Of a stretch of 64,000 bases of DNA, positions 1-64,000 are shown in pieces. Positions within the stretch are counted from its first letter, which is position 1. The number at the start of each line of letters is the position of its first letter. The DNA lies in NCBI GenBank assembly GCA_003524085.1, contig DOEC01000006.1, positions 1,146 to 65,145 of the forward strand, in the 5' to 3' direction. This DNA is from Bacillota bacterium (GTDB taxonomy: Bacteria > Bacillota_I > Bacilli_A > RF39 > UBA660). Made by a program: the position numbers and the translations under genes. Below the pieces are notes generated by a model. The model made no database searches. It was given only the letters and a program-made list of their open reading frames with translations, and was not told the origin of the DNA.

Positions 1-605
1 CAGTGACTACCCCATGAAATTATACCAAAACTTAAAAATGCAATTGCAGCTAGTCCTCCAGCAAGTCCGTCTTCTCCATCAGTTATATTAACCGCATTTG
101 ATGAGCCTACTAAAAGGAATAATATAAAGAAGCCATATGCCCATTTAAGGTCAATATCTAAGTTTAAACTTGTTACTATTAAATGAGTACTTCCACCATC
201 TTTCATATAAATATAAAAGAAAACTATTGCTATTAATATTTGTACAATTAACTTTTGTACAACAGTTAATCCATCATTATGATGCCTTTTAATCTTCTTT
301 AAATCATCTGCTAGTCCAAGTAGACTATAACTAATAAATACAAATAGTATAATTATAAGTGAAGACGATATTTCAAGTGATCCTCTTATATAAAGAAGTA
401 ACATTGCAATTATAGTAGGAATTATAAATATAAGTCCCCCTATAGTTGGAGTTCCTTCCTTTTGTAAGTGTCTTTCTGTAATCATTGTACAGATAGTTTG
501 TCTAAAATTTAATTTTTTCAATAATGGTAAAAGAATTAAGCCTGCGAATACTGATAAAAAGAAACCAAGCATTAACCCCAAAATTGATTTTGCTAGTATT
601 AACAT
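1..605 (-). CDS. mraY: Phospho-N-acetylmuramoyl-pentapeptide transferase MraY, N-terminal part (runs off window start)
   Basis: Hand translation of the minus strand from ATG at 603-605 gives MLILAKSILGLMLGFFLSVFAGLILLPLLKKLNFRQTI...HLQKEGTPTIGG. It is polytopic and lies directly downstream of a class B PBP as in dcw clusters. It is absent from the ORF track because it is truncated. Confidence 0.7.
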   Translation of the reverse strand, partial: MLILAKSILGLMLGFFLSVFAGLILLPLLKKLNFRQTICTMITERHLQKEGTPTIGGLIFIIPTIIAMLLLYIRGSLEISSSLIIILFVFISYSLLGLADDLKKIKRHHNDGLTVVQKLIVQILIAIVFFYIYMKDGGSTHLIVTSLNLDIDLKWAYGFFILFLLVGSSNAVNITDGEDGLAGGLAAIAFLSFGIISWGSH

Positions 606-678
606 TGTGTCTTCCTCCTTACTTCTAATTATACACTACTAATCACTATTATTTCAAATGTTTTAGTATAACTAATCA

Positions 679-2598
679 TTAATTTAACATTAATTTTACA
701 ACCGACCCTTCTTTTACACGTTTCCCACTTTCAGGATTAGTCATTATTACAGTTTCACCACTTCCAGAATATTCTAGTTTAAAACCATTTAATAGTTGTT
801 TTGCTTCTTTTATAGTTTTTCCCCTTACATCTGGTACTGTGGTATACTTTGTCTCATACCAAAAGTATTCTCTTGGCATACCTTCAGTTGTTGATTCTAA
901 GTTGTGTAGGTTAATTATTCCGTTAAATACGTTTCTTGCAATCGGAGCTGAAGTAGAGCCACCATATTGTGTTGCGCCTTTTGCTCCATCTACTCCGATA
1001 TAAACAATATATTCTGGATCGTTAGCTGGCATAAAGCCTATAAATGACAAAATGTAATTTCCAATCATGTATCTTCCATCACTTCCAACTTTTTGTGCTG
1101 TTCCAGTTTTTCCGCCTATTCTATATCCTTCAATGTATGCATTATGTCCACTTCCATTTGCAACAACGCTTTCTAGTGCGTATTTGACTAAGTTGCTTGT
1201 TTCTTTTGTAATTAAATTTTCTTTTTTTAATGTAGGATATATTTCTTTTATGATTAGTCCAGTTTCTCTTTCACTAATGCTTTTCATTACATATGGTGTA
1301 TACATATTTCCGTCATTTATTATACTACTTACGGCTAAGACTTGCTGCATTGCCGTTACTGAGACACCTTGACCAAAACTAGTTGTCGCAAGTTCTAGTG
1401 GTCCTACTTTATCTAAGGGAAATATAATTCCTTTGCTTTCTCCATTTAGATCTATTCCAGTTTTCTTACCAAAACCAAATTTATCTATGTAGTTAAAAAG
1501 CACATCTTTCCCAAGTTTATTACCAAGAACTACAAAACCGGGGTTACAAGAGTTTTCTACTACTTCTAAAAACGTTTCTTCACCGTGACCTCCTGCTTTC
1601 CAACAATGTAAAGTACTACCTGCTACTTTTATTTTTCCTGTGTCATAGTACTTATCTTCAAATAAATTAACCTTTCCCTCATTTATGGATGCGGCTAGTG
1701 TTAAAATTTTGAATGTTGAACCGGGCTCAAAGCTACTCCAAATAGCTAAGTTTCTATTTATTACTTCTACACTATAACTCTGGTATTTCTCTGGTTCAAA
1801 ACTAGGACGACTAGCCATTGCAAGTATTTCTCCAGTTTTAGGTTTCATAACTATTCCAATTGCGCCTTCCATGTTGTACTTAACCTCGGCATTATCAAGT
1901 TCACTTTCTAACATTAGTTGTAAATCTAAATCAATTGTTAAATTTATATCTAAACCTGATACTGGACTTGCGTATACTTCAGGCACTGAAAGTTTTTTAC
2001 CTTTGCCATCACTATAATATTTAATACTTCCATCTGTACCTGTCAAGTATTTGTCATACATTAACTCTAGCCCACTTAAACCTTGATTATCTATTCCAAC
2101 ATAACCGATTACATGGCTAAGTGTTTTACCGTATGGATAATTTCTTTTAGTTTCTTTAAGTAAATATACTCCGTCATAGTTTAGTTCATTAATTTTTGAT
2201 GCGATTTCGTAACTTAAATCTCTTCCTTCTGGGTGTACTCTTTCTATTGATGTTTTTTTAGAAACGTGTTTATACATATCTTCATAGCTTACTCCAAGAA
2301 TTTCACTAATATTTTTTGCAACAGTTTCTTTATCTTTAATCTGTGCTGGAATTAATATAAGGCTAGAAGTTGTTACGTTTCCTGCTATTACTTTCCCGTT
2401 TCTATCAAGTATTCTACCACGGTCAGCTCCAACGGGTAAGTTTCTACTCCATAAACTATTAGCGAGTGTATTTAATTTTCTGTATTCTATAACTTGTATG
2501 TAAAAAACTTTAATAATGACTATTAAAAATATCGCTATTACTATTAGAAAAACCAATTTAATTCTACTATTTTGCGTATTTTGAAACATATAATTCAC
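679..2598 (-). CDS. Class B penicillin-binding protein (FtsI/SpoVD-like transpeptidase with one C-terminal PASTA domain)
   Basis: 639-aa ORF with an N-terminal TM. It has SxxK (STFK), SxN (SCN) and KTG (KTGTA) motifs. The C-terminus VPDVRGKTIKEAKQLL...VVKLMLN is PASTA-like. Confidence 0.9.
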   Translation of the reverse strand: MNYMFQNTQNSRIKLVFLIVIAIFLIVIIKVFYIQVIEYRKLNTLANSLWSRNLPVGADRGRILDRNGKVIAGNVTTSSLILIPAQIKDKETVAKNISEILGVSYEDMYKHVSKKTSIERVHPEGRDLSYEIASKINELNYDGVYLLKETKRNYPYGKTLSHVIGYVGIDNQGLSGLELMYDKYLTGTDGSIKYYSDGKGKKLSVPEVYASPVSGLDINLTIDLDLQLMLESELDNAEVKYNMEGAIGIVMKPKTGEILAMASRPSFEPEKYQSYSVEVINRNLAIWSSFEPGSTFKILTLAASINEGKVNLFEDKYYDTGKIKVAGSTLHCWKAGGHGEETFLEVVENSCNPGFVVLGNKLGKDVLFNYIDKFGFGKKTGIDLNGESKGIIFPLDKVGPLELATTSFGQGVSVTAMQQVLAVSSIINDGNMYTPYVMKSISERETGLIIKEIYPTLKKENLITKETSNLVKYALESVVANGSGHNAYIEGYRIGGKTGTAQKVGSDGRYMIGNYILSFIGFMPANDPEYIVYIGVDGAKGATQYGGSTSAPIARNVFNGIINLHNLESTTEGMPREYFWYETKYTTVPDVRGKTIKEAKQLLNGFKLEYSGSGETVIMTNPESGKRVKEGSVVKLMLN

Positions 2599-2661
2599 CG
2601 CTTAAGTATATGTTGCTTTTATAAATTTATAACTTTAGATAGGATAGTCTCTTTTTGATTC

Positions 2662-2747
2662 CTTAAAATCTTACGGTTAAAAGTCTTAAAATCTTACGGT
2701 TGAAAATCTTAAAATCTTACGGTTAGAATTCTTAAAAGTGTACGGTT
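2662..2747. repeat. Four tandem direct repeats, period 23 bp (17-nt core CTTAAAATCTTACGGTT plus 6-nt spacers)
   Basis: Cores lie at 2662-2678, 2685-2701 and 2708-2724 (identical) and 2731-2747 (CTTAAAAGTGTACGGTT, 3 substitutions). The array ends 4 nt before a -35 box. Confidence 0.9.
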
Positions 2748-2751
2748 ATTA

Positions 2752-2780
2752 TTGAAAATATGCTTATTTTATGGTAAAAT
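2752..2780 (+). promoter_or_regulatory. SigA-type promoter of the DUF4143 ATPase gene
   Basis: TTGAAA (2752-2757), 17-nt spacer, TAAAAT (2775-2780) with an upstream TG. An AGGAG RBS follows at 2787-2791. Confidence 0.6.
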
Positions 2781-2800
2781 TAATACAGGAGATGAGATAT

Positions 2801-4072
2801 ATGACTTTAACAAAAGAAGGATATAAAGATAGATTAATTGATAAAAAAATTAATGAGTGTTTGAAAGTTTTTGGGGCTGTTTCTATAAATGGACCTAAAT
2901 GGTGTGGGAAAACTTGGACTAGTTTAAATCACGCTAAAACAGTTAAGTATATTAATACAAACGATAAAAAATTATTTAATCTAGCTCAAATGGATGTTAA
3001 TCAAATACTTGTAGGTGATTATCCAATACTAATAGATGAATGGCAATTAATTCCACAGATATGGGATAGTGTTAGAAGAAAATGTGATGAAGATAAAATT
3101 AAAGGAAAATTCATTTTAACTGGCTCAGCTGTAGAAAAAGAAAATACAGTAGACCACTCAGGTGCTGGAAGAATATGCAAGTTAAATATGAAAACAATGT
3201 CTCTTTATGAATCTGGTGACTCAGATGGTTCTGTTTCTTTAAATGATTTGTTTAAAAATGCTGAAATTAAAAATCAACCTACTAGGGAATTAACACTTCT
3301 AGAAATATCAGATTTAATATTAAAAGGTGGTTGGCCTGAAAATACTGATAAATCAGCGAAGGACTCACAATTGATAGCTAAAAGTTATATTGAAGATATT
3401 TTAGATAAAGATATTAACGAAATAGATGGCGTTCAAAGAGATAGAAATAAGATGGAAATGTTGTTAAAGTCTCTTGCTAGAAATGAGTCAACATTAGCTT
3501 CTAACGAAACTTTAATAAAAGATATTATAGAGAATGAATATGACTCAATAAATAAAGAAACTGTTGGAGAATATTTAAATGTTTTAGATAAATTATTTTT
3601 AATTGAAAACCAACAAGCTTTTAATCCAAACGTCCGTTCAAGAGATAATGTAGGAAAAACTGCAAAGAGACACTTGACTGACCCTTCTTTAGCTTGTGCT
3701 TTACTTGGCTTAAACTATAATAAATTAATTAACGATTTAAATACTTTTGGTTTCTTGTTTGAAGCTCTAGTTGAAAGAGACTTAAGGATTTATTCAGAGT
3801 ATAATGACGGGGAATTAAGACACTTTAGAAATAATGTTAGTGGTTTAGAAGTTGACGCTATTGTAATTAACGAAGATGGAGAATATGGTGCTGTTGAAAT
3901 TAAGTTAGGTGCTAACCAAATTGAGGAAGCTAAGGAAAACCTTTTAAAATTTTATGAAAAAGTTGATAAGAAACCCAAGTTTATGTGTATCATATGTGGT
4001 TTATGGGGAAATGTAGTTAAGGACCCTGTTAGTGGAATTTATATATTACCTATAACTTCATTAAGACCTTAA
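2801..4072 (+). CDS. AAA+ ATP-binding protein, DUF4143 family
   Basis: ORF track 2771..4072. I prefer ATG 2801 because the longer ORF start overlaps the -10 box. Walker A-like GPKWCGKT, Walker B-like ILIDEWQ, and a typical ~420-aa AAA_14/DUF4143 layout. Confidence 0.7.
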   Translation: MTLTKEGYKDRLIDKKINECLKVFGAVSINGPKWCGKTWTSLNHAKTVKYINTNDKKLFNLAQMDVNQILVGDYPILIDEWQLIPQIWDSVRRKCDEDKIKGKFILTGSAVEKENTVDHSGAGRICKLNMKTMSLYESGDSDGSVSLNDLFKNAEIKNQPTRELTLLEISDLILKGGWPENTDKSAKDSQLIAKSYIEDILDKDINEIDGVQRDRNKMEMLLKSLARNESTLASNETLIKDIIENEYDSINKETVGEYLNVLDKLFLIENQQAFNPNVRSRDNVGKTAKRHLTDPSLACALLGLNYNKLINDLNTFGFLFEALVERDLRIYSEYNDGELRHFRNNVSGLEVDAIVINEDGEYGAVEIKLGANQIEEAKENLLKFYEKVDKKPKFMCIICGLWGNVVKDPVSGIYILPITSLRP

Positions 4073-4124
4073 AATGTGATTAAACAAAATCGCATTTTTT
4101 TATGTCATAAAAAAAGCATTTGAA

Positions 4125-4640
4125 TTAGTTACATTCAAACACTTTATCACCAAACACATATACATTATCACTTTTTTTAGCAGTGTATTCTTTATCTTTA
4201 TACTTAAAAGTTATTTTCTTTCCTTTAATCTTACTAATTGTAACGTCTTTTTTTAGATTATCCATTAATGTATCATCTATTTGATAATCTAATATACATC
4301 CACCTGTTCCTGTAGTATAAAGTTCTGCATCTATTTCTCTATATTTTCTAGCTAAAACTTTGTTTAACTCTTCATTTAATTTTCCAGTAAATACTGAATT
4401 TATAGTATCCTCTATTTTTTCATAACTGTTATATGTACTATTAGCTGTTTTATACCAATTAACATCTTTTAATGTGACTTTTGAGTCTTCATAAACAGGT
4501 AACCCTACTCCTTCAGTAATATAAATTGACGCATAAGCTTTTTCTAATGAGTCATAAAACATTGTAGTTTTTTCTTCATCAGTTGTTCCGCATCCAGTTA
4601 ATAACACAAGTGATAAAATAACAATAATAATCTTTTTCAT
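4125..4640 (-). CDS. Lipoprotein of unknown function
   Basis: Signal peptide with lipobox MKKIIIVILSLVLLTGCG. 171 aa. Confidence 0.65.
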   Translation of the reverse strand: MKKIIIVILSLVLLTGCGTTDEEKTTMFYDSLEKAYASIYITEGVGLPVYEDSKVTLKDVNWYKTANSTYNSYEKIEDTINSVFTGKLNEELNKVLARKYREIDAELYTTGTGGCILDYQIDDTLMDNLKKDVTISKIKGKKITFKYKDKEYTAKKSDNVYVFGDKVFECN

Positions 4641-4698
4641 TTCTTCATACTCTCCTTTATATTAATAATTTTATCATATTTTTTTATATTTTTATAGA

Positions 4699-6612
4699 CT
4701 ATTTTAACAATTTTTCTATTTTTTCTAATAGTAAGTCAAAATCAAATCCACTAGTTTCTAATACTTCTCTTTCTCTATTAGAATATACATAATCATTTAA
4801 AGTTATTAAATATTTATCACTATAAACAAATTTATTCCAAATATTATCACTACTCATTTCAATAGCTACCACTTTAGCGCCTACTGGAAATAACTCTTGC
4901 TTATACTCTTTTTCATTCTTTAAATATAAGTTAACGCTTGGCATTGATACTACTCTTGTAAATAAGCCTCTGTTTTCTAATTCATCACTTATTCTTAAAG
5001 ATAATTCTACTTCATTACCTGTTGAAACTATTACACCACCAAGTCTACCTTTTTCTTTCTTAATGATGTATGCTCCTTTACTTACTTCATTGATAGAAGA
5101 ATTATCTAACATTCCTTTATATTTTTTAGTTATAATTAATGCACTTGGTATTTTTTTATTTATAATATAGTCCCAAGAACCAACTAATTCATTCACATCA
5201 GCAGATCTCATTACATTTAAATTAGGAATACTTCTTAAATCGCTTAATTCATTAACTACTTCAGTATATTTATTATTACTTGTATCTATAAAAGTATCGT
5301 TAACAAAGATATAACTTACTGATTTTTTAATTATACTAGACATTTTAAGTGAAGACTTCATGTAGCTAGAATTACTTAAAGTTGTTTCTATTACTGGTTT
5401 TAAGTTTAGTAAAGACATTCCATTTGCTATCATACCACCTGATAAATATTTAGTACCTAAATATATAGTTTTATCTTTATCAAATTCTATTTTAGTTTCA
5501 TTTTTATTATATAAATCAATATTAATCATTAACGGGCACATACTAGAAATAGCATTAAGTAAATTATTATTTGTTTCTCTTAAGTCTTCTTGCATATTTT
5601 CATCAAATCCAACTTTGATATTTTTAATATTCATTTTAAAGTTATCTTCTTCTAATAAACTTATTATTTTTTTCTTTTCTTCATTCACTTCAATAATCTT
5701 ATTATATGTACTTACCCATTCATTATAGTAAGTGTTATTTTTTTCTAAGATATTTTTAAATTCATTATATGAACTTGCTGATATGTGATATGGCACTTGT
5801 GTAATACTCATTTTTTCTTTAACTAAAGCTAAATCGTTTTCACTTATTACATACTCATGACCCTTTGGACTTGCTTGCATACTTGTACCTATTGCTATCA
5901 TTGTTTTAATTTCAATTATGCTAGGTTTACCACTTTCTTTAGCTCTTGTAATAGCTTTATCTATTAAAGTATAATCTTCTGCATTAGTTACTGTTTCAAC
6001 AAAATAGCCTAGGCTTTCTAAATATTTAAGTTTGTTTGTGTAGCTAGATGTATCTTTTTTACCATCCACTGTAGTTTCAAATGAATTATATAAAATAATT
6101 AGATTATTTAAGTTTTCTTTAGCAGCTACTTCTAAAGATTCCATTGCTACAGGACTAGAGATGCACTCATCTGTTACTAATGTATAAGTGTAGAAATTAA
6201 TTAGTTCTTTACCAAGCAACTTTTGCATGTATTTACTACCAAGTGTAACTCCTACAGCCAAAGACAACCCTTCACCATTTTTTCCAGTTGTACTTTCAAT
6301 ACCAATACTAGGGTTAAGTTCAGGATACACACTTAGTTTACCACTTCCATAATTTTTAACATCTTCTAGTGTTATGTTGTAGCCTGAATATAAAAGTATA
6401 CTATATAATAAAGGTGCAGCACCTGGTGTGGACAATATAAATCTGTCTCTATTTATCCAAGTTGGATCAGTACTTACAAAATGCATGTGTTTTGTAAATA
6501 CCGTATATATTGTCGGTGCTAGAGAAAGCGTTAGTCCAGCGTCACCTAGTCCCCTATTATAAATCATGTCTACACTCAAACTTCTTAAAGAATTAATTAA
6601 CTTAGTATCCAT
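4699..6612 (-). CDS. Transketolase-fold protein lacking canonical ThDP/catalytic residues (putative pseudoenzyme)
   Basis: 637 aa, collinear with transketolases (DRDRFILS, GIESTTG, FYTYTLV, MIANGMS, VVSMPS). The SGHPG, GDG..N, REF and DGPTHQ motifs are replaced (see findings). Confidence 0.7.
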   Translation of the reverse strand: MDTKLINSLRSLSVDMIYNRGLGDAGLTLSLAPTIYTVFTKHMHFVSTDPTWINRDRFILSTPGAAPLLYSILLYSGYNITLEDVKNYGSGKLSVYPELNPSIGIESTTGKNGEGLSLAVGVTLGSKYMQKLLGKELINFYTYTLVTDECISSPVAMESLEVAAKENLNNLIILYNSFETTVDGKKDTSSYTNKLKYLESLGYFVETVTNAEDYTLIDKAITRAKESGKPSIIEIKTMIAIGTSMQASPKGHEYVISENDLALVKEKMSITQVPYHISASSYNEFKNILEKNNTYYNEWVSTYNKIIEVNEEKKKIISLLEEDNFKMNIKNIKVGFDENMQEDLRETNNNLLNAISSMCPLMINIDLYNKNETKIEFDKDKTIYLGTKYLSGGMIANGMSLLNLKPVIETTLSNSSYMKSSLKMSSIIKKSVSYIFVNDTFIDTSNNKYTEVVNELSDLRSIPNLNVMRSADVNELVGSWDYIINKKIPSALIITKKYKGMLDNSSINEVSKGAYIIKKEKGRLGGVIVSTGNEVELSLRISDELENRGLFTRVVSMPSVNLYLKNEKEYKQELFPVGAKVVAIEMSSDNIWNKFVYSDKYLITLNDYVYSNREREVLETSGFDFDLLLEKIEKLLK

Positions 6613-6672
6613 ATTTTCACCTTCTTATTATAATTTAATTATAACACATGAGAAAATACTAAGCAACTATTT

Positions 6673-6828
6673 TTATGCGTAGTAAACTTCTACCTCTATT
6701 GGAGTTTTCACATTACTAGCATTTACATCTTCTATCTTTTTAGTAAGCATAAATGCAAGTATCGCTATAATAAAATAGAATAACAATATACCTTTCATAC
6801 TATTAAATAATTTTTCAACTTTTTCCAT
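6673..6828 (-). CDS. Unannotated 51-aa single-pass membrane protein, divergent from lexA
   Basis: Hand translation gives MEKVEKLFNSMKGILLFYFIIAILAFMLTKKIEDVNASNVKTPIEVEVYYA*. An AGGAGAG RBS lies 8 nt upstream, and the gene has its own consensus promoter. It is below the length shown in the ORF track. Confidence 0.55.
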   Translation of the reverse strand: MEKVEKLFNSMKGILLFYFIIAILAFMLTKKIEDVNASNVKTPIEVEVYYA

Positions 6829-6852
6829 TTCATTCACTCTCCTTATGCACCT

Positions 6853-6929
6853 ATTTTATAACATATATTAGTTTGTGTCAATATTAAATCGCAAAAATGT
6901 TTGACAAATTTACATTTGTGTGTTAAACT
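6853..6929. promoter_or_regulatory. Divergent promoter pair (small gene / lexA), each carrying a 16-bp ACA-N10-TGT palindrome
   Basis: Minus strand: TTGACA (6876-6881), 17 nt, TAAAAT (6853-6858). Plus strand: TTGACA (6901-6906), 17 nt, TAAACT (6924-6929). Palindromes are ACATATATTAGTTTGT (6861-6876) and ACAAATTTACATTTGT (6904-6919). Confidence 0.6.
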
Positions 6930-6952
6930 ATTATCAGAAAGGATGTGAAACT

Positions 6953-7570
6953 ATGGAAAAATTAACTAAAAAACAAGAAGAAGTCTTGACAGTTATTAAA
7001 AAATACATAGCTGAACACGGCTATGCTCCAAGTGTAAGAGAAGTTTGTGAACTTATGAATTTAAGTTCAACTGCAACTGTATTCGTACATATGAGACATC
7101 TTATGAAGAAAGGATATTTAAAACAAACAGATAATAAATTTAGAACACTAGAAGTTTTAGTACCAAACGAATACTTAGAAAAAAATGAAGACGTTGTAAA
7201 CGTTCCACTACTTGGAAAAGTTACATGTGGTAACCCTATTGAAGCTATTGAGTTTCCTGATGAATACATAGCTTTACCAGCATTCATGATACCTAAGAAA
7301 GAAGAAATATTTACATTAAAAACTGAAGGAATGAGCATGAAGAACGTTGGAATATATGATGGAGATATAGTTATAGTAAAAAGACAAAAGAATGCAAAAA
7401 ATGGAGATTATGTTGTAGCACTTGATGAAAATGGATTTACTACATTAAAGACATTTTATAAAGAAAATGGATATTTTAGACTACAACCAGAAAACGAAAC
7501 TATGGACCCTATTATACTTGATAAAGTTGAGATACTTGGAATTGCAATAGGTCTATATAGAAAGTTTTAG
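6953..7570 (+). CDS. lexA: LexA repressor
   Basis: ORF track 6920..7570, with the start moved to MEKLTKKQEEVL (RBS AAAGGA). N-terminal wHTH (GYAPSVREVCELMNLSSTATV). C-terminal S24 peptidase with GMSM and VVKRQ (Ser/Lys dyad context). Confidence 0.9.
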   Translation: MEKLTKKQEEVLTVIKKYIAEHGYAPSVREVCELMNLSSTATVFVHMRHLMKKGYLKQTDNKFRTLEVLVPNEYLEKNEDVVNVPLLGKVTCGNPIEAIEFPDEYIALPAFMIPKKEEIFTLKTEGMSMKNVGIYDGDIVIVKRQKNAKNGDYVVALDENGFTTLKTFYKENGYFRLQPENETMDPIILDKVEILGIAIGLYRKF

Positions 7571-7571
7571 T

Positions 7572-7612
7572 AAAAAAATATAGAAGCTAACTGATAACTT
7601 CTATATTTTTTT
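7572..7612. terminator. Bidirectional rho-independent terminator between convergent lexA and nusG
   Basis: A-run, stem ATATAGAAG (7578-7586) / CTTCTATAT (7598-7606), then a T-run. Confidence 0.8.
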
Positions 7613-7616
7613 ATGT

Positions 7617-8156
7617 CTAGCATTTGCTAATTTGAACTAAATCTACTTCTACTGGTGTTTCTTGTCCAAATAAATCTATTAAAACATTTAACTTTTCGTT
7701 TTCTAAATCAATACTTTGAACTTTACCAAACATTCCATTAAATGGTCCATCAACAATTTTAACTGAATCGCCTTCTTGTAAGTCTGTTTCAATGTCAAGT
7801 CTACTAAGTCCTTCACTAGCTAGAATTTTATCTATTTCTTGTGGAGATAATGGAATTGGTTTAGCACCCTTACCACTACTACCGATAAATCCAGTAACTC
7901 CTGGAGTATTTCTAACTGCATACCAAGCTTCGTCACTCATAATCATTTCAACAAGTACATAACCTGGAAACATCTTCTTTGTTTTTTCTTTCTTAATGCC
8001 ATCTTTAATTTCAACTTCTTTAGTTTCTGGAACAATAACTCTAAAAATATTATTTCCCATACCCATTGAGTCTTTTCTCATAAGTAAGTTTTCTTTTACT
8101 TTACTTTCATGGCCTGAATAAGTATTAACAACATACCATAACTTTTGATTTTCCAT
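7617..8156 (-). CDS. nusG: Transcription termination/antitermination factor NusG
   Basis: 179 aa. It starts WYVVNTYSGHE, has the NGN domain, and a C-terminal KOW (GDSVKIVDGPFNGMFGKV). Confidence 0.95.
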   Translation of the reverse strand: MENQKLWYVVNTYSGHESKVKENLLMRKDSMGMGNNIFRVIVPETKEVEIKDGIKKEKTKKMFPGYVLVEMIMSDEAWYAVRNTPGVTGFIGSSGKGAKPIPLSPQEIDKILASEGLSRLDIETDLQEGDSVKIVDGPFNGMFGKVQSIDLENEKLNVLIDLFGQETPVEVDLVQISKC

Positions 8157-8159
8157 AAT

Positions 8160-8339
8160 TTATCCCACGATTCCTTTCAAGAAAGTAAATAATACATCTA
8201 GTAAGTAAAAATATCCACCAAAGAACACCATTAAAGTAAGAACCATTACTGAATACTTAAATAAATCTTTACCACTAGGCCACCTTACCATCTTTTTTTC
8301 TTTACTAACACCTTTAAAAAATGCCTTGATTTTTTTCAT
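8160..8339 (-). CDS. secE: Preprotein translocase subunit SecE
   Basis: This is the ORF track frame, with the likely start at MKKIKAFFKGVSKEKKMVRWPS... after a GGAGGG RBS. Single C-terminal TM, located immediately upstream of nusG. Confidence 0.8.
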   Translation of the reverse strand: MKKIKAFFKGVSKEKKMVRWPSGKDLFKYSVMVLTLMVFFGGYFYLLDVLFTFLKGIVG

Positions 8340-8349
8340 AAGTCCCTCC

Positions 8350-8373
8350 ATAAAAAAAACACTTACGTGTTTC
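8350..8373 (-). terminator. Weak hairpin plus T-run between sigE and secE
   Basis: On the minus strand: AAACAC-GTAA-GTGTTT followed by T8, ending just before the secE RBS. The stem is only 6 bp. Confidence 0.35.
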
Positions 8374-8418
8374 AGTAATTTAAATATACTACAAATTAAA
8401 GAAAAATACAAGTGTTTT

Positions 8419-9105
8419 TTAAACTTTCATTAAACTTTTTAGCCTTTTTATAGCTTTTTTTTCAATTCTTGAGATATAGCTTTGACTTATACCTAACATA
8501 TCAGCTACTTCTTTTTGAGTATATTCTTTTTGATTATATAAGCCATACCTAAGTGTTAGTATTTCTTTATCTCGTTTATTTAAGTTTTCTATTTCTTTAA
8601 TTAGAAGTTCTTTATCAACAATACTTTCATATTCCTTTTCTACTATATCATCAGGTGTTCCTAAAACATCTTCTAAATGTAGTTCGTTACCATCTTGATC
8701 TAAATTAATAGAGTCTTCAAATGAAATTTCAACTTTCCTTCTTTTATTCTTTCTTAAAAACATAAGTATTTCATTATCAATACATCTACTAGCGTATGTT
8801 GCTAGTTTTATGTTCTTGTCTAGTTTATATGTCTTAACTCCTTTGATAAGCCCGATTGTACCAATGCTAACTAAATCTTCTAAGTCATACATTGTATTAT
8901 CATACTTTTTAGCAAGAAAAACTACAAGTCTTAAGTTGTGCTCGATTAGTTTGTTTCTTGCATGCATATCTCCATTATTACTCTTAATGACTAGCTCTTC
9001 TTCCATGCTTTTTTCTAAAGGTGGTGGAAGTATATCGGTACTTCCTAAGTAAAAAACTTTTTCTTTATCCTTAAACAAACTACTTATAAAATCAAATATT
9101 TTCAT
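8419..9105 (-). CDS. sigE: Sporulation sigma factor SigE (pro-sigma-E)
   Basis: 228 aa. YLGSTDILPPPLEKSMEEEL, HARNKLIEHNLRLVVFLAKKY, SIGTIGLIKGV, KLATYASRCIDNEILMFLR and ISQSYISRIEKKA closely follow the B. subtilis SigE pattern. It lies directly after spoIIGA. Confidence 0.9.
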   Translation of the reverse strand: MKIFDFISSLFKDKEKVFYLGSTDILPPPLEKSMEEELVIKSNNGDMHARNKLIEHNLRLVVFLAKKYDNTMYDLEDLVSIGTIGLIKGVKTYKLDKNIKLATYASRCIDNEILMFLRKNKRRKVEISFEDSINLDQDGNELHLEDVLGTPDDIVEKEYESIVDKELLIKEIENLNKRDKEILTLRYGLYNQKEYTQKEVADMLGISQSYISRIEKKAIKRLKSLMKV

Positions 9106-9106
9106 G

Positions 9107-9895
9107 TTATCCCTCCATTAATAAATAATTTAATAAAACTTCTACTTTGTTAGACTTTAACTTATCTTTTACTACACCTACTACTATATTCTTTTTTACT
9201 CCAATACCTTCTATAAATATTTTCTTAACTTTGTAACACCTCAACAATCCACCCTCATTAATACTTTGGTATGGTATATAGAAAAATGGAGTGTTTTTAA
9301 TTATACTTTCAAACTTTTTAGAATTAGTTATGATAACTGGTCTATTTGTATATGGATCTATTAAAGTGTTTCCTGTGTCCATGTAGCCTATGAGTTCTAG
9401 TTTACTTTCATTAATATAGATATCCACTTTATAATATAAACTATTAATTTCACGAATAACTTTCATTTGTTTATAATAGATATACATTATAATTGGAGTA
9501 CATATTAATATAAAGATGTAATTAATACTTATGCCTTTATGAAAAAATACCATACCAATATTCTTATAACTAAAGCTTACGTTTAAATAATATATAAACC
9601 CTCCTAAGATTATGCTTATTAAATAAAAATATACCAAGTTAGTTATAAAATACTTAAAGTCAGAATAACCAAATGTTATGAGTATTATCAAAACTGATAA
9701 AAATACCTTAAGTAAAAAGAGTGTTAAAGTAGTTAAGGGCACGAATAAAACAATGATAGTTATACTTCCTAGTAAAGAACCCAATACTATTTTTTTAATA
9801 GAAGTTCTTCTTTTAAGGACAATACTTGTAGTAAGTAAAAGTATAAAATCAAAAAAGAAGTTTAAAAATATTATTAAGTCAACATACACTTTCAT
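9107..9895 (-). CDS. spoIIGA: Sigma-E processing peptidase SpoIIGA
   Basis: 262 aa with five N-terminal TM segments and the aspartic protease motif MDTGNTLIDPYTNRPVII. Confidence 0.9.
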   Translation of the reverse strand: MKVYVDLIIFLNFFFDFILLLTTSIVLKRRTSIKKIVLGSLLGSITIIVLFVPLTTLTLFLLKVFLSVLIILITFGYSDFKYFITNLVYFYLISIILGGFIYYLNVSFSYKNIGMVFFHKGISINYIFILICTPIIMYIYYKQMKVIREINSLYYKVDIYINESKLELIGYMDTGNTLIDPYTNRPVIITNSKKFESIIKNTPFFYIPYQSINEGGLLRCYKVKKIFIEGIGVKKNIVVGVVKDKLKSNKVEVLLNYLLMEG

Positions 9896-9954
9896 GTAAC
9901 CACCAATACAAGTATAATAAAAACGACAAGCATATTTTGTCGTTTTATAGTTTT

Positions 9955-10761
9955 TTATTTTCTTTTTAATCCTTTAGAATATAATTCGTTATATGACCCA
10001 TCCATTAAAGCTATTTGCATGTCTTCATAAATAGACTTTAATTCTTCTAAAGCAATATCTTTAAACATAGTCTGTCCATATATTTCTTCATTAACAGGCT
10101 CTAAAATATTTAAGTGACTCTTTAAAGTACTAGCTATTAATCTAAAGTTAAAGTAATTAAACTTACCTTTTTCATTGATAAACTTATGATAGAAATCAAT
10201 TAATGGACTAATAGATACTAATGTAGGATCATTATATTTTAGTGAGTCTCTTAAACATCTAAGTAAATCAAACTCATCTATACTGTCTCTTGAAGATGAC
10301 ATTATTTCTTTGCTTTTAATTAAGCTTTCAATATATTTTATGTCTCTTGAGTTTTCTCTAAGAGTTTTTTCTAACATTCCTCGGTTTAACAAATCCTTGT
10401 CTTTCTTATAAAATATTGGAAGTGTTCTAACATCTTTTTTAGCACGATACATAATTACTAATTTATGATTATTTCTTAAGTCAACGTCATAGTTAGACTT
10501 TAGTTCAAAGTCATTATTAAATCTAGTAGTAAAATTATCAATTTCTTCTAGTGTTGAAGGCATGGTTACTTTTAAATATTTAGTAAATTCTGCATAGCCT
10601 TCACTATAATGAAAGACTAAATTTCCAAGAAAATACTTGTTTTTAGCATCATCATTATATTTAGCAATTAACCTTTTAATTTCAGAAGTACTATACTTTT
10701 TAAAACTTCTAGTTTCAACCCCAGCCTTAATTCCAATACTATATCTATTAACTTTACCCAT
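9955..10761 (-). CDS. Hypothetical protein (268 aa)
   Basis: ORF track only, and I recognise no motif. It has a strong promoter and an AAGGGG RBS. Confidence 0.5.
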   Translation of the reverse strand: MGKVNRYSIGIKAGVETRSFKKYSTSEIKRLIAKYNDDAKNKYFLGNLVFHYSEGYAEFTKYLKVTMPSTLEEIDNFTTRFNNDFELKSNYDVDLRNNHKLVIMYRAKKDVRTLPIFYKKDKDLLNRGMLEKTLRENSRDIKYIESLIKSKEIMSSSRDSIDEFDLLRCLRDSLKYNDPTLVSISPLIDFYHKFINEKGKFNYFNFRLIASTLKSHLNILEPVNEEIYGQTMFKDIALEELKSIYEDMQIALMDGSYNELYSKGLKRK

Positions 10762-10783
10762 AAGACACCCCTTATCTAGTTAA

Positions 10784-10813
10784 AATTATACCATATTTTG
10801 TACAATATGTCAA
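10784..10813 (-). promoter_or_regulatory. Promoter with the conserved AATTATACCATATTTTGTAC core (TTGACA / TG-TATAAT)
   Basis: On the minus strand: TTGACA (10808-10813) and ATGGTATAAT. This is a 19/20 match to the cores at 37126 and 45169. Confidence 0.6.
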
Positions 10814-10832
10814 CTTTACACATAAAGGTACT

Positions 10833-10931
10833 TTATTTGAATATGATTAATTTATGATAATTCTTAGCTGCTACTTTAGCATTTTCATTTATTATTTCAG
10901 TCTTTATATTACTTAAATATTTTTCTTCCAT
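10833..10931 (-). pseudogene. 5' remnant of a further DUF1016 paralog at the distal end of the array
   Basis: Directly after the stop and RBS of copy 1, the hand translation reads MEEKYLSNIKTEIINENAKVAAKNYHKLIIFK*. The first ~25 codons are homologous to the array N-termini, and homology is then lost. Confidence 0.6.
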
Positions 10932-10943
10932 AAGCTTTTCCTC

Positions 10944-11852
10944 CTAACTAATTTGCACAGTTTTATTTATTTTAAATTCTACTATAGTTACTTGATTATC
11001 TTTTACGTAATGAGCTTCAAACTTATTTACTGACTTTGTTATAATTATTCCAATAGTACTATTTTGAGTTATATTTTTTAAGTGTTCGTCAATATAGTTC
11101 ATATACGTTTTTATTTGACCATAGTCACTTTTCTTATATTCTCTTGATTTTATCTCTACTACACAATATCTACTTTCAACCACATTATAAAATAGATAGT
11201 CTATATAATTCTTTTTGTCTCCAATGTTAAGTTTATATTCTCTTCCGACGTAAAAATATCCACCGCCTAATTGTTTCATAAAACTATCTAAGTTTTCATA
11301 AATAATTTCTTGTAATATTTTTTCAGTATAAACTTCATAACTTTTATTAGGTGTTAACACTATTGGACTGGGGACACTTTGAATTAAAGAAAGTTCTTCT
11401 TTATTTAAAAGACTTTCTTTTGCTTCAGTTGAGAGTCTACCATACTCATTACTCTTTATTCTTTCAGCTAATGCTCTTTTACTTAAATTATCTCGTTTAG
11501 TAATATGAATATAATACTTAATTTCTTTGATATCTCTTAGTGATAATAAAATCTTGTAATGACTCCACGTCAATTGTCGCTCCAGTGGAGCGACTTTTTG
11601 AATTAATAAATAAAATTGTTGTATCTTATATAAATCTTTTTCCTTATATCCACTTCCAAATTCCTTAGTTAAAATACTTGCATATTTTTTTACTATTCCT
11701 TCTCCATAGTGTTTACCTGCTTCTACTAGTTCCCTTCCTATATTATAATTCATTGTAAGTTTTACATTATTTATCTGATAATTCTTAGCTACTACTTTAG
11801 CATTTCCATTTATTATTTCAGTCTTTATATTACTTAAATATTCGTCTATCAT
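10944..11852 (-). CDS. DUF1016/YhcG-family PD-(D/E)XK nuclease-domain protein, array copy 1
   Basis: 302 aa. YhcG-N pattern (NYNIGRELVEAGKHYGEGI, EFGSGY, LTWSHYKILL). C-terminal IDYLFYN...VVEIK nuclease core and GQIKTYMNYID. Confidence 0.8.
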   Translation of the reverse strand: MIDEYLSNIKTEIINGNAKVVAKNYQINNVKLTMNYNIGRELVEAGKHYGEGIVKKYASILTKEFGSGYKEKDLYKIQQFYLLIQKVAPLERQLTWSHYKILLSLRDIKEIKYYIHITKRDNLSKRALAERIKSNEYGRLSTEAKESLLNKEELSLIQSVPSPIVLTPNKSYEVYTEKILQEIIYENLDSFMKQLGGGYFYVGREYKLNIGDKKNYIDYLFYNVVESRYCVVEIKSREYKKSDYGQIKTYMNYIDEHLKNITQNSTIGIIITKSVNKFEAHYVKDNQVTIVEFKINKTVQIS

Positions 11853-11864
11853 AAATTTTCCCTC

Positions 11865-12773
11865 CTAACTAATTTGCACAGTTTTGTTTATTTTAAATTC
11901 TACTATAGTTACTTGATTATCTTTTACATAATGTGCTTCAAACTTGTTTACTGATTTTGTTATAATTATTCCAATAGTATTATTTTGAGTTATATTTTTT
12001 AAGTGTTCGTCAATGTAGTTCATATACGTTTTTATTTGACCATAATCGCTTTTTCTATATTCTCTTGCTTTTATTTCAACTACACAATATCTACTGTCAA
12101 CTACATTATAAAATAGATAATCTATATAATTCTTTTTGTCTCCAATGTTAAGTTTATATTCCCTACCAATAAAAGCGTAGCCTCCACCAAGTTGATGCAT
12201 AAAATCTTCTATATTTTCAAAGATTATTTCTTGTAATATTTTTTCAGTATAAACTTTATAACTTTTATTAGATGTCAACACTATTGGACTTGGGACACTT
12301 TGAATTAAAGAAAGTTCTTCTTTATTTAAAAGACTTTCTTTTGTTCCATCTGAAAGTCTATCATACTCATCACTTCTTATTATTTCAGCTAATTTTCTAT
12401 AACTTAAATTATCTCTTATAGAAATATTAGTATAATAATTGATTTTATTGATATCTTTTAAAGGTAAAAGTAATCTTATGTGTTCCCAAGTCAATTGGTG
12501 CGGCAATGCCGCACCTTTTTCAAAAAGAACATAAAATTGACGCATTCTCTTTAAATTAGATACAGAATATCCACTTCCAAATTCCTTAGTTAAAATACTT
12601 GCATATTTTTTTACTATTCCTTCTCCATAGTGTTTACCTGCTTCTACTAGTTTCCTTCCTATATTATAATTCATTGTAAGTTTTACATTATTTATCTGAT
12701 AATTCTTAGCTGCTACTTTAGCATTTCCATTTATTATTTCAGTCTTTATATTACTTAAATATTCGTCTATCAT
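11865..12773 (-). CDS. DUF1016/YhcG-family PD-(D/E)XK nuclease-domain protein, array copy 2
   Basis: 302 aa paralog. A 12-nt gap with TAG-GAGGG stop/RBS overlap separates it from its neighbours. Confidence 0.8.
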   Translation of the reverse strand: MIDEYLSNIKTEIINGNAKVAAKNYQINNVKLTMNYNIGRKLVEAGKHYGEGIVKKYASILTKEFGSGYSVSNLKRMRQFYVLFEKGAALPHQLTWEHIRLLLPLKDINKINYYTNISIRDNLSYRKLAEIIRSDEYDRLSDGTKESLLNKEELSLIQSVPSPIVLTSNKSYKVYTEKILQEIIFENIEDFMHQLGGGYAFIGREYKLNIGDKKNYIDYLFYNVVDSRYCVVEIKAREYRKSDYGQIKTYMNYIDEHLKNITQNNTIGIIITKSVNKFEAHYVKDNQVTIVEFKINKTVQIS

Positions 12774-12785
12774 AAATTTTCCCTC

Positions 12786-13694
12786 CTAACTAATTTGCAC
12801 AGTTTTGTTTATTTTAAATCCTACTATAGTTACTTGATTATCTTTTACATAATGAGCTTCAAACTTATTTACTGATTTTGTTATAATTATTCCAATAGTA
12901 CTATTTTGAGTTATAGTTTTCAAGTGTTCGTCAATGTAGTTCATATACGTTTTTATTTGGCCATAATCGCTTTTCTTATACTCTCTTACTTTTATTTCAA
13001 CTACACAAAAACAGTTCATTTTGTAATTGTATAAAAGATAGTCTATATAATTCTTTTTATCTCCAATATTGAGTTTATATTCTCTACCAATAAAAGAGTA
13101 TTCTCCACCAAGTTGATGCATAAAATCTTCTATATTTTCAAATATTATTTCTTGTAATATCTTCTCATTATAAAATTCATAGCTTTTATTTGGTGTCAAT
13201 ACTATCGGACTGGGTATGCTTTGAATTATTGAAAGCTCTTCTTTGTTTAAAATACCCTCTTTCGTTTCAGTTGAAAGTCTGCCATACTCATTACTTCTTA
13301 TTCTTTCAGCCAATGCTCTTTTGCTTAAATTATCTCGTTTAGTAATACTAATATAATACTTGATTTCTTCTACATTTTTTAATGGTAAAAGTAATTTATA
13401 ATGAGACCAAGTCAAAAGTTGCCCCACTGGAGCAACTTTTTGACTTAAATCATAAAATTGCTTCATTCTTGTTAATTCTGTAAAAGTATATCCCTTACCA
13501 AATTCTACCGTTAATTCCTTTGCATATTTTTTTACTATTCCTTCTCCATAATGTTTACCAGCTTCTGCTAGTTCCTTACCAATATTATAGTTCATTGTAA
13601 GTTTTACATTGTTTATCTGATAATTTTTAGCTATTACTTTAGCATTACCATTTATTATTTCATTCTTTATATTTTCTAAATAATTGTCTATCAT
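12786..13694 (-). CDS. DUF1016/YhcG-family PD-(D/E)XK nuclease-domain protein, array copy 3 (first in the operon)
   Basis: 302 aa paralog. Same termini as the other copies, with divergent blocks at residues ~60-100 and around the nuclease core (IDYLLYNYKMNCFCVVEIK). Confidence 0.8.
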   Translation of the reverse strand: MIDNYLENIKNEIINGNAKVIAKNYQINNVKLTMNYNIGKELAEAGKHYGEGIVKKYAKELTVEFGKGYTFTELTRMKQFYDLSQKVAPVGQLLTWSHYKLLLPLKNVEEIKYYISITKRDNLSKRALAERIRSNEYGRLSTETKEGILNKEELSIIQSIPSPIVLTPNKSYEFYNEKILQEIIFENIEDFMHQLGGEYSFIGREYKLNIGDKKNYIDYLLYNYKMNCFCVVEIKVREYKKSDYGQIKTYMNYIDEHLKTITQNSTIGIIITKSVNKFEAHYVKDNQVTIVGFKINKTVQIS

Positions 13695-13721
13695 AAATTT
13701 TTCCTCCTAATATATTTATTC

Positions 13722-13765
13722 GACAAAAAACGCGAAAAGTCTTTTTTTTATTTTGACTTTACGCG
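13722..13765 (-). promoter_or_regulatory. Terminator-like hairpin plus U-tract inside the 5' leader of the DUF1016 array (attenuator candidate)
   Basis: On the minus strand: CGCGTAAAGTC, 13-nt loop, GACTTTTCGCG, then TTTTTTG, ending ~14 nt before the GGAGGA RBS. The element is repeated at 26227-26269. Confidence 0.5.
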
Positions 13766-13855
13766 AAATTCGACGTGTTTTTTTACATGTTTTGTGTAAA
13801 CTAAGTTATAAAAAAAGAAAGGATAAACAACTTATAAAAGCTATTTGCTCCTTCC

Positions 13856-13892
13856 CCATAAAAATTGATGCTTTAGCAAAAGTAAGCATCAA
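13856..13892 (-). terminator. Rho-independent terminator after the arc operon transporter gene
   Basis: Stem TTGATGCTT / AAGCATCAA (13865-13873 / 13884-13892) flanked by T-runs on both strands. Confidence 0.7.
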
Positions 13893-13925
13893 TTATTTTT
13901 TATTTTTTTTTGATTATTTGATTTT

Positions 13926-15368
13926 TTAAACAATTGAGAATAACATCAATACTAAAATGTTTACTATTGCAATTGTTATAACTACTTTTAATGCCCATTT
14001 GAACCAAGTTGAATAGTCTACTTTAGCAAGAGCAAGTCCTCCCATTATTGCTCCACAAGTTGGAGTTATTAAGTTTACTAATCCATTTGCACTTACAATA
14101 GTCATAGCCGCTACTTCAGTTGAATAACCTAAGCTTGCAGCAAGTGGTCCAGTTATTGGAGTTGAAAGTGTTGCAAGTCCACTACTTGATGGTACTAAGA
14201 ATGATAACACTATATGTAGTAAGTAGTTTAGTGGAACGAATACTAATTCTGGTAGTTTACTTAAATGTTCAGTTGCATTATAAATAATGTAATTGTCTAA
14301 GTAAGTTTGTTTCATTAATACAGAAGCTCCTCTTGCTACTGCTATTACTAAGATAACACCTATCATATCTTTTGTTCCATCAATAAATGTATCTACAAAC
14401 TCTTTTTCTTTGTAACCATTGATTAAAGATATTACTATACTCATTAAGAAGAACCAAAGTGCAGACTCGTAGAAGTACCAGTTACCTAAACTAGAGCCTG
14501 TAAGCCATCCAGTAAATCCATCAAAGAAAGTTATGTCAAATTCTCCCCATGGAATAAATCCTATAATCATTATTAAGAATGTTAAAGCAAAAACACATAA
14601 AGTTATTTTTTGTTTTGTAGTTAAAACTTCTTTTTGCTTTGATTTTTCCTCAAATTTACCAAATTCTTTTTCAGCTTCTTCTTGCTCTCTTAAAGAAAGT
14701 ATAGTTGAACCTTTATCTTTTTTAACTTTACTTGCATAAGCTAACACAAACAATGTTGATATTAGGTAAGCTAATAACCATAAGATTATGCCTATAAATA
14801 ATACAGTTCCTTGATTATATTCTACACCAGCTGCTCTTAAAGCAGATAATACAGCTCCTGTTGCAAATGGGTTAACTGTTGAACCAAGAACACCAGTACC
14901 AGCACCTAATAAAACTACTGCTGCACCTACAAGTGGGTCCATTCCTGCGGCAAACATCGTAGCTGCTAGAAGTACGTAGAAGCCAACTGTTTCTTCAAGC
15001 ATTCCATATGTTGTACCACAAATTGAGAAGATAAACATTAATATTGGTATTAACCATAATTCTTTACCTTTTAATTTTTGTACTAAAACTTTGATACCTG
15101 TTTCTAAAGCCTTAGTTTTGTCTATTATTTTAAGGAATCCTCCTAAAATAAGTACGAATATTGCAACATCTACAGCATTTTCAAATCCCAATATTGGTGC
15201 TAGTAAGATTTGGCTTAATTTAGCCCCTACTGTACCACTTCCATTTACTATTTCTTCACCAACGAATTTAGCATCTGGTAGTAAATGTGAAAGAATTCCA
15301 AGTACTACTATAACTATCATTATAATAGTATATGCTGATAACATGCTTCTATTCTTTTTCTTTGTCAT
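13926..15368 (-). CDS. YfcC/DcuC-type anaerobic carrier family membrane protein (putative arginine/ornithine exchanger of the ADI operon)
   Basis: 480 aa and polytopic. It is the last gene of the arcA-arcB-arcC operon, 1-nt gap after arcC. Confidence 0.65.
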   Translation of the reverse strand: MTKKKNRSMLSAYTIIMIVIVVLGILSHLLPDAKFVGEEIVNGSGTVGAKLSQILLAPILGFENAVDVAIFVLILGGFLKIIDKTKALETGIKVLVQKLKGKELWLIPILMFIFSICGTTYGMLEETVGFYVLLAATMFAAGMDPLVGAAVVLLGAGTGVLGSTVNPFATGAVLSALRAAGVEYNQGTVLFIGIILWLLAYLISTLFVLAYASKVKKDKGSTILSLREQEEAEKEFGKFEEKSKQKEVLTTKQKITLCVFALTFLIMIIGFIPWGEFDITFFDGFTGWLTGSSLGNWYFYESALWFFLMSIVISLINGYKEKEFVDTFIDGTKDMIGVILVIAVARGASVLMKQTYLDNYIIYNATEHLSKLPELVFVPLNYLLHIVLSFLVPSSSGLATLSTPITGPLAASLGYSTEVAAMTIVSANGLVNLITPTCGAIMGGLALAKVDYSTWFKWALKVVITIAIVNILVLMLFSIV

Positions 15369-15369
15369 A

Positions 15370-16305
15370 TTATTTTCCTCCTTTTATGACTGTACCATTT
15401 TTATATTCTAATGCGTCACTAGCGCATTCTAGCGATGTAATTATTGCAGTTTTATTTCTGTTTTCTACAAAATTTATACATGCTTCTATTTTAGGCAGCA
15501 TACTTCCAGGAGCAAACTGGTTATCACTTATATACTTTCTTGCTTCTTCTACTGTGATAGTATCTAACCCAGTCATATTTTCTTTATTGTAGTTTAAGTA
15601 TACTTTATCAACAGCAGTTAATATAAGTAACACATCAGCATCTACTTCTTTAGCAAGTAAACTAGCTGACTTATCTTTATCAATTACTGCATCTACTCCT
15701 TTTAGAAGATTATTTTCCATTATAACTGGAACTCCTCCACCTCCAGCACATATAACAATTACATCATCTTCAACAAGTTTTTTTATAACTTTGTCATTTA
15801 GTATTTTTTTAGGTATAGGAGATGGTACTACTCTTCTATATCCACGGCCTGCGTCTTCTTTAAAAATGTAACCTTTTTCACTTTCTATTACACTGGCTTC
15901 TTCTTTAGTGTAAAACATTCCAATAGGTTTAGTAGGATTTTTAAAACATCCATCATTTTTATCAACTAAGACCTCTGTTATTAAGGCTACTATAGATTTG
16001 TCAATGTCTCTTTTGTTTAGTTCATTCATTATTGACTGTTCTATATGGTAACCAATATAACCTTCACTCATACTACCACACTCTGCAAATGGCATTGATG
16101 GAGTAGCAGCACTTCCATTACTAGCATACTCCATTGCAAGAGAGATTTGCCCAACTTGCGGTCCATTTCCATGTGTAAGTATTACTTTGTTACCTTTTTC
16201 TATAAGGTCCACTATTACTTTAGAAACACCCTCTAGAATAGATAATTGTTCACTAGGAGTCTTCCCTAGAGCATTTCCTCCTAGAGCTATAACTATTTTA
16301 CTCAT
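15370..16305 (-). CDS. arcC: Carbamate kinase
   Basis: 311 aa. It has IVIALGGNAL, THGNGPQVG and ICAGGGGVPV motifs. Confidence 0.9.
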   Translation of the reverse strand: MSKIVIALGGNALGKTPSEQLSILEGVSKVIVDLIEKGNKVILTHGNGPQVGQISLAMEYASNGSAATPSMPFAECGSMSEGYIGYHIEQSIMNELNKRDIDKSIVALITEVLVDKNDGCFKNPTKPIGMFYTKEEASVIESEKGYIFKEDAGRGYRRVVPSPIPKKILNDKVIKKLVEDDVIVICAGGGGVPVIMENNLLKGVDAVIDKDKSASLLAKEVDADVLLILTAVDKVYLNYNKENMTGLDTITVEEARKYISDNQFAPGSMLPKIEACINFVENRNKTAIITSLECASDALEYKNGTVIKGGK

Positions 16306-17297
16306 TACTCTTCCCTCATTGTTAGATATATTACAGCTTTAATTGTATGTAATCTATTTTCAGCTTCATCAAATACTTTTGATTTTGGACTATTAAATAC
16401 TTCGTCAGTTACTTCCATTTCTTTTAGACCAAATTTTTCATATATCTCTTTTCCAATTGTTGTATTTAAATCATGAAATGATGGTAAGCAGTGTAAAAAT
16501 ATTGCGTTTTCGCTTGCATTTGACATAACACTCATGTTTACTTGATATGGACTAAGTAATTTAATACGACTAGCCCATACTTCATCTGCTTCTCCCATTG
16601 AAACCCATACGTCAGTATATATTACGTCAGCACTCTTAGTAGCAACATTTACGTCTTCTTCTAAAGTTATAGTACACCCATTAGTACTAGCAATTTCCTT
16701 ACAAGTATTAACTAACTCTTCTTGTGGCCATAATTCACGTGGAGCACATGCTACAAAGTTTATTCCCATTTTAGCACATACTACCATAAGTGAATTTGCA
16801 ACGTTGTTTCTAGCATCTCCCATAAATACTAACTTTAAGCCCTTTAAATATCCAAAGTTTTCTTCAATAGTCATAATATCTGCAAGCATTTGTGTTGGAT
16901 GAAATTCTGTTGTAAGTCCGTTCCATACAGGTACTCCAGCATTTTTGGCTAACTCTTCTACTATTGTTTGACTGTATCCACGATATTCTATTCCATCATA
17001 CATTCTACCTAATACTTTAGCAGTATCAGCAATACTTTCTTTTTTACCCATTTGACTAGCATTAGGATCTAAATACGTCACTCCCATACCAAGGTCAAGT
17101 GCAGCAACTTCAAAAGCACATCTTGTTCTAGTTGAAGTTTTTTCAAATAAAAGTACAATGTTTTTATTTGGTAAATATTTATGTTCAATATGTAATTTCT
17201 TTTTTTCTTTAAAATCTTTAGATATGTCTAGTAAAAACCTTATTTCTTCAGGTGTATAATCTAATAATTTTAAGAAATGTCTTCCTGTTAAATCCAT
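16305..17297 (-). CDS. arcB: Ornithine carbamoyltransferase (catabolic context)
   Basis: 330 aa. It has [17 protein letters not shown] and HCLPS motifs and lies between arcA and arcC. Confidence 0.9.
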
Positions 17298-18541
17298 TAT
17301 ATATCCTCCCTAACTAGTGGCATACTCATACATCTTGGGCCACCTCTTCCACGTGATAATTCAGCACTTGGCATTTCAAGAACTTTTATTCCGTGTTCTC
17401 TTAGTATATTGTTAGTCATGTTGTTTCTATCGTATACTACTACTACACCAGGCGCTATACAAAGAGTGTTTGTTCCGTCATTCCATTGTTCTCTTTCACT
17501 AGATATTTTTTCTCCTCCAGCACATGGAATAAGTGTAATTTTCTTTCCAAGATATTTTTCTAATATTTCTTCTAAACTACCTTCTACTTTTTTAACATTT
17601 AAGTCTTCAAATGTAGTTGGATCATCTCCTTCAGTAATTTCGTAAACTTCTAGAGTGTTCATTATTCCTGGATGGTATGTAAACTTATCATAATCTATTT
17701 GTGTAAATACAGTGTCTAAATGCATAAATGCACGACTTTCTGGTATTTTGAAAGATAGTACTGTTTCTACTTCACAAGTAGGTTCTTTAAATAAGTTTTT
17801 AGCAAGTTCATCAATTGCGGCAGGCTCTGTTCTTTGTGAGATACCTACAGCAATAACTTTATTACTTATGTTTAATACGTCTCCACCTTCAATGTGGTAA
17901 GGTAGGTTTCTACTATAGTACCTTTTTACTTTACCCTTGAAGTCAGGATGATACTTGAATATAAAGTCAGCATATATAGTTTCTCTATTTCTAGTAACTG
18001 AATACATTCTATTTAGTATTGCCCCGTTACCACAGCTTGCGAATGGGTCTCTTGTAAAGTAGAGGTTTGGTATTGGGTCAGCTAAGAAGTCACTCTCATC
18101 ACTTACAAAGTCAACTAAGCTTTTTTCTACTTCTCTTTTTCTTAATGGTATTTCTTCTATTTTTATACCACTCATTGTTTTTAATACTAATTCTTTTTTA
18201 TCAGTAAAGCTATGTAAGTAGTCATATACTAGAGTTCTATATTTAGGAGTAGTTATTCCAGCTTCATAGATAAATTCTTTTAGAAATTCGTCTAGTATTT
18301 CTTCACTAATACTTAATACTTCACTAACTAGGTCTTCTAGATATACTACTTCTATACCATTTTCTTTTAGAATTCTTGCGAATTCGTCGTGTTCAGCTTG
18401 CGCGACTGGTAAGAAAGGTATATCATCAAATAAAAGTCTTCCTAATGTATCTGGAGTTAGATTAAGCAGTTCATTTCCAGGTCTATGAAGAAGTACTTTC
18501 TTAAGTGGACCTATTTCACTTTTAACATTAATTCCTTGCAT
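17297..18541 (-). CDS. arcA: Arginine deiminase
   Basis: 414 aa. It has the [17 protein letters not shown] start, FTRD, HLDT and C-terminal [10 protein letters not shown] (catalytic Cys). Confidence 0.9.
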
Positions 18542-18580
18542 AAATCATTTCCTTTCTTTTGTAGTGTTCCTACTATAATA

Positions 18581-18609
18581 AGTATACCAGTAAAACTTAA
18601 GTTTTTCAA
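18581..18609 (-). promoter_or_regulatory. Candidate arcA promoter
   Basis: On the minus strand: TTGAAA (18604-18609), 17 nt, TATACT (18581-18586). Confidence 0.45.
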
Positions 18610-18908
18610 CTAAAAAAACATATAAACTATTATTAATTTATATATTTTAATTTTAAATTATTTATTATATTAATGCACTCTGTAAGTTGACAAGAAGTTT
18701 TCTTTTTTCTTACAAAACGCAAGAAAGAAAGACGTCTATCTGTTAGTATTAAGATAAATGTTAACAAATAACCAAAGATTGGCGTCTAATCACTAAACGT
18801 TCCTTACGTTTATATTGTATACTATTTTTTGTTTTATGCAAGTATTTTTACTATTATGTTAATTATTTCATCTTTCATTGCATTGTAATTTAAATCATGA
18901 TGTTTATG

Positions 18909-19430
18909 TTATACTACTACATAACAATAATTATCTACTAGTCCAATAATTATATGCACTTGTTCATTAATATGATATTCATTAAATCCATTATTTAAAA
19001 GTATTGTACTTATTTTTTCAGTTATCAATTGTTCTCTACTTTTAAATATATCACTTATTTCTGGGTCTAAGTGACTCATTGCCATTAATTCTTCGTGAGC
19101 TTCTTTTTTTATATTGTGTACACTAATAAACTTTTCTATTATTTTACTTAGTAGTAAATTAATACTAGTTTTATCAATTATTACATTGTCTATTATATCT
19201 ATCATTGGAAACATTATTTTATCAGTATAATCTTTTACTCCATGAATAAATATTTCTCTTTTATCTTTAAAATACTGATATATTATTCCAGTAGAAAAAC
19301 GTGCATATTTCGCAATATCAACACATGTTACATTATGGTAAGCTTTTTAACACATTAATAAAAAACCTTTTTCAATAATTGTTTTTTTCTTTTTTATTTA
19401 AGTCTTTTTTATAGGTTCATGTACATTCAT
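18909..19430 (-). pseudogene. TetR-family regulator interrupted by two in-frame TAA codons
   Basis: A single frame from ATG 19428-19430 reads MNVHEPIKKT*IKKKKTIIEKGFLLMC*KAYHNVTCVDIAKYARFSTGIIYQYFKDKREIF...MFPMID..., joining track ORF 18909..19214. The stops lie at 19398-19400 and 19347-19349. Confidence 0.7.
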
Positions 19431-19440
19431 ATGAACCTCC

Positions 19441-20370
19441 TTATATTTTAGTATAGCATTTGGTTTTCAAAAAACTTTTAATTTCTTTTATATTTTTACT
19501 TTCATAATAATTAATTAAAAGAAGTTTAAATTCATCAGTTAATTCTGAAGGTATACTAATTATTCCTAAACCATTTTTAATAAGATAATGATTAGCAAAT
19601 ATAACTGCAGTTCTTTTGTTACCATCTACATATATTTGTTTTTTCATCGTATATAAAAGTAGTTCTATTGCTTTGTCAACTTTATTATTTTTTTTATTTA
19701 TAATTTTGTTAAGTTCGTCTTTAACATCACTTTCAATGGGTATACCAGGCATCCAAGAAGTTCCACCTATTTTAACTGGAACGCTTCTTATTTTGCCAGC
19801 TGTGCTATAAAATCCTTCTATACATAGTTTATTAATTTCACAAAGTAAATTATAGTCTGTTGGTGAAAGTAATACTCCTTCACTTAGAACAAATTCCCAT
19901 GCATGTTTTAAATCAAGAACTTTTAAAACGTCAGTAGAAGATATTCCACTTACTTCCCCACCTTCAATTATTGTTTCAGTAAGAGCAAAAGTTGTTGATA
20001 TTCCTTCTAAGACTGCTTGTTTGTAAATTGTATCAACTAAATTTCTTTTTGCAAAGTCAACATTTAATTTAACTTTATCGCTAAGAACAAAATTATCTAC
20101 ATTTTCTTCTTTTAAAATATTATTTAATCTTTTTATCTCTTTTTTTAATTCTTTAACTTTTATATTATTATTTAGTATTAGGTTATATAATTCATCACTA
20201 TATTCTCCTACATATCTACTTATTAGTTTTCCATTATCTCTATAGTGAACATAAATATATTTATTACATTCCTTATCTCTAACTTCAATTGAGCCATGTA
20301 TAATAGAAGAAACTTGAGTTTCTAATCTTTTTTTATCATCTAACATACCAATTAATTCAACATTTTTCAT
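19441..20370 (-). CDS. Fic/Doc-family protein with a variant active-site motif
   Basis: 309 aa. The Doc-like motif reads QIYVDGNKRTAVIFANHYL, so the position of the conserved His in HxFx(D/N)(A/G)NKR is Gln. Confidence 0.65.
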   Translation of the reverse strand: MKNVELIGMLDDKKRLETQVSSIIHGSIEVRDKECNKYIYVHYRDNGKLISRYVGEYSDELYNLILNNNIKVKELKKEIKRLNNILKEENVDNFVLSDKVKLNVDFAKRNLVDTIYKQAVLEGISTTFALTETIIEGGEVSGISSTDVLKVLDLKHAWEFVLSEGVLLSPTDYNLLCEINKLCIEGFYSTAGKIRSVPVKIGGTSWMPGIPIESDVKDELNKIINKKNNKVDKAIELLLYTMKKQIYVDGNKRTAVIFANHYLIKNGLGIISIPSELTDEFKLLLINYYESKNIKEIKSFLKTKCYTKI

Positions 20371-20405
20371 ACTATATCTCCTTTATATACATTATAACAC
20401 ACCTT

Positions 20406-20456
20406 TAAAAAAATGTGAAACATTTTAAGTGTTTTTTCACTGATTTTGTTTCACAT
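20406..20456 (-). terminator. Terminator after the epimerase gene
   Basis: Arms ATGTGAAAC (20413-20421) / GTTTCACAT (20448-20456) with an inner AGTG/CACT pairing. A T7 run follows on the minus strand. Confidence 0.5.
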
Positions 20457-20469
20457 TTTGTTATACTAA

Positions 20470-21480
20470 TTATTTATTACTTTTTATTTCATTAACTAAG
20501 TCTTTAATTGTATATTTAATACTTCTTGTTTGATAATCTAAATCTTTTTTTGCTTTAGCATTTGTAAAGTTAGAATTAGCATTTAATGTATACAATGAAT
20601 ACCTAGTAAATAATGGTGTTGTTTTTCTAAGTCTATAATATAATTCAAATAAAAACGCAATATTTTTAACCATGTTTATTGAAATAACTTTTTTTATTGG
20701 TTTAGCTTTTCCATACTCACAAACCAAATCAGCTATTTTTTTAATAGTTACATATTCACCTGATAAAATATATCCTTCTCCTTTTTTACCTTTAGTACAA
20801 GCATTAATAACACCTCTAGCAACATCTCTTACATCAACAAAGTCATACCCACCCTCAGTTAATAAAGGAACTTTTTCATTTAAGATTTTTTTTATTAAAA
20901 CTGTCATATTAGTATTGGTAAAATCATTTACCCCTAATAAACCTGAGGGGAAAACAACACAAGCATTTAAATTATTGTTTTTAACTTCATTAAATACATA
21001 CCTAGTTGTTTCAGCTTTAGTCTTTGCATATAAACCAACAATTTTATTTGGATCAAAACTTGCATTTTCATCCATTACTTCATGATTTAATTTTTCTTCT
21101 ATTGCATGTACACTACTAACATAGATTAGTTTAGCATTTATTTCTTTGGCTTTTTTTATAATGTTTTTAGTACCTTCAACATTAACTTGATATACTCTTT
21201 CGTTATATTTACTATCAAGGTATACTATTGAAGCACAATGAATAACATAAATATTTGTTTTTTCTTTAACACTTTCATCAATATTAAATATATCCTTTAA
21301 TGTTTCTATCTTTGTTACATCACCAAGGAATTTTTCGCATTTAAGCCCTTTAAGAGCATCTATTTTATCGTTAGGCAAAACTAATGCTCTTATTTCATTT
21401 TCATTATTTTTTTCTAGTAACCTTACAATATTATTTCCAAGAAAGCCATTAGCGCCTGTTATTATATAAATATTTTTCAT
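20470..21480 (-). CDS. NAD-dependent epimerase/dehydratase (SDR, dihydroflavonol-reductase-like)
   Basis: 336 aa with the N-terminal ITGANGFLGNNIV Rossmann motif and YAKTK (YxxxK). Confidence 0.8.
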   Translation of the reverse strand: MKNIYIITGANGFLGNNIVRLLEKNNENEIRALVLPNDKIDALKGLKCEKFLGDVTKIETLKDIFNIDESVKEKTNIYVIHCASIVYLDSKYNERVYQVNVEGTKNIIKKAKEINAKLIYVSSVHAIEEKLNHEVMDENASFDPNKIVGLYAKTKAETTRYVFNEVKNNNLNACVVFPSGLLGVNDFTNTNMTVLIKKILNEKVPLLTEGGYDFVDVRDVARGVINACTKGKKGEGYILSGEYVTIKKIADLVCEYGKAKPIKKVISINMVKNIAFLFELYYRLRKTTPLFTRYSLYTLNANSNFTNAKAKKDLDYQTRSIKYTIKDLVNEIKSNK

Positions 21481-21641
21481 ATATTACACCACCATTTCCT
21501 TATAAATTTTTCTAGAAATACCACCCCATCATAGTGTTCTTGTTCAAATATTAGTAATATATTTGAAATCTATTATTTAAATTCTTAGTAGACCTTTATA
21601 ACCAATTTAATATACAATATTTATTATTACACGTATTTTAT

Positions 21642-22364
21642 TTACCTTTTATGACTTTTCATAAAATCTTTTATTCTTTTATTTTTAGTTGTTTTTAATT
21701 CTTCACTTGTTCCATTAAATATAATATTACCATTTTCTAAAAACAATACTCTCGTTGATACTTCAGTTACAAATCTCATTTCATGACTTACTATAATAAG
21801 AGTCATTTTTTTATTTGCAAGTTCTTTTATTAAATCAAGTACCTCTTTTACCATTTCCGGATCAAGCGCACTAGTGGGTTCATCAAACAAGATTACTTCA
21901 GGTTTCATAATTAATGCTCTTACTATTGCTACTCTTTGTTTTTGACCACCTGAAAGTTCAGATGGATACGCATCTTTCTTATCAAGTAAACCAACACTTT
22001 CTAAAAGTTTTAATGCTTCACTAGTAGATTTTCCTTTACTCATAATTTTTAAATTTATAGGTGCTAAAGTAATGTTTTCTAATACTGTTAAATGTGGAAA
22101 CAAGTTAAAACTTTGAAATACCATACCCATTTTTTCTCTTACATGACTTACATTAATATTGTTTTTAGTTATATCCACTTTATGAAAAAGTATTGTTCCA
22201 TCATCAGGCTTTTCTAATAAATTTAAACATCTTAAAAGTGTTGATTTACCACATCCACTTGGACCAATTATACTTATAACATCTCCCTTTTTAACATCAA
22301 AAGAGACACCTTTTAGTACTTCTAAAGAACCAAAGCTTTTCTTCAAATTCTTAATTTTTAGCAT
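21642..22364 (-). CDS. Amino-acid ABC transporter ATP-binding protein
   Basis: 240 aa. Walker A GPSGCGKST, signature LSGGQKQR, Walker B ILFDEPTSALD. Confidence 0.9.
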   Translation of the reverse strand: MLKIKNLKKSFGSLEVLKGVSFDVKKGDVISIIGPSGCGKSTLLRCLNLLEKPDDGTILFHKVDITKNNINVSHVREKMGMVFQSFNLFPHLTVLENITLAPINLKIMSKGKSTSEALKLLESVGLLDKKDAYPSELSGGQKQRVAIVRALIMKPEVILFDEPTSALDPEMVKEVLDLIKELANKKMTLIIVSHEMRFVTEVSTRVLFLENGNIIFNGTSEELKTTKNKRIKDFMKSHKR

Positions 22365-23031
22365 TGTTTAGTCTCCTTTCCATTAGGTTTACTAATTTAG
22401 AAAGACCTAAAGTCATTATTAAATATATTATTGCTACAATTATAAGTGGGAAAAAGTAGTCATATGTTCTAGAAGAAATTATGTCCGAAGCTTTTGTTAG
22501 TTCTAAAATTCCAATATATGCTCCTACTGATGTTTCTTTTAAAAGTGTTATAAACTCATTACCTAATGCTGGAAGTATATTTTTTATAGCTTGTGGCAAG
22601 ATTATTAACTTCATAGTCTTATGATAGTTTAATCCTAAACTTAAACCTGCTTCTAATTGTCCGTTGTCTATGCTATTAATTCCAGAACGGATTATTTCAC
22701 TTACATAAGCACCCGAATTTATTCCAAAAGCTATTATCCCAACTAATGTTATATTAATGTTTACACTTTTAAATATTACATAATAGATTATCATTAACTG
22801 AAGTATTACTGGAGTTCCCCTTATTACATTAACATAAATTTCACATATTTTATTTAATATTTTTCCTTTTTTATTTACTTCATAATTATTTCTTATTAAT
22901 GAGACTAACGTTCCAATTATTATACCTATTATAACAGCAAAAAAAGCAATTATAACTGTAGTTGTTAATCCACTCAAAATATATTTATATCTATCATCTA
23001 CAATTAATGTTTTATATAAACTATCTTTCAC
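22351..23031 (-). CDS. Amino-acid ABC transporter permease
   Basis: 226 aa polytopic protein of the HisM/GlnP type, overlapping the ATPase gene. Confidence 0.85.
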   Translation of the reverse strand: MKDSLYKTLIVDDRYKYILSGLTTTVIIAFFAVIIGIIIGTLVSLIRNNYEVNKKGKILNKICEIYVNVIRGTPVILQLMIIYYVIFKSVNINITLVGIIAFGINSGAYVSEIIRSGINSIDNGQLEAGLSLGLNYHKTMKLIILPQAIKNILPALGNEFITLLKETSVGAYIGILELTKASDIISSRTYDYFFPLIIVAIIYLIMTLGLSKLVNLMERRLNNAKN

Positions 23032-23044
23032 TCTTTACTCCTTT

Positions 23045-23761
23045 TTATTTTGTATGATTAATTATATATTCTTCTATTTTCCCACTACTTTTTAACTCTT
23101 CTAAACACTCATTAATACTATTAAGTAATTCAGTATTTCCTTTTCTAACTATCATTCCATAAGAGTCAGTTACTAAGTAACCTGGTAATATTTTAAGTTC
23201 TGTATTTTCTTTTACAATTTCTTTAGCTGGTAACTCATCCATAACTAGTACAGTAACTTTTCCTCTTTTTAAGTCCTCTACTGCACTTAAATATTTCTTT
23301 TGTCTTACTATTTCAGTATCTTTAAAGTTTTTTGTTACATAAGAGTCAGCAATTGTACCTAGTTGTACTGCAATTTTTTCTTTTGAAATATTGTTTATAC
23401 TTTCTATATTGCTATCAGTTTTCACTAATACAACCTGTTTAGATGTAACATAATTTATGCTAAAGTCTACTTCTTCGTCTCTTTCAGGAGTATAACTAAT
23501 TCCTGCTGCAGCAAAGTCTGCCTTTTTAGTTTTCACTTCATTTATAAGTGAGTCAAAAGCCACATCCTTAATTACTAATTTCTTGTTTAATTTTTCAGCA
23601 ATATATTTAGCTATGTCAACATCTACTCCTACAATTTCCCCGTTTTCATAATATTCATAAGGAGCAAAACCTGCTTCTGTAACCATTACTAATTCATCAC
23701 TATTTTTAGTACATCCACATAGAATAAAAGTTATAACAATTAACACAAAAATTTTTTTCAT
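23045..23761 (-). CDS. Amino-acid ABC transporter substrate-binding lipoprotein
   Basis: 238 aa with lipobox ILCGCT. It has the family 3 SBP pattern (APYEY, GVDVDIAKYIA). Confidence 0.85.
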   Translation of the reverse strand: MKKIFVLIVITFILCGCTKNSDELVMVTEAGFAPYEYYENGEIVGVDVDIAKYIAEKLNKKLVIKDVAFDSLINEVKTKKADFAAAGISYTPERDEEVDFSINYVTSKQVVLVKTDSNIESINNISKEKIAVQLGTIADSYVTKNFKDTEIVRQKKYLSAVEDLKRGKVTVLVMDELPAKEIVKENTELKILPGYLVTDSYGMIVRKGNTELLNSINECLEELKSSGKIEEYIINHTK

Positions 23762-23813
23762 AATATACCTACTTTCTTAATAATAAATATACCACAAATT
23801 AGTTTCTTTTACA

Positions 23814-23842
23814 ATAAAAAAAGTTAGACTTAACACTAACTT
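23814..23842 (-). terminator. Terminator overlapping the miaB stop codon
   Basis: On the minus strand: AAGTTAG, 8-nt loop, CTAACTT, then a T7 run. Confidence 0.6.
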
Positions 23843-25248
23843 TCTATATATTTTCCATTTAAGCTAAAACTATGAGCTTCAGTAATTATAACATCTACTA
23901 TTTGTCCGATTAAATCTTTATCACTTTCAATATTAACTAGCTTCATATTTTCAGTATATCCCATGTATTTTTTAGGATCTTTTTCGCTTGGAGAAACAAC
24001 TAGGCATTTAACAACTTTATCTACCATTTTTAAGTTACTCTCTAGGCTATATTTATTTACTAGTTCATTTAATTTGTATAGTCTACTTTCTTTTTCTTCT
24101 TTTGGAGTATCATCAGGTAGTTTCATAGCTGGTGTACCCACTCTTGGACTAAATATAAATGTGAAAGCTCCATCAAATTTGCAAGTGTTTACTACGTCAA
24201 GTGTCTCATTAAAATCACTTTCTGTTTCGCCTGGAAATCCAACTATTATATCAGTTGTTATACTTACACCTTTTACTTTAGTTCTTATTTTGTTATATAA
24301 AGTAAGATACTCTTCTTTTGTATACTTTCTTCCCATAAGTTTTAATATTCTATCGCTTCCACTTTGAATTGGTAAGTGCACGTATGGCATAACGTTATCA
24401 TATTTACTTATCACATCTATCATTTCATCAGTAAAGTCCCAAGGATGTGACGTAACAAACCTAATTCTCTCAATATTAGTTTTTGCTACATCTATAAGCA
24501 AGTTTGCTAAAGTATAGTCTTCATACAAGTCTTTTCCATAAGCGTTTACGTTTTGTCCAAGAAGAGTTACTTCTTTGTAGCCTTCACTTTTAAGTTTTTT
24601 TATTTCTTTAATGATGCTTTCCTTTTTTCTACTTCTTTGAGTACCTCTAGTGTAAGGGACTATACAGTATGTACAGAATTTATCACAACCTAATTGTATA
24701 TCTACCCATGCAGAATACTTGCTTTCTCTTTTTTCAGGTATTCCCTCACATATATTACCTTCTATACTATATACTTCTACGTTTTGTTTACCAGTTTTTA
24801 TAGAGTTATTTATTACATTAACCATATTATCTAAGTTGTGTGTTCCAAATACAAAGTCTACATATTTATATTTAGACATAATTTCATTTACTACACTTTC
24901 TTCTTGAGCCATACATCCACATATTCCAAGTAGTATATCATGATTTTCTTTTAATTTTTTAACTAGACCTAGAAAACCAAAGACTTTGTCATGGGCATTT
25001 TCTCTAATAGCACAGGTGTTTAAAATAACTATGCTTGCTTCTTCAATATTGTCAGTTTCAACCATTCCATTTTGTGATAATACTCCTTTTACTCTTTCTC
25101 CATCGTGGACGTTCATTTGACATCCATAAGTTCTTACATAGTATTTTTTCCCTATTAAACTTTCATCTAAACTTACATCTTTATATTCATAATTTATTGG
25201 TTTACTATTGTTTCTTTTTTTTGCTTCTAACATATTAGGTACTTGCAT
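23836..25248 (-). CDS. miaB: tRNA-2-methylthio-N6-dimethylallyladenosine synthase MiaB
   Basis: Track ORF 23836..25266, with the start moved to MQVPNM after a GAAAGGAAG RBS. It has the UPF0004 N-domain (YYVRTYGCQMN), radical SAM CDKFCTYC and a TRAM C-terminus. Confidence 0.9.
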   Translation of the reverse strand: MQVPNMLEAKKRNNSKPINYEYKDVSLDESLIGKKYYVRTYGCQMNVHDGERVKGVLSQNGMVETDNIEEASIVILNTCAIRENAHDKVFGFLGLVKKLKENHDILLGICGCMAQEESVVNEIMSKYKYVDFVFGTHNLDNMVNVINNSIKTGKQNVEVYSIEGNICEGIPEKRESKYSAWVDIQLGCDKFCTYCIVPYTRGTQRSRKKESIIKEIKKLKSEGYKEVTLLGQNVNAYGKDLYEDYTLANLLIDVAKTNIERIRFVTSHPWDFTDEMIDVISKYDNVMPYVHLPIQSGSDRILKLMGRKYTKEEYLTLYNKIRTKVKGVSITTDIIVGFPGETESDFNETLDVVNTCKFDGAFTFIFSPRVGTPAMKLPDDTPKEEKESRLYKLNELVNKYSLESNLKMVDKVVKCLVVSPSEKDPKKYMGYTENMKLVNIESDKDLIGQIVDVIITEAHSFSLNGKYIES

Positions 25249-25275
25249 AAATTCACTTCCTTTCAAGTAGTTACA

Positions 25276-25304
25276 AATATATCACTAAATGTGGTTATTG
25301 TCAA
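25276..25304 (-). promoter_or_regulatory. miaB promoter
   Basis: On the minus strand: TTGACA (25299-25304), 17 nt, TATATT (25276-25281). Confidence 0.55.
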
Positions 25305-25469
25305 TTATTTTAGGTGTTTTATAAGTTACAAAATTAAGTGAATTCATTGGAAAACCTTTAACAAAACTAAAGGCAGCTAAATCTTTGATTTCTGTCAAAA
25401 AGGTGTGACAGTTTCGCACTTTTTTGAAAACATCTTATATGAGCCATTTAAATTTCCAACCACTGGTTG

Positions 25470-25997
25470 GAATTTTTTTGAAATTTGTTAGATGGTATTA
25501 TTATAGTACTAGGTACCATTTCTTTTGCTTGAGTTTCTGTTTTTTTCTTTTAATTTGATTTCTTGTTTTCAAAGATAATTTATCGTATTCATTAATTTTT
25601 ATTTTTTTCTCTAAGTGCACGCTCACTTAAATTACCTCGTTTAAGTTATATTAATGTAATACTTGATTTCTCCTAAGTTTTTTAAAGGTAAAAGTAATTT
25701 ATAATGTGACCAAGTCAATTGGTCATCCAATGGATGACCTTTTTCAATAAAATTATGGAATAATCTCATGTATTTAAGATTTGTAATCCCGTAATTTGTA
25801 CCAAATTCTTTTGTTAATTCTTTTGCATACTTTTTAACTATACCTTCGCCGTAGTGTTTACCAGCTTCTGCTAATTCCTTTCCAATATTATAATTCATTG
25901 TTAGTTTTACATTGTTTATCTGATAATTCTTAACTATTAATTTAGCATTACCATTTATTATTTCACTCCTTATATTCTCTAAATAATTTTCTTCCAT
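25470..25997 (-). pseudogene. Fourth DUF1016 paralog, truncated and disrupted (no nuclease domain)
   Basis: Track ORF 25641..25997 (MEENYLENIRSEIINGNAKL...YYINIT) stops at ~118 aa. Homology continues out of frame (KINEYDKLSLKTRNQI...VPSTIIIPSNKF) to ~25475 and ends at a hairpin, TTCCAACC-ACT-GGTTGGAA. Confidence 0.7.
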
Positions 25998-26226
25998 GAT
26001 TACATCCTTTCACCATTACAATTGCGTCTGTTTTAAATCTAGTGACAAAAATATTTTGTTTTAATATTCACGTATGTTTTCAAAATTAGTTTTCTCATAT
26101 TTTAAATATGAAATATAAACTTAGATAAATTCTTAATAAGAAATCTACTAGTTATCTTAAAAAATAATCTCATAATTTACTCTCCTTTCTAGGAAAGGCT
26201 TTTTAACCCTCCTAATATATTTATTC

Positions 26227-26269
26227 GACAAAAAACGTGAAAAGCCTTTTTTTATTTTAACTTTACGCG
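26227..26269 (-). promoter_or_regulatory. Second copy of the DUF1016 leader hairpin plus U-tract
   Basis: On the minus strand: CGCGTAAAGTT, loop, GGCTTTTCACG, TTTTTTG. It lies within an ~95-nt block (26208-26303) that is about 85-90 percent identical by eye to 13703-13800. Confidence 0.5.
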
Positions 26270-26323
26270 AAATTTAACGTGAAATTTTACACAAAAATGT
26301 AAAATTTACTAGTGTTTTTATCA

Positions 26324-26342
26324 TTGTCACTTAGTTGTCACT
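26324..26342 (+). promoter_or_regulatory. Two TTGTCACT direct repeats with 11-bp phasing upstream of the dlt-like operon promoter
   Basis: TTGTCACT occurs at 26324-26331 and 26335-26342, about 30 nt upstream of the -35 box. Confidence 0.4.
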
Positions 26343-26371
26343 TTATATGTGATAAAATGACATAAATTTAG

Positions 26372-26400
26372 TTGATAAGTAAATTGATTTTTGCTATAAT
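26372..26400 (+). promoter_or_regulatory. Promoter of the dlt-like operon
   Basis: TTGATA (26372-26377), 17 nt, TATAAT (26395-26400). An AAGGAAG RBS precedes ATG 26430. Confidence 0.6.
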
Positions 26401-26429
26401 ATTGATGTTTAAAAAAGGAAGTAAGAAGT

Positions 26430-27926
26430 ATGAAACAAGTATTAGAATATTTAGAAAAAAATGACAAAAATAAAACAGCAGTTATATGTGAAAATGAATC
26501 TATTACATATGAAGAGTTAATTAGTAAATCCAAACTAGTTGGGTCTAACCTTATAAATAAAGTTAAAATTAATGAACCAGTAATAGTTTTTATGGATAAA
26601 GGTATAACTACACTAGAAGTATTTTTTGGTATTTTATATAGTGGTGGGTGTTATAGTTTAGTAAATCCAGAGTTTCCTCAAAATAGAATTAAATCTATTT
26701 TAAATACTCTTGAAGCAAAATGCGTTATTACAAATATAGAAAACTATGAAAAAGCTAAAGAAGTTTTTAATGGAATAAATATAATTAAGTGTGAAGATTT
26801 AGTTAGTGGTAGTATTTTAGAAAGTGAATTAGAAAACATTAGAAGATCTAAACTAGACATAGACCCAGTATATATTAATTTTACAAGTGGTAGTACTGGG
26901 GTACCAAAAGGTGTTGTAGTAAGTAATAGAAGTATAATTGATTTTATTGATGTATTTACTAACCTATTTGATATTAAAGAAAGTGACATAATTGCAAACC
27001 AAGCACCATTTGATTTTGATGTTTCAGTAAAAGACATCTATAGCGCACTTTGTAAAGGTTCTACTTTGTTAATAGTACCAAAGAAATTATTTAGTAGTCC
27101 TGCTAATTTGCTTGATTACTTAGTTATAAACAACGCTACTACACTTATCTGGGCAGTCAGTGCATTATGTTTAATTACTACATTCCACGGCCTAGACTAC
27201 AAAGTTCCAACAAGTGTTAACAAAATAATCTATAGTGGTGAAGTAATGCCTCTTAAACACTTGAAAATATGGATGGATAAATTACCTAATGTAAGAGTAA
27301 TTAACGTATATGGTCCAACTGAAATAACTTGTAATTGTACATATCATGAAGTTGACAGAAGTAGAACTTATGTAGAAAATATTCCTATTGGTAAAAGTTT
27401 TCCTAATGAAAAAGTTTTCTTACTTGATGAAGAAAACAAACTAGTTAATACTCCTAATATTTCTGGAGAAATATGTGTAAGTGGAACTTGTCTTAGTTTA
27501 GGATACTATAATAATAAAGAAGTTACAGATAAAGTATTTATGCAAAACCCACTAAACAATAAATACATTGAACCTATTTATAAAACTGGAGACCTAGCAA
27601 TGTATGATGAAAATATGGACTTGTTTTTTAAAGGAAGAAAAGACTTTCAAATTAAATATATGGGCCACAGAATAGAGCTTGAAGAAATAGACACAGAAGT
27701 ACTTAAGTTAGATGGTGTTAAAAGATGTCTCACATTATTTGATGAAAAGAAAAGTAAACTTTGGTGTTTCTATGTAGGAGAAGTTACTAAAGAGGATATT
27801 ATATCTTTCTTAAAAGTAAATGTTCCAGAATACATGGTGCCTACTAAGTATGTTAAGTTAGAAGAGTTTACTCTTACTAAAAATGGTAAAATAGATAGAA
27901 ATGTATTAAAGGAGATGATTAAATGA
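26430..27926 (+). CDS. DltA-like carrier-protein ligase (stand-alone adenylation enzyme)
   Basis: 498 aa. Motifs are FTSGSTGVPKGV, NQAPFDFDVSV, YGPTE, YKTGD, GRKDFQIKYMGHRIELEEI and NGKIDR. It is collinear with DltA but has YSGEVMP where B. subtilis DltA has FCGEVLP. Confidence 0.85.
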   Translation: MKQVLEYLEKNDKNKTAVICENESITYEELISKSKLVGSNLINKVKINEPVIVFMDKGITTLEVFFGILYSGGCYSLVNPEFPQNRIKSILNTLEAKCVITNIENYEKAKEVFNGINIIKCEDLVSGSILESELENIRRSKLDIDPVYINFTSGSTGVPKGVVVSNRSIIDFIDVFTNLFDIKESDIIANQAPFDFDVSVKDIYSALCKGSTLLIVPKKLFSSPANLLDYLVINNATTLIWAVSALCLITTFHGLDYKVPTSVNKIIYSGEVMPLKHLKIWMDKLPNVRVINVYGPTEITCNCTYHEVDRSRTYVENIPIGKSFPNEKVFLLDEENKLVNTPNISGEICVSGTCLSLGYYNNKEVTDKVFMQNPLNNKYIEPIYKTGDLAMYDENMDLFFKGRKDFQIKYMGHRIELEEIDTEVLKLDGVKRCLTLFDEKKSKLWCFYVGEVTKEDIISFLKVNVPEYMVPTKYVKLEEFTLTKNGKIDRNVLKEMIK

Positions 27927-29083
27927 ACTATGAAAATATTTTAAGTAAGTACTCTACTCCACTTTTTATCTATGACTGTGATAAGTTAGAACAAAGAGTT
28001 AATTACTTAAAAAATATGTTAGATACTGATTTATGTTATGCAATTAAAGCTAACTCATTTGTTATAAAAGAAATTGAACCATTAGTATCAAGAATTGAAA
28101 TATGTTCTTATGGAGAATACATGATATGTAAAGATAATGGTGTTAAAAATGATAAGATGGTATTAAGTGGGGTTAATAAAAACTATGATGAGTTTGAAAA
28201 AATTATAAAAGAAGAAAATAATATATTAAGATACACCATTGAAAGTATTACTCAGTTTAATATGTTAAAAGAGTTATCTAGTAAATATAAGAAGAATATT
28301 AATATACTACCTAGAATTACAAGTGGTAACCAGTTTGGAATTACAAAAGAAGAACTATATTATATAATAGAGAACTTAACAGAATTTATGACTTTAACAG
28401 GTATAGAATTCTTTAGTGGAACACAAAAACACAGTATTAAGAGAATTGTTAATGAGTTTACTCTAGTTAATGAGATATTTGATTATATAGAAAACACTTA
28501 TAAACTAACTGATTTAGAGTTAGAGTATGGTCCTGGGTTACCTGTTTACTATTTTGAAGAAGAGAGTTTTAATGAAGAAGAATTTTTAAATGAAGTTAAA
28601 AACAATATTCATACATTCTTTAAAGGTAGAAAAGTTATTCTTGAAATTGGAAGAAGTTTAGTAGCAAATTGTGGTGAATATATTACTAAAGTTGTTGATT
28701 TAAAAGAAAATAAGACTGGAAAATACGCTATTATTGATGGTGGAATTAATCATTTAGTATATTATGGTGGCACGATGGGAATGATGAGACCAAAGTTTGA
28801 AATACTAAACAAAAGTAATACCAAAGAAAATATATACAACATATTTGGGTCTCTTTGCACTATTAACGATATAATTGTTAAGAATGTAAGCTTGCCTGAG
28901 TTAGAAATAAATGATACATTTGTGTTTAAGAATACTGGAGCTTATTCAGTAACTGAAGGAATTAACCTATTTTTAAGTAGAGATATGCCTAAAGTGTTAC
29001 TGCTAAAAAATAAGAATGTGTTATTAGTAAGGGACAACATTAACACATATAAGCTAAATAGTCCTAATTATGGAGGTAAATAA
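27923..29083 (+). CDS. Type III PLP-dependent decarboxylase (Orn/DAP/Arg decarboxylase family)
   Basis: 386 aa. YAIKANS (PLP Lys), EIGRSLVA (EPGR-like), IDGGINH, GSLCTINDI and NTGAYSV. It overlaps the ligase gene by 4 nt. Confidence 0.8.
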   Translation: MNYENILSKYSTPLFIYDCDKLEQRVNYLKNMLDTDLCYAIKANSFVIKEIEPLVSRIEICSYGEYMICKDNGVKNDKMVLSGVNKNYDEFEKIIKEENNILRYTIESITQFNMLKELSSKYKKNINILPRITSGNQFGITKEELYYIIENLTEFMTLTGIEFFSGTQKHSIKRIVNEFTLVNEIFDYIENTYKLTDLELEYGPGLPVYYFEEESFNEEEFLNEVKNNIHTFFKGRKVILEIGRSLVANCGEYITKVVDLKENKTGKYAIIDGGINHLVYYGGTMGMMRPKFEILNKSNTKENIYNIFGSLCTINDIIVKNVSLPELEINDTFVFKNTGAYSVTEGINLFLSRDMPKVLLLKNKNVLLVRDNINTYKLNSPNYGGK

Positions 29084-29084
29084 A

Positions 29085-29315
29085 ATGGAAAAATTATTAG
29101 AAATATTAGAGGAAATCAAGCCTGGTGTAGACTATGAAAATATTGATACTTTAATTAATGACCACTACTTAGATTCACTTTCTATACTTTCTTTAATAAG
29201 TGAACTAGAAGATGAATTTGATATTGTTATACCAACAGTTGAAATAATACCAGATAACTTTAATTCAGTTAAAAGTATGATGGCTCTAATTAACAAATTA
29301 AAAGAGGAAGATTAA
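29085..29315 (+). CDS. DltC-like acyl/aminoacyl carrier protein
   Basis: Track ORF 29070..29315, with the start moved to MEKLLEIL after a GGAGG RBS. The phosphopantetheine Ser context is YLDSLSILSLISELEDEF. Confidence 0.85.
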   Translation: MEKLLEILEEIKPGVDYENIDTLINDHYLDSLSILSLISELEDEFDIVIPTVEIIPDNFNSVKSMMALINKLKEED

Positions 29316-29317
29316 TT

Positions 29318-30883
29318 ATGCAATATAGTGAGTTATCTTACTTTCTTTTTTTACCTTTAGTAATGTTACTTTACACTTTTACTCCTAAGAAATTTAGATA
29401 CATTACTTTACTAGTAGCAAGTTTATTCTTCTTTTATACATTAAGTGGAAAATTATTAATTTATGTCGTATATAGTACTCTTATAATGTACTTTGCTTCT
29501 TTATTAATTGACCACTTTAATGAGTTAGAAGATAATATAAACGAAGAAATGCCTAAAGAAGAAAAGAAAGCTTTAAAATTAAAATATAACAAATATAAAA
29601 AAATAACTTTAGTAATTAGTATACTCTTGCTTTTGTCTACACTACTACTAACTAAATATTTGAACTTCTTTATTACAGTAATAAATGATGTATTTAAAAG
29701 TGGTTTATCTTTAACACGTATTCTAGCGCCTATTGGAATTAGTTTTTATACTTTTGAAGTATTGTCTTATTTAATAGATATATATCATAAAAAATATAAA
29801 GCTAATAAAAATATTTTGAAATGTGCCTTGTATATAGTGTTCTTCCCAACTTTAATGGAAGGACCAATTGCAAGGTATGAACAAATTAAAGATAGTTTAT
29901 TTAGTGGAGAAACAATTAATTATACTAATATGTGTTTTGCTCTTCAAAGAATAGTATATGGTCTTGGTAAAAAGCTTATTATTGCAGACAGATTAAATCC
30001 TATAGTAAAAATGATATTTAATAATTATAGTAACTATAATGGTGGAGTTGTTTTATTAGGTGGAATACTTTATACCATTCAGTTATATATGGACTTTTCT
30101 GGAATTATGGACATTGTAATTGGTAGTGGGCAGATATTTAATATTAAATTACCTGAAAACTTTAAACAACCATTTTTTTCTAAAAATATAAGTGATTTTT
30201 GGTCTAGGTGGCATATCACTCTTGGAACGTTTTTTAAAGACTATATCTTCTACCCTATTTCATTATCTAGAATTTCTAGAAATATTACTAAAATCCTAAG
30301 AAAAAAACTTGGTAGTCATTTTGGACCTTTAGTAAGTGGTTCAATTGCTTTATTAGCAGTTTGGCTAAGTAATGGTTTATGGCATGGAGCAGGATACCAA
30401 TACATCTTATTTGGAATGTATCACTTTGTACTAATCTTACTTGGTAATATATGTATGCCATTAATTAATAGATTTTATGATAAGACAAAAATAAATAAAG
30501 AAAGTGTTTTTGTTAAGTGTTTTAGCATTTTAAGAACTACTATATTAGTAATATTTGGAGAAATAATATTTAGATCAAACTCTGTAAAAGATGCATTATC
30601 TATGATTAAAAGAATATTTACTAACTTTAGTTTTGATATAGTTAAACCTTTAAATAAGATAGGACTAGACATATACGATATGATTATTATTTTAGTTACT
30701 CTTATTGTTATAGTGGTTATTAGTATTTTAAAAGAAAAGAATATTAACGTTAGAGAAATTATTAGTAAAAAGCCTATCTATATTAGATGGATAATCTATT
30801 ATGCTCTTATATTATATGTTTTAATCTTTGGTGCTTATTTGGGTCCATATATTCCGGTTGACCCAATGTATGCTAATTTTTAG
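29318..30883 (+). CDS. MBOAT family O-acyltransferase (DltB/AlgI-like)
   Basis: 521 aa and polytopic. It has FWSRWHITLGTFFKDYIFYP and the conserved His in GLWHGAGY. Confidence 0.85.
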   Translation: MQYSELSYFLFLPLVMLLYTFTPKKFRYITLLVASLFFFYTLSGKLLIYVVYSTLIMYFASLLIDHFNELEDNINEEMPKEEKKALKLKYNKYKKITLVISILLLLSTLLLTKYLNFFITVINDVFKSGLSLTRILAPIGISFYTFEVLSYLIDIYHKKYKANKNILKCALYIVFFPTLMEGPIARYEQIKDSLFSGETINYTNMCFALQRIVYGLGKKLIIADRLNPIVKMIFNNYSNYNGGVVLLGGILYTIQLYMDFSGIMDIVIGSGQIFNIKLPENFKQPFFSKNISDFWSRWHITLGTFFKDYIFYPISLSRISRNITKILRKKLGSHFGPLVSGSIALLAVWLSNGLWHGAGYQYILFGMYHFVLILLGNICMPLINRFYDKTKINKESVFVKCFSILRTTILVIFGEIIFRSNSVKDALSMIKRIFTNFSFDIVKPLNKIGLDIYDMIIILVTLIVIVVISILKEKNINVREIISKKPIYIRWIIYYALILYVLIFGAYLGPYIPVDPMYANF

Positions 30884-30894
30884 GAGGTAATGTT

Positions 30895-31818
30895 ATGAAA
30901 AATATATTAAAATCCACATTATTTTTAAGTATACTTTTAGTTATCATTATATATATGGGAAAAATCTTTACTCCTAAAGATAACACTTTAGAAAGTGGGA
31001 TGAATGAAGTAAGAGCTAATGGAATACTTGGAGAAAAAGATGATATTGATGTTATTATAATTGGAGACTCTTTAACATACAGTTCATTTATACCAATTGA
31101 GATGTATAAAGAATACGGGTTTACTTCATATGTAATGGGTACTCATGCACAAAGAAGTCATGATACTTATAAGTTACTTAAGAATGCTCTTAATTATCAA
31201 AAACCTAAAGTTGTAGTACTTGAAACTAATCTTTTATTTAGAAAATATAGTTTTAATAGAGATATGCTTAGTAAGCTTGAAACAATACTACCTTTCTTTG
31301 ATTATCATAATAGATGGAAAAATCTAAGTTTTAAAGATTTTACTAGTGAAATTAATTATACTTACACTGACCCGACTAAAGGATATATGTTAAAGAAAAG
31401 TGTTAAAAGTGGAAAGACTTATAATTATATGAAAAAAGATAGTAAAGTTACTCATATAGTTAATAGAAATTATGTTTATTTAGAGAAAATAAAAAAGTTA
31501 TGCAGTGAAAATAATATCAAGCTAATTTTGGTAAGCGCATCAAGTGAAAGGAATTATAACTTTAGTAAACATGAAAGTATTGAAAAATATGCAACCAAGA
31601 ATAAAATAGACTATATTGATTTAAACTTAGAAGATGTTAAAATTGACTGGGAAAAAGATACTACTGATAAAGGAGATCATTTGAATTATTTGGGAGCTTT
31701 AAAAGAAAGCAAGTTTTTTGGTAATATTTTAAAAGATAGGTATAATCTGGTAGATAAAAGAGGTACACTAGAAAGTTGGGATAAACTAGAAATGGTGTAC
31801 AATAAAAAAGCTAGATAG
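30895..31818 (+). CDS. Membrane-anchored SGNH/GDSL-like protein (DltD/AlgX-position analog)
   Basis: 307 aa with an N-terminal TM. Block I is VIIIGDSLTYSSF, and the C-terminal region has DKGDHLNYLG. Confidence 0.6.
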   Translation: MKNILKSTLFLSILLVIIIYMGKIFTPKDNTLESGMNEVRANGILGEKDDIDVIIIGDSLTYSSFIPIEMYKEYGFTSYVMGTHAQRSHDTYKLLKNALNYQKPKVVVLETNLLFRKYSFNRDMLSKLETILPFFDYHNRWKNLSFKDFTSEINYTYTDPTKGYMLKKSVKSGKTYNYMKKDSKVTHIVNRNYVYLEKIKKLCSENNIKLILVSASSERNYNFSKHESIEKYATKNKIDYIDLNLEDVKIDWEKDTTDKGDHLNYLGALKESKFFGNILKDRYNLVDKRGTLESWDKLEMVYNKKAR

Positions 31819-32170
31819 TATAACATACTACACTAGCTACTGCATAAACTTCATCATGCGTAATTGAAAGGCTAAATTTTAGTCTTTCTTTTTTTATGTA
31901 TTCACTTAGTTTTCCATAGAAATTAAAGTAAGGCATGCCATTATTATGTAACACTTCTATATCAAGGATACTATATACGCTTAAATTTACTCCTAAGCTT
32001 TTTAAAAGAGCTTCTTTGGCAGCGAATACTCCCGCCTTTGTTTCTATGCTTTTATGACTAGCAAAATACTCTAATTCACTACTTGTAAACACACTACTTA
32101 ATTTTTTTATTTTGTTTATACTTTCAACCCTGACTATATCTATTCCATTAGTTATCATTTTTTTCCTCAA
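31811..32170 (-). CDS. acpS: Holo-[acyl-carrier-protein] synthase
   Basis: 119-aa track ORF. The likely start is MITNGIDIVRVESI at 32158. FTSSELEY and FAAKEALLKSLG motifs are present. Confidence 0.85.
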   Translation of the reverse strand: MRKKMITNGIDIVRVESINKIKKLSSVFTSSELEYFASHKSIETKAGVFAAKEALLKSLGVNLSVYSILDIEVLHNNGMPYFNFYGKLSEYIKKERLKFSLSITHDEVYAVASVVCYTI

Positions 32171-34127
32171 GAGTACTTTCTTTTTGCGCTACTTTTTTAA
32201 AGTAGTCTGTTTTTAATGTTAAATCATTCTTCTTTATTAATTCACTTATATAGTGGTTCATGTTTTCTAAGTCAGTTATATTTATCCATTTACCATTAGT
32301 TACTTCTCCACCCTCAACATAAACTTTTCCGTTATACCAAGAGTAATCACTAAAGAATACGTATCCATTATAATTTTTAGATAGAGCATTAGTACCTATA
32401 TAATTATTAGAATTATAGTCTATCCCATATAAATTAAGTATTGTTGGAAGTATATTTAACTGACTTGTTACATCAGTAACTGTCTTTTTACTCTTACCAT
32501 CATATATAAAGAATGGTGTATGATTTATCAAGTTATTTGATGTTTCCTTGTATTTATCTAGTATAGTTTGGTCACTTAATGTATATAAGTAATGATCAGT
32601 AAATACGACTATTGCTGTGTTAGACATAAGATTTTTTTCTTCAAGTTTATTTAGAAGAAGTTCTACCATATAGTCTGTTTCTTTTGCTTGTCTTAAAGCA
32701 CATTCTTCTTCTGTTAATGTAGGTAATTTATAGTCTTTTGGAAGTTTGTCAACATTCAAGTTTTCTAAAGCATCTAATTCTACTAATCTTTTACATACAC
32801 CTTTTTCAGTACTAAATGGTAAGTGACTACTATAAGTAATGATATAGTCTACAAATTTTTTTTCACTAAACATTCTATTACTAAAGTCCTCATTTAAAAT
32901 TAGTTCTCTATCTAACTCATATTCTTTATTTTTATACTCATACATATCAACTAGACCATAATAGTTATCATATCCCCAGTTTTTATAGTTAACTCCCCTA
33001 CTATAGAATTCGCTTGTATTCATGTGAAATGCATTAACCGAATAGCCTAAGTTCTTAAATAGTTTTGACAAAGTATAAGGAAATGTGTTTTTACTAAATG
33101 AATAAGCGTTTTGTGTATAACTTAGTGGTGTTATAAAACCAGTATTAACAGCAAATTCACTATTAAAAGTACTTCCTCCACCATTATAATATGAGTAATG
33201 ATTTTTAAAGTTTATTCCTTTATTCATTAGTTTATATAAAGTTGGAGTGTTTTCTTTAGTTAACATCCACGAGTCTACACCTTCTAATTGAAGTATTATT
33301 AAGTTTTTGTCTTTTAATAAACCAGTGTACCTATCTGTAGTTTTTTCATCTTCCATGTTATAAATACCATCTAAAAATGACATTTCTTCTTCGCTAGTTG
33401 TTTTTTTAGGTTTTAAGAATGTTACATAAAAATTTCTTACATTGTATTCATAAAATCCACTTATTCTCATACTTTTATTGTTATCATTAAAGCTTATGTA
33501 AATGTTTCTAGGATTACGCCAGGTTGACCAAGTAAGTTCTTTGTCAGATTTTCCGTACACTAGTGGTGTAAGAGTGTGTCCTACTAAGAAGATTACTAAA
33601 ATTACTGCTAGTTTTTTATATCTATTTTTTTCTACTTTTGGATAAAATTTAAATAAGTATATAGTTAAAGATAATATTAAAAGCATAAGTATGTAAACCC
33701 ATATGTTACAGTTAATAATCGCATCCATGAAGTAGCCTGAGCCTTCTCCTGCAAGTAATACTAGAGAAAAATCAAAGAATGTATCTGTCATACTATAGTA
33801 GACATTGTTTACTGTAAACAAGGCAAAACTAAGGATAAAAAATACTACGTATATAGATTTACCTATTTTTCCCTTAAATGAAGTACTAAGTCCAATTATT
33901 AGAGTTACCCATAATAAAGTAAATAAATTTGGGGCTAATCTATATATGCCATAAAAGTTTATTTTATATCCTAAAATTCTTGTAAACAAGTCCATCAATA
34001 TAAATGGAATACTTATTAATATTATACTTTTATTTCTTATAAAAAAGGCGATTATCTTTTTAAATATGTTATCTTTTTCTTTTATATTTTTCTTTTTTTC
34101 TTTCACATCTTTTTTCATTTTAATCAC
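32148..34127 (-). CDS. ltaS: Lipoteichoic acid synthase family protein (LtaS-type sulfatase-fold)
   Basis: 659 aa with five N-terminal TM segments. The extracellular sulfatase domain shows ILQLEGVDSW and GGGSTFNSEFAVNTG. Confidence 0.85.
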   Translation of the reverse strand: MIKMKKDVKEKKKNIKEKDNIFKKIIAFFIRNKSIILISIPFILMDLFTRILGYKINFYGIYRLAPNLFTLLWVTLIIGLSTSFKGKIGKSIYVVFFILSFALFTVNNVYYSMTDTFFDFSLVLLAGEGSGYFMDAIINCNIWVYILMLLILSLTIYLFKFYPKVEKNRYKKLAVILVIFLVGHTLTPLVYGKSDKELTWSTWRNPRNIYISFNDNNKSMRISGFYEYNVRNFYVTFLKPKKTTSEEEMSFLDGIYNMEDEKTTDRYTGLLKDKNLIILQLEGVDSWMLTKENTPTLYKLMNKGINFKNHYSYYNGGGSTFNSEFAVNTGFITPLSYTQNAYSFSKNTFPYTLSKLFKNLGYSVNAFHMNTSEFYSRGVNYKNWGYDNYYGLVDMYEYKNKEYELDRELILNEDFSNRMFSEKKFVDYIITYSSHLPFSTEKGVCKRLVELDALENLNVDKLPKDYKLPTLTEEECALRQAKETDYMVELLLNKLEEKNLMSNTAIVVFTDHYLYTLSDQTILDKYKETSNNLINHTPFFIYDGKSKKTVTDVTSQLNILPTILNLYGIDYNSNNYIGTNALSKNYNGYVFFSDYSWYNGKVYVEGGEVTNGKWINITDLENMNHYISELIKKNDLTLKTDYFKKVAQKESTLEEKNDN

Positions 34128-34252
34128 GTATATATTGTACCAAATATCTTACTGTTTGTCTAGATGGTCTTAACATATTTAAATATAACTAGTATTATTT
34201 TTTTCTAAATAAAAAGAAAAAACTTTAGTTAATTTTTATTTACTTTTAATAA

Positions 34253-34570
34253 TTATTTGACTAACTTTATATCAATTATATCTTTAATGTCTATTACTTC
34301 GTTGTTTATTGTTAATAATTTAGTTTTATCCCTAGCTATTAAAGTGCAAGATTTGTCTCCATTTTTTGTGGTTACACACACATTTACTTTATATATAAAG
34401 TTGTTACTTGAAAATATATCGTTAATCTTTTTTCTTATTAGTATTTCTTTCATGTTATCATCTATTATTTTTGTTTCATTTAAATTATCTTTTCCATAGT
34501 AAAATTCTTCATTGTTTTTTATTATTCCAGTATTTTTATTTACAAATATATTAGGTAGTTTTTTATTCAT
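34253..34570 (-). CDS. Hypothetical protein (105 aa)
   Basis: ORF track only. A GGGGGAAAC RBS lies upstream. Confidence 0.45.
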   Translation of the reverse strand: MNKKLPNIFVNKNTGIIKNNEEFYYGKDNLNETKIIDDNMKEILIRKKINDIFSSNNFIYKVNVCVTTKNGDKSCTLIARDKTKLLTINNEVIDIKDIIDIKLVK

Positions 34571-34627
34571 AGTTTCCCCCTAGTAAAGTGTATGATTATT
34601 TTTTTATTTAATTCCATAATTTAGCAG

Positions 34628-34657
34628 TTGACTATACAAACAAAGACGTGTTATACT
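34628..34657 (+). promoter_or_regulatory. Promoter of the Y-family polymerase operon with an embedded ACAAAC-N4-ACGTGT element
   Basis: TTGACT (34628-34633), 18 nt, TATACT (34652-34657). ACAAACAAAGACGTGT lies at 34636-34651 in the spacer. Confidence 0.5.
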
Positions 34658-34684
34658 TAATGCGAACAAAGGATGGTGTTTGTC

Positions 34685-35929
34685 ATGGAAGAAAGAAATA
34701 TTTTATGTATTGATTTAAAGAGTTTTTTTGCTTCAGTTGAATGTATTGAAAGAAATTTAGACCCGTTTACTACTCCCTTAATTGTTGCTGATCCATCTAG
34801 AAAAGGTGGGGCGATTACTCTTGCAGTTACTCCATATATGAAAACTCTTGGTGTACCTTCTCGTGGAAGAGTTTTTGAGATACCTAAAGGAATTAAATAT
34901 ATTACAGCTACTCCTAGAATGAGTTTGTATGTTAAGAAAAGTAAAGAAGTTATTAATTGTTTTTTAGATTTTGTAAGTAAAGAAGATATGCATGTGTACT
35001 CTATAGACGAAGCGTTTTTAGATGTTACTGATTATTTAAAGTTATATAAGATGGATGATGTTACTTTAGCTAAAAACATAATGGCTAGAATTAAAGAGAA
35101 GACAGGACTTACTAGTACGTGTGGAATTGGGCCCAACTTACTTCTTGCTAAGGTTGCACTTGATATTGAGAGTAAACATAGTCCTGACTTTATCGCTAAG
35201 TGGACTTATGAAGATGTGAAGACTAAGTTATGGAATATAACACCATTAGACGAGATGTGGGGAATTGGATCTAAAACTATGAAAAAACTAAATGATCTAG
35301 GAATATATAAGGTTGGAGATATTAATAAGTATGGTAAAGAGTTTTATAAGAAAAGATTTGGTGTGTTAGGCGAAGAGTTGTATTTGCACGCGAATGGGAT
35401 AGATTATAGTAATATTAAAAATGATAGATATGAAGTTAAAAATAAAAGTTATGGACTTAGTCAGATATTATATAAAGATTATACTCCTAGTGAAGTTATT
35501 TTAATTGTTAAAGAGATGTGTGAGACCGCTACTAAAAGACTTAGAAGTAATAAAAAAGCATGCGAAGTAGTTGGTTTTGGTATTGGATACTCTAGAAGTG
35601 TTGGTGGTGGGTTTTATCATTCTAAGAAGTTATCTTCTCCTACTGATAAAGATAGCGTTATTTATGAAGTGTGCAAAAGTATACTTGATGCGTATATTGA
35701 AGAACTTCCTATTAGAAAGGTAAGTATTTCTCTTGGTAAATTAAGTGATAATAATTATGTACAGTTAAATTTATTTGATACAAACGAAGAAAGTTATGAT
35801 GAGACTATGAAAACAATTGACGAGATAACTAAGAGATTTGGGGATAATGCTATTTTAAAAGCGTCTAGTTTACTTGATTATAGTACAATTAAAATGCGTA
35901 ATAAGAAGATGGGTGGACATAATAAGTAA
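34685..35929 (+). CDS. Y-family DNA polymerase (DinB/UvrX/YqjW-like translesion polymerase)
   Basis: Track ORF 34673..35929. ILCIDLKSFFASVEC, YSIDEAFLDVT and the HhH WGIGSKTMKKL are present. Confidence 0.9.
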   Translation: MEERNILCIDLKSFFASVECIERNLDPFTTPLIVADPSRKGGAITLAVTPYMKTLGVPSRGRVFEIPKGIKYITATPRMSLYVKKSKEVINCFLDFVSKEDMHVYSIDEAFLDVTDYLKLYKMDDVTLAKNIMARIKEKTGLTSTCGIGPNLLLAKVALDIESKHSPDFIAKWTYEDVKTKLWNITPLDEMWGIGSKTMKKLNDLGIYKVGDINKYGKEFYKKRFGVLGEELYLHANGIDYSNIKNDRYEVKNKSYGLSQILYKDYTPSEVILIVKEMCETATKRLRSNKKACEVVGFGIGYSRSVGGGFYHSKKLSSPTDKDSVIYEVCKSILDAYIEELPIRKVSISLGKLSDNNYVQLNLFDTNEESYDETMKTIDEITKRFGDNAILKASSLLDYSTIKMRNKKMGGHNK

Positions 35930-35939
35930 TGGTGATATT

Positions 35940-36245
35940 ATGTATAGAAAAATGATTAAATGGAAACCATTTAATACCTTACTTAAGTATAAAGATATTT
36001 TAGAAATTGATAAAAATAGACAGTTAGTTGATAAGCCTGTTATTATGGAAGACAGGATATATGAAATTAATGATGTGTTAAAGAGTGTGAATTCTTCTAC
36101 TTTAGTTAGAGTAAAATATTTTAATAAAGGAATGCTATTATATAAAGAAGGATATGTTAGTAAAATTGATACAATAGAAAAATATATTCTAATAGATAGA
36201 TTTAGAATATATTTTAGGGAACTTATTAAAATTGAAGTTATTTAG
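35940..36245 (+). CDS. YolD-like protein (UmuD-position partner of the Y-family polymerase)
   Basis: Track ORF 35874..36245, with the start moved to MYRKMIKWKPFNTL. ~100 aa, located immediately downstream of the polymerase as in uvrX-yolD and yqjW-yqjX pairs. Confidence 0.6.
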   Translation: MYRKMIKWKPFNTLLKYKDILEIDKNRQLVDKPVIMEDRIYEINDVLKSVNSSTLVRVKYFNKGMLLYKEGYVSKIDTIEKYILIDRFRIYFRELIKIEVI

Positions 36246-36759
36246 TTAATGAATGTACGACCATGTTGTCTTGATATTCTACTAAGTCTGGATATATTTT
36301 AAATAGAGTGTCTAAATCTTTCTTCTCTACTACTCTGTGTCCTAGAGTGTTAAAGTGAGTGGGATTTCCCATTACTGCTAGTGAAGTATCTATTACTACT
36401 TTCTTGTTATTAAGTACTGTTTCTACTACCCAGTGGCCGCCGAAAGAGCTACCCTCCGTACCTTTGAAGTGTGGGTTTACTACGTACACGGCTTCACTAT
36501 ATATTCCAAGTTTATCTAGTAAAAGAACAAGTTCATATGAACAGGTTTTGCATCTTCCACCAGTTAAGCCTAGTCTAAAAAGGTCAATAAATGCAAGAGG
36601 GCCATACCCAGTTATTCTAATTGGTGTTTTGTCTTTTGAAATTATATCCCATAAAAGCTCGTCAAACTCAGTTAGTTTGTTTTTACTATAAAGTTCATTA
36701 AATACTTTTTTAAATTCTTTATTGTTTCTTAATAACTCTTCTCTAAATACATTTTTCAT
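36238..36759 (-). CDS. Hypothetical protein, possibly transglutaminase-like Cys-His-Asp fold
   Basis: 173 aa. Candidate triad contexts are GGRCKTCS, GGHWVVE and VVIDTS. The assignment is weak. Confidence 0.35.
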   Translation of the reverse strand: MKNVFREELLRNNKEFKKVFNELYSKNKLTEFDELLWDIISKDKTPIRITGYGPLAFIDLFRLGLTGGRCKTCSYELVLLLDKLGIYSEAVYVVNPHFKGTEGSSFGGHWVVETVLNNKKVVIDTSLAVMGNPTHFNTLGHRVVEKKDLDTLFKIYPDLVEYQDNMVVHSLTK

Positions 36760-36793
36760 TTGTTTTCTCCTAGAAATATTGTATCAATAAATT

Positions 36794-37102
36794 CTATAGT
36801 TTTAAAGTCTTTTCTTTACCTTTAATGATAATGTTGTTATTTTGTGTAAATGACATGTCATATTCCTTAAAGTTTATCTTATCTAAAATTTGTTTTGGAA
36901 TTTTTATTTTGTTACCTACTTTTTCAACACTATAAGTATTTGCTAGTATTATTCTATAAACTTTTCTATTTTGACTAGTCATACTTAAATTTATGTTTTG
37001 TTTTAAGTTTGAAAGGATAAGAGTGTTTTCGTCTATCAAAGTAATGGATGTGAAATTTAAGTTTTCTGGTATTATCAAAAAATTATTTTTTATTTCAAAC
37101 AT
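36794..37102 (-). CDS. Hypothetical protein (102 aa)
   Basis: ORF track plus a GGGGGC RBS and a consensus promoter. Confidence 0.5.
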   Translation of the reverse strand: MFEIKNNFLIIPENLNFTSITLIDENTLILSNLKQNINLSMTSQNRKVYRIILANTYSVEKVGNKIKIPKQILDKINFKEYDMSFTQNNNIIIKGKEKTLKL

Positions 37103-37125
37103 AATGTAGCCCCCTTAATTACTAT

Positions 37126-37156
37126 AATTATACCATATTTGGTACTGTTTTGTCAA
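37126..37156 (-). promoter_or_regulatory. Promoter with the conserved AATTATACCATATTTGGTAC core containing palindrome TACCA-N4-TGGTA
   Basis: On the minus strand: TTGACA (37151-37156), 18 nt, TATAAT (37127-37132). The palindrome lies at 37131-37144. Confidence 0.6.
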
Positions 37157-37220
37157 AAATTTGTGCTTTTATTTTTTAGGGTTAATTGATATAATTATAA
37201 TAGGTAAAGGTAGGGATTAT

Positions 37221-39230
37221 ATGGACAACGTTTTAAGTGAACTAGTGAAAAAACTAGAAAAAGGAGAAAGTGTAAGTAATTTAGTCAGTGAATTTAAAAT
37301 CAGTGAGTTTGAGCTTTTTGGTTATGTAAGAAAGTTAAAGGAAACTGGTATTAATGTTATTAGGACTGAAAAGAATAATGAAGTTAGACTAATAATTAAT
37401 CACCATCCTGATTATACAAAAGAAAATGTATATAATATTAATGTGGACGTAAACTTGAATACTAAGTTTGCTGTTATAAGTGATACTAGATTTGGTTCAA
37501 CAAACGAGCAAATTGCTATTTTAAATGACTTATATAAAAAGTTTTTAGAGTGTGGTGTTACATATGTAATTGTAGCAGGAAATTTACTTGAAGGCGAATA
37601 TAAAAACAACGATGTTTATGAATATGGTAAAAGTTTAATTAGTAATACTAGTATTGGGCAAGCTAATCATTTATTAGAGTTTTATCCTAAGGTAACTGGT
37701 ATTACTACTCTTTTTATTACAGGAAAAACTGACCATACTTGGAGTAAAGAGTTAAATGTTGGAGAATATATTAGTAGTAACAGAGATGATTTAATTTATT
37801 TAGGGCCTAAAAGTGCAACTATTAATTTTAATAAAGTTATGTTTAGGGTTGAGAATTTGAAAAAGCAAGGAGAAAGCTATACTATCGCATATCCACCACA
37901 GAAGTATTCTAGAAGTATGCCTAGTTATGAAGATTATGACGCGATATTTTTAGGTGGCACATTGACTGCACAGGAGTTTCCCACAATTAGAGATACTAAG
38001 ATGTTTGCAATACCTTCTGTAGTTGCTAGAACTCCAAAGATGAGAAATTTAAGTCAACAAAATACTATAGGTGCGTATGTTTTTGATATTAGTTATACTA
38101 AAAATGGAAAATTAAAGAGTATGAAGTCTACACTTATTCCCTACTACGTTCCTAGTAAAGAAAACTATATTACAATAAAGCCTCTTATAATAAGTGATAG
38201 TAAAGATAATGTTAAAGTTAAGCCTGTTAAAGATAATATGACTAGTATGTTAGATAGAATATATAGAAATATTAAGAAGGAAGAGAGTTTTAGTGATTTG
38301 ATGAATAGACTTTCAATTAATGAAAATGAACTTTATGGCGTGATTGACCTACTTCAAGAAAGAGGAAGAGATATTGGTATTAGTGAAATTGATGGGGTTC
38401 TTGTCGTTAGAAAAAATGTTAAAAAAATTAGAAAGACTGAGATAAAGCTACCTAAAGAAGAATTACATAAAAAGGTGTTTCTAGTTGTAAGTGATACGCA
38501 TTACGGAAGTATTTATAGTCAGCCTTCTATGGTAAATACATCTGTTTATGAAGCTTATAACCGTGGAATTACTGATATATTTCATGTTGGAGATATTACT
38601 GATGGAGATTATAGTAGAATTAGGCCAATACATAATTATGAAGTGTTTTTATATGGTGCGACTGGACAGCTTGAGTACACCTTAAATACTTTGCCTAAGT
38701 TTCCTGGAATGAAGTGGCACATTATTACTGGAAGTCATGATCAAACTCACCTATTTAATTATGGAGTCGATATTGGAAAAGAATTAGAAAAAAGAAGAGA
38801 CGATATTGAGTTTCTTGGGCAAGACAGAGGCTTTTATTATTTTGACAACTGCAAGATGGAGCTATTTCATCCAGGTGGTGGGACAAGCAGAATACTTTCT
38901 ACAAAGCCACAGAACGGAATTGATCAGATACCAAGTCATACTAAACCTAAAATCAGTTTAAGAGGACATTACCACAAGTCTTATTATATGTTTTATAGAA
39001 ATGTTCACACTTTCTTGTGTCCATGTAATGTTGATACATCTTCATTTATGATGAAAAATGAGATACCTAATTTGATGGGAAATTATTTCATTACTATTTG
39101 GTATGACGATAATGGAGATATTGAATATTTAGAAACTGAACCTATGATTTTTACTAATGAAGATGTGACTTACAGAGATTTTGAAAATCCTAAAAAGTTT
39201 ATAAAAAGCAAAATTAATAAAAAAATTTAA
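37221..39230 (+). CDS. Tandem-duplicated wHTH-metallophosphoesterase protein (degenerate first unit, intact second unit)
   Basis: Track ORF 37161..39230, with the start moved to MDNVLSEL (RBS AAAGGTAGGG). Unit 2 has DTHYGS, VGDITDGD, GSHDQ, FHPGGG and RGHYH. Unit 1 has DTRFGS, AGNLLEGE and TGKTDH at the aligned positions. Confidence 0.7.
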   Translation: MDNVLSELVKKLEKGESVSNLVSEFKISEFELFGYVRKLKETGINVIRTEKNNEVRLIINHHPDYTKENVYNINVDVNLNTKFAVISDTRFGSTNEQIAILNDLYKKFLECGVTYVIVAGNLLEGEYKNNDVYEYGKSLISNTSIGQANHLLEFYPKVTGITTLFITGKTDHTWSKELNVGEYISSNRDDLIYLGPKSATINFNKVMFRVENLKKQGESYTIAYPPQKYSRSMPSYEDYDAIFLGGTLTAQEFPTIRDTKMFAIPSVVARTPKMRNLSQQNTIGAYVFDISYTKNGKLKSMKSTLIPYYVPSKENYITIKPLIISDSKDNVKVKPVKDNMTSMLDRIYRNIKKEESFSDLMNRLSINENELYGVIDLLQERGRDIGISEIDGVLVVRKNVKKIRKTEIKLPKEELHKKVFLVVSDTHYGSIYSQPSMVNTSVYEAYNRGITDIFHVGDITDGDYSRIRPIHNYEVFLYGATGQLEYTLNTLPKFPGMKWHIITGSHDQTHLFNYGVDIGKELEKRRDDIEFLGQDRGFYYFDNCKMELFHPGGGTSRILSTKPQNGIDQIPSHTKPKISLRGHYHKSYYMFYRNVHTFLCPCNVDTSSFMMKNEIPNLMGNYFITIWYDDNGDIEYLETEPMIFTNEDVTYRDFENPKKFIKSKINKKI

Positions 39231-39248
39231 AAAATATTATAAAAAGTA

Positions 39249-39278
39249 TTGACATAGGCACTAATTTTATGGTACACT
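39249..39278 (+). promoter_or_regulatory. tRNA-Ala promoter
   Basis: TTGACA (39249-39254), 18 nt, TACACT (39273-39278) preceded by TGG. It has the same -10 context as the tRNA-array promoter. Confidence 0.55.
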
Positions 39279-39310
39279 TTTAATGCTTGATTTAATCAAG
39301 TGCCTACCGT

Positions 39311-39387
39311 GGGGAATTAGCTCAGTTGGCTAGAGCACCTGCCTTGCACGCAGGGGGTCGCGGGTTCAAGTCCCACATTCTCCACCA
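39311..39387 (+). tRNA. tRNA-Ala (anticodon UGC)
   Basis: GGGGAATTAGCTCAGTTGG...CCTTGCACGCAGG...TTCAAGTCCCACATTCTCCACCA. The G3:U70 identity pair is present and CCA is encoded. Confidence 0.95.
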
Positions 39388-39401
39388 AATATATCTATAG
39401 A

Positions 39402-39428
39402 AGTCCTTTTTTCTAAGGACTTTTTTTG
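39402..39428 (+). terminator. Rho-independent terminator after tRNA-Ala
   Basis: Stem AGTCCTT / AAGGACT followed by a T7 run. Confidence 0.8.
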
Positions 39429-39544
39429 TTATACTACTAGTGAAGTGTTAATTAATTTAGTTAAAGATACAAAAGACGTTAAAGTAAAAACTATGAGACT
39501 TTGATGTCTTTTTTTAAAGAAAAAAAAGAACTATTTGGTTCTTC

Positions 39545-40489
39545 TTAGTATTTAAAGACTTCTACAAATATGTTAAAAGCTACTTTAAGAGCGTCATGTC
39601 TTACCATGCCATTATCTATTATAAAATAGTTGTCTTCTATTACAGTGATGTCTTTTAAGTTTTCTTTATCTAGTAAGACTTGGTCTTTTTGTTCACTAGT
39701 TTGATATTTTTCTAATATATTTTTATCTATCTTTTTATTGTTTGCAAGTACTACGTCTACTTTTCTTTTGCCTAAGTATGAGTTTAATAAATTTACGTGG
39801 TCGCTTACTTTAAAGTTATCTGTTTCGCCTGGTTGAGTAACCATGTTTGATACGTATATTATTTTGGCATTTGACTCGTCTATTGCGTCTATGATTTCTT
39901 TGTTTATTAAATTTGGTATGATACTTGTAAATATGCTACCCATGCTTAGTATGATGGCGTCTGCATTTTTAATTACTTTTATTGCTTCAGGTGTTATTAC
40001 TGGTGCTTCCTTATAGAAAACTTTTTTTATTTTCTTTGGACTTAGAGATATTTCTTTTTCGCCTTCAACAATTGTTTTATCTTTCATCTCTGCCATTAAT
40101 GTAACGTTATCTTCTGTTAATGGAACAACTTTTCCTTTCAAGTTAAATACTTTTGATAAAGCTTCTATTCCATCACTTAAATTGCCAGTTATTTCTTTTG
40201 CAGCTGTTAATATTAAATTCCCTACTGCGTGACCATTTAAATCGCTATATGTGCTGAACCTGTAATTAAATAGTTTTTCTACGAGTGGCTCAGTTTCACT
40301 TAGTGAAATTAATACTCTTCTAATGTCGCCTACTGCTGGCGTTTTAAATTCTTCTCTTAATTTACCAGTTGAAGAACCATTATCGCATACACTTACTATT
40401 GCAGTTATGTCTAACGGAAATTTTTTAAGGCCCTGTAAAAGTACAGAAAGGCCTGTTCCTCCACCTAGTACTACTACTTTTTTATTCAT
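39545..40489 (-). CDS. yvcK: YvcK/CofD-family gluconeogenesis/cell-shape factor
   Basis: 314 aa. VVLGGGTGLSVLLQGLK and AIVSVCDNGSSTGKLR...VGDIRRVL are present. Confidence 0.8.
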   Translation of the reverse strand: MNKKVVVLGGGTGLSVLLQGLKKFPLDITAIVSVCDNGSSTGKLREEFKTPAVGDIRRVLISLSETEPLVEKLFNYRFSTYSDLNGHAVGNLILTAAKEITGNLSDGIEALSKVFNLKGKVVPLTEDNVTLMAEMKDKTIVEGEKEISLSPKKIKKVFYKEAPVITPEAIKVIKNADAIILSMGSIFTSIIPNLINKEIIDAIDESNAKIIYVSNMVTQPGETDNFKVSDHVNLLNSYLGKRKVDVVLANNKKIDKNILEKYQTSEQKDQVLLDKENLKDITVIEDNYFIIDNGMVRHDALKVAFNIFVEVFKY

Positions 40490-41443
40490 TTATCCCCCAT
40501 AATTAATATAATATTCATAATATTCATCAAATGTTATATTCTCATTATGTATAATTCTTGCAGCATTTGAGCCAACATATCTTAGTCTCCATGCATCATA
40601 TGAGAATCCTGTTATGTTTTCTTTATCCTTTGGATATCTTAAAATAAAGCCATATTTGTAAGCATTTTCCAAAATCCATGTGTGTTCTGGACTGTTTTCC
40701 ATGTCTGAGCCTTCTGTATAAAGTGGCTTTACTACAACACTTAGACCAGTTTGATATTCTGAGTGACCAGGACGTGCTGCAACTTTATCGGCATAGTCTA
40801 CACCACTACTTGCTTCAATATCATTATATGCTTCTTCTTGATCAGCATAACTTCTATATCCTTGACTTACTACTAAATTATATCCACTTTCTTTAGCAGC
40901 GTCTAGCATATTTGTAAGACTATCATACATCATTTTACTTACTTGTTTTCCTTCATATGCATAGCTTAAACTAACGTCTACTAAATCACTTGGCACGTAG
41001 GTTTCTGATAGCTTGTAAAATTTATTTACTAACATCAATTCTCCTTTTGAAGTGTCTGTATCTGCTATACTTTTGTACCAGCCTAAAGATGCTTTTGTGT
41101 TTACTTTAGCTACTATATCAGTTAAATTACCATTATTTTCATTTATATAATCCAAGTATTTATCTAAGTTTGCAAATATAAACTTTTTTTCTTTCATTAG
41201 TTTTGTTATGTTTACATTGTATTTATGATTTAGTAATGTGTTAATCTCGTCTTCTTTTAAAGTCTTAATGTATTCTATTTCATTATCAGAATAGCCTACT
41301 TCGCCCAGTTTGTATTCTATGGTTTTTCTCAAATTGCTTTCATCTATTAAAGATTTAATACCTATTATAACTACTACCAAAATTACTACAACAATACCTA
41401 CAAATACTCCTAATTTTTTAACATTTAATTTTTTCTTTGTCAA
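40490..41443 (-). CDS. M15B (VanY-type) D-alanyl-D-alanine carboxypeptidase, membrane anchored
   Basis: 317 aa with an N-terminal TM. SQGYRSYADQ, PGHSEYQTGLSVV and YGFILRYP are present. Confidence 0.8.
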   Translation of the reverse strand: MTKKKLNVKKLGVFVGIVVVILVVVIIGIKSLIDESNLRKTIEYKLGEVGYSDNEIEYIKTLKEDEINTLLNHKYNVNITKLMKEKKFIFANLDKYLDYINENNGNLTDIVAKVNTKASLGWYKSIADTDTSKGELMLVNKFYKLSETYVPSDLVDVSLSYAYEGKQVSKMMYDSLTNMLDAAKESGYNLVVSQGYRSYADQEEAYNDIEASSGVDYADKVAARPGHSEYQTGLSVVVKPLYTEGSDMENSPEHTWILENAYKYGFILRYPKDKENITGFSYDAWRLRYVGSNAARIIHNENITFDEYYEYYINYGG

Positions 41444-41513
41444 ATCTTATCACCTTAAGTATATTATACAAAAAAACTTCAAATTTCTCAATATTAAAAG
41501 AAGACTTTTTAAA

Positions 41514-42242
41514 CTAAGTTGTTAAAATTAGGTCTTTTAATTTTTTTAGTTTATCTTTGTCTTCTTTTGATACTCTAAATGAGTCATTCACTTTGCTTGT
41601 TGCTTTTCTTACAATAAAATCCGGTAATTTAGTGTTTTTTATAAATTCGTAAGTGTCACTTGTAAACTTTACGTATAGTTCACAAAGTAGCCACGATATT
41701 GCCATGTCTACGTAATAAGCATGTGTTGTCTCTTTTTTTATTAAATCAAATATGACGCTTAAATTTTCTTTTTTTAAATAATGGTCTAATATTATAACGT
41801 AGCCAAATCTTTTTGTAAATTCATGAGAACTTTTTAGAAAATTGAATGAATATTCAATAGTTGTGTTATCTAATATTTTTGAAGAATTGCTAATCATGTC
41901 AGTAAAGCTCCACGAGTCCATTTTCTTTGTATAATTCTTTATGTATTTGGTATACTCTTTTAAATCTGACATGTTTGAAATCACTAATCCTGACAAAATT
42001 TGTACTTCATATATATTAGAACTATTTGCAAAAGTTATGAAATCCAAGTAATTAGTTTTCATTATTTCCTTTGAAATTTTTTTCAAAACTGGAATACGCA
42101 AACCTAGAGTTTTGTAACTGGTATTAATTATTTTATCGTTAAAGTTTTTGTATTTTTCATCACTCAATGTTTGTAAATAATTGGTTAACTCAAGAAAGGT
42201 TTGTTCCTTCCATTCATTACACATTAATATTGTATTCCCCAT
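41514..42242 (-). CDS. DNA alkylation repair protein (AlkD-like HEAT-repeat family)
   Basis: 242 aa. The N-terminal pattern LSDEKYKNFNDKIINTSYKTLGLRIPVLKKISKEI is typical of the family. Confidence 0.55.
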   Translation of the reverse strand: MGNTILMCNEWKEQTFLELTNYLQTLSDEKYKNFNDKIINTSYKTLGLRIPVLKKISKEIMKTNYLDFITFANSSNIYEVQILSGLVISNMSDLKEYTKYIKNYTKKMDSWSFTDMISNSSKILDNTTIEYSFNFLKSSHEFTKRFGYVIILDHYLKKENLSVIFDLIKKETTHAYYVDMAISWLLCELYVKFTSDTYEFIKNTKLPDFIVRKATSKVNDSFRVSKEDKDKLKKLKDLILTT

Positions 42243-43645
42243 ACCACTACTTCTTTAGCTGGTCTACCACATATTGCACATTTTCCTGTTATTTTTTCTT
42301 CATTTTCAAGTATGCATCTAGATTTTATGCCTGTTTTGTCCTTTAGTTTAATTTCACATTCAGTATTTCCACACCAGTCTGCTTTTATAAACCCCGGATG
42401 TTGTTTAATAATTGATGACATTTCATCCATATTTGTAGCAGTGTATGTTAGTGTATTCATTCTTTCTAGAGCTTTTTTGTATAAGTTATTTTGAATGTCT
42501 TCTAATAAAAATTCTATTTTGTTTAAAAGTTCTTCTATTTTTACTGTTATTTTTTCTCTACTATCTCTTCTTACTAATGTGACTTCGTTATTTTCTAGAT
42601 CTCTTGTACCCATTTCTATTCTAATAGGTGTGCCATTAACTTCACTTTCGGCAAATTTGAAACCTGGTGATTTTTCTGAGTCATCCACTCTAAATGTTAT
42701 GTTATTTTCTTTTAATTTAGTTTTTATTATTTCTAGAGCACTACTTACAGAAATGTCACTGCCAATCGGAATTATATCAACTTTTATTGGAGCTACTTTT
42801 GGTGGAAGAACAAGTCCATAATCATCTCCGTGTACCATAATAACTGCACCTATCATTCTATTTGATGAACCCCAAGAAGTTTGATATGCATATTCATAGT
42901 TGTTGTCTTTATTTAAGAATTTTATGTCGTAAGCTTTGCTAAATTTTTGTCCAAAATAATGTGACGTTCCACTTTGAAGGCATATTCCATTATACATTAA
43001 CGCTTCAATTGTTAAAGTGTATTCTGCACCTGCAAATTTTTCTTTTTCTGTTTTTCTTCCTGACATAACTGGTACTGCTAGATAGTCAGTAAAGAACTTT
43101 TTATAGATATTTAGCATATCGTGTGTTTCTTTTTCAGCTTCTATTTGTGTTGCATGTACTGTGTGACCTTCTTGCCAAAAAAATTCTCTACTTCTTAAAA
43201 ATGGCCTTGTTTCCTTTTCCCATCTTACTACACTGCACCATTGATTGTATTTAAGTGGTAAATCTCTATATGATTTTACTACATCGTGGTAGTAATCGCT
43301 AAATAACGTCTCACTTGTTGGGCGAACAGCTAATTTTTCTTCAAGTGGTTTCGAACCACCTATTGTTACCCAGGCTACTTCTGGTGCAAAACCTTCTACT
43401 AACTCGCCTTCCTTTTTTAGTAAGTTTTCTGGTATAAACATTGGCATCATGACATTTTTATGTCCAGTTTCTTTAAACATTTTATCCATGTTTTCTTTAA
43501 TACTTTCCCATAAAGCACATCCATTTGGTTCAAAAATTGTGCAACCTTTCACATTTGAATATCTTGCTAAATGAGCTGCGTTAACTACATCTGTGTACCA
43601 AGCTGCAAAGTCAACATCTCTACTTGTTATTTTGTTATTTTTCAT
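42224..43645 (-). CDS. proS: Prolyl-tRNA synthetase, archaeal/eukaryote-like type (no INS editing domain)
   Basis: Track ORF 42224..43690, with the start moved to MKNNKITSRDVDFAAWY after an AGGAGG RBS. Class II motifs are present. The C-terminal Zn-like CGNTECE...CAICG region ends in ...WGIQY. Confidence 0.9.
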   Translation of the reverse strand: MKNNKITSRDVDFAAWYTDVVNAAHLARYSNVKGCTIFEPNGCALWESIKENMDKMFKETGHKNVMMPMFIPENLLKKEGELVEGFAPEVAWVTIGGSKPLEEKLAVRPTSETLFSDYYHDVVKSYRDLPLKYNQWCSVVRWEKETRPFLRSREFFWQEGHTVHATQIEAEKETHDMLNIYKKFFTDYLAVPVMSGRKTEKEKFAGAEYTLTIEALMYNGICLQSGTSHYFGQKFSKAYDIKFLNKDNNYEYAYQTSWGSSNRMIGAVIMVHGDDYGLVLPPKVAPIKVDIIPIGSDISVSSALEIIKTKLKENNITFRVDDSEKSPGFKFAESEVNGTPIRIEMGTRDLENNEVTLVRRDSREKITVKIEELLNKIEFLLEDIQNNLYKKALERMNTLTYTATNMDEMSSIIKQHPGFIKADWCGNTECEIKLKDKTGIKSRCILENEEKITGKCAICGRPAKEVVVWGIQY

Positions 43646-43840
43646 AAAATCTTTCCTCCTAAAATAAAAAGGACAGCATAAGGAGTGCAAAAGTGCACGG
43701 TGCCATCCCTTGTTTTTCTTTATTATTTATAACGGTTTTTAGCCGGGAATACTTTTATATTCCACTTTAGAAAGTAGGAAAATTTATTCTTATTATTAGT
43801 TTTCACCAAACACTAACTCTCTATAAATAAAAAGATAAAT
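43646..43840 (-). promoter_or_regulatory. T-box riboswitch leader, proline specifier (CCU)
   Basis: On the minus strand: AGAGAGT...GGTGAAA stem I elements, specifier TTCCTAC (CCT at 43776-43778), and T-box-like GGGATGGCACCGTGC (43693-43709). A terminator helix and T-run precede the RBS. Confidence 0.8.
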
Positions 43841-43876
43841 TCATTCTTTCATCACAAGTTTTACATTGTTATTTTA

Positions 43877-44641
43877 TCATTTTTTTCTTAAAGTTGCAAC
43901 ATAATTGTATGAGTTTGTGTCCTGAACAGCGTCAACTTTATCAATAATATAGCCGTTTTCTTTAAAACCAGTGAAAAAGTCACTGTATTCATGCCACACA
44001 TAGTTTGCCTGAACTTCGCCAGTTTCGTTTAAATGTGTAAAAACATTCTTCATAATTTCGTTGTACTTCGTCACATCTATTCCTAAAAATGAATAAATAT
44101 TTGACAATAAGATTAAATCATAGTCATTAGTTATTTCATTTAATATATTTGGAAATACTCCTATAATGAAGTTTGGAAGTGGCTTGATGTGCAATAGTTC
44201 TTTTAACTCATTGTAGTTATTTTTATCTAAATAAGGTATTACTCTTCCAGACATAGTGTTTACTTTATTGTTAAATCCGATTACAATATATGTTAGTTTG
44301 TTAAGTCCACGCTTGTAAGCAAAATCAAAGAAAGTTTTTACATCTTTTGGTAAATGTTTTCTTAGTTTTTGATATATAGCTTTGTTTTTCATATTTGATT
44401 TAATAAAAAATTCTACAAATTCTTCATATGTCAAAACTTTAATTGCAATGTATTTAAAAATTAAATAGTACTTTGAAGGAGCGAACATATCAAAACAGGT
44501 AACTTCTTCTGCTCCATATAAAATGCTTGAAAAATACTGATCTCCACTGCCTATTACACTCAAGACTTTCTTGTTTTTGAAATCGTATAAATCTTGATAA
44601 CTCGTTAAGTTTTCGTTACTAAATCTATATAATTTATTCAT
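43877..44641 (-). CDS. DUF3419/BtaA-N-like SAM-dependent (Rossmann) protein
   Basis: 254 aa. VLSVIGSGDQYFSSILYGAEEVTCFDMF...LTYEEFVEFF resembles the DUF3419 pattern, and no DNA methyltransferase motifs are present. Confidence 0.4.
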   Translation of the reverse strand: MNKLYRFSNENLTSYQDLYDFKNKKVLSVIGSGDQYFSSILYGAEEVTCFDMFAPSKYYLIFKYIAIKVLTYEEFVEFFIKSNMKNKAIYQKLRKHLPKDVKTFFDFAYKRGLNKLTYIVIGFNNKVNTMSGRVIPYLDKNNYNELKELLHIKPLPNFIIGVFPNILNEITNDYDLILLSNIYSFLGIDVTKYNEIMKNVFTHLNETGEVQANYVWHEYSDFFTGFKENGYIIDKVDAVQDTNSYNYVATLRKK

Positions 44642-44656
44642 ACCAAGACCCCATTT

Positions 44657-45145
44657 TTATTTTCTGACTGCATTTTTTTGAAATTCAGGAAATTTGTCAT
44701 AGTCTAATTTGTTTATTATTTCTATTGTTGGCTTTTTATTAGAATATGAACTAAACCTTGTATAGTTACCATCCTCATATGAAAAACTTATAATTTCGCC
44801 TAATTCTGTTGTGGTTGTAATGTTGTTGTACCTCGTTATATTAAACAATAATATCACTTCACCATTTTTAAATTTTATAGTTCCAGTGATATCTCTATTT
44901 TCTATGATTTCTCCATCTGTTACATAATATATGCCACTTATATACCCATATTCTTTTCCTTCAGGTGTAACTTGTAAACCCATTAGCACACTTTTGACAG
45001 GTTTACTACTAATTTTTAATTCAGTGTCTGTAAACTCTTTACTGTTTAAAATAACGCGTATTATATTGTTCAAATCAAGTCCACTATTTATGTTGTCTTT
45101 GCTAAAGCAAAAGAAATTTTCAAACAAAATATTATATTCATTCAT
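44657..45145 (-). CDS. Hypothetical protein (162 aa)
   Basis: ORF track plus a GAGGGGGAG RBS and a consensus promoter. Confidence 0.5.
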   Translation of the reverse strand: MNEYNILFENFFCFSKDNINSGLDLNNIIRVILNSKEFTDTELKISSKPVKSVLMGLQVTPEGKEYGYISGIYYVTDGEIIENRDITGTIKFKNGEVILLFNITRYNNITTTTELGEIISFSYEDGNYTRFSSYSNKKPTIEIINKLDYDKFPEFQKNAVRK

Positions 45146-45168
45146 TTTAACTCCCCCTCAATCAAAAT

Positions 45169-45199
45169 AATTATACCATATTTGGTACAAAAAAGTCAA
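45169..45199 (-). promoter_or_regulatory. Promoter with the conserved AATTATACCATATTTGGTAC core
   Basis: On the minus strand: TTGACT (45194-45199) and ATGGTATAAT. The 20-nt core at 45169-45188 is identical to 37126-37145. Confidence 0.6.
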
Positions 45200-45278
45200 A
45201 TTTTAAATTAAATTATTAATAAGTAAAAACATTTTAACTATTGGTTATTTAAATAAAAGTCTTATTTATAAACATTCA

Positions 45279-46043
45279 CTAATGAGTTTTTTTGGTTTTC
45301 TGCTTTTCTTTAAAGCCTTTAATATCATTTTCTGGAGATACCCATTTGACACATACTTCATATCTGTCTTTTGTCTTATTTTCAGTTGTTAAACATCTCT
45401 TTTTAGGGCCAATTGTTAAACAAGAAATATGAGGAGTTTTATAATTCAAACATTTTTTATCTAAAAATAAATCATATAAATCATATTTGTTAATCCAAAC
45501 ATATTTGTCAGGTGTTCCACAAATTAAAGCATCAATATCGTATTTTGAATTTCTTCCTCTTATAACAAATCTATCAACCATTTCTATTATTATTTTCGTC
45601 TTATTAATATATTTGTTAAATATATCTACTTCGTCTTGATATAATAGGCGATAATCTTCAGAACTTAATTTTTTACTGTAATCACGAGTTCCATCACTAT
45701 TTCTTCTATAGCCATAATGAAAACTTAAATAATAATCTATCACTTTGTATGGGATATTTAAATTAATCAAAAACCTTTCAAACTCTTTAACTGGTTCTTG
45801 ACTAACTGAATTATAATGTCCTGATTTTATGCTAATACCTTTAGTATATTTTTTAAATTGAATAAATATATCAGCTTTCTGAAGTTTTTTGTTTTTATAG
45901 CAAATTATTGGTTCACTATTATCAATGGTGCCATCAAATATATTGGTTAAGAATTCTTGAGTGTTAGAATCAAATTCATATAAATATTTTTTATTAAAAA
46001 AATTTACAAAATCTCTTTCGTTTTTAAAACCATTATTGCGCAT
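45279..46043 (-). CDS. Putative HinP1I/MspI-like type II restriction endonuclease homolog (solitary)
   Basis: 254 aa. The N-terminal NGFKNERDFVNFF recalls HinP1I DGFKNEKDIADRF. KADIFIQF...ISIKSG is a candidate D...SxK core. The C-terminal LTIGPKKR block also resembles the family. All comparisons are from memory. Confidence 0.35.
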   Translation of the reverse strand: MRNNGFKNERDFVNFFNKKYLYEFDSNTQEFLTNIFDGTIDNSEPIICYKNKKLQKADIFIQFKKYTKGISIKSGHYNSVSQEPVKEFERFLINLNIPYKVIDYYLSFHYGYRRNSDGTRDYSKKLSSEDYRLLYQDEVDIFNKYINKTKIIIEMVDRFVIRGRNSKYDIDALICGTPDKYVWINKYDLYDLFLDKKCLNYKTPHISCLTIGPKKRCLTTENKTKDRYEVCVKWVSPENDIKGFKEKQKTKKTH

Positions 46044-46130
46044 TCAACACCTCCTTTATAAATTGAAAATCAATACCTAAATAGAACCTAAAAAAATAAA
46101 ACCCCGTAAACATGGAGTTAAATTACTAAA

Positions 46131-46207
46131 TGGTCGGGAAGACAGGATTTGAACCTGCAACCACTCGGTCCCAAACCGAGTGCTCTACCAAGTTGAGCCA
46201 CTTCCCG
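46131..46207 (-). tRNA. tRNA-Pro (UGG)
   Basis: The reverse complement gives CGGGAAGTGGCTCAACTTGG...CTCGGTTTGGGACCGAG...CCA. Confidence 0.95.
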
Positions 46208-46212
46208 ATAAA

Positions 46213-46289
46213 TGGCGTCCCCAAGAGGAGTCGAACCCCTAACCTTTTGATCCGTAGTCAAACGCTCTATCCAGTTGAGCTATGAGGAC
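46213..46289 (-). tRNA. tRNA-Arg (ACG)
   Basis: The anticodon loop on the minus strand is CTACGGA. Cloverleaf and CCA are present. Confidence 0.9.
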
Positions 46290-46332
46290 AGCCTGTCCAA
46301 AATATATATAAGCTCCGGCTGGCTTTTAAAAA

Positions 46333-46408
46333 TGGTGGCTTCAGTTGGAATCGAACCAACGACACCAAGATTTTCAGTCTTGTGCTCTGCCAACTGAGCT
46401 ATGAAGCC
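46333..46408 (-). tRNA. tRNA-Phe (GAA)
   Basis: GGCTTCATAGCTCAGTTGG...CAAGACTGAAAATCTTG...CCA. Confidence 0.95.
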
Positions 46409-46412
46409 ACAA

Positions 46413-46488
46413 TGGCGGTTCCGACGGGAATTGAACCCGCGATCCCTCGCGTGACAGGCGAGTGTGATAACCGCTACACCACGGAACC
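46413..46488 (-). tRNA. tRNA-Asp (GUC)
   Basis: GGTTCCGTGGTGTAGCGG...CTCGCCTGTCACGCGAG...CCA. Confidence 0.95.
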
Positions 46489-46495
46489 TTATTTT

Positions 46496-46572
<77 letters not shown>

Positions 46573-46590
46573 ATGTTAGTTTTTTAATTT

Positions 46591-46683
46591 TGGCGGAGGA
46601 AAAGGGATTTGAACCCCTGCGCCGCTTTCACGACCTCCTGGTTTTCAAGACCAGTCCCTTCAGCCAGACTTGGGTATTCCTCC
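46591..46683 (-). tRNA. tRNA-Ser (UGA), long variable arm
   Basis: GGAGGAATACCCAAGTCTGG...CTGGTCTTGAAAACCAG...CCA. 93 nt. Confidence 0.9.
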
Positions 46684-46690
46684 AACAAGA

Positions 46691-46779
46691 TGGTGCCTCG
46701 GGCCGGACTTGAACCGGCACGGTATTTAACTACCGAGGGATTTTAAGTCCCTTGCGTCTACCAATTTCGCCACCGAGGC
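46691..46779 (-). tRNA. tRNA-Leu (UAA), long variable arm
   Basis: GCCTCGGTGGCGAAATTGG...AGGGACTTAAAATCCCT...CCA. 89 nt. Confidence 0.9.
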
Positions 46780-46803
46780 GTGTCACAATTTTTTATTAAA
46801 AAA

Positions 46804-46879
46804 TGGTGACCCGCTGGAGATTCGAACTCCAGACCCCTTGATTAAAAGTCAAGTGCTCTACCGGCTGAGCTAGCGGGTC
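46804..46879 (-). tRNA. tRNA-Lys (UUU)
   Basis: GACCCGCTAGCTCAGCCGG...CTTGACTTTTAATCAAG...CCA. Confidence 0.95.
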
Positions 46880-46891
46880 AATATTATAAAT

Positions 46892-46967
46892 TGGTTGCCT
46901 CGGCGGGATTCGAACCAGCGAAATGCACGAGTCAAAGTCGTGTGCCTTACCACTTGGCTACGAGGCA
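46892..46967 (-). tRNA. tRNA-Gln (UUG)
   Basis: TGCCTCGTAGCCAAGTGG...CACGACTTTGACTCGTG...CCA. Confidence 0.9.
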
Positions 46968-46974
46968 ATCTAAG

Positions 46975-47058
46975 TGGTGGAGAGACATGGATTCGAACCA
47001 TGGAACCCGAAGGAACAGATTTACAGTCTGCCGCGTTTAGCCTCTTCGCTATCTCTCC
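46975..47058 (-). tRNA. tRNA-Tyr (GUA), long variable arm
   Basis: GGAGAGATAGCGAAGAGG...CAGACTGTAAATCTG...CCA. 84 nt. Confidence 0.9.
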
Positions 47059-47065
47059 AAAAAAA

Positions 47066-47141
<76 letters not shown>

Positions 47142-47147
47142 AAATTA

Positions 47148-47224
47148 TGGTGGGCGACGAGAGACTCGAACTCCCGACCTCCTGCTTGTAAGGCAGATGC
47201 TCTAACCAACTGAGCTAGTCGCCC
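47148..47224 (-). tRNA. tRNA-Val (UAC)
   Basis: GGGCGACTAGCTCAGTTGG...CTGCCTTACAAGCAG...CCA. It is the first gene of the array. Confidence 0.95.
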
Positions 47225-47245
47225 ATGTCACTGCTGACATGATTA

Positions 47246-47274
47246 AGTGTACCATTTTATTTTTAATATGTCAA
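47246..47274 (-). promoter_or_regulatory. Promoter of the 12-tRNA array
   Basis: On the minus strand: TTGACA (47269-47274), 17 nt, TACACT (47246-47251) preceded by TGG. A leader palindrome ATGTCA-N4-TGACAT lies at 47225-47240. Confidence 0.6.
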
Positions 47275-47284
47275 CATTTTTTCG

Positions 47285-47647
47285 TTAATTTTCTTTGTTT
47301 TTTTTTATTTCTTTTATTTTTTGGTTTGTCCAGTTCTTCAAATTAGCATGCAACAGTCCAAAACCACTGCCAGATTCCGGTATCATTGACAATTGTTGCT
47401 CAACTTTGTAGTCTATTTTCTTTATAGAAAGTTTGACTTCTCTTTTATCCTCATTAATATCTAAAACCTTAACATTTATTATATCTCCAATGCTAAACAA
47501 ATCGTTAAGATTTTTAACAAATTGGTTTGAAACCTCAGAAATATGAACTAACCCACTATAATCATCTTCCAAGCTCACAAAAACACCATAAGGGGTTATA
47601 CCTGTTACCTGACCTTTCACAATATTGTTAAGTTTAATACTATTCAT
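47285..47647 (-). CDS. S1 RNA-binding domain protein (YabR/GSP13-like)
   Basis: 120 aa. GQVTGITPYGVFVSLEDDYSGLVHISEVS...GDIINVKVLDINEDKREVKLSIKK. Confidence 0.85.
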   Translation of the reverse strand: MNSIKLNNIVKGQVTGITPYGVFVSLEDDYSGLVHISEVSNQFVKNLNDLFSIGDIINVKVLDINEDKREVKLSIKKIDYKVEQQLSMIPESGSGFGLLHANLKNWTNQKIKEIKKNKEN

Positions 47648-47689
47648 ACGACATCACATGTACATTATACCAAATTTTTGTTATTTAGT

Positions 47690-48592
47690 CTACATATTTT
47701 CTAACCATTCTACTTTGGGTATGTTATATTTTTTGTTAATCATATTAAACACATCAAATAATAGTATTTCATAATCCCTAGACTTACTTATAAACTTCAT
47801 AAGCGTTTTCTCATCAACTTCTTCTTCTAAAATTAATTTAACCTGGTCGAAATAATATACCGGATACAGTAATCTAGAAAACAATAATCTTAAATTTACA
47901 CGATTAAATTTTTTTAACGTTTCAACAACTTCCTCTAAATCCAATGTCCCATCAAAAAATTTTGTTTCAATATAAAGCGCTGTATCTCTTATTTCATAGT
48001 CAAATGTAAAGTTAATCGCGTTGTTAATTAAACCACTTAAAACATATTTGTTTAGTCTCTTATGGCCTAATGAAACCTTAGCGTCGTTCATATTTTCAGT
48101 TTCTTTTATATCAACATAGTAACTAATTGCGTTTTCAGCTAGGCCTACATAATAATCAAATGATTCTTGAATAAGTGGATAGTCTATGTTAAGGTCTGCC
48201 ATTTCACTTTCAAACACATCTATTTTCTTGCCCCATAGAACATCATAAGGTACGACATTATTGTTTTTTAGTATTAATAAATTATTAAAGTATATTAAAT
48301 CTTTTAACGAATATTTATCATTTTCTAGTGAATTTACCCTTAATAATACATATATCTTATCATTTAGTGCTACATAGAAAGTCTTGTTTTTATTAATTAT
48401 AAATGTGTCCACGAATATATTTCTTTTATATAACGAATTTGTTACTTTTACTAAAAATTCTATTTCTTCTATAGATTTTGACGTTTCTACAAAGTAATAT
48501 TTAAAGTCATTAAAATAAAAGTAGCAACCATTGTTAATTTCTACTATTTTACTAGGATAAATATTGTAATAATAGTTTATTGTTTCTTTCAT
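47690..48592 (-). CDS. CotS/YutH-like spore coat protein (kinase-like fold)
   Basis: 300 aa. The N-terminal pattern is similar to B. subtilis YutH (YY.F...S.EE...L......L...). The yutD and yunB neighbours match that gene neighbourhood. Confidence 0.5.
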   Translation of the reverse strand: MKETINYYYNIYPSKIVEINNGCYFYFNDFKYYFVETSKSIEEIEFLVKVTNSLYKRNIFVDTFIINKNKTFYVALNDKIYVLLRVNSLENDKYSLKDLIYFNNLLILKNNNVVPYDVLWGKKIDVFESEMADLNIDYPLIQESFDYYVGLAENAISYYVDIKETENMNDAKVSLGHKRLNKYVLSGLINNAINFTFDYEIRDTALYIETKFFDGTLDLEEVVETLKKFNRVNLRLLFSRLLYPVYYFDQVKLILEEEVDEKTLMKFISKSRDYEILLFDVFNMINKKYNIPKVEWLENM

Positions 48593-48628
48593 AGTATCAC
48601 TAGTAAATTATATACAAAAAAACTGCAA

Positions 48629-49621
48629 TTATGCAGCTTGTTTATATGATAATGTTTGGTCAGGCATTGATTTTTGGTAATTCATGTTCTGTGCACTTTC
48701 CAACTTTTTTATTTTAGCTTGAAGTTCAGCTATTATTTCGTCTTTTTTCATTAGCTCTGCTCTTATTCTCTCAAAGCATATTTCTACGGCGTCTTTTTGT
48801 TTTTCTGTCTTTTCTTCTTGTTTGTATAATTCTTGTGGTGTAACAAGTTTTTCACTGCTTACTTCAGGCATATCAAATGCAGGCTCAGACACTGGTCCTG
48901 ATGTGACATCAACTACTGGTTCATTAGCAGATTCAGGTATAGGTGTTGATGTTTCTGTAGAAGGTACATCTACAACTGGTTCAGAAATAGCTGGCATTGC
49001 TGAAACTTCTGGGGTTACAGGTACAACTGGTTCTGCTGGACTAGCAGCTGCGATTTGGTCAAATATATTAGTACTTTCTAATGCAGGTTCAGCTTCTGCT
49101 GGTTTTACTTCTTCTTTTGCTTCTGACACTACTGGAGTTGGTTCTTGTACTGGTGCTGGTTCAGCAGGTGTTTGTACTATTGTTTCAGGGGTAACAGCAG
49201 GTTCTGGTGTTACACTCACTTCTGGTGTTTCAGAAGGAGTTTCAATTGTAAATGAGCTTTCCAAAGAAATACTTGCAAATTTTTCTTTATCAGTATCTTT
49301 TATTCCAATTACTCTTGAACCTAATAATTCTACAACACCACTTATATTCTTTGAACTATCCATTTTATTTCCTTGAATAATTGATTTCATAGCTGCTTTT
49401 ACATTATCCCATACGCTTTCATCAGTTATAGCAACAAATTTAAATAACCCTGGAGTTTCTTCAGTTACTTCAGAAATATAAACTTTACTCATTCCTTCTT
49501 TTAATCTCTCATTTTTTGATATTATAGCAAATGTCTTATTTAAATCTTTTATATCAAAATAATATACTATTTCTACATTTTCATTTGTTCCATCTAAATT
49601 TTTAACAGTGATTGTTTTCAT
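48629..49621 (-). CDS. DUF1292-like N-domain protein with a long Pro/Glu/Val/Thr-rich linker and a C-terminal coiled coil
   Basis: 330 aa. The N-terminus is ITVKNLDGTNENVEIVYYFDIKDLNKTFAIISK...ITDESVWDNV. The low-complexity segment is TPEVSVTPEPAVTPETIVQTPAEPAPVQEPTPV... Confidence 0.55.
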   Translation of the reverse strand: MKTITVKNLDGTNENVEIVYYFDIKDLNKTFAIISKNERLKEGMSKVYISEVTEETPGLFKFVAITDESVWDNVKAAMKSIIQGNKMDSSKNISGVVELLGSRVIGIKDTDKEKFASISLESSFTIETPSETPEVSVTPEPAVTPETIVQTPAEPAPVQEPTPVVSEAKEEVKPAEAEPALESTNIFDQIAAASPAEPVVPVTPEVSAMPAISEPVVDVPSTETSTPIPESANEPVVDVTSGPVSEPAFDMPEVSSEKLVTPQELYKQEEKTEKQKDAVEICFERIRAELMKKDEIIAELQAKIKKLESAQNMNYQKSMPDQTLSYKQAA

Positions 49622-49693
49622 TATCTCACTCTCCTACTATTAACATCATACCATAAAAAAACATTTTTTACAAATGTTTTTTGAATTTTTTAG

Positions 49694-49963
49694 CTATTTT
49701 TTTTCTAAAATGAAGTATTTACAACCATAAGCACAATTTTCTTCTATATATTTATCTATTTTTTGATAGTCATTTATGCTATTATTAATCTTGTTTTCTT
49801 TTTTTGTAAATCCTTTTAGTCTTAATTTTGAATAAGCATAATCTCCCACAATATAATCGTAATCTTTAAAGTAATCAGTTACCAATTGTGTTACTTCTTC
49901 AATATCAAAACATTCACCTTTATCTTTTATTAATTTATATTCTTGCTCTAATAAGGTCATCAT
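49694..49963 (-). CDS. YutD-like protein (DUF1027)
   Basis: Track ORF 49694..49990, with the start moved to MMTLLEQ after an AGGAGG RBS. YIVGDYAYSKLRLKGF is present. Confidence 0.6.
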   Translation of the reverse strand: MMTLLEQEYKLIKDKGECFDIEEVTQLVTDYFKDYDYIVGDYAYSKLRLKGFTKKENKINNSINDYQKIDKYIEENCAYGCKYFILEKK

Positions 49964-49997
49964 TTTCCTCCTAATAAAATTATACAACAAATTTATA

Positions 49998-50726
49998 CTA
50001 ATTGCTACTAGTAATTGGACTAGTTACTGCATAAGACCCACCGTACACGTTTGGAATTTTACCCTGTATTATTTTTACCACTAACGGAATACTATTATTT
50101 ACTAATACGTCTTTTGAAATAAGTGGTAACATAAATCTCATATTTACTGTCACGTCAATGTAAACTTTTAGTAAAGAGTTGTTTATTCCATATGATGACA
50201 CTTCTGTTTTAATATTGCTTACTATACTACCTATTACTTTAGCTTTTAGTGGAACTTTTGGGCCAATATTTGAAAGTGTATAGTTTCCTGTAATATATCC
50301 CAATGGTATTTTGTATATTAAGTCCTCTGTTTCAATCTCGGTATCTTCAAGTTTATATCTTCCGTTTTCAAATGATTTTAAATCTTTGTATACTGCTTTA
50401 TTTAATTTCACTAGGCTTTTATTTATTTTAGCTGTGTTAAAGTCTACGCTTATTACTTCATCATTCTTATTTGTAAGTGTATTAAAAAAAGACATTGTTT
50501 CTTCTTCAGAAAATGAAATACTTTCTACAGCGTCACTTATTATTAATGAACTTATCTTTTTTACTTCGTTTTCGGCATACACTTCTAATGGTGGCACAAT
50601 TTTCGTATTTATGTATTTAAAGGTTAAACTGACTATTAGTAAAACTAGAAATGTCACAATTAAAATGGTATCTTTTTTTGTTAGTTTTATTAACAAATTT
50701 CGTTTTAATCTCATTTTCTTTTTCAT
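49998..50726 (-). CDS. yunB: Sporulation protein YunB
   Basis: 242 aa with an N-terminal TM. IPLGYITGNYTLSNIGPKVPLK, YGINNSLLKVYIDV and IPLVVKIIQGKIPNVYGG closely follow B. subtilis YunB. Confidence 0.85.
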   Translation of the reverse strand: MKKKMRLKRNLLIKLTKKDTILIVTFLVLLIVSLTFKYINTKIVPPLEVYAENEVKKISSLIISDAVESISFSEEETMSFFNTLTNKNDEVISVDFNTAKINKSLVKLNKAVYKDLKSFENGRYKLEDTEIETEDLIYKIPLGYITGNYTLSNIGPKVPLKAKVIGSIVSNIKTEVSSYGINNSLLKVYIDVTVNMRFMLPLISKDVLVNNSIPLVVKIIQGKIPNVYGGSYAVTSPITSSN

Positions 50727-50760
50727 ATTAAATTATATAATAAAAATAAAAGAACTATTA

Positions 50761-51672
50761 CTAAAATAGTTCCAAATCAAACACGTAGTTACCTATTATT
50801 ATTAGTGAAGCCACTATTGATAAAATAAGTATTATTATCAAGAATGTTTTTATAAATGAAGACTTTTTCACACTTTTTTCTAATTCATCAAAACCTTCAA
50901 AATCATCTTTACTAAATGTCATTGAGTTTGTGTAAAAGCTCTTGTCTAAGTCACTCATTTTTTCTTTTAGGTTAACTAATTCTTCAGTTTTTTGTTCTTG
51001 TAAACTTTCAGTTTCTTTAGTCTCAAGCTTTTTAGCGTCAATGTACTCGCTTATTTCATTTGTTAAGTCTTTTTTACTTTGTTCTTCTTCAATTGGTCCA
51101 GTTGTATCTCCGCCTGCCATTAATTCTTCTAGTAAGTTTACGTCTCCTTTATGTATTGTTACAGTGTTTATTAAATCCACTATTGTTCTTTCGTCTGTAT
51201 TCAAAGTTGCTGTTGGCTCATCAACGTCATCGTTGTCTATCTCTTTATACATCTTTATTTTGTCAAGAATATCATATTCACTACTTCTTACTTGTTTATA
51301 TCTTTCTTCACTATATTCAATACTTCTATTTTCTCTTGCTTTTTCTAAAACGGAATTAATGTCATAAACTTTTTTAACTTCAGTTTTTGGTAGCGAAGTT
51401 GGTTCTTCTTCAGGTAAGGAAATCATTTTTCTTCTAACTTTATTTTTTTCGTTATTTTCATTAATGTATTTTTTAATTTTTTCTAGGTCAATTGTTTTAC
51501 CAGTTTGCTCAATTATTTTAACATTTGAATTATTGTTTACACGTGAAAGCTCACACTCTTTTACTTCGTCATATAAAGCAATATTTTTGCTTACTCTACT
51601 TTGAGTGTTTTCTACTTGCTCATTATTTAAATAATTATATTTTTCCATTCTAGAACTCATATTTTTCACCAT
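50761..51672 (-). CDS. Acidic, C-terminally membrane-anchored hypothetical protein
   Basis: 303 aa. K/E/N-rich with a single C-terminal TM (FIKTFLIIILILSIVASLIIIGNYV). Confidence 0.5.
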   Translation of the reverse strand: MVKNMSSRMEKYNYLNNEQVENTQSRVSKNIALYDEVKECELSRVNNNSNVKIIEQTGKTIDLEKIKKYINENNEKNKVRRKMISLPEEEPTSLPKTEVKKVYDINSVLEKARENRSIEYSEERYKQVRSSEYDILDKIKMYKEIDNDDVDEPTATLNTDERTIVDLINTVTIHKGDVNLLEELMAGGDTTGPIEEEQSKKDLTNEISEYIDAKKLETKETESLQEQKTEELVNLKEKMSDLDKSFYTNSMTFSKDDFEGFDELEKSVKKSSFIKTFLIIILILSIVASLIIIGNYVFDLELF

Positions 51673-51763
51673 ACTAATTTTATCATATTTTTTGCGAAAA
51701 TAGAAGTATATTAATTGATTTTCTTTAAATTTAATTATATAATATTTTTAGGAGGAAATGAAA

Positions 51764-51961
51764 ATGGAAAAGATAGAAATTAATAAGGATGCGTGTATCG
51801 GATGTGGAATGTGTGTGCATGACCACCCAAATTATCTAATTTTTGATGAAAACGGGCAAGCTGAGCCTGTTGGAAAGGAAGTTAAACCAGAGGACAAGAA
51901 AAGCTTTTTAGATACAATTGAAAGCTGCCCTACAGAAGCTATTTCAATAGTTCAAGAATAG
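51764..51961 (+). CDS. Small ferredoxin (single [4Fe-4S]/[3Fe-4S] type)
   Basis: Track ORF 51758..51961. CIGCGMC...CP motif. The AGGAGG RBS favours ATG 51764. Confidence 0.8.
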   Translation: MEKIEINKDACIGCGMCVHDHPNYLIFDENGQAEPVGKEVKPEDKKSFLDTIESCPTEAISIVQE

Positions 51962-51991
51962 AAATAAAGTCTTACATAATGTAAGGCTCTT

Positions 51992-52702
51992 TTATTTTAG
52001 ACTGTATAATTTTTTTACTTCTTTTAAAGATAACTCTCTATATTCTCCACTTTTTAATCCACTTAAATCTAAAAATGCGTACTTTTCTCTTTTTAATTTT
52101 TCTACGTCATAATTTAAAGCGTTAAACATATCTTTTACTTGATGGTTTCTACCTTCAGTTATTACAACTTTAACATAACTTACGTCTGTTTTTTTGTCGT
52201 ACCTATCTAATTTAAAGATAGCTTTCTTTGTTTTTTTACCATTTAAAAGTATTCCACTACTTAAAGTAAGAGCGTCTTCTTTTTTAAAGAAACCTTTAAC
52301 TTTTGCGTAGTACTCTTTTGTAACATCATGTTTTGGATGAGTTAAAATATTAGATAGTTCTCCATCATTTGTAAGTAAGATTATGCCTGTTGTATCATAG
52401 TCAAGTCTGCCAACTGAAAACACTCTTTTTTCACTTTTTACTAAATCGCAAACTGTTTTTCTTCCCTTATCATCTGTTACTGAACTTATTACGCTGCGTG
52501 GTTTATAAAGAAGAAAATATGAGTGATCCTGTTTTCTTAAAATTTGATTATCTATTTCTATTAAATCTGCGTCAGTTACTTTAGTACCAAGCTCTTTTAC
52601 AACACTTCCATTTACTTTTACTTTTCCTTTTAAAATTAATTCTTCAGCTTTTCTTCTGCTAGTATAGCCGCATTCACTTATATATTTTTGTAATCTTTCC
52701 AT
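51992..52702 (-). CDS. Pseudouridine synthase, RsuA/RluB family
   Basis: Track ORF to 52714, with the start moved to MERLQKYISECGYTSRRKAEELI (S4 domain). The catalytic RLDYDTTGIILLTNDG is present. Confidence 0.85.
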   Translation of the reverse strand: MERLQKYISECGYTSRRKAEELILKGKVKVNGSVVKELGTKVTDADLIEIDNQILRKQDHSYFLLYKPRSVISSVTDDKGRKTVCDLVKSEKRVFSVGRLDYDTTGIILLTNDGELSNILTHPKHDVTKEYYAKVKGFFKKEDALTLSSGILLNGKKTKKAIFKLDRYDKKTDVSYVKVVITEGRNHQVKDMFNALNYDVEKLKREKYAFLDLSGLKSGEYRELSLKEVKKLYSLK

Positions 52703-52726
52703 AAATAACACCACTTACATTATAAA

Positions 52727-53782
52727 TTATTTTTTCCAAAAAAACAACTTACTTTTTAGTGAATGTTCTTTTTGATGTTTAGAAATTATAAATATATTAG
52801 CTTCTGTTACATATTTATTGTCAACATAAACTATGGCTTTTCCTATTACTTCTTTATCTTTTACTTTCTTCTTTTTTATAATATCTATATCTATTTTGAT
52901 CTTGTCTCTTTCATCTTTTTTTAGCATTACTTCCACGTCTTCATTGATATATAAATGGTAACTCTTATAATATTCACTTTTTACATTAAATGTTTTTTTA
53001 TTCAATATTTTATAACTATCATACTCTTTAAAATATTCTTCATATAACTTTTTGTGAGTATTAAATCTATCTTTTTCTTTCATTGTTACTACAATTAAGT
53101 TTTCTCCTGCTTTAGTTGCACTTGAAACAAACATATACCCTGCTTTTTCTGTATAGCCAATTTTTCCACCTGTTAAAAATTTATAACTTCTTAATAGTTC
53201 GTTTTTGTTATACCAAATGTGAGCTTCTATGTTCGAAGTAAGCATATACTTTTTTAATTTTGTAATTTCCATAAATGTCTTATTTGTAGTTGCATATCTC
53301 ATTAGAAGAGCTAAATCATGGGCAGTGCTTATATTTTCTGTTTCATTATCTAGTCCATGCGGATTTTTAAAATTGGTAGATGTCATTCCTAGCTTATTTG
53401 CAAGGATATTCATTTCTTTTATAAAGTTATCATACCCAATAGTCTCTGTAGCTATTACCATTGCCGCGTCATTACCACTTCGTAAGTTGAGTCCAACCAG
53501 TAAATCATATAAAGTCATGCATTCTCCAATATCTAAATAAATCATTGAACCGTAGACACTTAGTACTTCTTTTCCAGCACAAAGTACGTCAGTAGTGCTT
53601 GCGTTTTCTAAAGCCACCAAAGACGTCATTATTTTTGTAGTACTTGCAATTAACATCTTTTCGTCCATGTTTTTTGAAGACAAAATTCTAGAACTTTTAG
53701 TGTCCATTACAACGTAACTTTCTAGTGCATCAATTTTTAAAATTGGAATTAATAAAATAACAAATAATATAATCTTTTTCAT
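52727..53782 (-). CDS. D-alanyl-D-alanine carboxypeptidase (PBP5/DacB/DacF-like, S11)
   Basis: 351 aa with a signal peptide. SxxK (ASTTKIMT), SxN (SGND) and KxG (GKIGYT) motifs. Confidence 0.85.
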   Translation of the reverse strand: MKKIILFVILLIPILKIDALESYVVMDTKSSRILSSKNMDEKMLIASTTKIMTSLVALENASTTDVLCAGKEVLSVYGSMIYLDIGECMTLYDLLVGLNLRSGNDAAMVIATETIGYDNFIKEMNILANKLGMTSTNFKNPHGLDNETENISTAHDLALLMRYATTNKTFMEITKLKKYMLTSNIEAHIWYNKNELLRSYKFLTGGKIGYTEKAGYMFVSSATKAGENLIVVTMKEKDRFNTHKKLYEEYFKEYDSYKILNKKTFNVKSEYYKSYHLYINEDVEVMLKKDERDKIKIDIDIIKKKKVKDKEVIGKAIVYVDNKYVTEANIFIISKHQKEHSLKSKLFFWKK

Positions 53783-53817
53783 AGCAAATTTTATGTTTTA
53801 AATAAAGAAAAAAGAAC

Positions 53818-54363
53818 TTATTCTTGTTCATAATTATAAGTTCCATGTATTTTTTCTAATGTGGTTTTGTCAAGTGGCGACACTTTCCAACTACCATCTT
53901 CTTTAGTTAAATTTATTTCTATTGTGTATTCTACTCGGTCAGTAGTGTTTTGCATAGATTTAAGTTTGTAATCCATAAATTTGTCGTTATCGTATGAGTC
54001 ATTTGTTAAAAATTCACTTTCATGAGTACTCTTATAACTTTCAGCATCTTTTTGTGCTTTATAGAAATCGTACACAGTAATTTTAGCTTTAACCGTTGCA
54101 TCGTCACCATTTACTGTTTCGTCTTCTATAGTATACTTTAAGTCTGAGTACTGCATTTTCATAATATTAGTGTATGTAGTTTTTTGATAATCAGTTGTTA
54201 ATGTTGTTCCTTCTACAACTAATTCTAAATCGTCTAAAACTGCATTATCTAGATTTTGATATTTTTTAAATAACTCTTCTACTTTCTTTGTTGGAGTATT
54301 TTTATTTAGACTACACCCTACTAATAAGAACACACTTAAACATATAACTAAAATTTTCTTCAT
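53818..54363 (-). CDS. Lipoprotein of unknown function
   Basis: 181 aa with lipobox LLVGCS. Confidence 0.6.
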   Translation of the reverse strand: MKKILVICLSVFLLVGCSLNKNTPTKKVEELFKKYQNLDNAVLDDLELVVEGTTLTTDYQKTTYTNIMKMQYSDLKYTIEDETVNGDDATVKAKITVYDFYKAQKDAESYKSTHESEFLTNDSYDNDKFMDYKLKSMQNTTDRVEYTIEINLTKEDGSWKVSPLDKTTLEKIHGTYNYEQE

Positions 54364-54408
54364 TATTCCACCTCTAGTTATAGATTAACCAAAAATTTCT
54401 AATATATA

Positions 54409-55041
54409 CTATTTTTTTACAGTTAACATATTTAATAGAGAATAGAATTCACGATGTTTATCTGTATAATCTTTTTTTATAGATTTTACTAGCAAAGTGT
54501 AGGCATTTATTGCTGCTTCTTTATTAAACCATTCATAATATAAATAATTAATTTTTTCTTCATCTAATTTTATAATTTCTAATTCTTCTAGTATTTTGTC
54601 GACTAAACTGTTTTCGTCTCTTAGCATTTTGTTTTTAGTGATATTATTATTAATTACATTATATGCTAAAGCAGTCATTCTCATTGTTTTAGACATATTA
54701 GATATTTCTACTTCTTCATTAATTAAAAACTTACTTTTCTTAATAACTAAACCCTTTTTATCAACTAGCACCATAAGGCTATTTATTCCATCAGTTACTA
54801 TAAATGAATACTCTAGTGTTTCTACATTTTTGGATGTAAAGACCTGGGTTTTATCTTTTACTACACTTAGAAACTCTTTATCTATTCTTACTTTTTTGTA
54901 TGTCAAATCTCCTAAAATATTAGTTTTCACCTTAAATAATGGGCACCTTCTTACGTGATAAAAATCGTCTGTTGTTTTCCAGTCATAAAAATCATAAAGC
55001 ATATCATTAAAATTTACTAATATATCGTACACATATACCAT
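54409..55041 (-). CDS. Hypothetical protein (210 aa)
   Basis: Track ORF 54409..55110. The start is moved to MVYVYDILVNFND, immediately after the stop of the upstream small ORF and an AAGGAAAGGAAA RBS. Confidence 0.5.
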   Translation of the reverse strand: MVYVYDILVNFNDMLYDFYDWKTTDDFYHVRRCPLFKVKTNILGDLTYKKVRIDKEFLSVVKDKTQVFTSKNVETLEYSFIVTDGINSLMVLVDKKGLVIKKSKFLINEEVEISNMSKTMRMTALAYNVINNNITKNKMLRDENSLVDKILEELEIIKLDEEKINYLYYEWFNKEAAINAYTLLVKSIKKDYTDKHREFYSLLNMLTVKK

Positions 55042-55043
55042 TG

Positions 55044-55244
55044 TTATTTTCCTTTCCTTAAAGCATAAATTATTAAAAGTACTCCAGGAATTATAAGTAA
55101 GCATTCCCACCTTCTAGATATATAGTTTACATAATTTATAAAAGTATACCCGATGCTTAATAAATTTATGTATATTATAATGAATGTTAAACTAAATCCA
55201 GTTAGAAGTATTCCTATAATTAAAGTTAAAAATTTGAATAACAT
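55044..55244 (-). CDS. Small two-TM membrane protein (66 aa)
   Basis: ORF track. Two hydrophobic helices, translationally coupled to the next gene. Confidence 0.45.
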   Translation of the reverse strand: MLFKFLTLIIGILLTGFSLTFIIIYINLLSIGYTFINYVNYISRRWECLLIIPGVLLIIYALRKGK

Positions 55245-55313
55245 ATTTACACTCCCTACTTAAATAGTATTTATTTATCACAAGTTTTAGTATATAATTA
55301 TATTGGTGATATT

Positions 55314-56117
55314 ATGAAAGAAATATTAATTTATGTATTTTTGGGAATTGTGCAAGGTTTAACCGAGCCATTACCAATTAGTTCAAGTGGACACGTTTTT
55401 GTTTTGAAGAAACTTCTTGGAATTACCGCAAGTGACTTAAACTTTGAAATTGTTGTTAATTTTGGTAGTTTACTTGCAATTTTGCTTATTTATAAAGACG
55501 ATTTGATTAGACTTATTAAGAATTTCTTTATGTATTTTAAGGTAAAGAATGAAGAAACTAAAAGAGATTTTAAGTATTGCTGGTTAATTGTACTTGGTAG
55601 TATTCCAGTTGGTATAATGGGATTATTATTTAAAGACATGATAGAAGAAAAACTTAATAATATGACAATTGTAGGAATTGCATTTTTAGTTACAAGTTTA
55701 TTTTTACTTTTAGTTAGTAACATCAGAGGTAAAAGAAAAGAAAGTGATATGAACATAATGGACTCAGTTGTTATTGGACTTACTCAAGTTGTAGCTTTAA
55801 TTCCTGGAATTAGTAGAAGCGGTTCTACACTAATTGGTGGCTTATTTAGAAAACTTGATAGAGAAACAGCATTAAAATACTCATTTATGCTTTATATTCC
55901 AGTCAGTGTTGGTACTACACTACTTGGTTTCAAAGACTTATTAGAAACATCTAACTTACACGACATCGTACTTCCTTATGGACTTGGATTTATTGCTTCA
56001 ATGGTAGTGTCATACTTTACTTTAAGATGGTTTATAGGCGTGGTTAAAAAAGGTAATTTAAAATATTTCAGTTTATACACTTTAATACTTGGAATTTTAA
56101 TTCTAATATTTATGTAA
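55314..56117 (+). CDS. uppP: Undecaprenyl-diphosphatase
   Basis: 267 aa. GLTEPLPISSSGH and PGISRSGSTL motifs. Confidence 0.9.
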   Translation: MKEILIYVFLGIVQGLTEPLPISSSGHVFVLKKLLGITASDLNFEIVVNFGSLLAILLIYKDDLIRLIKNFFMYFKVKNEETKRDFKYCWLIVLGSIPVGIMGLLFKDMIEEKLNNMTIVGIAFLVTSLFLLLVSNIRGKRKESDMNIMDSVVIGLTQVVALIPGISRSGSTLIGGLFRKLDRETALKYSFMLYIPVSVGTTLLGFKDLLETSNLHDIVLPYGLGFIASMVVSYFTLRWFIGVVKKGNLKYFSLYTLILGILILIFM

Positions 56118-56124
56118 GCAAAAG

Positions 56125-56155
56125 AAAACTCTAGAATAATATCTAGAGTTTTTTA
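56125..56155 (+). terminator. uppP terminator
   Basis: Stem AACTCTAGA / TCTAGAGTT followed by a T-run. Confidence 0.8.
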
Positions 56156-56179
56156 ATAAAAAAAGCCTTATTTAGGCTC
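56156..56179 (-). terminator. Terminator after the coiled-coil gene pair
   Basis: On the minus strand: AGCCT, AAATA loop, AGGCT, then a T-run. Confidence 0.55.
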
Positions 56180-57715
56180 TTATTCAAAATAATCAATATC
56201 TTCTAGAAAGTCGTCGTCAGTATTTTCTTCTTTGGTTTCTTGTTCTTCACTACTATTTACTTTTTTCTCAGTTGTATTTTCAATTTCTACAGGCTCTTCA
56301 CTAGATGTTTCTTGAGTCTCTACAGAACTACTTTCTTTAGTTTCTTCTTCGTCTTCATCATACATTGAAGTTTTAACTAATTCTTCTTTTATTTTAGGAG
56401 CTTTATTTGTTTGTGTGTCGTCTCCTCTAGACCAAATACTTTCTATTTCTTCTTTTATAACATCAACGTTAACATATAAGTATTGTTGTTCATTATATAA
56501 ACTATTTATTCTGTTAGTGTATTCAAGTTGTTTAATCTTGTCTTCAAATTTACTTAAAGTATCTACTCCATCATTTTGAATTCTATCGTTAAGTATCTCT
56601 AGACTTCTTTCTTCTTTAATTATTTCGTTATGTAAGTTATTGTAGTTTATATCCAAGTTTCTTAACTCTTCATTAAAGTTTTCTATATCTAGTTCATACT
56701 TATTTTCTAAGAATTTATCACTATTTATTTCGTCGTTTAATAAATTTATGATACTAGCATATTCGCTTTCTAAGTTGTTTAAATTTGACTCATTAAATAA
56801 TAATTCTTCAAGAGTTTTAAGCTTTTCTTCTTTTTTAAGTCTTTCAATTCTAGTACTAAGGAAAAGATTTTTTGACTCGTCAATAAGAGTATTTAACTCT
56901 TCTTTTCTTTTTTCTATTCCAGTAATAGTACTTTTAAATGTTTCAATTCTTTTGTTATGATATTTAGTTTTCTCAAATAAACTTTCTTTGATTTCGTCAC
57001 TTGAGTAATTATTTTTTTCTAAAACGTTAGTTATATCATTTTTCTTGTTGTTGTATAGATCAATTAATTCAAAGATATTGCTACCTTTTATTTCATCTAA
57101 AGTACGTTCGTAATTATTTTTAGCACGTTCTGTTAAAGTATCAAGTAAGTCTTTTACTTCCACTAAAGATCTATTGTTTTTAAAAGCACTAAGTAGTTCA
57201 GTTCCAATTAATATAGAATTCTTTTCTTTGTTATCAAGTGCTTCATTTACTAAAGATAATTCTCTTTCTAAAGTGTTAAGATAAACTTCATCCTTACTTT
57301 TGTCTGAATCATCAGTATAACTTAAATTATCAAGTTTGTAGTTTACTACTTCTATTAGTTCTTCAACACTATTAAGTTCTTTAGTAATAACTTCAATGTC
57401 GCCAGTAGTTTTTGCTTTAACTTTGCATTTTAAAGTTTTATCATTTAGCTTAAGTTCTAATTCACTCTTCTGATTTTTTAAATTGTTTAATGTTTCTGTT
57501 AAGTATTTTTTTTCTTCTTCGTCTTTAATCTTCTTATCTTTGTCAATATAGTCGTGAGTGTCTAGCTTACTTTTAATACTATCTATTTCTTCAGTTAAGT
57601 AGTTCTTTCTTGACTCTAGATAGTCAGTATCTTCTAGTACTCTTAAGTCAGTTATTTTGTAACCACTCTTTTTGACAAGTATACCAATTAAGTCTTCTAA
57701 TGCACGATAGTTCAT
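56180..57715 (-). CDS. Long coiled-coil protein with acidic tail (paralog B)
   Basis: 511 aa. N-terminus LEDLIGILVKKSGYKI, heptad-rich K/E/N body, a conserved YLYVNVDVIKEEIESIWS block, and a D/E/S-rich C-terminus ending DDFLEDIDYFE. Confidence 0.6.
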   Translation of the reverse strand: MNYRALEDLIGILVKKSGYKITDLRVLEDTDYLESRKNYLTEEIDSIKSKLDTHDYIDKDKKIKDEEEKKYLTETLNNLKNQKSELELKLNDKTLKCKVKAKTTGDIEVITKELNSVEELIEVVNYKLDNLSYTDDSDKSKDEVYLNTLERELSLVNEALDNKEKNSILIGTELLSAFKNNRSLVEVKDLLDTLTERAKNNYERTLDEIKGSNIFELIDLYNNKKNDITNVLEKNNYSSDEIKESLFEKTKYHNKRIETFKSTITGIEKRKEELNTLIDESKNLFLSTRIERLKKEEKLKTLEELLFNESNLNNLESEYASIINLLNDEINSDKFLENKYELDIENFNEELRNLDINYNNLHNEIIKEERSLEILNDRIQNDGVDTLSKFEDKIKQLEYTNRINSLYNEQQYLYVNVDVIKEEIESIWSRGDDTQTNKAPKIKEELVKTSMYDEDEEETKESSSVETQETSSEEPVEIENTTEKKVNSSEEQETKEENTDDDFLEDIDYFE

Positions 57716-57719
57716 ATTA

Positions 57720-59045
57720 TCACCAATCCAATTCTATTCTTTTATTTTTCTTTTCTTCTGCTTTTACTTCTTCTTTAATAACTTCTTTAGTTTCTTCTTT
57801 TACAGGTTTTTCTTCTAAAGCTAGTTCTTCTTTTCCTAAAATTTCTTCTAAACTTTTAACAGGTTCAGCTTTAATAACTTCTGGGACTATTTGTTTAGTC
57901 TCTTCTATTACTTCACTAGGTATTTCTTCTTCACTGCTAATAACTACTTCTTTATCAACATTTTTTTCTGTAAAAGTATCACTTTCTTTAAAATCATTGT
58001 TAACAACTTCTTGTTTATCCACATTTATTTTTGTGTTTGACCATTCTTTTATAAGTTCTTCTTTAACTTTACTAGCGTCAACATAGATTACATCTTTTTT
58101 ATTTTTTAAATAATCTATTTCAAGTCTAATCTTTTCTTTCTCATTGATGTCTATTATTCTTTCCGTCGTGTTAACGTAATTATCTTCTTTTAGTTTGTTA
58201 GATACATTATTCATTTTTGTAGTACATTTATCAAGCTCGTCTAGTAAAATTTCTTTTTTATTATTATTGTTAGTTCTGTTATTTCTAACATTTTCTAACA
58301 TCTTTTCTGCTTTTTCTAATGTATCTTTATTTCTTTCTTGTTTGCTTTCTAAATCATTTTTTGCATTTTCTAGTCTTTCGTATACTTCAAATGAGATGTC
58401 TGTATTTACTCCTTCATTAAGAACTCTGTCTATTCTTGTAAGGTCTTTATCTAACTTATCAATGTAATCTTTTATCTTATTAACAATGTTTACATCTTTT
58501 AACTCTACTTCTCTTAATTCGTCTAATTCCTTATTAACTGTTTTTAATTCAGCATTAAGTGAGTCTATTTTGTTGTCAAGATAAGCTTTGTATTTCTCGT
58601 CCATTTCTCTTTCTTCAGTATTCTTGTATTCGTAAGTATTAATTTTATCATTTAGTTCATTATACTTACTTTCAAGTTCATTAAGTCTTGTGTAAAGATT
58701 ACCAGCACTTAAGTTTTCTGTTCCTTTACTTGCAAGATTACCAAGAAGTTCTATTCTAGCTTTAACACTTGTATACTCTTTCCCTTCTTTATATGCATTA
58801 AGTAAGCTTTTACCAACTATTTCAGCGTTGTTTTCCCAATTTGCTTGTCTTAGTTTTAATGCATCTATTATTTTACTAAGAGTTTTTTGATTATTGCTAC
58901 CTTCTTTTTCACTTTGTAATTTCTTTATACTTTCTTTTGTCTTAGCAAGTTCTTCTTCACTATAGTTACTGTTAATGTCAAATCCAGCTTTCTTTACAAG
59001 TAAACTTACTAAACTTTTTATTGCTTCAAAATTATTGTTCATCAC
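57720..59045 (-). CDS. Long coiled-coil protein with acidic tail (paralog A)
   Basis: 441 aa. N-terminus IKSLVSLLVKKAGFDI, a conserved VIYVDASKVKEELIKEWS block, and an E/K/V-rich C-terminus. Confidence 0.6.
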   Translation of the reverse strand: MMNNNFEAIKSLVSLLVKKAGFDINSNYSEEELAKTKESIKKLQSEKEGSNNQKTLSKIIDALKLRQANWENNAEIVGKSLLNAYKEGKEYTSVKARIELLGNLASKGTENLSAGNLYTRLNELESKYNELNDKINTYEYKNTEEREMDEKYKAYLDNKIDSLNAELKTVNKELDELREVELKDVNIVNKIKDYIDKLDKDLTRIDRVLNEGVNTDISFEVYERLENAKNDLESKQERNKDTLEKAEKMLENVRNNRTNNNNKKEILLDELDKCTTKMNNVSNKLKEDNYVNTTERIIDINEKEKIRLEIDYLKNKKDVIYVDASKVKEELIKEWSNTKINVDKQEVVNNDFKESDTFTEKNVDKEVVISSEEEIPSEVIEETKQIVPEVIKAEPVKSLEEILGKEELALEEKPVKEETKEVIKEEVKAEEKKNKRIELDW

Positions 59046-59178
59046 TAACCACCTTATTTTCCTATTAATATGATATCATAATTATTTGTCAATTACAATT
59101 TTCATTTTTTAGACAATGAGTTTACAAAAAAAGCTAGACAAAGTGTCTAGTTAAAATGTCTTATTTTTGTAAATTATA

Positions 59179-60177
59179 CTATAATGTTTTCGTTTCATTA
59201 TTAAGTTCAGTTTTGTATGAAGTGATAGCTTCTTTTAAATCACTTTCTATTTTATATATTCCTAATGCTTTAGAAAAACTTTGTAAGTCAGTCCTGTAAG
59301 GTATGGAGAATGCTTGGTAAATGTTGTTTATATATGCTTTATCACTCTTTAATTTATCATACATATAATAACCATACACACATCCGAAAATATAATATAA
59401 ACTTCTTTGTGGGTGTAAGTCTTCTATTTCACTAGCAAAATAATCTTTTATTTTTGATAACTCTCTGTTATAGCTTTCTTCAGTCATTTTCCCGTATAGT
59501 TTTTTATAACTATCATACTCGAAGTCTCCAAAAGTAAAGTAAACATTAATGAATGCCATAATACGTATTAAATAACTTTTATTTAAAGTGTTCTTAAACC
59601 TTAGTTTTCTAACATACTTCATTTCTTCATTGTATCCCATACTGGATAACTCGTCTTCCATCAAGAATTCAGTAAATATTGCTAGGCTTTCACTCACCAT
59701 ATGGTCAGTTGTATTTTCAGGTATTCCAACAGTGTAATGAGCTAGTTCATGGGCAAATATTACTGCGTCAGTTATGTATCCTGAGTTTGGTATAGAGATA
59801 AATCTAAAATCGTCTTTTATTCCTGCACATCCAGCAACTATACCTTCATGTATACTTGGTAAATAGTCTTTATCATACTCATATTCTCTAAAATCAATTG
59901 TACCATCAGATAATATTTTATCAATTGTTTCATTACTTATTGGATAGTTATACTTTTTAAAAATTTTTTTAACTAAATCTATTTTTGTAAGTAAATCAAG
60001 TCTTTTATAATTTTCTAAGTCAACTTTGCTAAACTTTACATCAGCTAATTCTTCTTTTAGGTCTAAATATAATTCACTTATTTTAATAATTAAATTCAAG
60101 TTAGCTAATGTAATACCACTTAGTTTATTTTTAGATAAAAATTCATCTAACTTTATCTTTAATTCTTCGTTAGTCAT
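59179..60177 (-). CDS. Small HExxH (gluzincin/M3-like) metallopeptidase-like protein, paralog 2
   Basis: 332 aa. ITDAVIFAHELAHYTVGIPE...SESLAIFTEFLME. It overlaps the SPFH gene stop by 8 nt. Confidence 0.55.
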   Translation of the reverse strand: MTNEELKIKLDEFLSKNKLSGITLANLNLIIKISELYLDLKEELADVKFSKVDLENYKRLDLLTKIDLVKKIFKKYNYPISNETIDKILSDGTIDFREYEYDKDYLPSIHEGIVAGCAGIKDDFRFISIPNSGYITDAVIFAHELAHYTVGIPENTTDHMVSESLAIFTEFLMEDELSSMGYNEEMKYVRKLRFKNTLNKSYLIRIMAFINVYFTFGDFEYDSYKKLYGKMTEESYNRELSKIKDYFASEIEDLHPQRSLYYIFGCVYGYYMYDKLKSDKAYINNIYQAFSIPYRTDLQSFSKALGIYKIESDLKEAITSYKTELNNETKTL

Positions 60178-60922
60178 TCTTTTTAGTCAATCCTTCTATT
60201 GCTTTTAATACTTCAATAGGAAGTGCAAATATTACTGTGTTACTTTGATCACTACTTAAATCGTTTAGAGTTTCAAGAGTTCTTAAATGTAAAGCACCAG
60301 GCGCCATGCTTAAGTTTTCTGCTGCCTTTTTAAGGTTCTCACTTGCTTCTACTTCACCGTGGGCTTTTGTGATAACTGCTAGTTTTTCTCTTTCAGCTTC
60401 TGCAACACGAGCAATTACTCTTTTCATTTCTTCAGGTAAACTGATATCTTTTAATTCTACGTTTTCAACTTTTATTCCCCATGGGTCAGTTGCCTCGTCT
60501 ACTATTTTACATATTTCAGTACTTATTTTATCTCTTTCACTTAATAATTCGTCTAGGCTTACACTACCAACTGCATTTCTCATTGTTGTCTGCGCTAGTT
60601 GACTTACTGCATAATTAAAGTTTTCAACTGCAAGTATTGCTTTAGATGCATCAAATATCTTATAGTATAATACTGCATTAATTTTAATTGATACGTTATC
60701 TTTTGTAATTGCTTCTTGTTCTGGTACGTCCACTGCTTTTGTTCTTATGTCAACTTTTTTAAATGAGTCAATAACCGGTAAGATTAAATTCCAACCTGGG
60801 TTCATTATCTTTTTAAACTTACCAAATCTAAATTTTATTCCCCTTTCATATTCGTTAATTTGTCTTATAGAACTAAATATTACAATTAGTACTATAACTG
60901 CTACAGGTATTAACAATTCCAT
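60170..60922 (-). CDS. SPFH-domain (stomatin/slipin-like) membrane protein
   Basis: 250 aa with an N-terminal TM. INEYERGIKFRFGKF and the band-7 core. A coiled region is EAEREKLAVITKAHGEVEAS. Confidence 0.85.
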   Translation of the reverse strand: MELLIPVAVIVLIVIFSSIRQINEYERGIKFRFGKFKKIMNPGWNLILPVIDSFKKVDIRTKAVDVPEQEAITKDNVSIKINAVLYYKIFDASKAILAVENFNYAVSQLAQTTMRNAVGSVSLDELLSERDKISTEICKIVDEATDPWGIKVENVELKDISLPEEMKRVIARVAEAEREKLAVITKAHGEVEASENLKKAAENLSMAPGALHLRTLETLNDLSSDQSNTVIFALPIEVLKAIEGLTKKND

Positions 60923-60957
60923 ATTCTTCTCCTCCTTTATTTTAACGGTACTATTTT

Positions 60958-61959
60958 TTACCTTATTTTTTCATGTCTATTTAATTCATCTATTGTGTCA
61001 GCAACCTCTTTTTTTAAATCAAACAACGTTACTTCTATTGCTTTTAAAAACTCAATTAGATCGTATTCACTATACTTATAAGACTTTTTAATTACATTAA
61101 TATACGACTTATCACTTATAAATCTTTTTGCAATATTTCTACCTACTAGACATCCAATTAAGTATCTCATTTTAATTGTAATGTTAGTTCTTCTATCATA
61201 TGCATCTTCTGTTTCATTTTCTCTCTTTTCTAGAAAATACTTTACATCATTTATTATATAATCATATTCTTCAAAAGATAACCCAGGAAACAATCTAGAC
61301 ATTCTTTCTTTTGAAATATCTTTAAAAGCCATATATGTTTCTAAAACGTATAATGTGTTATAGATTTCTTTAGTGCAGCTATATGCATTAGCAACTCTTA
61401 TTTTTGTAAATAAACGTGTATCTTTTTGATAGCCCATTTTATCAAGATTTTCAAGCATTAAACTTTCTACAAAAATTGCATATATTTCTGACTTAAATGT
61501 GTCGTTATAAGATTCTGGACAACCATAAATGTAATGTGCTAGCTCATGTGAAAGCATTACTGCATCTGTAACTTTGCCATTGTTTGTTATAGTTACTTTG
61601 GGAGTTTCATTCCAAACCACACTAGTAGAACCAATAATTTTATCATAGTCACTTCTACTATTTGATGGGTCATTAAATACAATTACACCATTATTAATTA
61701 GCTTATCTATATCAATATTTTCAAGCTGCACACAATATTTAGAAAACAATTCTTTAGTTAACTTAATTGAACTACTAATATCCATGTCACTTATTTGTCT
61801 CATATTAATATCTTTATATTTAAAATCTATTAAATATGGTCCTAATTTAATATACTTTTTGGCTATTTGTATAAATGCGCCTAAATCATTTAATAATTCT
61901 TCGTCGTCTATTTTATCAACTAGTTCTTTTACTTTTTCTTTTAGCTCATCATCACTCAT
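60958..61959 (-). CDS. Small HExxH (gluzincin/M3-like) metallopeptidase-like protein, paralog 1
   Basis: 333 aa. VTDAVMLSHELAHYIYGCPE...SEIYAIFVESLML. It is collinear with 59179..60177. Confidence 0.55.
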   Translation of the reverse strand: MSDDELKEKVKELVDKIDDEELLNDLGAFIQIAKKYIKLGPYLIDFKYKDINMRQISDMDISSSIKLTKELFSKYCVQLENIDIDKLINNGVIVFNDPSNSRSDYDKIIGSTSVVWNETPKVTITNNGKVTDAVMLSHELAHYIYGCPESYNDTFKSEIYAIFVESLMLENLDKMGYQKDTRLFTKIRVANAYSCTKEIYNTLYVLETYMAFKDISKERMSRLFPGLSFEEYDYIINDVKYFLEKRENETEDAYDRRTNITIKMRYLIGCLVGRNIAKRFISDKSYINVIKKSYKYSEYDLIEFLKAIEVTLFDLKKEVADTIDELNRHEKIR

Positions 61960-61963
61960 TTAT

Positions 61964-63034
61964 TCACTCCCCTATTTCTTTATTTTTCTCTATATTAACA
62001 CTACTAATCTCGTCAAATCTTTTGCTTATTTTATCAGTAGTAATATGGATATCTCTAACATCTTTGTTAACTGTCTCCATGTGTTGACTAAGTTTATCCC
62101 ACCTTTCTTTATAACGCATAAATTCTTCTCCTAGTTTATTTAATTCAGTGTGAATAATACTTGTATATTTATCTCTTTCCATACCCATTAAAATTGCTTG
62201 AACAAGTGTAAGTAAACTCATTAATGTAGTAGGACTTGCAATATAAACGTGCCTTGAATAGGCGTAGTTGATAAGGTTTGGATGGTATGCATTTATTTCA
62301 GCAAATATAGCTTCAGCTGGTAAAAACATTATTGCTTCATCTGATGTTTCTCCACTTATTATGTACTTACTTCCAATTGCATCAATATGTTTTTTCACAT
62401 CACTTTCAAACATCTTTTCTCTTCTTATTCTTTCTTCATCTGTTATTCCTTTTTCTAGCATATATCTATAGTTCTCCAATGGAAACTTTGAGTCAATACA
62501 AATTCTACCTAATGGAGATGGTGCAAAAACTATCGCGTCAGCAATAACGCCCGTACTTAAAGAATATTGTAAACTATAAACTTTATCATTCTTATCTCCG
62601 AAAACACTAGATAATATTTGATGCAAATTAACTTCTCCAAAAATACCACGACTTTTCTTATCCGTTAACACTGACTGTAAACTCACTATATCATTAGATA
62701 GCCCATCTATTTTCTTTTGTGCCTCGTCTATTTTAGCAAGACGCTCTAAAACTGACGCAAAAGTCTTGTTAGTCTTTTCAAAATTCACATCAAGTCTTTC
62801 ATTAACTTTATCATTAATCATATTAAGTTTGTGCTCTATTCTATCATTTAGTTTATCAAAGTCACTAGTTAAATCTCTAGAAAAATTTAACTTAAAATCT
62901 CCAATTTCCCTTATAATATCTCCTTCTACCTTACTTAAAGAAATATCATTTTCCTTATTCTTTTTAATATTTAATAACACTATAATTAACAATATTACTA
63001 CTAATACAACTAAACCTAATATTACATACTCCAT
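61964..63034 (-). CDS. rmuC: DNA recombination protein RmuC
   Basis: Track ORF to 63049, with the start moved to MEYVILG after an AGGAG RBS. It has an N-terminal TM, a coiled coil, and the RmuC C-domain (RGIFGEVNL, VIADAIVF, CIDSKFPLENY, MFLPAEAIF). Confidence 0.85.
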   Translation of the reverse strand: MEYVILGLVVLVVILLIIVLLNIKKNKENDISLSKVEGDIIREIGDFKLNFSRDLTSDFDKLNDRIEHKLNMINDKVNERLDVNFEKTNKTFASVLERLAKIDEAQKKIDGLSNDIVSLQSVLTDKKSRGIFGEVNLHQILSSVFGDKNDKVYSLQYSLSTGVIADAIVFAPSPLGRICIDSKFPLENYRYMLEKGITDEERIRREKMFESDVKKHIDAIGSKYIISGETSDEAIMFLPAEAIFAEINAYHPNLINYAYSRHVYIASPTTLMSLLTLVQAILMGMERDKYTSIIHTELNKLGEEFMRYKERWDKLSQHMETVNKDVRDIHITTDKISKRFDEISSVNIEKNKEIGE

Positions 63035-63055
63035 ACTATCACTCCTCATAATTCA

Positions 63056-63084
63056 ATTTTAACATAAGCCAATTACATTGTCAA
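63056..63084 (-). promoter_or_regulatory. rmuC promoter
   Basis: On the minus strand: TTGACA (63079-63084), 17 nt, TAAAAT (63056-63061). Confidence 0.6.
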
Positions 63085-63155
63085 CCTTTTGTTCGCTAAT
63101 TTTGTAATAAAAAAATTCTACTACAAACATCTTTCACTTCTCATATTTAAATAAC

Positions 63156-63188
63156 AAATATAAAACAGTAGAGTTTTAGTTCTACTGC
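63156..63188 (-). terminator. Rho-independent terminator downstream of the DGR template repeat
   Basis: On the minus strand: CAGTAGA, 8-nt loop, TCTACTG, then TTTTATATTT. Confidence 0.65.
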
Positions 63189-63413
63189 TTTATATTGGTA
63201 AATACCTAGATCCGTTATTTACTCTGTTTCGGGTTTCCTACTAAAGAGTAAGGACTGACATTTACTGTATTCAAGTTATTTCTAACTTAGGAAATAAACT
63301 TGTTTCTCTACATCTTAGTCTACTATAACATTTGTTATGACTTTTCTTTTAAATTTAAACTCATTAACGAAATAATTTTTACAATATATTTCAAGCTTAA
63401 CTCTAGAGAAGTT

Positions 63414-63531
63414 GGCGGGACGCACGGCGTTAGTGTTGTCCACGTTGTTGTTGTTCAAATTCGCATTGTCGGAATTCCAGTTCCACACGTTCGCGTTCCC
63501 ATTGTTCCAATTGTTAGGAGACAAGGACCAC
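63414..63531 (-). repeat. DGR-like template repeat (TR), adenine-rich
   Basis: 118 nt. The minus strand reads TGG TCC TTG TCT CCT AAC AAT TGG AAC AAT GGG AAC ... AAC GCC GTG CGT CCC GCC and aligns ungapped to 63831-63948. It lies in no long ORF, and the 72-aa N-rich track ORF here is spurious. Confidence 0.75.
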
Positions 63532-63740
63532 ACGAGTAAGGCAAGCTGAAGCCACGCGTACTTTATAGCTTATTCCTATATCAAAAGTGTTTTCACACTT
63601 GATACCAAAATTAAATTTTCACAACTGGCACTCACGCGCCAGAAAGTATTAGTCTTTCTAGCACAGGTTAGTCAGTATTCATTTTTTTGCTTACCACCAA
63701 CTTACGTCGGTGGAGCCGTCCGGATTACAAGAGTCTCAGT

Positions 63741-64000
63741 TTAGCATCCACTTGAAGTTTCCACTATTTCATATGGTGTCTCATATGTCCCATCTCCTGT
63801 ACTATATTTGATACAAGATTTGAGAGAAATGGCGGGACGCACGGCGCTTGCGGGGCGGACGCGGCGGTAGTCCAAGTACACATTGCCGGAAGCCCAGTAC
63901 CACACGTACGCGCTAGACCCATACCATTGAATAGGCGACAAGGACCACCAATATGTTGATACTTGAGAACCAGTACTATTACTAATAAACCATGCATATG
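63741..64000 (-). CDS. C-terminal part of a DGR target (variable) protein, open to the window edge
   Basis: The frame of track ORF 63741..63941 has no stop up to position 64000. It reads ...YAWFISNSTGSQVSTYWWSLSPIQWYGSSAYVWYWASGNVYLDYRRVRPASAVRPAISLKSCIKYSTGDGTYETPYEIVETSSGC*. Confidence 0.7.
   Translation of the reverse strand, partial: YAWFISNSTGSQVSTYWWSLSPIQWYGSSAYVWYWASGNVYLDYRRVRPASAVRPAISLKSCIKYSTGDGTYETPYEIVETSSGC
63831..63948 (-). repeat. DGR-like variable repeat (VR) at the 3' end of the target gene
   Basis: It has the same length as the TR. Most differences sit where the TR has A. The two repeats share the 3' GC-rich 16-mer CGCCGTGCGTCCCGCC (IMH-like). Confidence 0.75.

Follow-up and report, generated by a model that had tools for sequence, protein, structure and literature searches.

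Gene content and promoters of the locus

We found that the window, meaning the whole 64-kb stretch of DNA analysed, carries on its minus strand at 4699..6612 an open reading frame (ORF) of 637 aa plus stop which by its position is orthologous to Bacilli tkt, hereafter the tkt-like gene. The earlier note had given no strand for it. Between this gene and lexA (LexA_DNA_bind and Peptidase_S24 domains; 6953..7570, plus strand) lies a conserved 51-aa single-pass membrane ORF (6673..6828, minus strand), lexA being divergent from both, and a lipoprotein gene of 171 aa (4125..4640, minus strand) follows the tkt-like gene downstream after 58 nt. The position of the 51-aa ORF makes it a candidate for a YneA/SosA-type inhibitor of division in the SOS response. 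In B. subtilis the gene order is lexA-yneA-yneB-ynzC-tkt. The gene ynzC corresponds to BSU17880 (PMC3814617). The only Rfam families matched in the window were tRNAs. The host lineage consists of low-GC (27% GC), spore-forming, uncultured gut Bacilli, and the genome looks metabolically streamlined, with an ADI pathway.

When examining the intergenic regions, we observed a promoter-like site and the ribosome-binding site GAAGGTG directly upstream of the ATG of the tkt-like gene (6618..6654, minus strand). The promoter scan reads this site as TTCTCA-16-TATAAT and inspection by eye as TTGCTT-17-TATAAT with a preceding TG, and an equivalent TGnTATAAT promoter is found upstream of tkt both in loci whose transketolase (Tkt) homolog has degenerated in the same manner and in canonical sister loci. 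Both signals, promoter and ribosome-binding site, are conserved. Expression of the tkt-like gene would rely on this promoter of its own, which is of sigma-A type. The best promoter match of the region belongs to the 51-aa ORF (TTGACA-17-TAAAAT, 11/12; 6853..6881, minus strand) and contains within its spacer a conserved ACAAAC-N4-ATATGT element; no terminator was predicted between this ORF and the tkt-like gene, and read-through from the lexA-divergent promoter of the small ORF into the tkt-like gene would possibly occur. The lexA gene has a promoter-like site of its own (TTGACA-17-TAAACT; 6901..6929, plus strand); a perfect palindrome of 16 bp, ACAAATTTACATTTGT, overlaps this site at 6904-6919. 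No exact copy of GAAC-N4-GTTC, the Firmicute LexA (Cheo) box in its classical form, occurs in the 64-kb window, and with three mismatches allowed its matches there are no commoner than chance, so that SOS control of the operon would be suggested by gene position only.

Orthology and recurrence

The order lexA, ORF of ~50 aa, tkt, lipoprotein gene and, further on, spoVD/mraY is shared between degenerate loci and canonical sister loci (P0018, P0034), with the lipoprotein gene following tkt in both kinds of lineage at 46-97% identity, and ~25 related Bacilli loci, those with canonical and those with degenerate Tkt alike, show the arrangement with lexA. This slot is the one that holds canonical Tkt in sister lineages, which marks the tkt-like gene as positional ortholog of the housekeeping tkt rather than an obvious paralog. 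No other tkt was found by tblastn in the window, and none was seen in ~50 kb of flanks at related loci.

In a neighbor-joining tree the degenerate clade is nested among canonical enzymes, with its root-to-tip length roughly doubled. Of the 149 nearest 50%-cluster representatives, 33 have at least two of 12 key residues degenerate, and the majority of these 33 have 7-12 of the 12 degenerate; heavily degenerate full-length Tkt homologs thus occur in at least 10 separate clades, each adjoining canonical sisters. These homologs come from metagenome-assembled genomes of uncultured 'Bacilli bacterium', and those that carry an NCBI name are annotated as 'hypothetical protein'.

Domain architecture and predicted fold

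The tkt-like protein has the three-domain PP / Pyr / C architecture of transketolase. Pfam matches were obtained for Transketolase_N (2e-57) and Transketolase_C_1 (1.6e-21), while Transket_pyr scored only 24 bits, under its 27-bit cut-off. In a phmmer search of the PDB the protein aligned end to end with Tkt structures (best match 8r3r, 2.3e-85), and it covers residues 4-636 of the TIGR00232 model collinearly, failing the equivalog cut-off of 682.25 bits with a score of 401.1 bits, whereas the canonical sisters P0018 (711.5 bits) and P0034 (708.3 bits) exceed it. The nearest active-looking orthologs share 47-49% identity with the tkt-like protein.

The N-terminal, once diphosphate-binding PP domain, delimited by Pfam Transketolase_N and residue mapping, spans aa 1-315 (5668..6612, minus strand); within it GHPG has become GDAG, GHGS PGAA, HPE YPE, GDG TDE and YDxN YNSF, with D148 and H252 kept. 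The peripheral helices of this domain and the interdomain linker occupy aa 211-345 (5578..5982, minus strand), followed by the remnant of the Pyr domain at aa 346-505 (5098..5577, minus strand), which is the part below the Pfam gathering cut-off, and by the C-terminal transketolase domain (Transketolase_C_1) at aa 506-637 (4702..5097, minus strand).

The AF2 model reached a pLDDT of 92.5 and a pTM of 0.93, a confidence that may partly derive from canonical homologs in the alignment, and Foldseek matched the predicted fold to Tkt crystal structures with TM scores of 0.93-0.96 at 22-28% identity. On this model, the fold is retained. The collinearity over three domains that had been noticed in the earlier note is thus borne out by Pfam, by phmmer against the PDB and by the predicted fold, and its description of an intact ORF with fold-defining blocks agrees with the pLDDT, the TM scores and the 637-aa length of the population variants listed.

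Loss of cofactor and catalytic residues

Next, we investigated the active site. Residues were mapped in three ways, with HMMER, with MAFFT alignments including 64-120 homologs, and against E. coli TktA as a numbering ruler, 20/20 literature-numbered residues standing at the right index. We found replacements at 15 of the 20 residues that serve the cofactor, catalysis or the substrate. In TktA numbering, followed by the residue of the tkt-like protein, these are H26 (D24), H66 (G64), H100 (Y96), G156 (E149), D183 (N176), N185 (F178), I187 (T180), S385 (E372), E411 (Y389), F434 (T411), F437 (N414), H461 (N438), D469 (N446), H473 (T450) and R520 (K496). The unchanged residues are G114 (G110), D155 (D148), H261 (H252), R358 (R345) and Y440 (Y417), the last at a position that varies across the degenerate clade; only the equivalents of D155, H261 and R358 are kept throughout the clade, invariant or nearly so.

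The losses include the cofactor-activating Glu, four of the five catalytic histidines and the metal ligand N185, together with the aromatic residues of the pyrimidine pocket (F434 and F437, with the Y440 position varying in the clade) and the majority of the substrate-phosphate ligands. Glu411 is the cofactor activator in canonical transketolases, and its position reads Y, I or P across the degenerate clade. Positions H26, H66, H100, H261 and H473, together with H461, read D, G, Y, H and T, together with N, so that H261 alone is kept. The equivalents of H66, S385, D469, H473 and R520 vary inside the clade.

All three mappings reproduced the substitutions read earlier from the sequence as SGHPG to GLGDAG (loss of His26), SNGHGS to STPGAA (His66), GHPE to VYPE (His100), GVREFGM to GTKYLSGGM (Glu411) and DGPTHQ to NNKYTE (His473). 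The same reading had listed the cofactor and metal motif MGDGC...YDDNG, here VTDEC...YNSFE, among the substituted positions; the change is confirmed, but only half of the metal motif is gone, the first Asp being kept (TDEC). In terms of the ThDP/Me2+ motif GDG-X(25-30)-N, the protein reads TDE...YNSFE, with D148 kept, G156 replaced by E and N185 by F. Alignment against homologs does not restore canonical His, Glu or GDG..N residues at their positions.

Selection and constraint

We calculated pairwise dN/dS, as the earlier note had proposed, and obtained 0.15, 0.08 and 0.16 for the tkt-like gene against orthologs at 96%, 89% and 73% identity, respectively, the range 0.08-0.16 being drawn from unsaturated comparisons. 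All four sub-regions of the gene lie at or below 0.23, and the adjoining genes range from 0.02 to 0.14. Within the same genome pair the tkt-like protein is 89% identical versus 95-99% for its neighbours, a faster evolution that fits weaker constraint on it. The length is 637 aa in each of the 15 members listed from the ≥90% cluster (428 members in total), with 18 variable positions and no stops among these variants. The sole aberrant allele is one contig with an in-frame 429-nt deletion (aa ~306-449), from which it follows that part of the protein may be dispensable. The degenerate clade is full-length throughout while diverging down to 54% identity, and none of the orthologs carries a frameshift.

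Upon comparing alignment columns, 65 were invariant in the degenerate clade and in canonical Tkt alike, and 46 columns that are at least 90% conserved in canonical Tkt were unconstrained in the degenerate clade. The freed columns concentrate in the loops at aa 63-67, 109-113, 151-164, 364-373, 382-392, 409-431 and 444-454. A further 11 columns have changed to another, clade-invariant residue, four of them in the former diphosphate/metal site; the invariant replacements include D24, A25, N176, F178 and T180, and the new invariant polar residues D24, N176, E179 and T180 line the former pocket. Pyr-domain identity is 0.37-0.49 in the degenerate clade versus 0.66-0.79 in canonical sisters, and in this remnant the equivalents of E411, F434/F437, H461, D469 and H473 are lost and variable in the clade, whereas conservation of the C-terminal domain equals that in canonical enzymes. 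The most constrained segment of the degenerate clade is aa 211-345 (omega 0.02-0.10), whose counterpart is the least conserved segment of the canonical sister enzymes. Judged by these alignments, the cofactor and substrate loops have selectively been released from constraint, which persists in the rest of the protein; the profile is inverted relative to canonical Tkt.

Extra constraint on aa 211-345 is confined to the degenerate clade at intermediate divergence; in the canonical cluster, in the majority of the other degenerate clusters that have enough members, and among population variants of the clade itself, the segment varies as much as the remainder of the protein or more. A general new interface at this segment was therefore considered and rejected.

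A probable folded pseudoenzyme and its alternatives

Taken together, we consider it likely that the housekeeping tkt of this gut Bacilli lineage now encodes a folded, selected, cofactor-free pseudoenzyme. Essential residues are lost while purifying selection and an intact ORF persist across divergent lineages; the frameshifts, stops or dN/dS near 1 expected of a decaying pseudogene are not seen in the tkt-like gene. As far as the residue map allows, the product would be unable to bind ThDP/Mg2+ or to catalyse ketol transfer, and purifying selection would hold it as a folded three-domain protein, with the invariant replacements H26D, D183N, N185F and I187T presumably stabilising the cofactor-free fold. 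Since the gene is intact and selected despite near-total loss of cofactor and catalytic residues, its product probably has a second, non-enzymatic job. The selected role could be binding or scaffolding through surfaces outside the former active site, and it might have pre-existed as a moonlighting activity of the ancestral enzyme. The proposal of a maintained pseudoenzyme or repurposed scaffold, rather than a decaying gene, with which the earlier note had closed, is supported by the low dN/dS, the intactness, the depth of the clade and the fold.

The most probable alternative, though a rather unlikely one, is a xenologous or paralogous back-up, in which the pentose-phosphate flux runs through a second, canonical tkt (full-length or split into N and C subunits) at another place in the genome. 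The ancestral copy next to lexA would then have been at liberty to give up catalysis and take on a new role. Split or duplicated tkt genes are common in Bacillota, with PDB 6yak as an example of a split-chain Tkt; loss of a sole Tkt would sever the non-oxidative pentose-phosphate pathway and would be easier to bear with a substitute, and repeated degeneration could mean repeated replacement. However, neither the tblastn search of the window nor the ~50 kb of flanks at related loci revealed such a gene, and it is the degenerate gene that holds the ancestral slot. If true, this alternative alters the origin story and not the pseudoenzyme verdict.

It is improbable that the PP-domain site has instead been repurposed for another small molecule or metal, making the protein a ThDP-independent enzyme or a metabolite sensor built on the invariant D24, D148, acidic 149/150, N176, F178, E179, T180, H252 and R345. 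The 11 switched columns, invariant at 54-60% identity and with four in the diphosphate/metal site, speak for it, as do the kept equivalents of D155, H261 and R358, and binding of another ligand or metal by D148, H252, R345 and the new invariant polar pocket residues may be conceivable. Nevertheless, the Pyr-domain half of the active site drifts freely in the clade, the variability at the equivalents of H66, S385, D469, H473 and R520 implies that no complete conserved pocket is left, and F178, which replaces the metal-binding Asn, resembles a pocket filler.

Plain decay, in which a recently inactivated gene drifts towards a pseudogene and keeps its ORF by luck, would fit the faster evolution relative to neighbours, the in-frame deletion allele and the streamlined-looking metabolism with its ADI pathway, but it is already contradicted by the dN/dS values and has very little probability, given that ORFs stay full-length across a clade as divergent as 54% identity, as they do in at least 10 other degenerate clades, and that at 27% GC a random frame meets a stop about every 12 codons (base-composition estimate). 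Equally hard to credit is a transketolase that still works by means of atypical residues: the fold as a whole and the layout in three domains are preserved, and a case has been made from modelling that human TKTL1, with its deletion, is a genuine transketolase (PMC6334435), yet the Glu411 equivalent is a variable Y, I or P, the pyrimidine-pocket aromatics, N185 and four catalytic histidines are gone, and the TIGR00232 score lies far under the equivalog cut-off.

Relation to known systems and significance

Transketolase is a universal enzyme of central metabolism and a drug target. With canonical Tkt/TktA (EC 2.2.1.1, TIGR00232; PDB 8r3r, 8r3s, 3m49, 2r5n) the tkt-like protein shares architecture, length class and the slot on the lexA side, and it differs in its 15 replaced key residues, its weak Pyr domain and its sub-cut-off TIGR00232 score. 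TKTL1 is a paralog that exists beside an active TKT, and its defining feature is a deletion of 38 residues. This human transketolase homolog lacks conserved cofactor-site residues, and its catalytic competence is disputed (PMC6334435; PMC12525540). The tkt-like protein is likewise, as are TKTL1 and TKTL2, a transketolase homolog without conserved cofactor-site residues; unlike TKTL1, it is collinear without a PP-domain deletion, it is a positional ortholog, and its losses go much further, extending to the catalytic Glu. E. coli TktA is reported to bind the repressor MarR, a precedent for a selectable protein-binding role of a bacterial Tkt apart from catalysis (work cited in PMC3905653). There the protein is active, whereas the tie of the tkt-like gene to the winged-helix repressor gene lexA is positional only. 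Pseudoenzymes in general, which are retained for regulatory or scaffolding roles, keep the fold under purifying selection after losing catalytic residues, as the tkt-like protein does in its fold, losses and selection, but most of those described are paralogs of an active enzyme, and here the change affects an ancestral single-copy locus and recurs in at least 10 lineages. In the literature we found no described bacterial pseudo-transketolase, TKTL1 and TktA-MarR being the nearest cases, and nothing specific on Tkt moonlighting in Bacillus or on a link between tkt and lexA, yneA or sosA.

For annotation, automated models may wrongly credit abundant gut Bacilli with a non-oxidative pentose-phosphate pathway where such a protein is called transketolase; the more degenerate homologs are currently annotated as 'hypothetical protein'. 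Returning to the pseudoenzyme reading, the repeated retention of the ancestral tkt locus under selection after loss of cofactor binding suggests an extra role of the Tkt scaffold in Bacilli. Whether Bacilli Tkt has an ancestral, selectable non-catalytic function, such as binding a regulator or a component connected with the lexA, SOS and cell-division locus beside which the gene has stayed, is a tentative idea about which we are rather doubtful; if true, it would explain the full-length, selected survival of the gene after at least 10 independent losses in genome-reduced gut Bacilli. On that idea, the natural dead variants would serve as separation-of-function alleles and would indicate that Tkt has a hidden role.

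Results

By sequence, the 637-aa ORF at 4699-6612 (minus strand) is clearly a transketolase homolog. Pfam finds Transketolase_N (2e-57) and Transketolase_C_1 (1.6e-21), with the pyrimidine-binding (Pyr) domain reaching only 24 bits, under the 27-bit gathering score. NCBIfam TIGR00232 aligns end to end over residues 4-636, with a score of 401 bits (equivalog cut-off 682), and the best PDB-sequence match quoted by phmmer, Streptococcus pneumoniae Tkt 8r3r (2.3e-85), covers residues 5-633, in agreement with the full-length collinearity described in the earlier note. All substitutions which that note had listed are seen in the 8r3r alignment and in MAFFT alignments of 64-120 homologs. Using as a numbering ruler an E. 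coli TktA sequence with 20 of 20 literature-numbered residues at the right index, we found that 15 of 20 key residues are replaced, namely H26 by D24, H66 by G64, H100 by Y96, G156 by E149, D183 by N176, N185 by F178, I187 by T180, S385 by E372, E411 by Y389, F434 by T411, F437 by N414, H461 by N438, D469 by N446, H473 by T450 and R520 by K496. Those kept are G114 (G110), D155 (D148), H261 (H252), R358 (R345) and Y440 (Y417), the last of which is not constant within the clade. An AlphaFold2 model built with a 64-sequence alignment has a pLDDT of 92.5 and a pTM of 0.93, dipping only at residues 331-340 and 441-450, and the top Foldseek matches of this predicted fold in the PDB are transketolases only (TM 0.93-0.96, rmsd ~2 Å).

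In the homolog search, the cluster at ≥90% holds 428 members. Every member of group A (P0001-P0017, relatives at 89%, 73% and 54-57% identity) is degenerate, whereas most group B relatives, at 39-49% identity, keep the full canonical residue set. Group A forms a single clade nested among canonical enzymes in the NJ tree, with a root-to-tip length of ~1.05 versus ~0.6 in its sisters; at 50% clustering it collapses to one representative (P0010, 1094 bits; next match 587 bits), and it is thus a narrow clade, probably of genus or family level.

The degenerate loci L081, L083 and L084 share the order divergent lexA, a 50-51-aa membrane ORF, the tkt-like gene and a 171-180-aa lipoprotein, followed in L081 by a spoVD-type PBP and mraY. 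The same order is found at the canonical group B loci L085 (P0018) and L086 (P0034), as well as at L088, the locus of the partly degenerate P0039. Degenerate and canonical groups have homologous small ORFs and homologous lipoproteins (45-50% identity), a divergence comparable to that of Tkt. Additionally, a divergent lexA lies ~140-650 bp upstream of tkt in ~25 of 80 related GTDB loci, with canonical and degenerate Tkt alike, and the order in B. subtilis is lexA-yneA-yneB-ynzC-tkt, which makes the linkage ancestral in Bacilli. Judged from position and tree placement, the tkt-like gene is the ortholog of the housekeeping tkt.

We compared the gene with orthologous DNA from L001 (96%; a Hadza-gut 'uncultured Bacilli bacterium' MAG), L081 (89%), L083 (73%) and L084 (56%). 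Nei-Gojobori dN/dS is 0.15 (dS 0.11), 0.08 (dS 0.68) and 0.16 (dS 1.15) in the 96%, 89% and 73% comparisons, indicating purifying selection. When the gene is divided into four sub-regions, one of them the half of the Pyr domain that once belonged to the active site, omega never exceeds 0.23. The neighbours lexA, nusG, sigma factor, spoIIGA, PBP and lipoprotein have values of 0.02-0.14 in the two closest comparisons, and the tkt-like protein evolves faster than its neighbours (89% versus 95-99% identity in the same genome pair); constraint on it is weaker, but clearly present. Each of the 15 population variants listed is 637 aa long, with 18 variable positions and zero stops. These values uphold the earlier statement that this is not a decaying gene, and plain decay is contradicted by the data. 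In one Logan contig of the same species (L091, SRR6128093), an in-frame 429-nt deletion bounded by TGAAGT microhomologies (window-equivalent ~5266-5694) takes out residues ~306-449, the linker and most of the degenerate Pyr domain, with normal flanking genes.

Upon comparing alignment columns between eight non-redundant group A sequences and 42 canonical ones, we found 65 columns invariant in both, which constitute the structural core, and 46 columns at least 90% conserved in canonical Tkt that are unconstrained in group A. The freed columns lie at residues 63-67 (H66 loop), 109-113 (TTGPLGQG diphosphate loop), 151-164 (helix after GDG), 364-373 (GGSADL loop), 382-392 (GVRE loop), 409-431 (pyrimidine pocket) and 444-454 (DGPTH loop). 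A further 11 columns changed to a new invariant residue, including H to D24, P to A25, D to N176 and N to F178 in the old diphosphate/metal site. Overall within-group identity is alike (0.60 in A, 0.64 in B) and the C-terminal domain is equally conserved, whereas sliding-window identity over residues 361-450 is 0.37-0.49 within group A versus 0.66-0.79 within B. For residues 211-345 the relation is turned round, with identities of 0.57-0.76 in A and 0.42-0.65 in B, and omega is lowest there (0.02-0.10 versus 0.08-0.19 elsewhere in the same comparisons); other degenerate lineages and the population variants do not show this extra constraint, and we therefore count it as a lead only.

We used a profile of group A to search 1.84 billion 50%-cluster representatives. 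Among the 149 nearest (P0153-P0301), 33 depart from the canonical residue at no fewer than 2 of 12 key positions, and most do so at 7-12; this share (22%) is no frequency estimate because the search is skewed to degenerate, AT-rich sequences. All 33 are full length and from uncultured Bacilli, and those with an NCBI name are called 'hypothetical protein [Bacilli bacterium]'. In an NJ tree without active-site columns they fall in at least 10 clades, each next to canonical sisters, although long-branch attraction may blur the exact number. Of the proteins scored with TIGR00232, every degenerate one stays below the cut-off (389-593 bits) and the canonical sisters pass it, and the three lineages looked up (P0112, P0183, P0178) still lie just downstream of a divergent lexA. 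The independent and abundant P0112 lineage, on 127 contigs (L087, 8001-9995 and 7352-7864; also L012, L018, L059, L024), carries Y, C, F, Y and Y in place of the five catalytic His. It retains E411 and N185, however, and may therefore still bind ThDP; its divergent lexA homolog, at only 170 aa, is without the Peptidase_S24 domain.

The tkt-like gene is directly preceded by the RBS GAAGGTG and a promoter-like site of sigma-A type, and an equivalent TGnTATAAT element is kept before tkt in degenerate and canonical loci; the intervals separating the small ORF, the tkt-like gene and the lipoprotein gene contain no predicted terminator. The small ORF (6673-6828, minus strand), which has the region's best promoter match (TTGACA-17-TAAAAT), encodes a conserved, single-pass 51-aa membrane protein and is divergent from lexA. 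Its C-terminal ..YYA is kept in loci of both groups, A and B, and Pfam gives it no significant match; by position and size it is a candidate YneA/SosA-type SOS-induced division inhibitor. A perfect palindrome, ACAAATTTACATTTGT (6904-6919), overlaps the lexA promoter, and related ACAAAC-N4-A..TGT elements at 6861-6876 and ~34629-34644 occupy the spacers of the small-ORF and dinB (34673-35929) promoters. The classical LexA box GAAC-N4-GTTC is absent from the window, and this candidate element may be a variant LexA operator.

Elsewhere in the window, three tandem 302-aa YhcG/DUF1016 PDDEXK-nuclease paralogs (10944-13694, minus strand) are mosaic, with ends at 99% nucleotide identity and internal blocks at 66-74%; at the syntenic site, L081 instead has three tandem genes for phage integrases. 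The arginine deiminase operon (13926-18541, minus strand), assigned by eye in the window and, in the case of the L081 homologs, by Pfam, is complete, with arcA, arcB, arcC and a DcuC/YfcC-type carrier, in keeping with a streamlined fermentative lifestyle. A dlt-like cluster with an unusual extra gene, also assigned by eye (26430-31818, plus strand), comprises a DltA-like ligase, a PLP-dependent decarboxylase-like ORF (27923-29083), a DltC-like small carrier (~29085-29315), an MBOAT (DltB-like) and a DltD-like gene. Twelve tRNA genes are packed into ~1.1 kb (46131-47224, minus strand), with a lone tRNA-Ala at 39311-39387 (plus strand) and no rRNA in the window. The sporulation genes at 8419-9895 and 679-2598 (both minus strand), namely spoIIGA (Peptidase_U4), an adjacent sigma factor and a SpoVD-type PBP, indicate that the organism (GC ~27%) is a spore-forming member of Bacillota and not a Mollicute.

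Discussion

The best-supported reading is that the tkt-like protein is a pseudoenzyme, as the earlier note had proposed in suggesting a maintained pseudoenzyme or repurposed scaffold: the ancestral tkt would have lost cofactor and catalysis, its folded scaffold being retained to serve a non-catalytic role. The simplest view of the invariant pocket replacements is that they stabilise an apo-like fold. Another part of the genome may hold a canonical back-up tkt, which would be compatible with this verdict. Repurposing of the old pocket for another ligand is weakened, since the Pyr half of the site drifts freely, and residual transketolase activity is contradicted by the data. For the pseudoenzyme, a regulator-binding role is conceivable, because of the persistent lexA linkage and the precedent of E. 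coli TktA and MarR in the Discussion of PMC3905653.

Among known proteins, human TKTL1 comes closest; its activity is in dispute (PMC6334435). Our literature searches found no description of a bacterial pseudo-transketolase. Pseudoenzymes as such are already known; what makes the present case notable is that the single ancestral locus itself is affected, TKTL1 being a deletion-bearing paralog, and that the loss is recurrent.

Follow-up and report, generated by a model that had tools for sequence, protein, structure and literature searches.

The palindromic elements in the promoters of lexA, of the small gene divergent from it and of a Y-family polymerase operon are most probably degenerate, AT-drifted copies of the Firmicutes LexA operator (the Cheo box, CGAAC-N4-GTTCG) and not a new class of operator. 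Relatives carry an ordinary LexA operator at the positions where these 16-mers lie, and the 16-mers are therefore most likely eroded AT-rich copies of it. This reading is built on the register of the elements, their orthology and conservation, their placement in promoters and the presence of an intact LexA, all of which were observed directly. It would give an abundant uncultured lineage of human-gut Bacilli a small predicted LexA regulon, made up of lexA, a peptide gene in the position of YneA/SosA, the Y-family polymerase/YolD operon and rmuC, a result that matters little beyond annotation. On the same reading, a standard operator can come to look like a new palindrome through AT drift and CpG decay.

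Genes of the lexA locus and of the window

The stretch of DNA analysed, referred to here as the window, comprises 64,000 nucleotides with a G+C content of approximately 28%. The genes of interest are the following:

6673..6828, − strand: gene for a 51-aa single-pass membrane protein beginning MEKVEKLFNSMKGILLFYFIIAILAFML, divergent from lexA
6953..7570, + strand: lexA, 205 aa (TIGR00498, 203 bits against a cutoff of 111; Pfam LexA_DNA_bind, PF01726, and Peptidase_S24, PF00717)
34685..36245, + strand: operon of a Y-family DNA polymerase and a YolD-like protein (Pfam IMS, IMS_HHH, IMS_C and YolD)
34685-35929, + strand: the Y-family polymerase gene of this operon, followed by the YolD-like gene at 35874-36245
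61964..63034, − strand: rmuC, encoding a DNA recombination protein (Pfam RmuC, E = 2.8e-56)

The assignments of lexA and of the polymerase operon in the preliminary description were right, the former being supported by TIGR00498 and Pfam and the latter by Pfam; the NCBIfam models of polymerase IV/UmuC type also match the polymerase, with scores below their curated cutoffs. Scoring above the TIGR00498 cutoff, LexA consists of a winged-helix DNA-binding domain and an S24 self-cleaving domain, whose Ser/Lys dyad aligns with S119 and K156 of E. coli LexA. At least 1,000 contigs carry its exact sequence. The cleavage site, Cys92-Gly93 (window 7226-7231), is a Cys-Gly pair found in all 16 genus members, whereas all 35 other members of the clade have Ala-Gly; Cys-Gly is also the cleavage site of UmuD. 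The region of the recognition helix reads SSTATVFVHM in the genus of the window and SPATVFVH(I/V/M) in relatives with CGAAT-N4-GTTCG boxes, the alpha-3 helix being ATVFVH here vs STVHGH in B. subtilis. The ATVFVH helix is common to the genus and to relatives with near-canonical boxes (CGAAT-ATTT-GTTCG and (C/T)GAAC-AWTT-GTTTG at the homologous positions), and it gives no sign of a specificity switch between their LexA proteins.

A Pfam search with the 51-aa membrane protein gave no match. Most relatives encode at the same position a protein of 45-52 aa with one hydrophobic helix, and the position next to lexA is that of yneA in B. subtilis and of sosA in S. aureus (PMC13396833, PMC6851548). 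By position only, and without a sequence family, the 51-aa protein is a candidate SOS-induced inhibitor of cell division like YneA and SosA. In a relative from the Lachnospiraceae (L051) a larger protein occupies this place, and its C-terminal half looks LysM-like by eye. Elsewhere in the window, three tandem ORFs of equal length (302 aa; 10944-13694, − strand) are probably paralogues.

The list of SOS genes in E. coli includes rmuC/yigN (PMC6590174), and rmuC is likely to be a fourth LexA-controlled unit of the window. Searches by tblastn with approximate recA, uvrA, uvrB and ruvB fragments found none of these genes in the window or in 105 loci of relatives, and 10 kb of further sequence beyond the rmuC end of the window were without SOS genes. 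Genes resembling those of conjugation or type IV secretion (a VirD4/TraG-type coupling protein, a TraC-like protein, a P-loop TraG and a SpoIID or lysozyme-type hydrolase) were observed a few kb upstream of rmuC in this species and its relatives (L106, 4306-6663; L110-L114); they may belong to an integrated conjugative element just past the right end of the window.

Promoters and the three 16-bp elements

Promoters were called with a consensus scanner that considers the −35 and −10 hexamers and their spacing. Four of them are relevant here:

6853..6881, − strand: promoter of the divergent small gene; TTGACA (6881-6876), 17 nt, TAAAAT (6858-6853); 11 of 12 consensus matches
6901..6929, + strand: lexA promoter; TTGACA (6901-6906), 17 nt, TAAACT (6924-6929); extended −10 TG
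34628..34657, + strand: promoter of the Y-family polymerase operon; TTGACT (34628-34633), 18 nt, TATACT (34652-34657); extended −10 TG
63056..63084, − strand: rmuC promoter; TTGACA (63084-63079), 17 nt, TAAAAT (63061-63056)

The preliminary description had placed three 16-bp palindromes of the form ACA-N10-TGT in or overlapping the spacers of SOS-type promoters. Their sequences and positions proved exact: ACATATATTAGTTTGT at 6861-6876 (site 1), ACAAATTTACATTTGT at 6904-6919 (site 2, with lexA downstream) and ACAAACAAAGACGTGT at 34636-34651 (site 3), all three inside strong sigma-70-type promoter-like sites. These promoters are of SOS type, as had been described, and at least sites 1 and 3 fall where an operator is conserved across the phylogeny, so that control of them by LexA is likely. 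Apart from its outer triplets, only site 2 is a true palindrome (6/6), with 4/6 for site 1 and 3/6 for site 3.

Part of the outer arms belongs to the promoters themselves, the ACA of site 2 being the 3′ half of the lexA −35 hexamer TTGACA and the TGT of site 3 the extended −10 (TGn) of the polymerase promoter. The conserved ATATG half was also considered as a Gram-positive −16 element (TRTG); this was rejected for the divergent promoter, where the TG lies two bases out of place with respect to the best −10. The −16 reading fits the polymerase promoter (TATG-T-TATACT) and was retained for site 3 only.

The motif ACA-N10-TGT is not over-represented in the window, with 12 matches vs 21.2 ± 4.8 expected from dinucleotide-preserving shuffles. 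As a LexA operator it fails on two counts, its outer triplets being neither enriched over chance in the window nor conserved at orthologous SOS promoters. The refined form ACAWAY-N4-RYNTGT had been said to occur in exactly three SOS promoters, a count that is circular, the motif matching only the sites from which it was built. A fourth intergenic copy of ACA-N10-TGT lies at 43854-43869, upstream of a prolyl-tRNA synthetase gene; it was rejected as a LexA site, with a matrix score of −9.9 and no SOS link.

Operator-like boxes in the window

A search of the window for GAAC-N4-GTTC, strict or with one mismatch, gave 11 matches vs 13.6 expected, none of them at the promoters. Matching to this consensus fails because the boxes are too degenerate, and orthologue footprinting and a matrix were therefore used. 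The matrix, symmetrised and 14 bp long, was derived from 36 unique sites, all of them in genera other than that of the window, and was run over the 63,987 positions of the window; the training sites are orthologous and hence not independent, so that both the matrix penalties and the confidence are inflated. The boxes are given below with their ranks and scores:

6862..6875, − strand: Box 1, core of site 1, CAAAC-TAAT-ATATG, immediately following the divergent promoter's −35; hemi-canonical Cheo-type; rank 4, score 8.4
6890..6903, + strand: Box a, overlapping the −35 of lexA; CGCAA-AAAT-GTTTG, or CAAAC-ATTT-TTGCG when read on the minus strand; rank 2, score 10.2
6905..6918, + strand: Box b, core of site 2, CAAAT-TTAC-ATTTG, in the spacer of the lexA promoter; rank 39, score 4.1
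34637..34650, + strand: Box P1, core of site 3, CAAAC-AAAG-ACGTG, in the spacer of the polymerase promoter; rank 302, score 0.03
34663..34676, + strand: Box P2, CGAACAAAGGATGG, CGAAC-AAAG-GATGG, in the leader of the polymerase gene, past the −10 and ahead of the ribosome-binding site; rank 12, score 6.2
63082..63095, − strand: rmuC box, CGAACAAAAGGTTG, CGAAC-AAAA-GGTTG, overlapping the −35 of the rmuC promoter; rank 1, score 10.9, the best of the window

The earlier statement that no good Cheo box exists at these promoters was too strong, the first reading having missed both CGAACAAAGGATGG (P2) and CGCAAAAATGTTTG (Box a, 6890-6903). The matrix hits at rmuC and P2 do not depend on the training sites. 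Scored with the same matrix, the B. subtilis consensus CGAACATATGTTCG reaches 22.0, above every training site (11.7-21.4), and the motif of the clade is therefore the Cheo box. All boxes of the window score 0.03-10.9, below every training site (at least 11.7), and none has both halves near the consensus. In 457 kb from loci of relatives, 101 positions score 10 or more; 85 of them lie upstream of lexA, and the remaining 16 are mostly found at promoters of polymerase genes or of rmuC. Weak hits at 37076-37167, between two unannotated genes, were set aside, being without a family match or an SOS-linked promoter.

The geometry of the Cheo box (5-bp arms and a 4-bp spacer) applies to all three 16-mers, each of which is made up of a flanking base, 14 bp and a second flanking base, in the register of the orthologous canonical boxes. 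Natural Cheo boxes have a recognisable GAAC or GTTC core in each arm and tolerate 1-3 mismatches. Here the good arm is CAAAC in site 1, Box a and P1 and CGAAC in P2 and the rmuC box, the other arm being poor, and both arms of site 2 are CAAAT; the weak halves read CATAT, CAAAT, CGCAA, CACGT and CCATC. The boxes overlap the core promoters of lexA and of the translesion polymerase and recombination genes, as is the case for Cheo-type operators. The only two intergenic CGAAC pentamers of the window outside tRNA genes are those of P2 and the rmuC box. As a separate observation, the window contains a cluster of 12 tRNA genes (46134-47224, − strand) and an isolated tRNA gene (39311-39384, + strand), and four of the six intergenic CGAAC pentamers lie in the T-arms of these tRNAs.

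In the Cheo register the 16-mers correspond to A-C[G>A]AAC-N4-GTT[C>T]G-T, the extended Firmicutes consensus TACGAACATATGTTCGTA (PMC2248561) changed by two CpG-to-TpG/CpA transitions, which turn ACG...CGT into ACA...TGT. Their ACA...TGT look would arise because of conserved flanking A/T, the G2>A and C13>T transitions, and the overlap with the end of the −35 TTGACA and with the TGn of the extended −10.

Orthologous promoters

The comparison covered 80 lexA loci and 25 polymerase loci of relatives. The divergent arrangement of lexA and the small gene is kept in approximately 45 genomes, whose LexA is 56-100% identical to that of the window. At site 1, the C(G/A)AAC half (read as GTT(C/T)G) was present in all 15 orthologues from the genus of the window and in all 23 from other genera, i.e. 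in 38 of 38 unique orthologues. The arms ACA-N10-TGT were found at site 1 in 5 of 15 sequences of the genus and 0 of 23 of other genera, and at site 2 in 2 of 9 and 0 of 31, respectively; most genus members carry at site 2 an ACA-N12-TGT whose TGTG adjoins the −10. Because the half is kept in 38 of 38 orthologues and the ACA/TGT arms are mostly lost, the alignments identify the C(G/A)AAC half-site in Cheo register, and not the arms, as the invariant feature of the sites. The proposal that ACA-N10-TGT replaces GAAC-N4-GTTC as a divergent operator is not supported by this comparison.

In other genera the position of site 1 is occupied by aCACGAATATTTGTTCGTGTCAAt, that is, CGAAT-ATTT-GTTCG abutting the −35, which is essentially the B. 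subtilis recA operator, CGAATATGCGTTCG. Left-half variants in these genera are CAAAT, CGTAT, CATAC, CGAAC and CAAAC. The lexA promoter of relatives has (C/T/A)(G/A)AAC-AWWT-GTTTG fused to the −35, as in CGAACAATTGTTTGACA of L044. In approximately 35 relatives from other genera the sequence is CGAAT-ATTT-GTTCG at site 1 and (C/T/A)(G/A)AAC-AWWT-GTTTG-ACA at the lexA −35, and the genus of the window shows at the same two places CATAT-AATT-GTT(C/T)G and C(G/A)NAA-AAAT-GTTTG, with eroded left halves. Box a, present in every clade sequence with a lexA −35 anchor, is the orthologue of the lexA auto-operator, canonical in other genera (e.g. CGAAC-AATT-GTTTG in L044) and with its left half eroded in the genus of the window.

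The spacer of the lexA promoter is approximately 90% conserved within the genus as CAAAT-GTAC-GTTTT, and its consensus CAAATGTACGTTTT is a weak Cheo match (score 4.9). Boxes in the rmuC spacers of two relatives, TTGA-CAAAC-ACAT-ATTTG (L113) and TTGA-CAAAC-AATT-ATTTG (L114; score 16.1), stand in the register of site 2. In view of this spacer conservation and of the register of the L113 and L114 boxes, Box b may still be a second, weak LexA box. In other genera (L018-L052) the start of the lexA spacer, corresponding to window 6907-6913, is conserved as TTGAC(A/T)TTTTACA, which fits no register of a LexA box.

At the polymerase promoter, the position of P1 reads CAAAC-AAAW-ATATG across the genus (scores 8.4-12.7) and CGAAC-AAAA-GTATT in L099, a 57%-identical relative; orthologues of P2 read CGAAC-AAGT-GTTGG (L098) and AGAAC-AAAG-GTTTG (L100). 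The case for sites 2 and 3 as putative LexA boxes is thus one of orthology and spacer conservation and not of their own sequence. Downstream of the polymerase gene, two distant relatives, L098 (about 1537-1550) and L100 (about 1947-1960), have a second box, CGAACAAAGGATTG, in the same leader-like context, which suggests a separately LexA-controlled gene there. Boxes at the rmuC promoter occur in three of six lineages, being present in L113 and L114 as well as in the window and absent in L110-L112, which suggests that the LexA regulon of the clade includes rmuC in some lineages and not in others.

Polymorphisms within the species also fall on the CpG of the boxes. At site 1 (position 6874), L001, whose LexA is 100% identical to that of the window, reads GTTCG and the window GTTTG; at P1 (position 34647) the window reads ACGTG vs ATGTG in L081. 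Such differences are consistent with an ongoing CpG>TpG decay of the operators.

Proposed mode of action and alternative readings

In the mechanism that we propose from B. subtilis and C. difficile, a LexA dimer would bind the 14-bp boxes at or over the −35, or filling the −35/−10 spacer, and exclude RNA polymerase from the promoters of lexA, the divergent small membrane protein, the Y-family polymerase/YolD operon and rmuC. Upon DNA damage, RecA-stimulated self-cleavage of LexA at Cys92-Gly93 through its Ser/Lys dyad would relieve repression. Each box would act with one kept half (CGAAC or the CpG-decayed CAAAC) and a weak AT-rich half, and the weak halves may be offset by the presence of two boxes per promoter, Box 1 being paired with Box a and possibly with Box b, and P1 with P2. 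By analogy with these two species we infer both the binding of LexA to the boxes of the window and their inducibility by damage. The G of GAAC, the base changed in CAAAC, is reportedly a core position of the B. subtilis box, and for this reason the binding of LexA to CAAAC halves is taken here as an assumption.

A doubtful extension of this mechanism is that LexA of the genus acts via hemi-operators, i.e. one C(G/A)AAC half with an AT-rich partner, usually two per promoter. Its clade-specific ATVFVH helix, in place of STVHGH, would then confer a relaxed specificity that tolerates A at the G of GAAC, and the genus-specific Cys-Gly cleavage site might go along with changed kinetics of induction. 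If true, the boxes would be a documented intermediate in the drift of LexA operators under extreme AT pressure, and the lineage, if this is confirmed, a natural case of co-drift of LexA and its operator.

It is similarly unlikely that the sites are relics, AT mutational bias having decayed the boxes of this species so far that repression by LexA is lost at some or all of the promoters, with the palindromes being chance AT-rich sequence framed by promoter elements. The low scores of the window boxes (0-10.9 vs 11.7-21.4 for the training sites) speak for this possibility, as does the finding that they are the weakest versions in the genus, with site 1 at 8.4 vs 14.8 in L004 and P1 at 0.03 vs 12.7 in L096. 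The CpG>TpG polymorphisms within the species strike the boxes themselves (GTTCG/GTTTG and ACGTG/ATGTG), and three of the six arms of the 16-mers overlap −35 or extended −10 elements. However, the exact LexA sequence on at least 1,000 contigs has its catalytic residues intact, the C(G/A)AAC half was never lost among the 38 orthologues of site 1, the approximately 90% conservation of the lexA spacer in the genus is unusual for a promoter spacer, and the top matrix hits still pick out promoters of DNA-repair genes.

A switch of LexA to a new palindromic operator, ACA-N10-TGT (ACAWAY-N4-RYNTGT) in place of the Cheo box, is very improbable. The occurrence of all three 16-mers in spacers of SOS-type promoters, the perfect 6-N4-6 palindrome of site 2, the rmuC orthologue of L114, which also reads ACAAACAATTATTTGT, and the difference of the alpha-3 helix from that of B. 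subtilis would agree with such a switch. On the contrary, the motif shows no enrichment in the window, and the arms are kept in only 5/15, 0/23, 2/9 and 0/31 orthologous promoters; the ATVFVH helix is shared by relatives with CGAAT-N4-GTTCG boxes, and L001, with an identical LexA, has ...GTTCGT at site 1. Furthermore, the CGAAC boxes at P2 and rmuC are not captured by the motif, and its refined form was fitted to its own three instances. The comparison of orthologues already largely refutes the switch.

Equally remote is the idea that the conserved spacer elements reflect another regulator or a constraint intrinsic to the promoter, with which the low score of the lexA spacer consensus (4.9) and the conserved TTTTACA after the −35 in other genera, unexplained by any LexA box, would agree, but no other regulator gene is linked, geometry and half-sites fit LexA boxes, and the arrangement is found again at the promoters of lexA, the polymerase and rmuC, together a set typical of a LexA regulon.

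With eroded Cheo boxes as the preferred explanation, the locus is a caution for motif hunting in very AT-rich genomes, where the outer C/G and the flanking A/T survive and the GAAC core erodes in one half.

Comparison with known operators

The E. coli SOS box, CTG-N10-CAG (CTGT-N8-ACAG), is like ACA-N10-TGT in having trinucleotide arms 10 bp apart and 16 bp in total. Unlike it, the arms here read ACA/TGT or ACG/CGT, and conservation falls on the inner positions 2-6 and 11-15 of the 16-mer, which is the pattern of a Cheo box; in the orthologue alignments, outer arms of the CTG/CAG type were not found at the 16-mers.

In Actinobacteria, the lexA promoters of Corynebacterium conserve the half-site TCGAAC and have lost the full palindrome (PMC2248561). 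They provide a precedent for the conservation of one half, although they belong to another phylum and their half-sites are multiplied and distal, whereas the boxes described here have fixed promoter positions and the full 14-bp register.

C. difficile is also a low-GC organism. Its lexA, recA and ruvC operators are GAAC-N4-GTTT, and its recA operator AGAACAAATGTTTGT binds LexA stably in SPR (PMC4234289); the C>T variant half GTTT(G-T) is thus usual at these three genes. This recA operator is almost identical to Box a of the clade relatives, AGAAC/TGAAC-AAWT-GTTTG. C. difficile differs in that one half is a perfect GAAC and the second half GTTT, the boxes of the window being more degenerate.

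The closest correspondence is with the Cheo box of B. subtilis DinR/LexA, found in Firmicutes and Actinobacteria. The window differs from it in lacking any box with two good halves and in frequently having CAAAC in place of CGAAC as the strong half. The boxes share with it the 14-bp dyad, the AT-rich 4-bp spacer and the flanking A/T, as in the extended Firmicutes consensus for lexA promoters, TACGAACATATGTTCGTA (PMC2248561), as well as a location at or beside the −35 or within the spacer, in promoters of lexA, Y-family polymerases and recombination genes. Finally, as in the lexA-yneA region of B. subtilis, lexA is divergent from a gene for a small membrane protein, and there are several boxes per promoter.

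Follow-up and report, generated by a model that had tools for sequence, protein, structure and literature searches.

Proteins of the DUF1016/YhcG family (Pfam PF17761 and PF06250; COG4804) are distributed over many phyla and constitute a large family without a demonstrated function. A single-sequence search returned 6135 clusters at 50% identity. The literature searched contained no published function, nor any demonstrated nuclease, DNA-binding or defence activity, for these proteins. The family is listed in PADLOC as the candidate system PDC-S02. Its occurrence is patchy, with members in chromosomes, plasmids, integrative elements and type I restriction-modification (R-M) operons; a distant homolog found here sits within such an operon, in agreement with earlier reports (PMC9881135; PMC3424549). 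Viral contigs searched with the patterns used yielded no DUF1016 relatives. Clusters of DUF1016/YhcG paralogs have previously been noted in Rickettsia (PMC1189080). One PDC-S02 representative failed to protect E. coli B from T4, T5 and T7 (bioRxiv 10.1101/2024.09.26.614923), and deletion of E. coli yhcG is synthetic-lethal with dnaB, dnaN and parE hypomorphs (PMC2672614), which points to DNA metabolism and not to defence.

The window (the whole 64,000-nt stretch of DNA that was analysed) harbours three intact 302-aa genes of this family on the minus strand, arranged in tandem with a period of exactly 921 bp (Table 1). The units are joined by 12-nt junctions in which the stop codon overlaps the next ribosome-binding site (TAG-GAGGGAAAATTT-ATG), and share 83-87% nucleotide and 78-83% amino-acid identity in pairwise comparison. 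This layout had been described in the original prediction and was borne out by the ORF coordinates and the junction sequences. The locus is an operon-like tandem array, which originated by tandem duplication of the 921-bp unit. Tandem Repeats Finder did not report it, since the longest period considered by the program is 500. The leader of the array gave nothing significant in an Rfam search; part of it recurs upstream of a fourth, truncated copy, from the ATG of which it is separated by an unrelated stretch of ~210 nt. The array belongs to an uncultured Bacilli lineage of the human gut, close to 'Clostridium sp. CAG:628'.

Table 1. Positions of the array, its parts and the associated copies, numbered along the window.
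Feature	Position	Strand	Description
5' remnant of further unit	10833..10931	-	32-aa ORF; follows the three intact genes
Unit C	10944..11852	-	302 aa
Variable cassette, unit C	11493..11666	-	
Palindrome, unit C	11576..11594	.	GTCGCTCCACTGGAGCGAC; perfect, 9-bp arms
Unit B	11865..12773	-	302 aa; absent from some strains (L003, L007)
PD-(D/E)XK nuclease domain, unit B	11886..12281	-	aa ~165-296; catalytic E205, D218, E233, K235; A and C alike
Variable cassette, unit B	12414..12587	-	predicted recognition helix (aa 70-84) at 12522-12566
Palindrome, unit B	12497..12515	.	GGTGCGGCATTGCCGCACC; perfect, 9-bp arms
Unit A	12786..13694	-	302 aa; DUF1016_N and YhcG_C domains; heads the array
Variable cassette, unit A	13335..13508	-	ORF nt 187-360
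Palindrome, unit A	13418..13436	.	GTTGCTCCAGTGGGGCAAC; one G.T mismatch; perfect in sister lineage
Array leader	13695..13790	-	hairpin (CGCGTAAAGTC...GACTTTTCGCG), then T6, then ribosome-binding site
Fourth copy, truncated	25641..25997	-	118 aa; N-domain only; 67-75% identity
Palindrome, fourth copy	25721..25739		perfect
Leader copy upstream of fourth copy	26208..26290	-	~85 nt of array leader repeated

The assignment to DUF1016/YhcG and to the PD-(D/E)XK nucleases, initially made from the letters of the sequence, was confirmed by Pfam scores far above the gathering cut-offs (DUF1016_N, 88-96 bits against 32.8; YhcG_C, 101-108 bits against 32.5) and by an intact E-D-ExK motif; the PDC-S02 model of PADLOC likewise matches all three units (E 1e-52 to 1e-56). 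Each protein combines a helical N-domain with a PD-(D/E)XK nuclease domain at its C-terminus. Kosinski et al. (2005) defined an E-D-E(I/L/V)K motif, which A, B and C carry as E205, D218 and E233-I-K235, residues that are invariant or nearly so among 112 homologs. The nuclease domain shows the PD-(D/E)XK fold, and its closest folds are of the Hjc, NucS, Cas4 and YraN type. NCBIfam gave no useful match and a PDB sequence search no homolog. Marginal matches to 'DciF' (E 0.05-0.8) were dismissed as spurious; they belong to a peptide prenyltransferase deposition series.

Differences among the three units are confined largely to residues ~63-120, with further clusters at residues 173-204 and 221-229 by the nuclease core, in keeping with the grouping originally proposed (residues ~60-130 and around the core). 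The accompanying claim, that the first ~60 residues are nearly identical, holds for B and C (two differences in the N-terminal 62 residues, dS = 0) but not for A, which differs by ~10%. Divergence at third codon positions forms a plateau over codons 61-126, and dS ranges from 0 to 1.8 along the gene. Elevated dN/dS in the variable blocks had been named beforehand as a test; the ratio is indeed raised there (0.45-0.80), yet stays below 1 in the block as everywhere else. Third-position divergence is raised in the block as well, which points to long-standing alleles that have remained separate and not to a relaxation of constraint. The mosaic character of the paralogs was upheld by a triplet site-pattern recombination test (p<=1e-4) and by PHI (0.336 vs 0.488±0.005). 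Further, the cassette of unit A is 96-100% identical to that of the terminal, truncated unit in a sister lineage, identical cassettes are embedded in unlike flanks (in one instance, in an intact unit and in a truncated one), and arrays in at least seven further Bacilli genomes also show conserved ends around a diversified cassette. The ~180-nt block (codons ~61-126) remains paralog-specific and passes as a cassette from unit to unit and from lineage to lineage; the ends are homogenised by gene conversion. At the population level, 38 block-haplotypes were found among 119 proteins. Each of the alleles A, B and C varies by 0-3 nt over 11 loci drawn from different samples; with alleles near-invariant across strains, diversification is not rapid.

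A structural reading of the cassette is suggested by the N-domain, the predicted model of which resembles the helix-turn-helix DNA-binding domain of ParB, Spo0J and KorB. On this model, the most variable residues would fall on the predicted recognition helix, and the cassette would encode this helix together with the loop and helix that follow. Differences between paralogs within the array peak at residues 70-77, 82-93 and 99-101, and the peaks recur in seven other arrays. The sequence register to Spo0J and to Pfam HTH_ParB is weak but consistent, being below threshold (E 0.13-1); the HTH_ParB score, obtained for unit B only, is 12.5 bits against a cut-off of 22.6, so that membership by sequence does not follow. 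No ParBc match (the ParB N-terminal domain) was obtained in the Pfam search of the units, and a Foldseek comparison of the model against PDB was not significant.

Each unit also carries its own GC-rich palindrome of 17-19 bp at the centre of the cassette, just after the predicted recognition helix. The mean perfect arm is 7.26, compared with 3.19±0.10 in synonymous-codon resamples, and the arms covary strongly (score 0.775 vs 0.184±0.018). The feature is family-wide: of 12 distant DUF1016 genes, 11 have a palindrome at the equivalent position, among them E. coli K-12 yhcG, which contains three in tandem. In the literature searched, mosaic cassettes, copy-number polymorphism, a ParB-like N-domain and a gene-specific palindrome are not described for DUF1016/YhcG; both the likeness of the modelled N-domain to ParB and the unit-specific palindrome are new here.

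The palindromes might act at the level of RNA, either as intrinsic terminators of a ~530-nt cis-antisense RNA per unit or as mRNA hairpins tuning expression of a toxic nuclease, in which case the variability at residues 87-93 would largely be a by-product of arm covariation. This explanation carries some limited plausibility. The covariation of the arms is strongly compensatory, and on the plus strand the palindromes of B and C are followed by T5 and called terminator-like (that of A also has T5, the call being lost because of its mismatch); three such calls were made, one of them in the leader, against 0.3 expected. Moreover, an antisense promoter-like site, TTCAAA-18-TGTTATAAT, is present in each unit, and the 19-mer of B acts as a terminator between genes in three related phage contigs, its only occurrence in phage contigs and probably a chance one. 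On the other hand, the promoter-like site is made up of Ile-Ile codons belonging to a conserved motif and could be incidental, and the palindromes of E. coli, Rhodococcus and Burkholderia lack a flanking T or A tract. Dyad symmetry in the AT-rich clade extends to the base beside the centre, which is unable to pair in a hairpin (51/58 A-T), and arm mismatches show no G.U bias toward either strand (15 vs 20).

Phage contigs searched for the palindromes of A and C contained neither. Elsewhere, all AT-rich matches to the palindrome of C fall within DUF1016 genes; 11 further matches, in GC-rich contigs, are due to chance. A simple code relating recognition helix to palindrome arm was rejected, as A and C have near-identical palindromes with different predicted recognition helices and the pair L045/L053 contradicts it too; helix and arm classes do correlate, but shared descent confounds the correlation. 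A more elaborate arrangement, in which every DUF1016/YhcG gene would hold a linked cognate pair of DNA-reading module and matching site only a few dozen bases apart, is distinctly unlikely: the module would recognise its own palindromic self-site, by which the nuclease would be parked, repressed or licensed (self-recognition or addiction contained in one gene, with the tandem paralogs as mutually insulated pairs), or else the palindrome would be a break site driving cassette conversion. A selfish variant of the latter, in which nuclease or palindrome provokes breaks in mid-cassette and paralogous or truncated 'silent' copies act as repair templates, appears quite improbable. The position of the palindrome at the centre of the exchanged block would suit such homing-like conversion, as would the cassette shared between a truncated unit of one lineage and an intact unit of another, the converted 5' end of the L006 remnant and the recurrence of N-domain-only truncated units that retain perfect palindromes. 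Nevertheless, alleles A, B and C are stable over many metagenomes, and the breakpoints are equally explicable by selection on the helix-turn-helix module.

Both incomplete units announced in the original prediction were recovered. The first 26 residues of the downstream remnant are 69-81% identical to the start of the units, and the remnant marks the breakpoint of a deletion that took the rest of a truncated unit along with TetR and MMPL genes, all of which remain in the sister lineage. The fourth copy lies 12 kb away as stated, and many metagenome contigs carry the identical ORF in the same surroundings. The suggested gain and loss of copies is likewise real, as related strains possess 1, 2 or 3 intact copies, and pseudogenes also occur; copy number has changed by unequal crossing-over. 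Such decay, comprising remnants, truncated copies and one frameshifted copy, could be read as the fate of neutral duplicates, the variable block being merely the least constrained part of the protein, and the block dN/dS above that of the rest of the gene (though <1) would fit. This reading is very improbable, given that the three ORFs are intact and retain their catalytic residues, cassettes are 96-100% conserved between lineages, third-position divergence is raised in the block too and the palindrome persists in spite of codon bias. An accumulation of stop codons and a loss of palindromes in the cassettes across strains would have favoured it; the opposite is observed.

The array is situated at a conserved core position, with the arc operon to one side and spoIIGA-sigE to the other; secE-nusG and a 268-aa orphan gene are further neighbours. 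It does not lie in a defence island or on a mobile element, the setting looked for in PDC-S02; within 10 kb there are only one Fic and one AAA_14 gene, and the genes called within 10 kb either side of the array are devoid of a methyltransferase domain. The 268-aa downstream gene was considered as a part of the system and rejected; it is without a Pfam match and confined to this lineage, and it stays beside spoIIGA when TetR and MMPL intervene. The core position, along with the Hjc-, NucS-, Cas4- and YraN-type folds nearest to the nuclease domain and the synthetic lethality of yhcG, would suit housekeeping, structure-specific nucleases acting on cruciforms or on intermediates of replication or recombination to resolve them, with the paralogs redundant or subfunctionalised and the palindrome a cis-regulatory hairpin or cruciform, or a substrate; palindromes whose structure is kept while their sequence is free are a classic secondary-structure signature. 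Such a role is nonetheless rather unlikely. Presence and copy number differ among strains and pseudogenes exist, the family is patchy and often placed on mobile elements or within R-M operons, and long-maintained distinct cassettes are unexpected for an enzyme of this kind.

The explanation preferred here, held at about even confidence, is that the array constitutes a set of DNA-targeting nucleases of differing specificities, probably restriction-like. The cassettes would give the paralogs different nucleic-acid target specificity, making the array a small battery of DNA-targeting nucleases, and its most plausible task would be to restrict foreign DNA much as type IV or solitary restriction enzymes do, no cognate methylase being involved. 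Counting against this explanation are the core-genome position away from defence islands and methyltransferase genes, dN/dS below 1, the stability of the alleles across strains, the sub-threshold sequence likeness to ParB, the negative phage test of a PDC-S02 member, the synthetic lethality of yhcG and the near absence of the palindromes from phage contigs and, outside DUF1016 genes, from AT-rich contigs. The pattern of an immunity or specificity array, to which the locus had been likened, is retained in its conserved ends, diversified cassettes and copy-number variation but not in rapid diversification, the alleles being 0-3 nt apart. A role in immunity or defence would rest on association at the level of the family, namely the PDC-S02 candidacy and the embedding in type I R-M operons.

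The features of cassette and palindrome render the function of DUF1016/YhcG testable. Natural cassette swaps delimit a likely specificity module; the predicted ParB-like helix-turn-helix beside the nuclease provides, as a structural hypothesis, a handle on function; and the conserved, gene-specific palindrome is a candidate ligand, substrate or regulatory element, directly testable in E. coli K-12 yhcG. Should the paralogs prove to differ in DNA specificity, such arrays would offer genomes of ~1.2 Mb a compact means of having several methylase-free restriction specificities.

Several known systems were compared with the locus. A diversity-generating retroelement was rejected because cassette substitutions are without adenine bias, and no reverse transcriptase occurs among the annotated neighbours. 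A shufflon or inversion system was rejected because real inverted repeats are absent; the inverted matches detected are all AT-rich, with 70-93% complementarity (38 to 14 nt), and none of them flanks a cassette. With multiple hsdS genes of type I R-M systems and pilE/pilS-type silent cassettes the array shares conserved flanks, a variable block, truncated donor-like copies and recombinational exchange, whereas its copies are all in direct orientation, without a recombinase or inverted repeats, and the frequent within-lineage switching of pilE/pilS-type variation is not observed (0-3 nt in A, B and C over 11 loci). ParB, Spo0J and KorB have DNA-binding domains with palindromic sites of their own (parS, OB); the units lack the ParB N-terminal CTPase domain and carry their predicted DNA-binding domain fused to a nuclease. 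The adjacent cognate methyltransferase of type II R-M systems is absent, as it is from solitary and type IV restriction endonucleases. With the latter, and with BpuSI and HsdR nuclease domains, the units have in common a predicted DNA-recognition module joined to a PD-(D/E)XK domain, and with DUF1016/YhcG (PDC-S02) they share both the two-domain architecture and the E-D-ExK motif.

The three intact DUF1016/YhcG genes (units A, B and C) follow one another with a period of exactly 921 bp in junctions of the form TAG-GAGGGAAAATTT-ATG, where the stop codon of each unit overlaps the ribosome-binding site of the following one; ORF coordinates and junction sequence agree with the arrangement of 302-aa genes put forward in the original prediction. 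Their assignment as YhcG-type nucleases is borne out by Pfam DUF1016_N and YhcG_C, both far above threshold in A, B and C, and by the motif E205, D218, E233-x-K235, kept in all three full copies. The predicted 5' remnant and distant truncated (fourth) copy are likewise present. A leader of ~85 nt is common to the array head and the fourth copy; its hairpin (fold z-score -2.1), followed by T6 right before the ribosome-binding site, could be a terminator, attenuator or operator. No clear promoter of the array was found.

Coordinates of the array, its palindromes and associated features (in the window unless a locus is named)
Feature	Position	Strand	Remarks
Unit A	12786-13694	minus	302-aa ORF; palindrome GTTGCTCCAGTGGGGCAAC
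Unit B	11865-12773	minus	302-aa ORF; palindrome GGTGCGGCATTGCCGCACC
Unit C	10944-11852	minus	302-aa ORF; palindrome GTCGCTCCACTGGAGCGAC
Remnant after C	10833-10931	minus	32-aa ORF; first 26 residues match start of unit
Fourth copy	25641-25997	minus	118 aa, N-domain only; palindrome GGTCATCCATTGGATGACC
Leader, array head and fourth copy	13725-13790, 26208-26290	minus	hairpin CGCGTAAAGTC-N13-GACTTTTCGCG
Further GC-rich perfect palindrome	25454-25472		TTCCAACCACTGGTTGGAA
Antisense promoter-like sites	11016-11045, 11937-11966, 12858-12887	plus	TTCAAA-18-TATAAT, extended -10 TG
Site lacking TetR and MMPL genes	10833-10943		
268-aa ORF	9955-10813	minus	lineage-restricted; no Pfam hit
spoIIGA and sigE, adjoining secE-nusG and lexA	7617-9895 and 6920-7570		
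DUF6788 + Fic gene	19441-20370		
AAA_14/DUF4143 ATPase gene	2771-4072		
Replaced upstream flanks	L064:1-2530, L058:231-3883		
B 19-mer in phage contigs	L074:3945-3963, L075:8261-8279, L076:314-332		
E. coli yhcG near-palindromes	L077 (NC_000913.3), ~8131-8233		ATTCACCAGACA-A-TGTCTGGCGAAT; ATTCCGCAGACA-C-CGTCTGCAGAAT; ATTTGGCAGACG-C-TGTCTGCCAAAT

The most-alike pair among the units switches repeatedly along the gene, and for B and C dS goes from 0 over residues 1-62 to 0.80 over 63-120, 0.14 over 121-172 and 1.77 over 173-204. Near-identity of the first ~60 residues, expected of all copies, holds for B and C (N-terminal 62 residues) but not for A, which departs from both. The proposed mosaicism is upheld by recombination tests, namely site-pattern clustering (p<=1e-4) and a PHI of 0.336 against 0.488+-0.005 (23 distinct units). 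Among the 302-aa cluster representatives (>116 distinct, at 82-97% identity), 38 block-haplotypes are built from 3-5 segment types per block. Furthermore, the cassettes (variable blocks of ~180 nt, codons ~61-126) travel between backgrounds: nt 181-360 of the A ORF match the sister lineage's truncated terminal unit at 96-100% identity, as against only 88-91% over nt 1-180, and the B and C cassettes reappear elsewhere at 98-100% identity. The elevated dN/dS expected here is seen relative to most of the remaining gene (0.45-0.80 vs 0.05-0.3), although it never exceeds 1. Third-position divergence is likewise raised over codons 61-126, which makes the block look like a set of old alleles kept apart, with the ends homogenised by gene conversion. 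In seven other Bacilli genomes, DUF1016 arrays of two to four copies also have their lowest identity at nt 180-360.

The nearest genome is 'Clostridium sp. CAG:628', along with uncultured human-gut Bacilli MAGs, and exact-protein look-ups found the locus in many human-gut metagenomes. Synteny is constant among recovered loci (arc operon, array, 268-aa orphan, spoIIGA-sigE, secE-nusG), and single alleles are highly stable (0-3 nt differences across samples). Intact copy number differs among related strains, as the suggested gain and loss would have it: the window's lineage has three copies at nine loci and two at four, B being lost in L003 and L007, L006 holding a B/C chimera that includes novel segments, and L093 two copies as well, while a 1.18-Mb contig carries one intact and one frameshifted copy. 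In the sister lineage, one or two intact copies precede a unit truncated at ~residue 150, followed by a TetR gene, a 1239-aa MMPL transporter gene and the 268-aa gene (L054-L063, L072). Since that lineage keeps these elements, and TetR and MMPL are deleted in the window's lineage, the 32-aa remnant is the scar of a deletion that took the rest of the truncated unit plus both genes.

The 268-aa gene, preceded by a promoter that matches the sigma-70 consensus perfectly (TTGACA-17-TATAAT with TG), was rejected as a component of the system, as it travels with the spoIIGA side and not with the array. Upstream, the arc operon is replaced by a topoisomerase and two small ORFs in L064 and by a 1135-aa Flg_new protein in L058, making the array head a rearrangement point; the cassette of the first L064 unit resembles that of the fourth copy (KKGHAMHDE). 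The direct adjacency of spoIIGA and sigE to secE-nusG and lexA is an unusual setting for sporulation genes, in a genome of only ~1.2 Mb as judged from the longest related contigs. Within individual small Bacilli MAGs, DUF1016 genes occur at two or three distinct loci, in part as arrays (L012/L013/L014 in one Hadza MAG; L027/L031/L041; L021/L028), and the family has therefore expanded in this clade.

Unit B was modelled with AlphaFold2 from 112 sequences (mean pLDDT 82). In sub-threshold HMM matches, residues 152-195 of B. subtilis Spo0J and positions 57-99 of Pfam HTH_ParB align in consistent register to DUF1016 residues ~91-134, which would place the recognition helix at residues 70-84. Variability among same-array paralogs peaks at residues 70-73, 75-77, 82-93, 99-101 and 116-120, the predicted DNA-reading elements, and secondary patches adjoin the active site (173-204, and the beta2-beta3 loop at 221-229), matching the differences anticipated in residues ~60-130 and around the nuclease core.

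An odd palindrome, perfect or nearly so, also lies in each unit at ORF nt ~259-277 (codons 87-93); a terminator scan flagged GC-rich hairpins within B and C. GC-rich palindromes with 9-bp arms number just four in the 64-kb window, three being those of the units or fourth copy. The other shares the CCA-N-TGG core and sits between runs of A and T where the fourth copy's decayed tail ends. The perfect arm averages 7.26 in the 65 distinct segments drawn from related loci, compared with 3.19+-0.10 in synonymous-codon resamples, and the centre stays 11 codons ahead of the W in the LTWSH motif. The arms comprise >40 different sequences; they pair in 90.8% of cells (53.9% in shuffles) and covary with a score of 0.775 vs 0.184+-0.018, or 0.08-0.19 with partners slid. 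The palindrome is a family-wide feature, as 11 of the 12 distant DUF1016 genes have their best or tied-best palindrome at the homologous codon (~99-107); the genes derive from E. coli K-12 and plasmids of Pseudoalteromonas, Burkholderia, an Enterobacteriaceae strain, Rhodococcus, Hymenobacter, Phocaeicola, Leptolyngbya, Granulicella, Cetobacterium and Clostridium. In E. coli yhcG, three tandem 25-bp near-palindromes at 39 nt spacing encode a triplicated 13-residue QT(M/P/L)S loop.

The palindromes could act as antisense terminators, as every one is followed by T5 on the plus strand and an antisense promoter-like site lies in each unit, ~530 nt upstream of the terminator-like palindrome. This site, made of conserved GIIITK-motif codons, may be incidental; moreover, a generic terminator is at odds with the E. 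coli, Rhodococcus and Burkholderia versions, which lack T tracts, with symmetry extending to the base adjoining the centre in the AT-rich clade, and with mismatches free of strand bias toward G.U. Alternatively, the palindrome could be the cognate site of its own protein, given that outer-arm class tracks the predicted recognition-helix motif. Against a simple form of this reading, A and C have almost identical palindromes but very different helices, and copies were not found elsewhere in the AT-rich contigs and phages searched, barring one probable chance terminator. The exact B 19-mer occurs in three related AT-rich ~145-kb phage contigs (centre base differing in one) as an intergenic terminator hairpin immediately after a stop codon, probably through chance or convergence.

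We consider the chances about even that the array encodes a set of DNA-targeting nucleases that differ in specificity and probably restrict foreign DNA. Evidence for a role in defence, or one like restriction, comes from the match to PDC-S02 (a PADLOC candidate anti-phage system), the fact that members of the family occur on mobile elements and plasmids, copy-number polymorphism, the diversified, predicted DNA-reading module and a Cetobacterium member embedded here in a type I R-M operon, a setting reported for other DUF1016 proteins (PMC9881135, PMC3424549). Nevertheless, one PDC-S02 member gave E. coli no protection (bioRxiv 10.1101/2024.09.26.614923), E. coli yhcG is synthetic-lethal with replication genes (PMC2672614), and the array has a core-genome position, no methylase and dN/dS <1. 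Within 10 kb of it lie a DUF6788 + Fic gene and an AAA_14/DUF4143 ATPase gene, the Fic and AAA_14/DUF4143 types being frequent near defence genes.

The palindrome provides a direct experimental way into a long-uncharacterised family, E. coli K-12 included. The DUF1016/YhcG family and its paralog clusters are already known; the cassette architecture, strain-level gain and loss, ParB-like reading of the N-domain and conserved gene-specific palindrome appear undescribed in the literature searched.
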